From: a bacterium
GTDB taxonomy: Bacteria; Krumholzibacteriota; Krumholzibacteriia; Krumholzibacteriales; WJIX01
DNA length: 33,609 nucleotides
Reading direction: 5' to 3'
Assembly (NCBI GenBank): GCA_014730075.1
Contig: WJIX01000240.1
Span: forward strand, 1 to 33,609
Part shown: piece by piece, positions 1 through 33,609 of the stretch
Position numbering within the stretch: the first letter of the stretch is position 1
Layout of the letters: each line of letters starts with the position of its first letter
The notes under the pieces: generated by a model
Seen by the model: only the letters and a program-made list of their open reading frames with translations
Told to the model about the DNA's origin: nothing
The model's database searches: none
Translations under genes and position numbers: made by a program

Positions 1-852
1 GCGGTGTGCGGTGTGAGCGCGGTGGTAAGCTCAATTTTTCATTCACCCCTGGGCGGAGCTCTTTTTGCCGCCGAGATAACCAGAAAGAACTCTATCATAT
101 ATCCCCACCTGTTCCCGGCCATCCTTACCGGGTGCGCGGCAGTCTATGCCTCCTCCCTGTTTGGCCAGGACCCCGTATTCGCCCTCTCGGCGCCCCCATT
201 TGCCAACCGGATCGATCATATCCTGCTCTGTGTACTGGCCGCCATCATCAGCGGGGGAGTGGGGATCCTCTTCATTGCCTCATTTAATCGAATGAAGGAA
301 TCATTCCAGATATTGCCTTTCAGGCAGCCGGCGCAGGCAGCTCTGGCCGGGATCATTCTATCTCTGATCTGGGCAGCCGGGGGGCTCGATATCCTGGGCA
401 CATCCATTCCCCTCTTCAACAGTCTCGCCTCCTGGGACAGCTCGGCGTTGAGTTCGATCCCATTTTACCCTGGTAATATATTCCTTCTTGCCGCCCTGCT
501 GCTGATACTCAAAATGACTGCCACCTCCATTACGGTTGGAAGCGGTCTCAGCGGGGGAGTGACCGGGCCACTGATTGTGATGGGGGCCTGTTTCGCCGCC
601 CTCTTCTGCGCCGCATTCGGTATTGCCGGAGGAAGCGCGGCCTACTTCGCGGTTCTATGCGCCTGTATCAGTGCCATACTCTCCTCCGCTCTCAACATAC
701 CGATAGCGGCGGCCCTGATAGCTGTGGCGGTTTTCGATCATTCCTATATCATACCCTCAGTGGTAGGAGCTATTCTTCCCTTCTTCATATTCAAGGGCAA
801 GACTGTTTTCGTATACCCCGGTTTGGAGGAGCAGCTCGAGAGGACCGGGTAA
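1..852 (+). CDS. Voltage-gated chloride channel (ClC/EriC) family protein, 5' truncated by the window edge
   Basis: Very hydrophobic ORF with ClC motifs FHSPLGGALFAAE (cf. FNAPLAGILFIIE), LKMTATSITVGSGLSGG and ALNIPIAAALI. Only the C-terminal half is present and there is no CBS tail. Confidence 0.85.
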   Translation, partial: AVCGVSAVVSSIFHSPLGGALFAAEITRKNSIIYPHLFPAILTGCAAVYASSLFGQDPVFALSAPPFANRIDHILLCVLAAIISGGVGILFIASFNRMKESFQILPFRQPAQAALAGIILSLIWAAGGLDILGTSIPLFNSLASWDSSALSSIPFYPGNIFLLAALLLILKMTATSITVGSGLSGGVTGPLIVMGACFAALFCAAFGIAGGSAAYFAVLCACISAILSSALNIPIAAALIAVAVFDHSYIIPSVVGAILPFFIFKGKTVFVYPGLEEQLERTG

Positions 853-1168
853 TAACCGGAAACAACCCTCAACCAGAAGGAATATCGCTGAACCGCCGGG
901 GAGTATGATAACCACCCCCCCCGCTCAGGGGTAACTTTTCCTTAATCACTATCCCGGACTGGTGATAAATCCCCAGCACAGGATCAGATTCATTCCTCTC
1001 AGCCCCGGCCAGGTGGGCCGGAAGCATGGCTTTAGCTGCTGTTATAATAGAAGTTACAGAAAGACAGTAGTTTCCGGCAGGGATAGAGGCCGGTATTAAT
1101 GATAACGGAATAAATATTGTATTGTTAATCGGGCGTGGAAATACGGACTGGCAGAAAAGGAAGCAAAG

Positions 1169-1516
1169 ATGTCGGTTAAGAACCTGACAAGACATACCAT
1201 GCTGGGACATACACTGCTGACACTGAGCAGGAATTTCCCCAGGACTCTCAAGCATATCAACCAGTTCGGTATTCCCGAAGGTTACGCCCTGTGGATATCT
1301 CCCTGCAGCGCCATCTACACGGTGGGAATGAATAATCCGGTGGATATCGTATTCCTTGACAAAGACCGGAGGATCATAAAGATTCTCCGGAACTTCCCCC
1401 CCAGCTGTTTCGCCAGGACAGATTCAGAGTCAATCGGCGCCCTGGAGCTTCCTCCAAACCGTCTTGCCCAGACCAACTCCTTTCTGGGTGACAGAATCAA
1501 GCTTGAAATAGATTAG
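1169..1516 (+). CDS. DUF192 family protein
   Basis: Pattern LWISPCSAIYTVGMNNPVDIVFLDKDRRIIKI...ALELP...GDRI matches the DUF192 family. AAGGAAG RBS upstream of the ATG. Confidence 0.8.
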   Translation: MSVKNLTRHTMLGHTLLTLSRNFPRTLKHINQFGIPEGYALWISPCSAIYTVGMNNPVDIVFLDKDRRIIKILRNFPPSCFARTDSESIGALELPPNRLAQTNSFLGDRIKLEID

Positions 1517-1555
1517 TCCCCGCGACCGGCGAAAGTTCCCTGATCCTGATCAATC

Positions 1556-2692
1556 TCACCAGTATCCTAAACCAGCGTATCCCACCCAATGGCGGAGGGT
1601 GCTGATATTTGTCATGCCCAGCCCCAGAGTGCGATCCGGATCTGCAGGAGCATCCAGGCTGGTGCCATAACGGAGCAGAAATCCTTCCGGTTTTTCCCGT
1701 CCCGAGAGCTCGCAGAGCTCGAGCAGGGTCCGCAATCCAAAAGGTATGGAATAAACCCCGCACCAGGTAACCTTGTAAGGCCATTCAAGGTCGTCCCTTT
1801 CCACCAGCTCCCTGAACCTGGACAGCCCGGCCCGGTCGATAATACCTGTAAGAGAGGAGTCTATTATCTTCATCTCCTGTTCCAGAGCCCTCTGGTAACC
1901 CTCGCGGTCCGTCCCGAAAGGAGCGTAATTTCTTCCACCCCATTTGCGGTCGCCGTAATGTACGCAGTCTGCGGAAATCAGGACCGCCAGGTCCTCTCCG
2001 AGAACCCAGCCCCGCCGATTCATCTGCTCTTTAAGGGCTGAAGCGGTCAGGCCCGCCAGCTTTCCCTGAAGCTCCCCCTTTAACCTGGTGACCAGGACAG
2101 GGACTATTCGCAACTCTTCAGCTTCCGGCCCACCGAACCCGGGAAACTGCAGGAAGGGAATGAAAGACTCGATCGAATGCTCGCCGGCATGCAACCCATT
2201 ATCAACCATTACATATTCTCCGGGAAGGGCGGCGATCAGGTCTTCTCTCAGCCCGGAAACCTCGCAGTTTCCGTAAGGCCCCTTCCAGGCGTCGTAACTG
2301 TCAAAAACGAGCCTGCCTTCGATCCCGGCGCGGCGGCAGGAGTGGCACACCCCGAAGATAACCACCACCGGAGCCTTCACCCTCTTCATTACCTCCAGGT
2401 AGACCGGCCCGGCATAGAGGTAATCGTCGTGCGGGCAGATTGCAGCTGTCATTACACCTTCAGGAAGGCCCTCCGTCGCCTTCGCGCCGGAACGGCTACG
2501 CCCGTACCGGCCCGCCATTTCGACCACCAGCTCCACCTGTGCGGGTGAAGTGGCATAACCCACGGTATCAACCGGCATTCTAACCGAACCCTGTTCCGCC
2601 GCGAATGTATGAACCGGGGTGATTAACCCGTCCCGTAGGATTAAATTCAATACAGCCAGCAGGGATAAAGTTAACAATATCTTCTTTCTCAT
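1556..2692 (-). CDS. MEMO1 / AmmeMemoRadiSam system protein B family protein with N-terminal signal or anchor sequence
   Basis: Motifs ICPHDDYLYAG, IFGVCH, EHSIESFIPFLQ, ISADCVHYG and WCG. Start placed at ATG 2692 (MRKKILLTLSLLAVLNL) because GGAGG lies 7 nt upstream. Confidence 0.85.
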   Translation of the reverse strand: MRKKILLTLSLLAVLNLILRDGLITPVHTFAAEQGSVRMPVDTVGYATSPAQVELVVEMAGRYGRSRSGAKATEGLPEGVMTAAICPHDDYLYAGPVYLEVMKRVKAPVVVIFGVCHSCRRAGIEGRLVFDSYDAWKGPYGNCEVSGLREDLIAALPGEYVMVDNGLHAGEHSIESFIPFLQFPGFGGPEAEELRIVPVLVTRLKGELQGKLAGLTASALKEQMNRRGWVLGEDLAVLISADCVHYGDRKWGGRNYAPFGTDREGYQRALEQEMKIIDSSLTGIIDRAGLSRFRELVERDDLEWPYKVTWCGVYSIPFGLRTLLELCELSGREKPEGFLLRYGTSLDAPADPDRTLGLGMTNISTLRHWVGYAGLGYW

Positions 2693-2815
2693 CCTGATAC
2701 CTCCACGGATGCCGGCTCCCGGCATTCTTCGCCGATATTCTCAAGCCCTGATTACAGAAACAGTATCATGGATAGGATGATAACTCCAATTGCCCGCGCT
2801 GTCTTCAATTTTATC

Positions 2816-2844
2816 TTACCCTCAGCGGTCAGGGCATGTATAAT
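2816..2844 (+). promoter_or_regulatory. Putative sigma70-type promoter for the aldolase gene
   Basis: Perfect TATAAT at 2839-2844, with a weak -35 (TTACCC) 17 nt upstream, in the divergent intergenic region. Confidence 0.35.
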
Positions 2845-2876
2845 GGTATTGTTTTGTCACAAAGGGAGAGGGCAGA

Positions 2877-3506
2877 ATGCCAGGTAATATCAGAGAGGAA
2901 ATAGCGGAAATAACCCAACGGCTCTACCGCAGGGGGCTCACCACCGTATCGGGAGGAAACATCAGCGCCAGAGGGGGAAACGGTTCAATATTCATTACAA
3001 GGTCAGGGCCCGACAAGGGAATGCTCACCGGGGAGGATATCTGCGAGATATCATCCGGGGGGGATATTCTATCAGCAGGGCTCAATCCCAGTATGGAAAC
3101 CGGAATGCATCTGGCAATATACCGGCGGCGGCCTGATACCTGCGCGATAATTCATAGCCACCCCACAGTGGCATGCGCCTTCTCAGCCACCGACAGAGAG
3201 ATCGACACTACCCTTACAGGCGAGACATACCTGCTGCTCGGAAAGATCGAAAAGGTGCCGGGGGAGACCATGGGCTCGGAAGCTCTGGCAGATGAAGTGG
3301 GGAAGGCGGCCGCAGGCTCCGATGTAATAATGATCGGAAACCATGGGCCGGTCTGCCTGGGAAGATCCCTGATGGAGGCCTACAATAGAACGGAAGTTCT
3401 GGAACAGGCAGCCAGAATGACACTGGCCGCTCATATGCTGGGAAACTGCAGTAGGCTCTCAGCGGAAACCCTCAGGCATATAGATTCTATTTTCAGGGGA
3501 AGCTGA
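2877..3506 (+). CDS. Class II aldolase/adducin family protein (L-fuculose-phosphate aldolase-like)
   Basis: Motifs GGNISAR, PSMETGMH, AIIHSHP and GNHG supply the catalytic Glu and the three Zn-binding His. GGGAGAGG RBS. Confidence 0.9.
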   Translation: MPGNIREEIAEITQRLYRRGLTTVSGGNISARGGNGSIFITRSGPDKGMLTGEDICEISSGGDILSAGLNPSMETGMHLAIYRRRPDTCAIIHSHPTVACAFSATDREIDTTLTGETYLLLGKIEKVPGETMGSEALADEVGKAAAGSDVIMIGNHGPVCLGRSLMEAYNRTEVLEQAARMTLAAHMLGNCSRLSAETLRHIDSIFRGS

Positions 3507-3532
3507 AAAAAAGCATATCCGGGACAACCCGG

Positions 3533-4627
3533 TCAACCGGCTGGCAGTAGAATCTCCACGGAGGTCCCGCTTCCCGGACTGGTATTGACCGAGAGCTCCC
3601 CGTGGTGCCTCTTTATTATGCTTTCGGCAACCGGAAGCCCCAGGCCGACCGAACTGCCCTTCTTCCAGGTACTGTAGAAGAGCTCCAGGCACTTCTCCTT
3701 CTGCTCTGCGCCCATCCCGCATCCGCTGTCTTCAACAACAACCCGGTAATATTTCTGCTCCCTTTCCCCCAGCATCTTTACCACTCCGGTCAGCTTGAGC
3801 GTTATCTCTCCCTGCTCCTCTATCGCCTCCCGGGCGTTGTAGCATATATTCAGTATGGCGTTCTCGATCTTCTCTCTCTCCACCATGACGAAACAGTCCT
3901 CTCCGGGGAGCTCCGTTCTTACCGTAATGCCCTCCGGGAATTCCTTCCGCAGGTAGCTTTCTATTCCTCTGATAATATCATTGAGCGATTCCCTGTTCCG
4001 ATCTCCGATCTTCTGGTTGGTAATATCCTGCATCCTCTTTATATAATCCCCTATCTTGCCTGATATCTCCAGGATCTCCTTCAGGTCTGAACTGACCGAT
4101 TTGTCATCATCGGTTGCCTCCAGCGCTAGGGCCGCGACACCGCTGACTCCGTATAGATAGTTGTTGAGGTCATGGGCTACGCTCGAGAGTATCACTCTGG
4201 CTTCTTCGACGTCGCGGGAACGGAGCAGCTCTGATGAGATGGATGTCCCGGTGTCGGCGATCATCCCCACTCCTGCGATCCCCTCTATCCTTCCATCATG
4301 AGAGTAAACCGGTTCCAGCGCAAAATTGAATGCCCCGTTTTCTTCTTCTCCATCCGCGGGGACCGAGACCCGTAACTCCTCTCCACCCTGCACCCGTCGC
4401 TCCGCATCGCCGGGAAATACCGATATGGACAGGTCTTCATCGGTAAGGCCGACCACCTCTTCCCTCTTCAGCCCGGCAATATCGCGGTAAGGCCTGTTCG
4501 CATAAAGGTACTTGCCCTCTCTGTCCTTGATGAACAGGGCAAATCCCAGTTTCTGCGATGCCGACGCCAGGGCCTGGATCAGTTCCGGACCTGCCGGGGC
4601 GGTTCTTCCATTCTGCGCTTTACCCAT
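3533..4627 (-). CDS. Cytoplasmic PAS-domain sensor histidine kinase (no receiver domain)
   Basis: PAS N-terminus (FIKDREGKYLYAN...VVGLTDEDL), H-box VAHDLNNYL, N-box NICYNAREA, G1 DSGCGM, G2 GLGL and terminal GTSVEILLP. Confidence 0.9.
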   Translation of the reverse strand: MGKAQNGRTAPAGPELIQALASASQKLGFALFIKDREGKYLYANRPYRDIAGLKREEVVGLTDEDLSISVFPGDAERRVQGGEELRVSVPADGEEENGAFNFALEPVYSHDGRIEGIAGVGMIADTGTSISSELLRSRDVEEARVILSSVAHDLNNYLYGVSGVAALALEATDDDKSVSSDLKEILEISGKIGDYIKRMQDITNQKIGDRNRESLNDIIRGIESYLRKEFPEGITVRTELPGEDCFVMVEREKIENAILNICYNAREAIEEQGEITLKLTGVVKMLGEREQKYYRVVVEDSGCGMGAEQKEKCLELFYSTWKKGSSVGLGLPVAESIIKRHHGELSVNTSPGSGTSVEILLPAG

Positions 4628-4735
4628 ATCCTCGCCAACTGCCGTTTCTGAAAACTCAAATGGTGGATCCAGTTATAATATCGGCCAACCGGATAAAACC
4701 TTAACCTTACAACTCATCCAGCGGGGCGGGGCAGG

Positions 4736-5863
4736 TCAGTTGCTCAGGGTCATCATTACCCGGATAGCCTCCTCGAAATCACTCCTGGTGATAACTCCCA
4801 GAAGACTCCCCTGGTTATTTACAACCGGGTATGATTCATACTTCCGGGCATTGATCAGATGAAAGACCCTTGCCGGGGAGCTGCTCAACCCTATCACATA
4901 ATCGGTAAGATTGGTGTTGATAACATCCTTTACTTCCAGCTCGGGCCTCTTCTCCGGATCAATCTTCTTGACGTCGCCGATAGTGACTATACCCAGCATT
5001 CTCCCATCAGAGACTACCGGGAAGAAATAGGAGTGGTACTTCTCGAAATATTCATCCATCAGGGTCTGCAGATCCATGGTCAGGCCTACCGTAACCACAT
5101 TCTTCCTGACCAGATCCGAGATATCAAGCCTCTTCATAACCTGGTGGTAGAGGATGGCTCCGTAACTTCTAATCGCTGCCTGCCTCAGAAAGGTACCTAT
5201 TATCATCAGCCAGATCCCGCCGATGAAGTTTCCGTAGAATATCAGGCTGAAGAGGCCGAGTCCTATGAGAAAAAGCGCGAAGTACTTGCCTATCCTGCTG
5301 GCTATATCGGTCGCCCTTACGATATTCTTCTTTCTGTACCAGATAATCGCCCGCAGGATCCTGCCCCCGTCCAGCGGAAAGCCGGGGACCATATTAAACA
5401 GGAAGATTACTATATTTATATAGACCAGCGATTCGAACAGTACCGACAGAGCCCGGATGGAGCGAAAAAGCAGAGAAAGCAGGAAGAACAGACCTGCCAG
5501 GACAAGGGTCATGGCCGGCCCGGCTGATGCCATTTTCAGCTCCACCACCGGGTCCTCCACCTCGTTCTCCATGTGGGCGACTCCACCGAACATGAACAGG
5601 GTTATCTTTCCTATAGGAAGGCCATTTTTCTTGGCCACCAGCGAATGGCTGAACTCGTGCAGCAGGATGGAAAGGAAGAGAAAAAGGGAAGCGAAGAAAG
5701 CCATTATCCACAGCTGGGTGGTTGAAAAGATCCCGGGATAGCTCTCCGAGTAGAACCCCGTGGCGAAACTCCAGGTCATCAGTACCAGTATGACCAGCCA
5801 GCTGATATGGACCTGTACCGGTATGCCCCAGAGTTTGAAAAGGTGAAGAGACCTCTTAAACAT
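4736..5863 (-). CDS. Site-2 protease (peptidase M50) with tandem C-terminal CBS domains
   Basis: HEFSH zinc motif, FNMVPGFPLDGGRILRA, multiple TM helices and two CBS repeats (FPVVSDGRMLGIVTIGD; YPVVNNQGSLLGVITRSD). Confidence 0.93.
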   Translation of the reverse strand: MFKRSLHLFKLWGIPVQVHISWLVILVLMTWSFATGFYSESYPGIFSTTQLWIMAFFASLFLFLSILLHEFSHSLVAKKNGLPIGKITLFMFGGVAHMENEVEDPVVELKMASAGPAMTLVLAGLFFLLSLLFRSIRALSVLFESLVYINIVIFLFNMVPGFPLDGGRILRAIIWYRKKNIVRATDIASRIGKYFALFLIGLGLFSLIFYGNFIGGIWLMIIGTFLRQAAIRSYGAILYHQVMKRLDISDLVRKNVVTVGLTMDLQTLMDEYFEKYHSYFFPVVSDGRMLGIVTIGDVKKIDPEKRPELEVKDVINTNLTDYVIGLSSSPARVFHLINARKYESYPVVNNQGSLLGVITRSDFEEAIRVMMTLSN

Positions 5864-5884
5864 GTGAACTCTTTCAGGTACGGC

Positions 5885-6256
5885 TCAGGAAGATGGCTGC
5901 AGCTCATCCTCGCTGTAATAACCGGAGAAACGGTTGGATTCGTCGACTCTGATGAAGAGGGGGTACCTCCGGTCCTCGGTCCACGCGAAGGTCATTATAT
6001 CCACGGCATCGCCCTCCTTGACCAGGTGCGCGGCAGCTCCGTTCATACAGATAACCCCCGAACCACGCCTGCCCTTAATCACGTAGGTCTGTAATCTGTT
6101 GCCATTGGTCCTGTCCACCACCAGCACATTCTCCTGCTCGCTCAGGTCAGCCTTCTCGATGAGGTCTTCATCTATGGTTATACTACCCACGTACCTCAGG
6201 TCCGCCTGGGTAACCCTGGCGTTCATTATCATTGACTTGAGTACGAGTCTTTTCAT
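5885..6256 (-). CDS. panD: Aspartate 1-decarboxylase (PanD) family pyruvoyl proenzyme, divergent at Lys9, His11 and Ile86
   Basis: Colinear with PanD from ATG 6256 (GAGGT RBS). It keeps the YVG|SITID cleavage site, NGNRLQTY (R54/T57/Y58) and MNGAAAH (N72), but has KSMIM instead of KSKIH. Confidence 0.85.
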   Translation of the reverse strand: MKRLVLKSMIMNARVTQADLRYVGSITIDEDLIEKADLSEQENVLVVDRTNGNRLQTYVIKGRRGSGVICMNGAAAHLVKEGDAVDIMTFAWTEDRRYPLFIRVDESNRFSGYYSEDELQPSS

Positions 6257-6352
6257 CATACCACCTCGGGCCAGAATCACAACTTCTCCTCGCTATAATA
6301 TATCAAATTGTCACTCATGAAAACAAGTGCGGCGTTCCCCCTGCCGGAGTAA

Positions 6353-8068
6353 TTACAGCTTCATCCCCTCTATCTCGGTAAGATAACGCACGAAATGATT
6401 ATCTTCGTCAACCAGGATATTGCTGAAGTTGCCGCCCGTCTCGCTGGACCAGGTAAAGGCCATGATCCCTATCTCGTCGCCCTCCCGGATATGGTTTGCC
6501 ACCGCGCCGGAGGCAACCATCCTGCCGGAGCCCGGCCTGTCGGACACCGCAAAAGTCTCCAGCCTGGCCCCGTTGGTAGCATCCACTATCAGGATCTTCT
6601 CATACTGGTCGATATTTGCAAGTTTCATGATCTCCCCGTCTATCCTCAGGCAGTCGCTCATCTCCGGCTCGGTCCCGGTGATACTGGCCTTGTGGACCTT
6701 TGACTTGATTACCAGCCTGTCAGTGGTATCGGAGATGATGAACTTGGATTTGCCGGCGGGAGTCAGAGGTATCTCAGTGACTATCAGGAAGTTTACATGC
6801 ATATTGGCACCGCAGCAGTCCGATATCTTCTTCCTGAGGATACCGGTATTTTCATCTTTCCACCCCTGTTCCGGAACGATCCTGAAATCTATGGAGTTGA
6901 GCGCCTTCTGCTCTATCTGGAACCTCCTGATCCCGGGGACTGACCTGGACAGGCTGGTCCAGAAGAAACCGCCCACCGATTTTCCGTCCGGTGTCCTTAT
7001 GTTATCAAAGCTCCTGCCCTCCACCCGCTCCAGCAGGGGCAGCCCCCTGCCGCACTCGCATTTACGCCCGGCGGCTACAGCCACGTCCCCGGTCCGGTAA
7101 CGTATAAACGGCATGTACATATTCATCAGGTCGGTTACCACTATCTCACCCGCCTCCCCCGGACGGGCCGGCCTCCCCTCCTTATTTATCAGCTCCACCA
7201 GGTGTAGATCAGAGGCGATATGCAGGCCTCGATGCTCCTGGCACTCGAAGGCGACATCGGCAAACTCCCTGCTGCCGTAACTGTTATAGATCGGGGCGTT
7301 GAAGACCTCCTCAATCAGTTCTCTCTGCTTGGGATACAGGGTCTCCCCGCCTGTCACCACCGCCTCCGGCTTATGCAGGTTTATTGATTTCCTCCTGCAG
7401 TAACCGGCGAACTGGACCAGCGCGGATGGGTACCCGATTATCAGTTCAGGCTTGAAGGAGCGTTCCATGGCCGCGTATTTCTTCATCCTCGAATCAGACA
7501 TATCGAAAGTTGATATCAGCCTGGTATTATTGAAGTAGCTCCTGACTCTCCTGATTATACGTTCCTTCAGGCTCAGGTCCATATCCACACCCCAGAATTT
7601 CAGCTCCCTGGTACCTATATCAATCCCGGCTATCCGCAGCTGCCTCAGACGGTTGGCCCTCCGGAAAGGTATGGCGGCCCGGTCACAATAGAAATAGAGC
7701 GGAGCGCCGGTAGACCCGCCGGTACTGGAGGGATAACCGTTGCGAAGAGGGTCTCCGGTAATCAGCGACCGGGAATTGTCTTTTATCACATTCCTGGTCA
7801 GGTATGGTATCTTACGGAAATCATCCATATCCGAGATCTGGCGGACATTTATCCCCCTCCTCTTGAACAGCTCGCGGTAATAAGGAACATGAACTGACAC
7901 CTGTCTGAGAAGTTCCTGAAGCCTTCTCCACTGGAGGTCCTCGATTTCCCCGCTGGAGAGATACTGGTTGCCCTCCAGCTCCTCCAGGATAGCCAGGATC
8001 CGGTCCCTCTTGAATCCCCGGTAGATCGGATAGATCACATTTCTGACAAATGACGGAATCAGCGGCAT
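6353..8068 (-). CDS. PaaK/CapK-type (phenylacetate-CoA ligase-like) adenylate-forming enzyme fused to a C-terminal PanD-like domain
   Basis: ANL motifs VPYYRELF, STGGSTGAP, YGSREF, PFIRYRTGD, VEGRSFD and LTPAGK. The last ~123 aa (6353-6724) align to PanD: KSKVH, IVDATNGARLET, GSG, GDEI. Start placed at ATG 8068; the ORF caller gives 8089. Confidence 0.88.
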   Translation of the reverse strand: MPLIPSFVRNVIYPIYRGFKRDRILAILEELEGNQYLSSGEIEDLQWRRLQELLRQVSVHVPYYRELFKRRGINVRQISDMDDFRKIPYLTRNVIKDNSRSLITGDPLRNGYPSSTGGSTGAPLYFYCDRAAIPFRRANRLRQLRIAGIDIGTRELKFWGVDMDLSLKERIIRRVRSYFNNTRLISTFDMSDSRMKKYAAMERSFKPELIIGYPSALVQFAGYCRRKSINLHKPEAVVTGGETLYPKQRELIEEVFNAPIYNSYGSREFADVAFECQEHRGLHIASDLHLVELINKEGRPARPGEAGEIVVTDLMNMYMPFIRYRTGDVAVAAGRKCECGRGLPLLERVEGRSFDNIRTPDGKSVGGFFWTSLSRSVPGIRRFQIEQKALNSIDFRIVPEQGWKDENTGILRKKISDCCGANMHVNFLIVTEIPLTPAGKSKFIISDTTDRLVIKSKVHKASITGTEPEMSDCLRIDGEIMKLANIDQYEKILIVDATNGARLETFAVSDRPGSGRMVASGAVANHIREGDEIGIMAFTWSSETGGNFSNILVDEDNHFVRYLTEIEGMKL

Positions 8069-8585
8069 AACAAATTCCCGGTTAAACAAACATTACTTAA
8101 GAGTATATTTTAAGTTATAAAAGTTCATTGTCCAGTTGAAATATTTCAGGGCAGAGCGTCCTCGGCAATTTCCTTCCGGCCTCATTCTTTCCTCCCGGCG
8201 CTGTATTCCCCACCGCAGAAAAATATTCCCCCTTAACTGAGCTCTCACTTCCAGCGGTTGCAGCCGGAACAGAAAAGGCCCAATAATATATTATACAGCA
8301 ATCTGTTAGGTGCGCCAACATCCCGCCGCTCAGGCATCCAGAGTGGCAGTGATCTTGCGTAAACCGATATCTCCCGAAGGGGCATGATACGCATTATCCT
8401 CCGGGATCTCCGGTGATATATTTTCAGCTGCCGGAGATAAAAACACTCTTTGCCAACCGGGGTAAAGAATGATAATAGTTATACCAGCCGCCATGATAAC
8501 TCCGGCAGCCATACCGGATCTATCGGCGCGGGGAACGGAGCTGTAGAAGCAGCCGGTTCAGCAACCTATCGACTGCGGGTGAAAA

Positions 8586-10055
8586 TTGAGTGGATACACA
8601 CTGAGAAAACATGCCTTCATCCTGTTTGTGGGAAAGTTCCTGGCTACCGCCCTGATGTTTGTGGTTCCGCTGGTACTGGTAAGGGTTCTCTCCAAGAATG
8701 AATTCGGGATCTACAAGCAGGCAATGCTCCTGGTAACGTTCTTCACCTCCATGCTCCAGTTCGGGATCACCCAGTCCCTCTATTTCTTCTACTCGCATGG
8801 GGATGACAACAGGAAGCTGATATCCCAGACCTTCTATATCTTCCTTTTCATCGCCGCCCTCTTCTTCCTGCTGTACTGGGCCTTTTCAGGATATATCCCT
8901 TCGCTGATAAAGGGGCTGGATACTCAGGGGGTGATCAGGAACACCGGGATCTACATAGGGCTCTTCTTTCTCACATTCTTCTTCGAGACCCTGCTGATAC
9001 TGGAACGGCAGCCGAAGAAACTGCTGCTGTTTCTGGTACTGGACAACAGCGCCAGGACAGGATTTGCCATAATCTTCGCCTTTATATATAACGATGTCTC
9101 CATGATCCTTTTCGGCCTGATTCTATACGGGCTGATCAAACTCGCCGTGGTAGTGATATATCTGTCGGCCAATTACGGTTTCCCCATGGGTATGAGGGGG
9201 ATCAGCCGGGCGGATGTGATGAAGCAGGTCAGGTATGCCGTCCCCCTGGGAGGTGGCAGGCTGATCGGAGATATAGGAAGGAAAGCGGACAGGTTCATAC
9301 TGACCGCCTTCCTGAGCGCCTCCGGTTACGCGGTATACACGGTTGGCACTCTCAGAATGCCTCTGGATATAGCCTATCTCTCCATCGGGAATACAGCCCT
9401 TCCCAGGATCACCGAGTACTACAGGGAGGGGCGCAAAGACCTGATGGCGCAGCTCTGGCACAAGGTGATCTTTTACTACTGCCTGTTCACCATCCCCATC
9501 GTGATATTCTGCGAGGGGTTCGCCGATGAGATCATCACCTTCCTCTTCACCGACGAATATATCGAGGCTGCGGCGGTATTCAGAGTTTATGTACTGATAT
9601 ATCTCGGTTATATGATGGCCCGCGGATCCATACTGAAGGCAAGCAACAATACCAGGTACGCCTTCAGCGCCAATCTCTACTCCATGATATCGGGAGTTGC
9701 GCTGGGGATAGTGCTGATCAGGTATTTTGGTATTATGGGAGGTGCCGCCTCCGCCGTTCTGGCCTCCTCGGTCAATGTTTTCTATCAGGTCTATAAATCA
9801 AAGAAGATACTCAACCTCTCATTCGGGAAGTGGCTCCCCTGGAAGAGGATGATCATTATCACACTCCTGTCGGCCGCCGCCATGGTTCCAGCCCTGGGGA
9901 TCAGGCTGCTTACAGGAGGGAACATATACAGATTAATGGCTGGATTCGCAATATACTCGCTGGTCCTGATACCGCTGATGAACTGGTTCAGGCTTATCAG
10001 TATCTCCAGTATCACGTCTAAGATCAGAGAGAAGATAGAGGGAGTCAAGAGATGA
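8586..10055 (+). CDS. Wzx-type oligosaccharide flippase / polysaccharide biosynthesis export protein (MOP superfamily)
   Basis: About 12-14 TM helices, N-terminal PLVLVRVLSKNEFGIY, and YAVPL...DRFILTAFL...YAVY. TTG start. Confidence 0.85.
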   Translation: MSGYTLRKHAFILFVGKFLATALMFVVPLVLVRVLSKNEFGIYKQAMLLVTFFTSMLQFGITQSLYFFYSHGDDNRKLISQTFYIFLFIAALFFLLYWAFSGYIPSLIKGLDTQGVIRNTGIYIGLFFLTFFFETLLILERQPKKLLLFLVLDNSARTGFAIIFAFIYNDVSMILFGLILYGLIKLAVVVIYLSANYGFPMGMRGISRADVMKQVRYAVPLGGGRLIGDIGRKADRFILTAFLSASGYAVYTVGTLRMPLDIAYLSIGNTALPRITEYYREGRKDLMAQLWHKVIFYYCLFTIPIVIFCEGFADEIITFLFTDEYIEAAAVFRVYVLIYLGYMMARGSILKASNNTRYAFSANLYSMISGVALGIVLIRYFGIMGGAASAVLASSVNVFYQVYKSKKILNLSFGKWLPWKRMIIITLLSAAAMVPALGIRLLTGGNIYRLMAGFAIYSLVLIPLMNWFRLISISSITSKIREKIEGVKR

Positions 10056-10825
10056 TAATAGTTCTTCTGGGAATGCATAAGTCGGGAACCACTCTGCTGT
10101 CCAGGATGCTTCATGAATCGGGGATCAATATGTGCGAGGACCCCACCCGGATCAGTTCCTATGATGCCGGAAACAAATATGAGAGGCTTGAATTCCTGAT
10201 TTACAATACCGCCATGCTGGATATCAGGATATCCACGTTCAGCTCCGACATCGTGGAGACCGCGAACGACCTCTCCATCTCCAGGCACCCCCGGACCCTG
10301 GCCGGGCTGCTGGAAACCAGGATAGAGGAACTGAGCTCCGAGCACCCTGCCTGGGGGTTCAAGGACCCCCGCACCTGCATGACCTACCGCGCCTGGAGGG
10401 AACACCTGCCCCCCCACCGGGTCCTGGTCTCCTTCAGAAATCCATATGAAGTGGCGGCACATCTGACCAGGTCGGTGAGGAATATAAGGATGCTTAAGAG
10501 AATCGGAAGGACCGCCGGCGGGCTTAACTCCTGGTACCTGCACAACCGGAATATCCTGGAGTACTACCGGGAGAACGGCTCTGATTTCTTCTTCATAGAC
10601 TACAACAGATTCATGAGCGAGGAGGGCGACGGATATATTGACAGGATCTCCGAATTCTGCCAGATCGAAATCAGTGACCTGAGAGACAGGGACCTCTACC
10701 GTAACCGGATGGAAACCCTTACCCTGGCTCAGAAGATTGACCGGGGTGTCGGTTCGGTCTTTATCCGTGGAAAGGTGGAGCGGGTATACCGCCAGCTCAG
10801 AGAAATAGAAAGGGCTCAGTTCTGA
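10052..10825 (+). CDS. Sulfotransferase family protein
   Basis: 5'-PAPS-binding loop VLLGMHKSGTTLLSRML, plus WGFKDPRT and FRNPYEVA. ATGA overlap with wzx implies translational coupling. Confidence 0.85.
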   Translation: MIIVLLGMHKSGTTLLSRMLHESGINMCEDPTRISSYDAGNKYERLEFLIYNTAMLDIRISTFSSDIVETANDLSISRHPRTLAGLLETRIEELSSEHPAWGFKDPRTCMTYRAWREHLPPHRVLVSFRNPYEVAAHLTRSVRNIRMLKRIGRTAGGLNSWYLHNRNILEYYRENGSDFFFIDYNRFMSEEGDGYIDRISEFCQIEISDLRDRDLYRNRMETLTLAQKIDRGVGSVFIRGKVERVYRQLREIERAQF

Positions 10826-10953
10826 TCCCCTCTCCCGCAGCAAACGAATCACTGCTTGCCTGAAGATGCGAATAGATATAGAATCCCCCCTTATACAGAT
10901 GAATACAGCCTTCCCTTAAGATATTGCGGGGATTATCCCGGAGAGGAGAAGTC

Positions 10954-12531
10954 ATGAACAGATTCAGAAAGATCATATTAATCATACCGCTGGTAATGAT
11001 AATATCACCGATTCTTGCCGGAACAGGGTTCGCCTGCACTACATTCATCGCCGGGAAGGGAGTTACCGCGGACGGCTCCATCCTCTTTGCCAAGACGGAG
11101 GATGACTCCGGCATTTACAATGATTACCTCTGGTACATTCCCCCGGGAGAGCATGAAGAGGGGGATACCATAAAGCTGGTGGGCGGAGGCAGCATACCCC
11201 AGGTGGAGAAGACCTACGGCTACTTCTGGGACCAGCCTCCCGGCACCGAGTACTCCAACGCGGTTGTCAACGAATGGGGTCTGGCGCTCGGAAGCGATGC
11301 CTGCCCATCCCGGGAGGATTCCATAGAAGAGGTCCGGCGGCGCGGGGATATCACGGAAGGGGGGATAGGGTGGCGGCTGAGGATTATCCTGGCCGAGAGG
11401 TGCAAAACCGCCAGGGAGGCGGTAGAGCTTGCCGCCCGGCTCCTGGACAGGTACGGTTACCGGGGATCAGGACGCACCCTTAATATTGTGGGCAGGGAGG
11501 AAGCCTGGATGCTTCAGATGGTCAGGGGCAGGCAGTACGTGGCCCGCCGGGTCAGGGATGACGAAGTTATCCCCCTGGCCAACACCTATACCATCCGCCA
11601 GGTAGATATGGACGACCGCGACAATTACCTCTGCTCGCCCCGCCTGATCAGCTACGCCGAAGAACGTGGCTGGTATGACCCCGGCTCTGACGGAGAGTTC
11701 GACTTTGCCAGGGCTTATGCTTCGAGCAATACCCGCACCGACCCCAGAAATACCCGCAGGCAGTGGATAATCGCGAAGATGGTCGATCCCGGATTCCCTC
11801 TCACCGTGGAGGAGGCGGACGCCGGAAAGATGCCGGTATCGGTCAAACCGGCCCGTGAGATCACTCTGGGCGACGCCATGGAGATAATGAGGTCGCATTA
11901 CGAGGCGACCTCACTGGATGATTCCGGGGGATACCAGAGCTCACCCCATCGCAACAGCAGCCGCCCGATCTGCACCTACAGGAGCCACCGGACTACCGTA
12001 ATCCAGCAGAGGGAAGATATGCCCCGTGAGATCGGTACGGTGATCTGGAGGGCACTCTATCAGCCCTGTACCAGCTGTTTCGTGCCCTGGTACCTCTGCG
12101 CCACCGATATACCGAAACCGTTCCAGGCTGTGCGCCCCCCCGCCCCGGAGCAGGACCTCCATGATTATCATTTCAATATGCCCTCTTCGGTAAATGAATT
12201 CGATATCAGCTCGGCCTCCTGCCTCTTCGGCCTGATGGCCAACCTGGTGGATACCGATTACGGCAACCTGATAGATTATGTACGGGGCCGGTGGGAAGAG
12301 TTCGAGAAATTCCAGTTCGATATGCAGGGCCCGGTGGAGAAGACAGCTCTGAAACTGTACCGGGAAGACCGTGATGCGGCTCTTCGTTACCTCAGCGACT
12401 ATTCACGCTCCCGCGCTCTCAGGTCCCTGGAGGTGGCCGAATCGATGGTAGAGGTTCTTAAAACCCGGCTCTGGAAGGCAGAGCATGGGAAGAAGTTCGA
12501 ACCGGCCCGGGAGGGCCGGCAGGGACTTTAG
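10954..12531 (+). CDS. Exported C69 family dipeptidase (Ntn-hydrolase, secernin/PepD-like)
   Basis: Signal peptide followed by CTTFIAGKGVTADGS (N-terminal nucleophile Cys), VNEWGL, AERCKTAREAV, FDFARAY and MRSHYE. GGAGAGGAG RBS before ATG 10954. Confidence 0.9.
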   Translation: MNRFRKIILIIPLVMIISPILAGTGFACTTFIAGKGVTADGSILFAKTEDDSGIYNDYLWYIPPGEHEEGDTIKLVGGGSIPQVEKTYGYFWDQPPGTEYSNAVVNEWGLALGSDACPSREDSIEEVRRRGDITEGGIGWRLRIILAERCKTAREAVELAARLLDRYGYRGSGRTLNIVGREEAWMLQMVRGRQYVARRVRDDEVIPLANTYTIRQVDMDDRDNYLCSPRLISYAEERGWYDPGSDGEFDFARAYASSNTRTDPRNTRRQWIIAKMVDPGFPLTVEEADAGKMPVSVKPAREITLGDAMEIMRSHYEATSLDDSGGYQSSPHRNSSRPICTYRSHRTTVIQQREDMPREIGTVIWRALYQPCTSCFVPWYLCATDIPKPFQAVRPPAPEQDLHDYHFNMPSSVNEFDISSASCLFGLMANLVDTDYGNLIDYVRGRWEEFEKFQFDMQGPVEKTALKLYREDRDAALRYLSDYSRSRALRSLEVAESMVEVLKTRLWKAEHGKKFEPAREGRQGL

Positions 12532-12541
12532 AAAGATCTCT

Positions 12542-15500
12542 CTACTCCAGGCAGGAGAACCATCCGCCCTCATGAATGATTATTTCATCCGGGCGCGAGA
12601 CCGGACCGGTAATCCGGTATTGGTATTCGGCGTCGATCCTCATCCGGCAGGTTGCTACCCCGCCGGGGATTCCCAGCTTCAGGAAAGGGCCTGAGTAGCG
12701 GGCAAAGTAATATGGTGATGGGACTTCCTCAGGTATCTTTATACTTCCTGCGTATCCCCCGGTGGGCAGAAAGAGAAACAGCTTCCGGTCAAAGAAATTA
12801 TTACGGCAGATTATCACCCCCCTGTCAGAAAGGGCGCTGAGCCTGAACGGCACCTTCATGCCATCATTTACCGCCGCTTCCAGCCCCGACGCGGGCACAA
12901 AGCCCGCCCTGCCCCCCTGGTTGATCATCAGACCCCTGTCCGGGTCCCACGCCGTTATAACGGTTCTCCGGTCCATTCCGCATACTGCGATAAGTGCGGG
13001 ATTGATGCCGGTTTCCATCCTCTCCGTGAATATTTTCCGCTCCGGGTGATAGATTATAATCAGGCCTCTGTCCCCGTCAGATATATACAGCAGATCTCCA
13101 TCCGAAGCGATATCGGAAGGTGTTAATCCATAGCTGCCCAGGTCCAGGATACGGCCGGGACCTTCCTCCGACGAGATCTCGAGGACTTCCCGGTTGTTAT
13201 TATCAAAAGCGAATACCCTTTCCCCGCAAACGGCGAATTCACTTATATTCCTGAGCGGATTGCCGGGAGAGGGCCTTGCTATCCTCTCGGCTCCGTCCAG
13301 GAAATAGCGGACCCCCGCCGGCCCGATCTTTACCTGCCGGTCACCGTAGAGAAATACAGGGTTTCCCCCTGCCACCTCCTCCATGGAGCATTCTCCGGCG
13401 TAATCAAGATATGCCGGATTCATTCTAACCTCTATCGTTTCACCGGACACCCGGAATACTCTCTCTGCTACCGAGGGTAGAAAACCTCTTCCGGAAAAGA
13501 CGAAGATATATCGCTTGCCGCTCCGCAGGCCCATGAGCTTCCGCACCGGCCCCTGGTATATCACCGTATTCAGATCGCTCATTACGGTGAGGTTGATATC
13601 TGACAGCGCCGCTCCGGCTACCTCAATATTGACCCTGACATCATCGCGCAGGTAGGCGAACTCCGCCGGCCCGCGCAGTCTATCCCTGTTCTGCATCTTA
13701 ACTGACCATGGATGAAGAAGGGTGGGCGGCTGCACACAGGCGCTCCAGAGCTCAAGTGAGCGCTCCAGCTGATCGAGGATCAGCCCGCGGGTAAAATTGC
13801 CTTCACTCTCGCCGGCTCTCAGCATATCGTACCTTACGCAGAGAGGGCCTATCTCCGGGCCGGAACATTCCGCCCCTGCAGCTTTCTTTTCCCAACCGGC
13901 TTCTCTGAGAAGCGGGAGCATCCAATTCATTCCATCTGCTGCCTCTGTCAGGCAGGCGCTCCGGGCCAGAAGATTGTGGTCTGCACCCTCCCTGGCCTGG
14001 TAACCGATTATATAAGCGGCCCTGGGATCTACCGAACTGATCCGGCTCAATTCCTCCCTGGACCGGTCCAGGAACCTTCCCCTTACCTGTCTTTCCATTA
14101 CCGCCCGGTAATACCTGGCCTCATTCCGGTAACGGGCGGGCCAGTGATCTATCCGGTCACCGGCCAGTATCTCTTCCAGCACCCTGTCCAGGGCATCGCG
14201 GTTGTCCGGAGAGCCGTTTCCGTCGGTGTCTCCCAGGGGGGCCGAGTTGATCAGGGAGAATGCCCGGAGGAGGGATAGCTCGGCTTCGGCCTCATCACCC
14301 GGTGCCGGCATCCTGTCCCCGGCAACCCTGAAAAGCATATATGCCGCGGTGTATAGAATTCTTCTCTTTCTCTCCTGTGAACTGCTGAGCCTGGGAATGC
14401 AGTTGGCCATGGTCATGGCTGCGGATCCTGCCTTTCTGCATTCTTCACTGCTGCAGGCCGCACTGTAACGTGATAGCAGAAATTCAAGATTCGATTCGGA
14501 GGGGAATCTCTTCCCCGACCGGCTGCCTTTATCCGCCAGCGGCATCATCCGGGAGAGAAGCTCCAGCCACCTGTACTCCGGCCTATCCGGAATCGCCCTT
14601 CCCGGCTGCTCCGCTGACAGAATATCACAGTAGGCCCTTCGGAGGTGCCGGCGGTGTGACAGAACCGAATCGATTCCGCCGCCGTTGACACTCCGGGGAC
14701 TGCTTCTGAAGAGACCGGCGGGCAGATTCTCCAGCAGGCGGCTGCCGGAGAAGAATTTATTCTTGTCCTTCTGAAGATAGCCGTTCATCGCGGACAGGTC
14801 GCTCCAGAGTCTCGCCTCCCCGGTCAGCCCTCCCGCTCCGCCGGCAGGAAGATTGGCTATCAGGGCCCTGCTGGCTATGATAATATCACTGCGGCCCCCC
14901 TCCAGCCGGTCGATATCAAGCCCGCCGAAGAGATTGAATCTTCCGGCCAGCTGTTCCTGATTAAGGCGGGCGAGCTCCCCCCTGTTTTTGTCGATCCACT
15001 GATTTACCCTTCCCGCCGCCCTCTGAAGGAGCGAAAGATCCGCCAGGTACCTGGCCTGCCCTGCTGCCGGAGTACCCTCCAGCTTTGCGGCCACCTGCTC
15101 AGCATACTCCCTTATCTTCGCAAATTCAGAATCCAGCTGTTCCATAGTCATTCTCTCCAGGGCGGGTATCCCCGCCGGGAGCTGACCGGAACCGGGCTGA
15201 TCCTCACTTTTCATAAAGTGGTAAGCTCTGGCTAAACGGGCTTTCAGCCACCTGCTATAGAGGTGGTAGAAATGAGCGGCCTTCCCCACAGCTTCCCGTA
15301 ATTTCAGACCTGCGAATATCTCTTCCGCTTCGGAGGCCGCGCGGTATCCCTCCCCGCTCGGCATGAGCGAATCAAGTGCCTCCTTAGCCCTGGCCAGGAC
15401 CGCGTAACCGCGCAGGAACCGGCGCTGGTACTCCAACCCACGGCTGTCAGGCCGGTCCAGGATCTCAAGCGCCCGATCCAGCCCGGCAGCTTCTCCCCCG

Positions 15501-15964
15501 CTGTGGTATGAGCGTATTCCGCACCAGGCCACCATATACGCGGCAAAATCCTTCTTGGCCGGATCCAATCCAGATTCCCCGCTAAGGCTGACTTCCCGGA
15601 ACAGCTTGGCTGCGACGGCAAAATCGGCAGCCTCGCCTGTGGCTATTCCCCTGATATAATAGAGATATGCCTGGATATATTTCAGGGTCCAGACCTGGTA
15701 TTCGGAGAGGCGCCCCGCTGACGAAAGAACACTGTCCAGCTCTGATATCCGTACCTCCATATCCGCTTCCGGAACCCTGGACGGGTCCTCCACGAAGGAG
15801 CCGACCATCCTGACCGATCTCTCCATAACCCCGGAGATATCCTCCTGGCATAAAGCGGAAGTGCCCGTAAGCAGGGAACCCGCCAGAATGATGCTCATAA
15901 CCGCCATCCGGAAAAACCGTGTGGCATTGCCGGCAGAGTTGGTATTCAGTTCCCTCAATATCAT
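12542..15964 (-). CDS. Large exported hypothetical protein: alpha-helical (TPR-like) region, PEGA/Ig-like domain, C-terminal NHL-like beta-propeller
   Basis: Signal-like N-terminus. Helical repeats with AxY/F motifs (YIQAYLYY, AAYMVAW, EARYYRA). A beta domain near 13415-13650. Propeller blades such as PSDIASDGDLLYISD and VFAFDNNNREVLEI. Last gene of the operon. Confidence 0.6.
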   Translation of the reverse strand: MILRELNTNSAGNATRFFRMAVMSIILAGSLLTGTSALCQEDISGVMERSVRMVGSFVEDPSRVPEADMEVRISELDSVLSSAGRLSEYQVWTLKYIQAYLYYIRGIATGEAADFAVAAKLFREVSLSGESGLDPAKKDFAAYMVAWCGIRSYHSGGEAAGLDRALEILDRPDSRGLEYQRRFLRGYAVLARAKEALDSLMPSGEGYRAASEAEEIFAGLKLREAVGKAAHFYHLYSRWLKARLARAYHFMKSEDQPGSGQLPAGIPALERMTMEQLDSEFAKIREYAEQVAAKLEGTPAAGQARYLADLSLLQRAAGRVNQWIDKNRGELARLNQEQLAGRFNLFGGLDIDRLEGGRSDIIIASRALIANLPAGGAGGLTGEARLWSDLSAMNGYLQKDKNKFFSGSRLLENLPAGLFRSSPRSVNGGGIDSVLSHRRHLRRAYCDILSAEQPGRAIPDRPEYRWLELLSRMMPLADKGSRSGKRFPSESNLEFLLSRYSAACSSEECRKAGSAAMTMANCIPRLSSSQERKRRILYTAAYMLFRVAGDRMPAPGDEAEAELSLLRAFSLINSAPLGDTDGNGSPDNRDALDRVLEEILAGDRIDHWPARYRNEARYYRAVMERQVRGRFLDRSREELSRISSVDPRAAYIIGYQAREGADHNLLARSACLTEAADGMNWMLPLLREAGWEKKAAGAECSGPEIGPLCVRYDMLRAGESEGNFTRGLILDQLERSLELWSACVQPPTLLHPWSVKMQNRDRLRGPAEFAYLRDDVRVNIEVAGAALSDINLTVMSDLNTVIYQGPVRKLMGLRSGKRYIFVFSGRGFLPSVAERVFRVSGETIEVRMNPAYLDYAGECSMEEVAGGNPVFLYGDRQVKIGPAGVRYFLDGAERIARPSPGNPLRNISEFAVCGERVFAFDNNNREVLEISSEEGPGRILDLGSYGLTPSDIASDGDLLYISDGDRGLIIIYHPERKIFTERMETGINPALIAVCGMDRRTVITAWDPDRGLMINQGGRAGFVPASGLEAAVNDGMKVPFRLSALSDRGVIICRNNFFDRKLFLFLPTGGYAGSIKIPEEVPSPYYFARYSGPFLKLGIPGGVATCRMRIDAEYQYRITGPVSRPDEIIIHEGGWFSCLE

Positions 15965-15977
15965 CAGCTCCTCTCTC

Positions 15978-16691
15978 CTATAGATTGATAAAATCGTCGG
16001 AGACGAAATCCTTGAATCTCTTATTGTATTTCCTGTATATCCTGTCGGTCCCCTCGGTGAAATTTACCGTGGGAGGCCGCCAGGGGTTGCGGTAGATCAC
16101 CGGTATCAGGTTGACGGCATGCCTCCCCACTCCGGTGGGCCCATAGAATACGCTTCCCGAGCTGCTTCTGATCCCCTCTATTTCCGTTACATTTATGGCG
16201 GTCCTTCTCGATTCCGGGTAGAAAACCACCTCGAATCTGAAACTCTCTATGGGGCATACGTAATAATCTTCCAGCGTGTTTATCCACTGCTCGACCGCTT
16301 TCTTAAGTCCGGGCGGAGCCTTTTCAGGGAGTTCGAAATAAATCTCCAGCTCCCGGTAATCCCTGTTCACCACCTCAACGGAGAGGCATATGGAGGACCC
16401 TATTCCTGAAAACTCCCTGAGCTCGGTGACCGGCATTTTCTCGTAATCCCGTACATGGGGATGGACCACTACCGGACCTCCCAGCAGGTTGATTCCGGCG
16501 GTCCCGAATTCCTCCCGGTCATAGATGGAGCTGTATTTGAAGACTGGCCGGGTATTTATCTCGGCAGGCAAAAACGAGAAGATCAGAACGGCCGCCAGGA
16601 CCGCTCCCGCGATTGCGGGGACGAACCTTACCAGCTGCCTGACAGATCTCTCCAGGTATATCGCTCCCTTTTCCTTCATGAAATCAGCCAT
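15978..16691 (-). CDS. Single-pass membrane protein with periplasmic domain; possible divergent TonB-like energy transducer
   Basis: One N-terminal TM (FVPAIAGAVLAAVLIFSFL). It lies directly after exbD, overlapping it by 8 nt. Weak TonB_C-like segment (CLSVEVV...PPGLKKAVEQW...FEVVF). The function is inferred from position. Confidence 0.45.
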   Translation of the reverse strand: MADFMKEKGAIYLERSVRQLVRFVPAIAGAVLAAVLIFSFLPAEINTRPVFKYSSIYDREEFGTAGINLLGGPVVVHPHVRDYEKMPVTELREFSGIGSSICLSVEVVNRDYRELEIYFELPEKAPPGLKKAVEQWINTLEDYYVCPIESFRFEVVFYPESRRTAINVTEIEGIRSSSGSVFYGPTGVGRHAVNLIPVIYRNPWRPPTVNFTEGTDRIYRKYNKRFKDFVSDDFINL

Positions 16692-17325
16692 CTTTTCTGA
16701 TCACCCTGCCTTCCAGGTCCAGGTTTACCATGCTCAGGCGGTGGAGGAGCTGGTCGATCGAATCCATGGTAATCACCTCATGCCTGGAGACCCCTTCCTT
16801 TCTGCAGACCCTGATCACCCGGTGCACGGAAGAGAACCTTTCGCCACCACCGCATAGAATTACCGCCCTGTCCGGGTTGTTCCTTCTCAGGGACTCGGCC
16901 AGGTGTTCGGGGTTCTGGTACAGGCCGCTCTCCACCAGAAAGTAATCCAGCCTCATCCTGATATCATCTATCTTTGACTGGATACTTCCTCCCCCTTTCA
17001 GTATCCGCTCGATCTCTCCCGAAAGCCCTTCAAAATCAAGGTCGGGGCTGTGTGAATTGGCGGCCCCGCTCATCTGGAGATAGCAGGTCCTGGAGAGACC
17101 GCCGCTTCCAACCGGGAGAACCGCTATAAGAGCCTTTCCCCCCGCCTTATGCCGGCTGTCCATCATTTCGATACCATAGGTACCCTCCAGGTCTTCGCTG
17201 CCGCCCAGGGCCGCTGAAATATTAAGGGTAACCAGGAAGAATATCAGAAGAAGAAAAATCACGTCGATAAGTGGCACCAGCTCGATTCTTCTTCTTGATT
17301 CACCTGTCTCGAGGTTACTGCCCAT
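16684..17325 (-). CDS. exbD: ExbD/TolR family biopolymer transporter subunit (copy 2)
   Basis: IELVPLIDVIFLLLIFFLV with the essential TM Asp. C-terminal AVILCG...FSSVHRVIRVCRKEGV ExbD-like fold. Confidence 0.82.
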   Translation of the reverse strand: MGSNLETGESRRRIELVPLIDVIFLLLIFFLVTLNISAALGGSEDLEGTYGIEMMDSRHKAGGKALIAVLPVGSGGLSRTCYLQMSGAANSHSPDLDFEGLSGEIERILKGGGSIQSKIDDIRMRLDYFLVESGLYQNPEHLAESLRRNNPDRAVILCGGGERFSSVHRVIRVCRKEGVSRHEVITMDSIDQLLHRLSMVNLDLEGRVIRKDG

Positions 17326-17357
17326 TTATATCCTGTCCTCCATATATTTACTTATCC

Positions 17358-18071
17358 TTATACCTTCATGGCGTGAATCCGTATCCCGCCGATATCCACA
17401 CCCCTTCTCTCCAGAACCCGGAAAGCCGACTTGACAAAGAACATATACATATCCTCCGGCATCCTGATGTGGATCCCCGGACTGTCCCCGCCACCTATCA
17501 ATCTACTCATCGAATTGATCTTTCGCTCCAGCTCCTCTTCCTCCCGCTGGCTCAGGGCCCGGGGAGCAGCCGGCAGAAAATCGGGATAGAACAGGAAGAG
17601 TTCCCTGGCTTTTTCAATTATCAGTTCACCGGACATACCCTCTTCCAGCTTCCTTATCAGTCCCTCCGCGCTCTCCCTGAAGCCTGATATATCGGAATAT
17701 CCCAACCCCCCGCATACCGATACCATGAATCCATCCTCGGGGACCGGCTGAAAAACTCTCTCCATTCCAAGCTTCGCTGACAGCTCCATGAACGAACTTC
17801 TGAGATCCTCTATCATATCCCTTTTCATCCCATTCCCTTCGGCCAGGTCGAAGACATCGATCATAAGATAGCTCCCCTGAATCCTGTTGGGATTCTCAAT
17901 CACCGGCAACCTGGACTGCTGCTCTCCCTTTCCTTCGCCGGTATTGCCGCTTCCCAGGTTGGTAGACATGGTCACCAGAAAGAATATCAGGAGAATGAAT
18001 ATTATGTCGATCAGCGGGGTCTTGCCCGGCTCTCTTCTTGATATCCTGGTATTCATCGAAAATCTGTTCAT
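17358..18071 (-). CDS. exbD: ExbD/TolR family biopolymer transporter subunit (copy 1) with enlarged periplasmic domain
   Basis: TPLIDIIFILLIFFLVT with the essential Asp. ATG 18071 lies 1 nt after the stop of the upstream exbB. The ORF caller's start at 18182 overlaps exbB. Confidence 0.8.
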   Translation of the reverse strand: MNRFSMNTRISRREPGKTPLIDIIFILLIFFLVTMSTNLGSGNTGEGKGEQQSRLPVIENPNRIQGSYLMIDVFDLAEGNGMKRDMIEDLRSSFMELSAKLGMERVFQPVPEDGFMVSVCGGLGYSDISGFRESAEGLIRKLEEGMSGELIIEKARELFLFYPDFLPAAPRALSQREEEELERKINSMSRLIGGGDSPGIHIRMPEDMYMFFVKSAFRVLERRGVDIGGIRIHAMKV

Positions 18072-18072
18072 A

Positions 18073-19395
18073 CTAAATCCTACCCCCCGCGGCGGCTCTA
18101 GCCAGACTCTCCTCAGATTTCTTCTCCACTCCGGATTCGGGCGAAACTGTACCCTCCCGGATGATATAATCTTCCTGCACAACCTGCGTGAGTGTATTCT
18201 CCACCGCGGAATCCACCCTGAGGGCGATCCTGGATCTTCTGAACTGAATCAGGTAGTAGAAAAGAAGAAAGAGTATCCCAACTATCAGGCCGAAAACGGT
18301 GGTGTTCAGAGCCAGATGGATCCCGCCGGAGAGATTCTCCAGCACCGCCCTGTTCTGCCCGGTTACAATAGTTTTTATCTTCAGATAGAGCCCCCCGAAA
18401 GAGTCGGAGATACCGATCACCGTGCCCAGGAGTCCCACCATCGGAGCCAGTACCCCGAAGCAGCGGATCATCTCTGCCGAGATCACCCAGCTCAACATCC
18501 TCCCCCCAGGTTCCAGCTCCCGGCTGAGCTGCCTGTTAACCCCCGAGTACATCCTGCTTCTCAATCTTTCGAGCTCGCGGCAGTTTCTGGCCGAATCGGC
18601 GCCGCCGGGATTCGAATGCAGCCTCCTGCGGTACTCATCCACGCCGGCCCTTATCTCCATCCGACTGAGCACAGGACATCCCTCCGTGGCCCTCTGCGCC
18701 TCCTCCAGCCCATCCGCATCCTTCACCTTTTCTGATGCGGCCGCCAGGTTCTCGAATTCACTCCCGTATAACCGGCGAAGGTGAACGTAAACGCTGAAAA
18801 GCCCCCATATAAGAATAATTATCAGGAGCGAGGCGATAACCCCTCCGTCGGAAACCGTCCTCCGGAGGCCAGCCAGGTTCTCCCGCACCGCTTTCCTGCT
18901 GCCCGGATATACCGTATCAGGCCTGGCCGTTATCTCCGCGGTCCCCAGCATGGGATCGCGGTTAAATCTTCTGCTGAACGGAGCCGATATGTCTCGATAT
19001 TCACCGCTTTCTTCCAGGGATACCGAAGCTGAAACGATCTCGCCCCGGTTGATGGTAAAATCGCCCAGGGATCTTCGGATCTTCAGATCACCTGAGTTTC
19101 CGACCGGGGACCCGTTGAAATAAACCGTGAAGGAGCACCCTTCCGGCTTCCGGATATCCCGGAAAAGAGGCTGGGCGAGGTCACCGCTCTCAATCTCCCG
19201 CCAGTTAAGGACCTCTTTGAGCTTCCACTCCAGCCTCAGCACACCGCTCCCGTCATTACGTTCGATTCCGGCATTGGTAATCTCCACTACGCAGTCCCTG
19301 CCCGCCCCTGAAGGTGATCCCGGCAGGGCCGCGAGCAGGATGGCCGCGAGAATCAAGCCCCCGGCCAATCCCTGATTTCTTTTTGATCTTCTCAT
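18073..19395 (-). CDS. MotA/TolQ/ExbB proton channel family protein with N-terminal exported beta-rich domain
   Basis: Motifs APMVGLLGTVIGI and LSGGIHLALNTTVFGLIVGI. Signal peptide and ~150-aa extracytoplasmic domain precede TM1. Confidence 0.88.
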   Translation of the reverse strand: MRRSKRNQGLAGGLILAAILLAALPGSPSGAGRDCVVEITNAGIERNDGSGVLRLEWKLKEVLNWREIESGDLAQPLFRDIRKPEGCSFTVYFNGSPVGNSGDLKIRRSLGDFTINRGEIVSASVSLEESGEYRDISAPFSRRFNRDPMLGTAEITARPDTVYPGSRKAVRENLAGLRRTVSDGGVIASLLIIILIWGLFSVYVHLRRLYGSEFENLAAASEKVKDADGLEEAQRATEGCPVLSRMEIRAGVDEYRRRLHSNPGGADSARNCRELERLRSRMYSGVNRQLSRELEPGGRMLSWVISAEMIRCFGVLAPMVGLLGTVIGISDSFGGLYLKIKTIVTGQNRAVLENLSGGIHLALNTTVFGLIVGILFLLFYYLIQFRRSRIALRVDSAVENTLTQVVQEDYIIREGTVSPESGVEKKSEESLARAAAGGRI

Positions 19396-19400
19396 CCCGG

Positions 19401-20981
19401 CTACGCCTCGTTGGTTATATCCACTATAAAGTTCTCTATGCTTGCCGCTTTCTTGCTGATGGTATTCTTGAACAGGTAGTACATGGTGAATGAAAGTATA
19501 CCCAGCACCAGCCCCACTATGGTGGTGGAGAGAGCGACATTGATCTCCCCTGAAAGCTCACTAATTATCTTGCTCTGGCTGTGAAGCCCGCCCAGTTTGC
19601 CAAAGGCGGTGGATATTCCCACCACGGTCCCGAACAGCCCTACCAGAGGGCTGATGCTGCCAATAGTCCAGAGTTTGTCCACAATCCTGTTCCTGCGGTC
19701 CACCTTGGTAACGATGACCCTGTCTATGGCCCTGTCTATCTCCTGAGAGGCCCACCAGTTATTCTGGTTGATCAGGTGGTTGTGCAGGCCGGCCTTGAGT
19801 ATCTCGAAAAGATCGAATCTCCTGTCAGCGATACCGCTGATGATCTCCTTGATCCTGGGCCTGGCATAGTCGTGCCATTCCCCGCGGGAGTCCGGGCCGG
19901 TGCAGATATCGGCAAAATCTTTCATATCATCCACTTCGACTCTCACCCTCTTCTCTTCCTGCCCGGTTATATCGTTACCGGAGCTGGCGGCCAGGCGTTC
20001 CACGTCCACCGATTTGCCCAGCACCTCTTTCACGAAGGGATAGTCAACAGCTTTCCTGATGATCTCCCCGGCACTTAGTTCCCGGCCTTCCCGGAGTCCG
20101 GCAACGAACTGCCGGATCTGCTCCTTCTGGGGGTCGGCCGCGCCGGTCTTCAGAATGATGCTGACCCAGCGGGCTCTCGCATCGGCCACCTTCCCGCCGA
20201 ACATCTGATTTACATCGGTAAATGGTATTATCCCGGCCAGCCGGCTGTCACCCGGTGACCAGGCGCTCATTGATGATTTTATGGCGCTGTAGAGAAACCA
20301 GAGAAACAGCAGGAATATCACCCCGAACACATACTGGAAAAGGTGCTCGTAGTGGTCCATATTATGCCAGATGGTGTAGACTATCTCCCCGATACCCTTG
20401 CCCGCAGGTTTTCCCATGGAGGGGGGTATCTCAGTCAATTCTATTCTCCCGGCATTAATCCCTCTTGCCGCCACCAGCCGGGATGGCCGGTCATGAGGCA
20501 ACTGGTATCCCTCCCTGAGGGAGGTCATTGCCCTGGCGCTGATCTCTATCCTGGGCCTTCCCTCACCCCTGCCCGGCTTGACCACCGTGAAATCAAGATA
20601 ATTGGGGCCGGCTCCGGGGTCCACGGCACCACCGGTGTAATTCCAGCTGTCCACAATCCCTGATACGTATTCCCACATCTCAGCGGGTCCGCTGCGCAGG
20701 CTCTCTACCAGAATGGCAGTCCTGTAAACATCACCGCTTTCTCCAATATAGGCCCGGACTGTTACACGCCCCGGACTCATTGAATTCAAATCCAATTCAT
20801 CCTGCGCGGGAGGGTCCAGCCTGAAATCCGCGGCTGCCAGGCCGGAGGACTGAACAACTAATATCGCCGTCAGAACCAGCGGCACCAGAACCCGGGTGTA
20901 AACTCGCGTCGTTTTCATCTTAACCTGCCTTCTCCGATTCTCAGCGGCCCGCCGTACCGGCTTTCTGACCCGCGGCATCAT
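19401..20981 (-). CDS. MotA/TolQ/ExbB proton channel family protein with N-terminal exported domain and enlarged cytoplasmic domain
   Basis: Motifs SPLVGLFGTVVGI and LSGEINVALSTTIVGLVLGI. Signal peptide, then TM1 YVFGVIFLLFLWFLY. Alternative start at ATG 20918. Confidence 0.88.
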   Translation of the reverse strand: MMPRVRKPVRRAAENRRRQVKMKTTRVYTRVLVPLVLTAILVVQSSGLAAADFRLDPPAQDELDLNSMSPGRVTVRAYIGESGDVYRTAILVESLRSGPAEMWEYVSGIVDSWNYTGGAVDPGAGPNYLDFTVVKPGRGEGRPRIEISARAMTSLREGYQLPHDRPSRLVAARGINAGRIELTEIPPSMGKPAGKGIGEIVYTIWHNMDHYEHLFQYVFGVIFLLFLWFLYSAIKSSMSAWSPGDSRLAGIIPFTDVNQMFGGKVADARARWVSIILKTGAADPQKEQIRQFVAGLREGRELSAGEIIRKAVDYPFVKEVLGKSVDVERLAASSGNDITGQEEKRVRVEVDDMKDFADICTGPDSRGEWHDYARPRIKEIISGIADRRFDLFEILKAGLHNHLINQNNWWASQEIDRAIDRVIVTKVDRRNRIVDKLWTIGSISPLVGLFGTVVGISTAFGKLGGLHSQSKIISELSGEINVALSTTIVGLVLGILSFTMYYLFKNTISKKAASIENFIVDITNEA

Positions 20982-20982
20982 G

Positions 20983-23073
20983 CTACCTGGGCCAGAAGAT
21001 CCCGTCGGCGCCGCTGTTAGTTCTGTAGAATTCGACTATCTTGCCCGCGGCCTCCCTGAGCTGTTCTCCGGTGGCCGCACCGTCTATATGAGCGCTTAGA
21101 ATATTGAATGCCGATCCCCCGGTAAATCTCTCCAGCGGATCGGAGAGCATCTCCCTGATCCGCTCCCTCTCCATCTCGCCGCCTCTTACGATCTGAATGC
21201 AGTTCTTCAGGAGAATGGCGTCGTCGGCGATTATTCCGTCAGGGATGAAAGGGGTTGCCGGGTAGTATGAAAGGGCGAACACCCCCGATTCGTTCCGCCC
21301 GATAACCTGGTCCAGAAGATCCACATCTTTTTCTCTTATGCCCAGCAGGAACTCCAGGTATACCCTCAGGTAAGCTTCATTTCTGATTCCAGGCCGATCA
21401 GTCCGTAAGACCTTTTTGAGCGAGGCTGTCTCGACGGGGTCCGAAAGGGCCAGGAAATAGTGCCTGTCCCATTCGCTGAACGCCCTGTTCCTCGAGGCCA
21501 GCCCCTTTTCTGACACCACCTCATCCACCTCATCTCCCCTTCCGGCCAGTATCAGGTCTGTAATATAGTAGCGCAGTGCTTCGATGTTATCTGTCCTGGT
21601 TAATCTATCCAGCCTCCCGGCGCAGTCATCAAGAAAACTGCCGAATTCGCCCCGCCAGTTGCGGAGGCTCTCCTGCAGGTTGTCACTCCCACCGGAAGGG
21701 ACCTTGTTCTCGATAACCAGTTCCCGGTAATCCTCCACCGCTCTCCTGATCCTGAACAGCCAACCGGTGATCCCCAGTATGAATTCATCATATCGGTTGT
21801 GATTCTCGGAGCCGGCCGCCAAACTGTTCCTGAGTTCTCTTCCGATCCTGTAATAACCCCTCCTGCTGCTTCCGGATGCCGCGCTGTCCGGGTGGGCCAG
21901 GGCCGGGTCCCTGGGATAATTCATGAACCTTCTTATCAGGTTGCTCGGGGCAGCCGATCCAAGATCGGCCCCCGGCTCCTGCACCTCGCTCTCCGGCGAT
22001 CCGGGGCCGAATACCATCCGCAGAGAGAGGAAATTGGCCGATGAGAGAACCGGGTGAGGCCTCTGAGCGAAATCCAGGCCTATGAATCCTTTCCATCCGA
22101 GAAGTGATATATCACAGCCCCGGAGTCCGAATCCCCACGAGTAACCGCTCTCATCGCCGCTCTCCGCGGAGAGGTTGACTCCTCCCCTCATGGAGAGCAT
22201 AAAATCTCCGTACAGGGGAAGCTGGTACTCGCATCCGATTCTGTGGTCCTCCTCGCGCCATGATGACAGGACCCTGTCGAACTGGTATGAGGCGACAAGC
22301 TTTCCCGGTACCGAAGGTATCCTTATATCGCTGTTGCTGAGCCCCAGGCTGAATGAATTGGGGTAATCCTGTTCACTCCTGAGCAGCTCCTCGCCGGTTG
22401 CGGCGTGATATACCGCTCCAAACCTCCAGGGCATGAGATGCCTTATGGGAACAATCCCCAGAAGAGACCACCTGGGTGGATTTATCAGCTGGGCCATTAT
22501 CCCGAAATCCGCTCCGGCGCCCCAGTCACTGTATCCGTTGAGTTCATGGTTGAAAGCGATAAGGTTGACGCCTGCGGCCAGCCTGCCCAGATGGCTTATC
22601 CGGTCGTATGCCGCCGAGGCAGAGAGAGCCATCTGACTGTCGTCGAAGCTTCCTCCCAGAAACCGGTCGTCCGCGCTGTATGGTTCGAATCCTTCCATCC
22701 TGAATCCCAGCAGGCCCAGCCCGAAAGCAAGCTTGGACTCCCTGTCCGGGAATCCGTAACAGGGATAACCAGCCGCTCCGTAGAGCAGCCGGGAGTCCAG
22801 ATGCAGTTCGGTCTGCATGAACTGCAGGGAAGGGCGGCTCAGCTGAGCCAGACCGGCCGGGTTCCAGAATACAGCGGTGGCATCGTCCGCCAGCGCGGTA
22901 TAGGCCCCTCCCATTGCCATCGCCCTGGCTCCCGCTCCATACCTAAGGAATTCTCCTCCGCTGCCGGCTTCTCCACTTCCGGCACGCGCGGCCCCGGCTC
23001 CTGCCATAATGGCCAGCGACAGGAGTACAGGGAGGATAAATCCGGTCCTTGACATAAACTTTCTTCTATTCAT
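20983..23073 (-). CDS. PorV/PorQ (UPF0164, FadL-like) outer-membrane beta-barrel fused to a ~340-aa C-terminal helical domain
   Basis: Signature FLRYGAGARAMAMGGAYTALADDATAVFWNPAGLAQL. Alternating beta-strands end at FLSLRMVFG (~22005). ATG 23073 overlaps the upstream stop (ATGA). Confidence 0.85.
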   Translation of the reverse strand: MNRRKFMSRTGFILPVLLSLAIMAGAGAARAGSGEAGSGGEFLRYGAGARAMAMGGAYTALADDATAVFWNPAGLAQLSRPSLQFMQTELHLDSRLLYGAAGYPCYGFPDRESKLAFGLGLLGFRMEGFEPYSADDRFLGGSFDDSQMALSASAAYDRISHLGRLAAGVNLIAFNHELNGYSDWGAGADFGIMAQLINPPRWSLLGIVPIRHLMPWRFGAVYHAATGEELLRSEQDYPNSFSLGLSNSDIRIPSVPGKLVASYQFDRVLSSWREEDHRIGCEYQLPLYGDFMLSMRGGVNLSAESGDESGYSWGFGLRGCDISLLGWKGFIGLDFAQRPHPVLSSANFLSLRMVFGPGSPESEVQEPGADLGSAAPSNLIRRFMNYPRDPALAHPDSAASGSSRRGYYRIGRELRNSLAAGSENHNRYDEFILGITGWLFRIRRAVEDYRELVIENKVPSGGSDNLQESLRNWRGEFGSFLDDCAGRLDRLTRTDNIEALRYYITDLILAGRGDEVDEVVSEKGLASRNRAFSEWDRHYFLALSDPVETASLKKVLRTDRPGIRNEAYLRVYLEFLLGIREKDVDLLDQVIGRNESGVFALSYYPATPFIPDGIIADDAILLKNCIQIVRGGEMERERIREMLSDPLERFTGGSAFNILSAHIDGAATGEQLREAAGKIVEFYRTNSGADGIFWPR

Positions 23074-24098
23074 TTCAGTACTGCTACCTTGCATTTATAA
23101 TCTCTTTCTCCCTCTATCACGCAGATATATCCTCCATTTGACACTATCCTGCCCCTGCCGTTTCTTCCATCCCATGAGATCTCGTTCCAGCCGCGCCCTC
23201 CATTGTCCGATTTCTTCAGGACCAGGTTGCCGAACCTGTCATACAGATAAACAGTCACCCTGCGGGGCCCGTTCAGCCTGTAGACAATATTTGCTTTCTC
23301 TCCCCTTTCCGGATTGAACGGATTGGGATAGCAGTGGGCTCCCTGCTCATACATTATTTCTGTCCGTAATGGAGTGCTGCGGTTGCCCGCCCGGTCAACC
23401 AGGCAGGTATAGAGGACCTTGCGCTCGTAACCGGCTGATAACCTGTAGCTGACCGAACCGGAGAATGAGCCAGAGGGGTAATCTCGAACCACCCCGCTGA
23501 AACTGCTGTCTCTTTCAGCCAGCCGGATCAAATCGCATCCGCTGCTGTTGGCATTGTCCCAACCCTGGTAATCTATCTCTATTTCCGGCCTGGAAACCCA
23601 GACCCCACCCCCGGCCGAACCGTTAACGGCCAGTGATATAATCTCCGGAGCGGTGGTATCAGCCACCGTACTGACGGTCTCCGCCGAGGGGGATATCCTT
23701 CCCTGTTCATCCACCGAATAAACCCGGCAGTAGACCGTATCCTCCACGGAGAGATGCACCGAGCAGGAGCTGATTCCGGAATCCCACAGGCTGCAGGTCA
23801 GTACCGTATCGAAATCTTCTGAATCTGAAGAGACCACCCAGTAGTGGGCTATCTCCCCGTTTATTTCCGGTTCCCAATCTATCTCGATGCTGCCCAGGTG
23901 ACCGGTATAGGGATCCAGCTCACTGACAGAAGGAGCGGGAAGCAGGTGGTTTACCTCGAATGAATCGGGGGGAAGACAGACCAGGGGGCCGAGAAGCAGG
24001 CTCCGGCCGGGAGATCTCTCCTGACAGAAGCTCGCTGCAGCCAGCCCGGCAAGGACTGCCATTATTAATAACATAATCAGGAAGCAATTCTTTCTCAA
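23070..24098 (-). CDS. Exported Ig/FN3-like protein with C-terminal FlgD-Ig / T9SS-type sorting domain
   Basis: Signal peptide MRKNCFLIMLLIMAVLAGLAAA (TTG 24098, AGGAG 9 nt upstream; ORF caller gives 24107). Motifs DTTAP and VDRAGN. Tail CYPNPFNP...WDGRNGRGRIVSNGGYIC...KVAVLK. Confidence 0.8.
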   Translation of the reverse strand: MRKNCFLIMLLIMAVLAGLAAASFCQERSPGRSLLLGPLVCLPPDSFEVNHLLPAPSVSELDPYTGHLGSIEIDWEPEINGEIAHYWVVSSDSEDFDTVLTCSLWDSGISSCSVHLSVEDTVYCRVYSVDEQGRISPSAETVSTVADTTAPEIISLAVNGSAGGGVWVSRPEIEIDYQGWDNANSSGCDLIRLAERDSSFSGVVRDYPSGSFSGSVSYRLSAGYERKVLYTCLVDRAGNRSTPLRTEIMYEQGAHCYPNPFNPERGEKANIVYRLNGPRRVTVYLYDRFGNLVLKKSDNGGRGWNEISWDGRNGRGRIVSNGGYICVIEGERDYKCKVAVLK

Positions 24099-24114
24099 AA
24101 CGGTCAACTCCTTG

Positions 24115-27100
24115 CTATCTGAGCAGAATCATCTTTCTTGTCTCGGTGCGCCCGGCGGCGGTAAGCCTGTAGAAATAGACTCCGCTGGACACCATCCTGT
24201 TCTCGCTGTTTCTCCCGTCCCAGGGGATCGAATACCTTCCCGAATTCTTTCGCCCCTCTGCAAGTTCTCTCACTACCCTTCCCCTGACATCGTATACAAC
24301 CAGCCTTACTTCGGCGGAACAGGGCAGGTCGAAACTTATCATGGTTATCGGATTGAAGGGATTGGGATGGTTCTGGTACAGGCGGAACCCGCCCGGGGCG
24401 GTATCGTAACCACGGCTGAGCTCCGGTGGTTCTTCTCCGTCGGGGTACCGGAAAACCTTCGACCAGCAGCTCTGGTAATCTCCCCTGTACGCCTTGATGT
24501 GAAAATAGATGGTATCGTTCTGAATAAAATCAGTGCCGGTATTGAAAGTGTACTCCCTGACTCCCGCATCCTCTATAATCGCCACCGCCTCATCCTCCAG
24601 GAATTTCATCAGTTCGGTCCCCAGATAACCGCTGTAATTTGAGCATTCTGCTATGAAACCGTCAACAGGCTGCTCGCCGGGGTACTGCCATATGATCTTT
24701 CTGGCGCTGATCGCTCTGACACTGTCCGGTGCGGGAAGCACCTCCAGGCAGCTGACCCCGTTATTGCCGTTCTGCTGATTGCCCAGCCGGTCCACCGGCC
24801 TCACGGTATACTGGAACAGGCAGTTATTGGCCTCTACCGCCCGAACTCCCCTGTCCACGGCGAAGGTGTCGGTTACTGCGGATATAAGTTCGAAATTCTC
24901 TCCGGGGGAGGACCTGTATACGGCGTAATGGCCCATCCCGCTTCCCGGCAGAACATCTTCCGTCCCGGTCCAGGACAGGAATACATCAACGCTGTCAGGG
25001 GCGCTGGATGAATCAGCTCTCACCGCATAGACCGAAAGTCGGTCAACCGGCCAGGGAGGATTCTCATCGTGGACAGCCACGGCGGGCTGATCCGAAAAAC
25101 ACTCCCCGTACTGGTCCGACCAGGGGGATTCATTACCCCACCTGTCCCTTCCCTTTACCCTGCAGTACAACTGGTAGGTGGAAGGGTTCAGGAGTGAACT
25201 GACATCGAGGCGGGCACCCATTTGGCCGGCCGGCAGCCAGCCGCTCTCACAGACCTGGCTGAAACCAGGGCTGTTGCTGACCTGTATCAGGCAGTATTCT
25301 GCGCCGCGGCTCTTCTGTGCCGCCTCGCAGCCAGTCCCGGCCCACTCCCAGCCTATCCGAACCGAATCTCCGGCGAAATAGATCCCTCCCCGGGTACTGA
25401 CCCGGGGGGTATAAGCCCATGCGGGAGAAATCGCGGCGCTGCAGCTGTCCGCTGCCGCGCTCTGGCCGGAACGGTCTACCGGTGATATCCGGTAGGTGTA
25501 AATGTAATCCACATCCAGGCTGTCATCCCTCATGGAGTATATCGAGTCGGGAGGATTGTAGGGCACCATCCAGGTCCTGTCATTCCCCTCACCTCCGGAG
25601 CGCTCAATCCTGAAATGCTCCACTATTCCGGGCATGGAACCATACTCCCAGTGAAGGTCCATGATTCCGCTCTGGCGGTCAGCGCCAGGCTCGAGGGGCT
25701 GGGGCTGAAGGGTAAAACTGGACACCCCCTCCGGCTTGCTCTTGAATGGTATGATGCAGGGTGCCGACCACTGCGATTCCAGTCCCGGGCTGCCGGCAGT
25801 TTCTCTGACCCGGACACTGTAATACCCGCTCTGGTAGGCACAGTATCTTATACCGGTGTCTCCTATTCCATAGATGGTAGTGTCAACGCCCGCTCCTTCG
25901 GAGGTGACGTGCATCTGGTAGCTCAGTTCCGTCCCAATGCTGGGCCGGGGAGCTGACCAGCTGAGGTCAATACACCTGTTCTCCCAGAGTGGCGAATCGT
26001 CACAGGAGATGACCGGGGCTCTGGCGCAGTATGCCTCGGCCTGGCTGTTTCCGGTTTCTCTGACATTTCCCAGCAGGTCCACCGGCTGTACTGAGAAACG
26101 GTAATACTTGTAAGTGGTGTCATCCTGGAATGGTACGCAGGCGGAGGTGTCAGGTGTTTCGGCCACCAGCAGGGAGTCTGACCGGGAAAGGTACTTCCAG
26201 ACCCTGTAACCGGCCACTTCGGTAATCCGGTCCTCCGGCTCGGACCATGAGAGTTGGTAGCCCCCGCACCCCGCCGAAATCCCGGTGGCGGCAAGATCCA
26301 GAACCGGCTGACTGGGGCTGCTGTCCCTGGTCAGGAAACGGGGTGATGACCAAAGGCTCTTGAGGCCGTCATTATATTCCGCCTTTACTCTGATCCTGTA
26401 AAACCCCTCCGTGGGAAGGGGAAGCTTGAAGATATATGAATCGGTGTTGTAGAAGCTTATTGTGTCGTCCCCGCATTCAAAGATGTAGCTGTTGAGATTG
26501 CCGTTGTCGAAATCCGGGTCAATCTGTACTGACACCGTATCATCCCGCACGAAGCAATCTTCACCCACGGAGAGATCACATTCGGGATAGAGGTCTGGTC
26601 CTGAGGGTATCCGGGCGCAGGTATAATCTCCCTCTTCCGGGAACTGATAATTGCGGATATTGCCCACCCTGTCCACAGCCCCTACAAAGTAGCAGCATTC
26701 ACCGCCGTCCATGAGGTTCTGCTCCGCCAGCGTATCACGGAAGGTTTTACCCCGGATATCAATCGCAGCCGCCTGGAAGGAAGAGCCGGGTAACCTGCGG
26801 TAGATCCGGTAGCTTTCCAGGCCGCTCTCCCGGTCCACCGTCTCCTCCCAGCTCAGATCCATGCAGTAAGCTTCCGAGTCCCGGGTCATCCCGGGTGTTA
26901 CCGTAAGGTTCAGTACATCACCGGGTGGAAAGATATCCATTTCCAGGGTGTCGCAGGAATTCGGCCGCAGCGGTGAACACGAGAATTTGCTGATATTCCC
27001 CACCGAGTCCCTGGCCCTGGCCCTGAAAAGGTAAAGATGCCCATTAACAAAACTGGAATCACTGCCGGGCGGAAGCAGGTTGAAGCCGTTCTGGACCCAG

Positions 27101-33609: not shown

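Follow-up and report, generated by a model that had tools for sequence, protein, structure and literature searches.

Aspartate 1-decarboxylase (PanD), a drug target, is known from textbooks as a homotetramer which processes itself; its enterobacterial partner PanZ, also called PanM, is a GNAT-fold protein. In canonical PanD (PF02261, TIGR00223; structures 2c45 and 1aw8) the active sites are formed where neighbouring subunits of the tetramer meet, and each chain carries both halves of the site. The structural accounts place Lys9* and Arg54* on the neighbouring subunit, where they face Pyr25, Thr57 and Tyr58 of the pyruvoyl-bearing chain (PMC3314653), with Arg54* opposite the backbone of Ala74/Ala75 (PMC6969166). 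Lys9, His11, Arg54 and Tyr58 are given as strictly conserved in PanD (PMC3314653), and the role which these texts assign to Lys9 is an ion pair with the substrate carboxylate and no more (PMC3314653, PMC6969166).

Dependence of a pyruvoyl decarboxylase on a second protein has been described before. In Enterobacteria, PanZ is needed before PanD works; unlike domain B of the locus presented here, it is not described in these accounts as a paralogue of PanD and sits outside the ring (PMC3975893, PMC4537548). The AdoMetDC of T. brucei is active only when complexed with a dead paralogue, the “prozyme”, which according to the account of this system relieves autoinhibition rather than supplying active-site residues, in contrast to what is proposed for B (PMC5201418). 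The trypanosomal enzyme also differs in being eukaryotic, in having another fold and in lacking a fusion partner. In the fungal V-ATPase, duplication of a ring subunit was followed by reciprocal degenerative losses which lock both copies, Vma3 and Vma11, into the ring; these losses hit binding interfaces only, whereas those described below would split a catalytic site. The passage from homomer to heteromer is usually argued from ancestral reconstructions. Throughout the literature searched, PanD is one gene giving one ring, and no split or heteromeric form was found, in agreement with a preliminary description of the DNA analysed here which knew of none.

The present locus departs from canonical PanD in that the halves of the site are divided between two genes, of which one also encodes a ligase, and in that the chain with the pyruvoyl site lacks Lys9 and His11. 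It lies in a window of 33,609 nucleotides (contig WJIX01000240.1), the whole stretch of DNA that was analysed. Two open reading frames on the minus strand, 5885..6280 (131 aa) and 6353..8089 (578 aa), hold the two copies. The fusion frame is longest from a TTG at 8089, but its likely start is the ATG at 8068, giving 571 aa as in the closest relatives (P0001-P0007), and the likely true start of the stand-alone copy is the ATG at 6259 or 6256. The features are as follows, with codons read directly:

6353..8068, minus strand: fusion gene, CapK/PaaK-type adenylate-forming ligase with a C-terminal PanD-like domain
6725..8068, minus strand: ligase part, residues 8-455 of the 578-aa frame
6353..6724, minus strand: B, the PanD-like domain C-terminal to the ligase, without a pyruvoyl site
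6698-6700, 6692-6694, 6653-6655 and 6650-6652, minus strand: codons of B for Lys9, His11, Asp24 and Cys25
6260..6352, minus strand: intergenic spacer from the B stop codon to the A start, with GAGGTGG just 5' of the ATG
5885..6259, minus strand: A, the stand-alone PanD, next gene after the fusion, with the self-cleavage/pyruvoyl side intact
6230-6232, 6224-6226, 6185-6187, 6182-6184 and 5999-6001, minus strand: codons of A for Met9, Met11, Gly24, Ser25 and Asp86
4736..5863, minus strand: conserved third gene, lying downstream of A and encoding an M50 peptidase with a CBS pair

The two genes are linked well beyond this contig. B ends in a stop codon in all 29 loci with both genes, and A and B are always separate genes; the gap between them is 14-345 nt in 28 of these loci and 1171 nt in the remaining one. 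In 39 of 44 pairs A lies downstream of B at a distance of at most 350 nt. In 24 of 31 loci the M50/CBS gene comes after A, as it does in L162 and L261-L263; it is absent beside canonical panD in six sister-order loci. In a scan for consensus matches, the minus strand showed no terminator between the two genes; a promoter-like site at 8134-8107 (minus strand) is likewise a consensus match only. Long open frames around A (e.g. 691-893 aa) had suggested an A-B “Rosetta stone” fusion, which is ruled out as B always stops and A is in another frame or past a gap; open frames of this length have arisen by chance in DNA rich in G+C.

Both copies match the PanD family, A with the higher scores. A scores 132.8 bits against Pfam PF02261 (Asp_decarbox, cut-off 25) and 118.9 against the NCBI equivalog TIGR00223, above its cut-off of 106, while B (fusion residues 459-565) reaches 74 bits with the former (cut-off 25) and 56.8 with the latter, below the cut-off of 106. 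When set against M. tuberculosis PanD (2c45), residues 9-106 of A align to PanD 1-98 and residues 3-93 of B to PanD 3-93, in both cases without gaps, as had been claimed. A keeps Tyr22, Gly24-Ser25, Arg54, Thr57, Tyr58 and Asn72 and carries the substitutions Lys9->Met, His11->Met and Ile86->Asp. In B, Lys9, His11 and Arg54 are retained and Tyr22, Gly24-Ser25, Tyr58 and Asn72 are lost, with G24D, S25C, Y58F, N72S and A75V as its substitutions. The changes at positions 9 and 11 of A and these five in B had been listed in the preliminary description and are all present in the codons, while Ile86->Asp and the retained Arg54 of A and the lost Tyr22 of B had escaped it. Neither chain holds the complete Lys9/His11/Arg54/Tyr58 set, A being without Lys9 and His11 and B without Tyr58.

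This reciprocal pattern is real and not due to chance. Its presence in homologous loci had been set as a test, and at the key sites it is kept in 48 A copies and 45 readable B domains, all of a single order of bacteria that resemble Krumholzibacteriota. In the A copies position 9 is Met in 47 and Val in one, position 11 is Leu in 36, Met in ten, Val in one and His in one (hydrophobic in 47 of 48), and Asp86 is found in all 48. Tyr22, Gly24, Ser25, Arg54, Thr57, Tyr58 and Asn72 are each present in 48/48, and the set of Gly24-Ser25, Thr57 and Asn72, the predicted pyruvoyl self-cleavage site, is thus complete in every copy. In B, Lys9, His11, Asp24 and Arg54 are each found in 45/45, while Tyr22, Gly24, Tyr58 and Asn72 are gone from all 45, residue 25 is Cys in 39, Ser in four and Gly in two, and Thr57 is replaced by Ala in eight. 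As the trans residues, i.e. those which serve the neighbouring chain, are invariant while overall identity among B domains drops to about 55%, B has the appearance of a dead domain selected exactly where it would be useful to its neighbour.

For comparison, 160 ordinary PanDs were examined, 20 of them from sister orders, 61 from other phyla and 79 from metagenome contigs, where the other-phyla set consists of the 61 of 71 loci with at least 95 aligned residues, the remaining 10 being dropped. Lys9, His11, Tyr22, Gly24, Ser25, Arg54, Thr57 and Tyr58 are present in 160/160, and the PanD type with Met9 is found only beside B. A genome-contig scan with the fusion alignment gave one fused locus among 80 loci kept, the rest being mostly ordinary PanDs, and in a metagenome scan with the A alignment the count was one of 80 loci kept. 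Within the order, the pair has replaced the ordinary enzyme: of 48 genomes with a PF02261 match, 46 have both genes, one has B at a contig end and one has A only, and the genomes with the A/B pair are without a third PanD copy. In the host genome, A and B are likewise the only PF02261 matches, and panB, panC and coaBC are present. A single canonical PanD is found in sister families f5 (8/12), f8 (21/23) and f9 (12/13).

On balance, A and the ligase-B protein probably form a heteromeric aspartate decarboxylase with split sites, held to the ligase through B. One ancestral PanD would have given rise to the paralogues A and B, which would assemble into a mixed ring, most simply an alternating ABAB ring, (ligase-B)2.A2. 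At a PanD site between neighbours, the cis chain would give the pyruvoyl group derived from Ser25 together with Tyr22, Thr57, Tyr58, Asn72 and the backbone of residues 73-75, while the trans chain would give Lys9, His11, Arg54 and residue 86. A would then hold the cis set only, plus Arg54, and B the trans set only. As A has kept the cis and B the trans residues, the sole complete sites for making beta-alanine would be the A(cis)/B(trans) interfaces, and A by itself would be inactive. The B(cis)/A(trans) interfaces may have become closed, more hydrophobic pseudo-sites, to which A would contribute K9M and H11L/M and B would contribute Y58F, N72C/S, S25C and A75V. If true, this would be a clean bacterial case in which duplication and complementary degenerative mutations have made a homomer into a heteromer from which reversion is difficult.

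The trans geometry had been put forward in the preliminary description as an origin of Lys9, His11 and Arg54 from the neighbouring chain. For Lys9 and Arg54 this agrees with the structural accounts (PMC3314653, PMC6969166); His11 is probably in trans as well, judging from the strand it shares with Lys9 and from model contacts. In the A2B2 complex model, residues 4-6 and 88-90 of one chain meet residue 58 of the next, and since residues 9, 11 and 86 are on the same strands as these contacts, they are predicted to lie on the trans face; for residue 86, too, the placement follows from strand geometry and the model. The complex model has a median ipSAE of 0.89, against 0.02 for the best of three controls; 58 of 80 solved complexes attain this mark, as do 2 of 110 mismatched pairs. 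Contact agreement between runs is at least 92% and partner pLDDT at least 90. Each modelled A contacts both B copies, which gives the alternation that had been expected of an A2B2 ring, but as PanD tetramers are already solved, the pass may come from the predictor's memory of them; it speaks for likeness rather than binding. A retains Arg54, a trans residue, which was counted against the split-site reading.

The model's pass would equally suit a B that binds A solely to mature it or to act on it allosterically, supplying no catalytic residue, after the manner of PanZ, which PanD activation in E. coli is described as requiring (PMC3975893), or of the prozyme, a dead paralogue reported to activate the pyruvoyl decarboxylase of T. 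brucei (PMC5201418). Such a role leaves unexplained why Lys9, His11 and Arg54 are invariant in B, and likewise the losses in A, and is regarded as unlikely.

A second alternative carries more weight, while still being the lesser possibility: A may be an autonomous homotetrameric decarboxylase, in which Lys9 and His11 are dispensable or the substrate has been changed through Met9, Leu11 and Asp86, and B a non-catalytic module with the PanD fold, through which the CapK ligase forms oligomers or a dicarboxylate ligand is bound. This is favoured by genome G034, the main evidence against the split-site reading, which is of the same order and 94% complete and in which the locus runs from a GT4 gene to A to the M50/CBS gene, the deacetylase and ligase-B genes having been cleanly lost. 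Neither B nor the ligase was found elsewhere in the G034 assembly. Its A deviates at one of 48 highly conserved positions, sits on a terminal branch of 0.11 (median 0.04, maximum 0.37) and seems unimpaired. A can therefore persist without B, which argues against the word “obligate” in the preliminary description; the interpretation given there stands in part, with trans geometry and conservation in its favour. G034 also encodes a PLP group-II decarboxylase (PF00282), a type found in 12 of 52 genomes in the order, so that its A could be a relic. The conservation of Met9 (47/48) and Asp86 (48/48), which are not drifting or degenerate, would also agree with a tetramer of A alone that has taken on a new function, and autonomy of A is further in keeping with its score above the NCBI panD equivalog cut-off and with the five of 44 pairs in which the genes are non-adjacent. 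Against this stands the invariance of Lys9 and His11 in all 160 other PanDs. The Met9 type occurs only where B exists, the residues lost by A are those which B keeps, and an autonomous A leaves the decay of the cis side of B beside a frozen trans side unexplained.

The pair need not be the housekeeping source of beta-alanine. Of 208 genomes of the phylum, 203 carry panC, among them 106 of the 108 genomes from families that lack PanD altogether, which implies that other beta-alanine routes exist. These routes would also allow the pair to be a decaying duplicate without joint function, but this is very improbable indeed, as about 46 genomes hold both genes intact, at 55-90% identity and with numerous columns invariant, no internal stop codons were seen, and purifying selection on both is already evident.

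The partner of B is a CapK/PaaK-type ligase. Its best solved relative is PaaK (4r1l, E 3.6e-38), and relatives of the fusion carry the precomputed family PF27533, named CapK_C by the Atlas. The ligase part shares the conserved ANL motifs of these enzymes: 30 relatives show little or no variation in the glycine-rich loop SSTGGSTG, in YGSRE, in RYRTGD or in the C-terminal GK (Lys447). The difference lies in the PanD domain, which was found on none of the listed ligase relatives from outside the order. The Pfam AMP-binding score of the fusion (22.6) is below the cut-off of 29.9, and all NCBIfam ligase equivalogs score under their cut-offs, including those for phenylacetate-CoA ligase (TIGR02155 87.7 against 646.3; NF041878 98.6 against 700). 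The ligase as a replacement pantothenate synthetase was rejected because the genome has panC and panB. The AF2 model of the fusion has a mean pLDDT of 86 and a linker of about 4 residues, and since this linker joins B to the ligase's mobile C-terminal subdomain, a decarboxylase containing B would be physically tethered to the ligase.

The ligase gene adjoins exopolysaccharide genes, and the flanking glycan genes encode a GT4, a deacetylase, a Wzx protein and a sulfotransferase. In G034 the deacetylase and ligase-B genes are lost together from this glycan setting. A tentative and rather doubtful extension of the split-site reading would therefore be a (CapK-ligase-B)2.A2 metabolon, in which beta-alanine made at the A/B interfaces would pass directly to the ligase; the PgaB-like de-N-acetylase encoded nearby would free an exopolysaccharide sugar, to which the ligase would join it by an amide link. 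Pairs of a ligase and a PLP-decarboxylase occur in exosortase-A polysaccharide loci, and the metabolon, if true, would be their pyruvoyl counterpart. Should the ligase use beta-alanine, this would be a new way to decorate exopolysaccharides. NCBI-type annotation names these genes “aspartate 1-decarboxylase” or “phenylacetate-CoA ligase”, so that beta-alanine synthesis would be over- or under-called in metabolic reconstructions of the phylum.

With regard to ancestry, A forms one clade (SH-aLRT 98) and B another (100), and with 123 columns the tree leaves their sisterhood unsettled. Paralogy of A and B is therefore argued from shared derived residues, namely Trp92, Ser93 and the tail N-R-F-x-R-Y, which ordinary PanDs do not have. 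In a re-rooted tree a Cytophagales sequence (L027) falls beside B, to which no meaning is attached. Among 5785 A-B column pairs no covariation signal above phylogeny was seen, so that covariation adds no independent support; the top pairs follow phylogeny, and the pair A11/B72 ranks 130th, with Met at A11 accompanied by Ser at B72 in eight of nine genomes against one of 34 for other A11 residues.

Two PanD units lie in tandem in the window, one as a stand-alone gene (A) and the other (B) as the C-terminal domain of a ligase fusion:

6353..8089 (-): fusion ORF (ligase and B), 578 aa; B at 6353-6724
5885..6280 (-): A ORF, 131 aa, 93-96 nt after the fusion ORF; A gene at 5885-6259

The fusion likely starts at ATG 8068, as its closest relatives are 571 aa long and the family consensus begins at Met8 of the 578-aa ORF; for A, the start is most likely ATG 6259 or 6256, directly past GAGGTGG. 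The Pfam family PF02261 (Asp_decarbox) matches A with 132.8 bits and fusion residues 459-565, i.e. B, with 74 bits. The remainder of the fusion protein is, judging by its sequence, a PaaK/CapK-type adenylate-forming ligase: this part matches PaaK 4r1l with an E of 3.6e-38, and the ligase family PF27533 carries the name CapK_C in the Atlas, with all NCBIfam ligase equivalogs scoring far under their cut-offs against the fusion protein. The fusion was also modelled with AlphaFold2 from 30 aligned relatives (mean pLDDT 86, pTM 0.73); in this model, about 4 lower-confidence residues connect the last ligase strand (451-453) with the first PanD strand (458-469).

M. tuberculosis PanD can be aligned gap-free with both domains across at least their first 90 residues, which confirms the preliminary description and means that PanD numbering can be used directly for A and B. 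The substitutions listed there are also present in the window. A reads K-S-M-I-M at positions 7-11 and retains Tyr22, Gly24-Ser25, Arg54, Thr57, Tyr58, Asn72 and Gly73-Ala74-Ala75, whereas B has the motif K-S-K-V-H and retains Arg54 and Thr57 but carries Met22, Asp24-Cys25, Phe58, Ser72 and Val75. Three features come in addition to that list: Asp in A where Ile86 is conserved, the persistence of Arg54 in A, and the loss of Tyr22 from B. The reciprocal pattern is real, conserved and specific, as seen in 48 A copies (47 species genomes and the metagenome contig L162) and 45 B domains (43 species genomes, the second copy of genome G043, and L162).

Residues at PanD active-site positions in A (n=48) and B (n=45)
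Position 9: A Met 47, Val 1; B Lys 45
Position 11: A Leu 36, Met 10, Val 1, His 1; B His 45
Position 22: A Tyr 48; B Tyr in 0
Position 24: A Gly 48; B Asp 45
Position 25: A Ser 48; B Cys 39, Ser 4, Gly 2
Position 54: A Arg 48; B Arg 45
Position 57: A Thr 48; B Thr 37, Ala 8
Position 58: A Tyr 48; B Phe 41, Ile 2, Val 1, Thr 1
Position 72: A Asn 48; B Cys 29, Ser 9, Gly 5, Ala 1, Thr 1
Position 86: A Asp 48; B Ile 17, Ser 15, Gly 13

By comparison, Lys9, His11, Tyr22, Gly24, Ser25, Arg54, Thr57 and Tyr58 are all present in 160 of 160 control PanDs, made up of 20 from sister families, 61 from other phyla (out of 71 loci, 10 of which aligned over too short a stretch and were left out) and 79 found on metagenome contigs. 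Met9-type PanD was found only where the B domain exists (see below for one genome, G034). In the pair from L162 (3001-3348), a diverged metagenome lineage, A has Met9 and Asp86 with His11 retained, so that Lys9 may have been lost before His11.

A complex of two A chains and two B domains was modelled from 26-row alignments paired by locus. The median ipSAE was 0.89 compared with 0.02 for the best of three controls; when the method was calibrated, 58 solved complexes out of 80 attained such a mark, as did 2 mismatched pairs out of 110. Contact agreement between runs was at least 92%, and the partner pLDDT was at least 90. Each A contacts both B copies and the ring order is therefore ABAB. This is the alternating A2B2 ring proposed earlier, although the result may be a memory of the fold since PanD homotetramers have already been solved. 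What the model shows is predicted compatibility of A and B with a PanD ring, as distinct from binding.

Two papers on PanD geometry describe an active site shared between chains. The substrate α-carboxylate is ion-paired by Lys9* (the asterisk marking the neighbouring chain, or trans side), and neighbour-subunit residues including Lys9* and Arg54* stand opposite Pyr25, Thr57 and Tyr58 of the pyruvoyl-bearing, or cis, side (PMC3314653); Arg54* is likewise assigned to the neighbour and the Ala74/Ala75 backbone to the pyruvoyl chain (PMC6969166). The earlier suggestion that Lys9, His11 and Arg54 come from the neighbour thus holds in these papers for Lys9 and Arg54, while the placement of His11 is drawn from the A2B2 model. 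Here, His11 and residue 86 would belong to the trans face because the two strands that carry them (2-14 and 82-94) contact residue 58 of the neighbour through residues 4-6 and 88-90. On this reading, A has three altered trans-face pocket residues (9, 11, 86) and an unchanged cis face, and B has an altered cis face (22, 24, 25, 58, 72, 75) with Lys9, His11 and Arg54 staying invariant while overall identity of the domain falls to about 55%. The new cis residues of B (Phe, Cys, Val) and the new trans residues of A (Met, Leu) are without exception more hydrophobic than those they replace, which suggests that the pocket left unused, B(cis)/A(trans), is now filled. Asp24 is invariant in B, and A retains Arg54 and Asp86; one might speculate that a salt bridge between them imitates the bound carboxylate.

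Among the matches listed from a search of the phylum (208 genomes), those related to the fusion over its full length come only from the window's order (families f1-f3), and matches from other families end at the end of the ligase (132 weaker ones lie outside those listed). Database relatives of the fusion carry Krumholzibacteriota in their names. PF02261 is found in 48 of 52 genomes of the order (f1-f3 and genome G000), nearly always exactly twice, and as a single stand-alone match in 8/12 genomes of f5, 21/23 of f8 and 12/13 of f9; there is none in f4 (0/7), f6 (0/10) or f7 (0/91). The expected co-occurrence is borne out, with both genes in 46 of the 48 PanD-bearing genomes of the order and the reciprocal residue pattern kept. 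In three of the 46 (G058, G065, G076) B is interrupted by Ns or contig ends. Of the other two genomes, G063 shows B at a contig end, and G034 is the sole case among the 48 of A without B. G043 carries a second ligase-B fusion on a different contig (G043:C148:61356-61679, L250) and a single A gene.

A stop codon always terminates B. A follows 14-345 nt downstream in 28 of the first 29 loci with both genes and 1171 nt downstream in the remaining one; with further genomes counted in by their coordinates, A adjoins B in 39 of 44 pairs overall and is more distant or on a different contig in five. The flanking genes in the window are:

4736-5863 (-): site-2-protease-like M50 peptidase with CBS pair, third gene, downstream of A
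8586-10825 (+): Wzx/MurJ-type flippase and sulfotransferase, divergent from the fusion gene

The M50/CBS gene, also noted in L087-L111, comes after A in 24 of 31 loci, the other seven having no usable sequence past A (four) or a different gene there (three). It follows A in L162 and L261-L263 as well, and was absent beside canonical panD at the 6 sister-order loci examined. Upstream, the flippase/sulfotransferase context is one that the window has in common only with the same-genus genome G080. In f3, a GT4 glycosyltransferase and a PgaB-like polysaccharide deacetylase precede the fusion gene (L157 8794-11241 (-), L160 3987-6375 (+)); the best NCBIfam match of the former, a PEP-CTERM/XrtA-system glycosyltransferase, and the PgaB-like match of the latter are both under cut-off.

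In the genome of the window (82% complete), panB adjoins panC, coaBC is present, and A and B are the only PanD units, occupying the slot where sister lineages carry a single ordinary PanD. Such a setting is consistent with the pair acting as the working aspartate decarboxylase. The argument is permissive only: 203 of the phylum's 208 genomes carry panC, among them 106 of the 108 genomes of the PanD-less families f4, f6 and f7, and the phylum must therefore have other β-alanine sources.

In a PanD tree of 161 units and 123 columns, A and B each form a single clade (SH-aLRT 98 and 100, respectively), with their sisterhood left without resolution. Both have Trp92 (A 47/48, B 32/32), Ser93 and a C-terminal N-R-F-x-R-Y tail, all lacking or rare in the 81 ordinary PanDs of the same alignment. 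The sharing of these derived states fits a scenario in which the order's ancestor underwent one duplication and complementary losses came afterwards.

G034, a natural case of A without B, speaks most strongly against the heteromer being obligate. Its locus (L261, G034:C31:3500-12500) runs from GT4 through the A-type gene to M50/CBS, with the GT4 orthologue (62% identical) immediately upstream of A and both the deacetylase and the ligase-B gene absent. Neither the B domain nor the ligase was found anywhere in the assembly, which is 94% complete, and only weak paralogues of the deacetylase are present. The remaining A is intact, with Met9, Leu11, Asp86, every cis residue, and one deviation at the 48 positions that are at least 95% conserved among the A proteins of other genomes; in the tree it has a terminal branch of 0.11 compared with a median of 0.04. 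This argues against the obligate pairing proposed earlier. G034 carries a PLP-dependent group-II decarboxylase, as do 12 of 52 genomes of the order; whether or not through this gene, the loss of B was tolerated in G034. The joint loss of the deacetylase and ligase-B suggests that they form one functional module acting on a glycan.

The main rival explanation, which we regard as rather improbable, is that A is autonomous and B scaffold-like. The best explanation, with in our view slightly better than even chances of being correct, is a heteromeric PanD in which a chain bearing the pyruvoyl group and a ligase-fused chain lacking it each supply part of the active site. Literature searches, including on the name of the phylum, turned up no PanD described as heteromeric or as fused to a ligase, in agreement with the preliminary description. 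The closest precedent found is the trypanosome AdoMetDC-prozyme pair, which according to PMC5201418 works allosterically.

Further features of the window are:

12542-16691 (-): 1140-aa and 237-aa ORFs, no Pfam match at E <= 0.001
16684-20981 (-): four consecutive ExbB/ExbD-like genes (MotA/TolQ, ExbD/TolR)
23070-28782 (-): 1555-aa protein with fn3, FlgD_ig and Por_Secre_tail (T9SS sorting) domains, and an adjoining 345-aa FlgD_ig protein

Two of the four ExbB/ExbD-like genes are unusually long (440 and 526 aa), and the Por_Secre_tail protein with its FlgD_ig neighbour fits an organism of the FCB group.

Follow-up and report, generated by a model that had tools for sequence, protein, structure and literature searches.

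What does a PanD-like domain do at the C-terminus of an adenylating ligase? This question was raised by a gene in a 33,609-nucleotide stretch of DNA (the window; contig WJIX01000240.1 of assembly GCA_014730075.1) from a bacterium of the order Krumholzibacteriales, in which a PaaK-family ligase and a PanD fold are encoded as a single frame. Aspartate 1-decarboxylase (PanD) is generally viewed as a simple, self-contained homotetramer; in Mycobacterium tuberculosis it is a drug target, and beta-alanine production relies on it as a workhorse. In the normal tetramer, each active site is located between two subunits, and the pyruvoyl group is formed from Ser25. An earlier reading of the window from its letters only (the original prediction) had assigned the fused fold the decarboxylase role in a decarboxylase-ligase channel, and had placed it outside ordinary pantothenate synthesis. 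The fused domain is referred to here as F, and the stand-alone PanD encoded beside it as S (Table 1); PanD residue n corresponds to amino acid n+455 of the 578-aa fusion frame.

Table 1. Features of the locus (positions in the window)
Feature	Position	Strand	Remarks
M50 peptidase with CBS pair	4736..5863	minus	conserved gene downstream of S
S, stand-alone PanD	5885..6256	minus	123 aa from ATG 6256; 131 aa from GTG 6280
Fusion gene	6353..8068	minus	571 aa from ATG 8068; stop 6353-6355
F domain, PanD-like, predicted to be non-catalytic	6395..6715	minus	PF02261, 74 bits
Linker IISDTT, six residues	6722..6739	minus	joins the ligase A10 strand to the first PanD-fold strand
PaaK-family (ANL) adenylating ligase, both sub-domains	6740..8068	minus	profile, sequence and fold matches
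Polysaccharide flippase	8586..10055	plus	divergent from the fusion gene
Sulfotransferase	10052..10825	plus	divergent from the fusion gene

The ligase-PanD fusion gene

The continuous frame described in the original prediction was confirmed: no interruption was found over 6353..8089. An in-frame TTG at 8089 gives a 578-aa alternative, while the start at ATG 8068 fits the length of the closest relatives among the matches listed (571-573 aa). The PanD fold behind a short linker was also borne out, the linker (aa 451-456 of the 578-aa frame) being followed by a match to Pfam Asp_decarbox (PF02261) at aa 459-565 (cut-off of 25 bits; E 1.2e-20). An AF2 model of the 571-aa protein had a pLDDT of 86.6, which fell to about 62 near aa 440-450 of the model, in the linker region.

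Since, of the 120 best-listed clusters of database relatives (90% identity), 106 carried PF02261 on a ligase, and 29 other genomes of the same order had a fused frame of full or nearly full length, the fusion is real, and is neither a misassembly nor the result of a lost stop codon. A fusion unique to this assembly, which the original prediction had named as grounds for doubt, was thereby excluded; more than 100 independent assemblies carry it. Among genomes, it was restricted to one order (Krumholzibacteriales-like). Literature searches found no report of an aspartate decarboxylase-phenylacetate-CoA ligase fusion and nothing relevant on Krumholzibacteria and pantothenate.

The PaaK-type ligase

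The P-loop STGGSTGAP (aa 122-130 of the 578-aa frame), YGSRE (271-275), RYRTGD (330-335) and the A10-type Gly-Lys (446-447) were all present in the translation, consistent with the intact ligase originally described. We take TGGSTG (P-loop), YGSxE, RYRTGD and the C-terminal Gly-Lys to be the core motifs of PaaK/ANL enzymes. The forms in the window were the commonest ones across about 91-92 full-length relatives, and conservation in full-length forms was at least 98% for G446 and at least 90% for K447. The N-terminal 450 aa matched 4r1l in a phmmer search of the PDB (E 3.6e-38), and Foldseek with the AF2 model retrieved BT_0428 (4r1l/4r1m) and PaaK1/2 (E about 1e-28; TM 0.65-0.68 on the target), showing a two-domain ANL fold like that of solved PaaK enzymes. 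Fold and core motifs were common to the PaaK-family AMP-forming ligases BT_0428 (4r1l), PaaK1/2 (2y27, 2y4o) and HCL (6hdw), and to the further relatives NatL2 (6siw), AjiA1 (6wuq) and ClxA (9s3l). However, the identity with these solved proteins was only 16-26% and, unlike the fusion, they are too short (401-499 residues) for an extra C-terminal domain.

The ligase scored below every NCBIfam equivalog cut-off: 87.7 bits against 646 for PaaK (phenylacetate-CoA ligase), 134 against 520 for FlxY, 138 against 300 for DVU_1553, and 70.6 against 459 for F390 synthetase. In the source databases, the label of the fusion is either "aspartate 1-decarboxylase" or else "phenylacetate-CoA ligase"; on its own, the protein is probably neither. 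The ligase C-sub-domain was absent from 11 shorter fused forms, nine of which also deviated from the TGGSTG core of the P-loop, and the KSKIH strand of F was kept in all 11, suggesting that the role of F outlives ligase catalysis.

Residues of the fused PanD-like domain

F and S are both clear homologues of PanD (PF02261/TIGR00223; 1aw8, 2c45, 1uhe). F matched PanDs in the PDB (E 4.7e-15) and aligned to 2c45 and 3oug without gaps; however, it missed the equivalog cut-off of TIGR00223 (56.8 bits against 106). In the window, F kept Lys9 (K464), His11 (H466), Arg54 (R509) and Thr57 (T512), while Gly24-Ser25 was changed to Asp24-Cys25 (D479-C480), Tyr58 to Phe58 (F513), and Asn72 to Ser72 (S527). 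Among 105 F sequences, Lys9 was found in 105, His11 in 104, Arg54 in 104 and Thr57 in 95; position 24 was Asp in 103, position 25 Cys in 87, Gly in 10 and Ser in 7, position 58 Phe in 94, and Asn72 occurred in one.

Could F itself be an active decarboxylase, perhaps processed at Cys25, which feeds the ligase in cis? Its clear homology with PanD and its substrate-binding residues (Lys9, Arg54 and Thr57) agree with this reading, and an N-to-S acyl shift is in principle possible at Cys. On the other hand, position 25 varied between Cys, Gly and Ser and is therefore not fixed as a pyruvoyl precursor, and the replacement of Gly24 and of the proton donor Tyr58, the near absence of Asn72 and the low TIGR00223 score all argue against activity, which we consider highly improbable. 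Because Asp-Cys occupies the pyruvoyl site, Phe stands in place of the proton donor, and Asn72, which holds Ser25 in the PanD zymogen according to part of PMC3975893, is lost, F is predicted to be no decarboxylase by itself. The same changes speak against the decarboxylase half of the channel in the original prediction.

F is under purifying selection and is not decaying: its dN/dS was 0.017-0.25 in nine of ten pairs (dS was saturated in the tenth), with 0.048-0.156 for the ligase, and the mean top-residue frequency was 0.691 in F versus 0.696 in the ligase. A dN/dS near 1 in the C-terminal domain, the other outcome that would have spoken against the original prediction, was thus excluded.

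The stand-alone PanD

A complete panD (S) lies directly downstream of the fusion gene, beginning 96 bp after it, and had been overlooked in the original prediction. S scored 132.8 bits with PF02261, and its alignment with M. tuberculosis PanD (2c45) was ungapped. In the window, S kept Gly24-Ser25, Arg54, Thr57-Tyr58 and Asn72, while positions 9 and 11, normally Lys and His, were both Met. All of the kept residues were invariant in 32 of 32 S sequences. Across 38 loci of the order, position 9 was Met in 37 and Val in one, position 11 was Leu, Met or Val in every case, neither Lys9 nor His11 occurred, and YVGSITID was intact throughout; S is predicted to be still able to self-cleave. Its dN/dS was 0.016-0.142 (0.033 for the L006/L007 pair, with exact ORFs). 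S thus passed the TIGR00223 equivalog cut-off (118.9 bits against 106) in spite of lacking Lys9, which a passage of PMC3314653 counts, together with His11, among the strictly conserved residues of ADCs. A literature search for PanD K9A found nothing.

Reciprocal losses in one clade

F and S were the only PF02261 matches in the source genome, which thus has no other PanD. Among 39 other genomes of the order, exactly two matches (F and S) were found in 33, and three in two. In three sister families of the same class (f4, f7 and f9), Lys9, His11 and Gly-Ser were present in 32 of 32 PanDs; their genomes had one PF02261 match each, and the fused ligase was absent. A column census returned only Lys9, His11 and, weakly, Glu56 as lost in S and kept in F; Tyr22, Gly24, Ser25, Tyr58, Asn72 and some core positions were lost in F and kept in S. 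Of 149 PanD representatives (the best at 50% identity), 120 had the full K-H-G-S-R-T-Y-N signature and only two had Met9, namely the S-type representative and P0133, its sister; Lys9 and His11 were both present in 141 of 146 ungapped representatives.

In a midpoint-rooted tree of three groups (32 S, 30 F and 32 canonical sequences), S grouped with F (support 0.947). When 142 further representatives were included, F and S each formed a clade (0.863 and 0.821), but these were not sisters, and an origin of F and S as sister duplicates was unsupported by this enlarged tree. The canonical PanD P0123, which is 46% identical to F, has motifs common to both F and S, giving only a hint that the two may derive from a common ancestor. 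The pattern in this clade probably reflects a single evolutionary event, and the many genomes are therefore not independent observations.

A proposed shared enzyme

Known PanDs are homotetramers in which one chain carries both half-sites, whereas neither F nor S has the full set, and F is attached to the C-terminus of a 450-aa ligase. In a passage of PMC3314653, Lys9* and Arg54* are assigned to the other subunit, and Pyr25, Thr57 and Tyr58 are unstarred; an excerpt of PMC6969166 likewise has Arg54* from the adjacent subunit and leaves the Ala74/Ala75 backbone unstarred, and malonate bridges Lys9 and Arg54 in part of PMC3975893. The subunit assignment of Lys9 stands on the one explicit passage of PMC3314653, and we infer from the location of His11, on the strand that carries Lys9, that it is also on the neighbour side.

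Since Lys9 and Arg54 reach the neighbour's pyruvoyl site in solved PanDs, F and S may be read as complementary halves. S, having lost Lys9 and His11, would provide the pyruvoyl side (Gly24-Ser25, Thr57, Tyr58 and Asn72); F, having lost the pyruvoyl side, would provide the neighbour side (Lys9, His11 and Arg54). In mixed S/F rings, a site would then be complete only where the pyruvoyl side of S meets the neighbour side of F, and the cell would carry out its aspartate-to-beta-alanine step in physical connection with a PaaK-type adenylating ligase. Because F keeps exactly the two residues lost by S, we favour, with some reserve, this hetero-oligomeric aspartate decarboxylase, tethered to the ligase and the only one of the genome, as the probable explanation.

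Two observations go against strict alternation: S keeps Arg54 in 32 of 32 sequences, and F keeps Thr57 in most. A strictly alternating ring needs neither, and S-S or F-F interfaces may therefore matter. A prediction of the F and S complex (alignments of 29 rows for F and 32 for S, no controls) gave ipSAE values of 0.08 and 0.08, which count neither for nor against the complex.

Linkage, neighbouring genes and possible independence of the two proteins

In 25 of 29 loci, S came after the fusion at a distance of about 30-370 bp, and the M50 peptidase followed S in 21 of 25 other fusion-then-S loci and in five of six further S loci. The original prediction had stated that no panB or panC is nearby, which holds for the window; both genes are on contig C14 of the source genome. 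The accompanying conclusion, a PanD fold outside ordinary pantothenate synthesis, is probably incorrect: the only Gly-Ser PanD is the next gene, panB and panC occur elsewhere in the genome, and F keeps the residues lost by S.

Three genomes depart from the pattern of linkage. In G096, the fusion and S were on different contigs and truly unlinked. G038 has a second fused paralogue without S beside it. In G032 (94% complete), an S-type PanD (Met9, Leu11) and panC were present, a GT4 gene occupied the expected position of the fusion, and a search of this incomplete assembly found neither the fused ligase nor a second PF02261 match. S may work without F in this organism, or F may be in the unassembled 6%; S without a detectable F argues against a strict dependence of S on F.

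These three cases also speak for another reading, in which F is an oligomerisation or ligand-binding module of the ligase, independent of S, and S an unusual homotetrameric PanD without Lys9. Each F homotetramer would then bring together four ligase units, and a ligand resembling aspartate or beta-alanine would be bound via Lys9, His11, Arg54 and Thr57 without turnover. The invariant Arg54 of S, expected if S-S interfaces are used, and the retention of Thr57 in F are in line with such independence. However, it leaves unexplained why S lost Lys9 and His11 only in the clade with F, when the sister families and nearly all representatives keep both, and why the invariant positions of F are those that S lost; furthermore, we know of no active PanD without Lys9. 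We regard independent modules as possible but rather unlikely.

The original prediction had pointed to CapK-like ligases in capsule and O-antigen loci, and a neighbourhood of glycan genes was supported by the flippase and sulfotransferase in the window, and by a CE4 deacetylase (18 of 29 loci) or GT4 gene (7 of 29) upstream of the fusion in many relatives, the others having a methyltransferase or unrelated genes. A conserved glycan operon was rejected, since the flippase/sulfotransferase side was common only to a locus of the same genus (L005) and the other upstream genes vary. The glycan link is recurrent, not fixed, and no mechanism was therefore built on it. Our best guess is that the ligase uses or senses beta-alanine, or a CoA or acyl compound, in envelope-glycan chemistry.

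Comparison with known partner systems

One parallel is the S-adenosylmethionine decarboxylase of trypanosomatids, a pyruvoyl enzyme that depends on a dead, non-self-processing paralogue, the prozyme, as described in part of PMC5201418. Here too, a putatively dead paralogue (F) is encoded with an active-type enzyme (S), although dependence is only proposed. The prozyme system has a different fold, is eukaryotic, and acts by allosteric activation through relief of autoinhibition, whereas shared active-site residues are proposed here; moreover, residues are missing from the active partner S as well, and F, the dead one, is fused to another enzyme. A literature search on PanD pseudoenzymes found nothing relevant among the matches listed.

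In Enterobacteria, PanD is controlled by a CoA-sensing protein partner, PanZ (PanM), which binds it and ties beta-alanine synthesis to a nucleotide/CoA-binding domain (passages of PMC4410942; see also PMC3398536). F might likewise be a regulator of S, either as a PanZ/PanM-like maturation factor or as a dominant-negative subunit that throttles beta-alanine according to the ligand state of the ligase (ATP, CoA or acyl substrate). Such a role would suit a ligase family that binds ATP and often CoA, and F would make dead interfaces with S on one side. However, a pure inhibitor or chaperone needs no invariant Lys9 and His11, and predicts no loss of them from S. PanZ has a GNAT fold and binds the C-terminus of PanD (part of PMC4410942), whereas F is a PanD paralogue expected in the position of a ring subunit; PanZ-dependent PanDs also retain Lys9 and His11, unlike S. 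A purely regulatory F is, in our judgement, improbable.

Implications

The shared enzyme may be taken further, to a reading that we hold tentatively and think unlikely in full: F and S would be obligate partners that arose by complementary degeneration of a pyruvoyl enzyme, with one of them welded to a ligase. The only beta-alanine (and hence CoA) route of the order would be gated by the ligand state of the ligase (ATP, CoA or acyl substrate), or else its product would pass directly to the ligase, and the dead interface between the pyruvoyl side of F and the neighbour side of S, with the invariant Asp24-Cys25 facing the invariant Arg54 of S, would find another use, either structural, as a salt bridge, or regulatory, as a new pocket. 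A natural PanD in which two different chains share the active site would, for its part, be the first case in bacteria of the principle known from the trypanosome prozyme, and would show cleanly how duplicated genes can undergo reciprocal losses inside a single active site. The PaaK-type ligase tethered to it belongs to an uncharacterised branch of its family, located beside genes for envelope polysaccharides, and the tether makes this branch accessible to testing.

Features of the window around the fusion gene
Feature	Position	Strand	Remarks
M50 site-2-protease-like peptidase with CBS pair	4736..5863	-	follows S
S (stand-alone panD)	5885..6256	-	complete gene from ATG; 96 bp downstream of fusion
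Ligase-PanD fusion	6353..8089 (from TTG); ATG at 8068	-	single ORF; 578 aa from TTG, 571 aa from ATG
C69 dipeptidase-family protein	10924..12531	+	after sulfotransferase
ORFs without Pfam match	12542..15964, 15978..16691, 20983..24107	-	1140, 237, 703, and 345 aa
ExbB/ExbD-like cluster	16684..20981		flanked by the ORFs without Pfam match
Protein with fn3, FlgD-Ig domain, and weak Por_Secre_tail (T9SS sorting) C-terminus	24115..28782	-	1555 aa

Architecture and distribution of the fusion

The product from the ATG of the fusion gene was the same length as its closest relatives, and its translation contained all of the motifs quoted in the original prediction. The first 450 residues were those of a PaaK-family adenylating ligase (phmmer match to 4r1l, E 3.6e-38). 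An AlphaFold2 model constructed from 45 relatives had a mean pLDDT of 86.6, and its top Foldseek matches were BT_0428, PaaK1/2, 2-hydroxyisobutyryl-CoA ligase, NatL2, AjiA1, and ClxA (E 1e-28 to 1e-20). Since none of the NCBIfam equivalog cut-offs was reached by the fusion protein, the ligase is referred to as a PaaK-family member without an assigned substrate. Asp_decarbox (PF02261) was matched at residues 459-565 (74 bits against the Pfam gathering score of 25), and the last 128 residues, containing the PanD-like domain (referred to as F), were aligned with solved PanDs without a gap (E 4.7e-15).

The fusion is real and extends beyond one assembly: PF02261 was located C-terminal to the ligase in 106 of the best 120 clusters at 90% identity, mostly in proteins of 571-573 aa. 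The fused relatives in these clusters derived from MAGs of Krumholzibacteriota, Latescibacterota, and Eisenbacteria, and were named "phenylacetate-CoA ligase" or "aspartate 1-decarboxylase" at their sources; the nearest named genome record was a Candidatus Krumholzibacteriales MAG (78% identity). When 151 genomes of the phylum were scanned (93 matches were found beyond those listed), matches spanning the PanD part were, among the matches listed, confined to the window's own order: 4 of 5 genomes in family f1, 31 of 33 in f2, and the single genome in f3. In the other 111 genomes, none of the listed matches reached beyond query residue 485, and these were unfused paralogues with 28-38% identity. 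Thirteen unfused ligases (450-454 aa) among the database representatives P0088-P0120 were 55-60% identical to the ligase part and nearer to it than some fused forms. One genome (G038) possessed two full-length fused paralogues on contigs C135 and C148 (loci L023 and L087, respectively), only the former of which was followed by a stand-alone PanD gene (referred to as S).

F was conserved to the same degree as the ligase (mean top-residue frequencies of 0.691 and 0.696, respectively, in 92 full-length proteins), and its dN/dS values (Nei-Gojobori) were 0.017-0.25 in nine of ten close pairs, the other being saturated. Therefore, the decay of the C-terminal domain, named in the original prediction as an observation that would refute it, was not observed. 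The corresponding values for the ligase (10 pairs) and S (nine pairs) were 0.048-0.156 and 0.016-0.142, respectively.

Reciprocal residue losses in F and S

F and S were each aligned, without gaps, to Mycobacterium tuberculosis PanD (2c45), and PanD numbering is used below. In the window, Asp-Cys replaced the Gly24-Ser25 self-cleavage pair in F, Phe replaced Tyr58, and Ser replaced Asn72, with Lys9, His11, Arg54, and Thr57 retained, while S retained Gly24-Ser25, Arg54, Thr57-Tyr58, and Asn72, with Met at positions 9 and 11. Among 105 F domains, Lys9 was found in 105, His11 in 104, Arg54 in 104, and Thr57 in 95, together with Asp24 in 103, Cys25 in 87 (Gly in 10 and Ser in 7), Phe58 in 94, and Asn72 in one. 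The 38 S genes of the order all had an intact Gly-Ser site, with Met9 in 37 and Val9 in one, and with Leu, Met, or Val at position 11 throughout. PanDs of three sister families, with one PF02261 match per genome and no fusion, carried Lys9 and His11 in 32 of 32 cases. The full K-H-G-S-R-T-Y-N signature was present in 120 of the best 149 PanD-family representatives at 50% identity. Met9 occurred in only two of the 149, the S-type one and its sister P0133. A census of the columns whose conservation in the canonical group was 90% or higher revealed that exactly K9 and H11, and weakly E56, were lost in S but kept in F, whereas Y22, G24, S25, Y58, N72, and some core positions were lost in F but kept in S. 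In terms of sequence, S is a PanD on every test but Lys9 and His11 (132.8 bits on PF02261; 118.9 bits on TIGR00223 with a cut-off of 106), and F is a PanD homologue failing the catalytic tests.

P0133 (125 aa), sister of the S clade (support of 0.984), had Met9 but kept His11, and could be a step partway through the loss of K9 and H11. P0126 (148 aa), an F-like domain with Lys9, His11, Asp24-Gly25, no Tyr58, and an N-terminal extension of only 33 aa, could be either an F encoded on its own or an incompletely called gene.

In 11 shorter fused proteins (484-508 aa), approximately residues 365-444, corresponding to the C-terminal sub-domain of the ligase, were deleted; the TGGSTG P-loop core was altered in nine of them, and the terminal Lys was replaced in several. 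The KSKIH strand of F was retained in all 11, and the Met9 S gene was still adjacent in two genomes with such forms (G049 and G135). Since the strand and Met9 S were kept despite the deletion, we read this as suggesting that F persists even where the ligase decays, the role of F being the more indispensable.

Gene order and possible role of the ligase

Among 39 other genomes of the order, 33 had two PF02261 matches, two had three, three had one, and one had none. A single match was found in G032 and, at contig ends, in G127 and G146; G073, without a match, was 90% complete, yet contained panC. In 25 of 29 loci, S was located within the 1.5 kb downstream of the fusion, and the M50/CBS peptidase came next in 21 of these. 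In the remaining four, the sequence ended 118 and 175 bp past the fusion at contig ends (two loci) or after 910 bp (one), and in G096 the fusion and S were truly unlinked, S (still Met9) being on another contig beside an M50 gene. The M50/CBS gene was conserved downstream of S in the window and in loci L007-L035, even when the fusion was elsewhere (G096) or not found (G032).

The surroundings of the fusion varied among loci and were often related to envelope glycans. Flippase and sulfotransferase genes were divergent from the fusion in the window, a co-directional CE4 polysaccharide deacetylase (PgaB-like, below the cut-off) was found in 18 of 29 other loci and GT4 in 7 of 29, the gene order in G065 was GT4, CE4, fusion, S, and M50, and a polysaccharide pyruvyl transferase was beside the fusion in G096. 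One reasonable guess is that beta-alanine is adenylated by the ligase, or has its amine coupled to an acid, with a glycan or something else as the acceptor. Alternatively, in the manner of PanZ in E. coli, the ligase may regulate the decarboxylase by sensing ATP, CoA, or an acyl compound. The C69 dipeptidase-family gene of the window was conserved only with the same-genus locus, and a C-terminus similar to that of the 1555-aa protein was present on a 732-aa protein encoded close to the G065 fusion.

A putative shared active site

The active site of PanD is situated between two subunits. In one report, Lys9* and Arg54* come from the other subunit, with Pyr25, Thr57, and Tyr58 unstarred; Lys9* is ion-paired with the alpha-carboxylate of the substrate, and Tyr58 is the proton donor (PMC3314653). 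Two further reports place Arg54* on the adjacent subunit and assign the Ala74/Ala75 backbone to the pyruvoyl side (PMC6969166), and describe malonate bridging Lys9 and Arg54, and a zymogen Gly24-Ser25 loop held by Thr57 and Asn72 (PMC3975893). We infer that His11, two residues along the same strand from Lys9, is also on the neighbor side. By these assignments, the pyruvoyl side is complete in S and the neighbor side is defective, and the opposite applies to F. Placing an F subunit after an S subunit would restore one complete active site, and every other pairing would be without either the cofactor or Lys9. On balance, we lean toward F and S forming a complementary hetero-oligomer with a shared active site, as judged from sequences and the literature.

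On the other hand, Arg54 was kept in S and Thr57 mostly in F, although a strictly alternating ring would need neither. Furthermore, G032 (94% complete, panC kept) had an S-type PanD with Met9 and Leu11, directly downstream of a GT4 gene, and its entire assembly yielded no F domain; either F is in the missing part of the genome, S works alone, or the organism imports beta-alanine. The clade-wide pattern was probably one evolutionary event, and the many genomes are, therefore, not independent trials; the tree did not show that F arose by duplication of S.

No published description of such a system was found in the open-access literature searched. The closest parallel in function is with trypanosomatid AdoMetDC and its dead paralogue prozyme (PMC5201418), and the closest in regulation is with PanD-PanZ (PMC4410942). 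Unlike either of these, the present system has an active partner that has itself lost residues and a dead partner that forms part of a ligase fusion, and residues appear to be shared across an interface.

Implications for pantothenate synthesis

No PF02261 match was found in any of the 75 genomes searched in families f5, f6, and f8, which belong to the same class, and these relatives must obtain beta-alanine by another route or take up pantothenate. In the window's genome (82% complete), S and F were the only PF02261 matches, and panB and panC adjoined each other on a different contig. Therefore, S, which was overlooked in the original prediction, is with or without F the candidate source of beta-alanine for this pathway, and, contrary to that prediction, the PanD fold is not obviously outside pantothenate synthesis.
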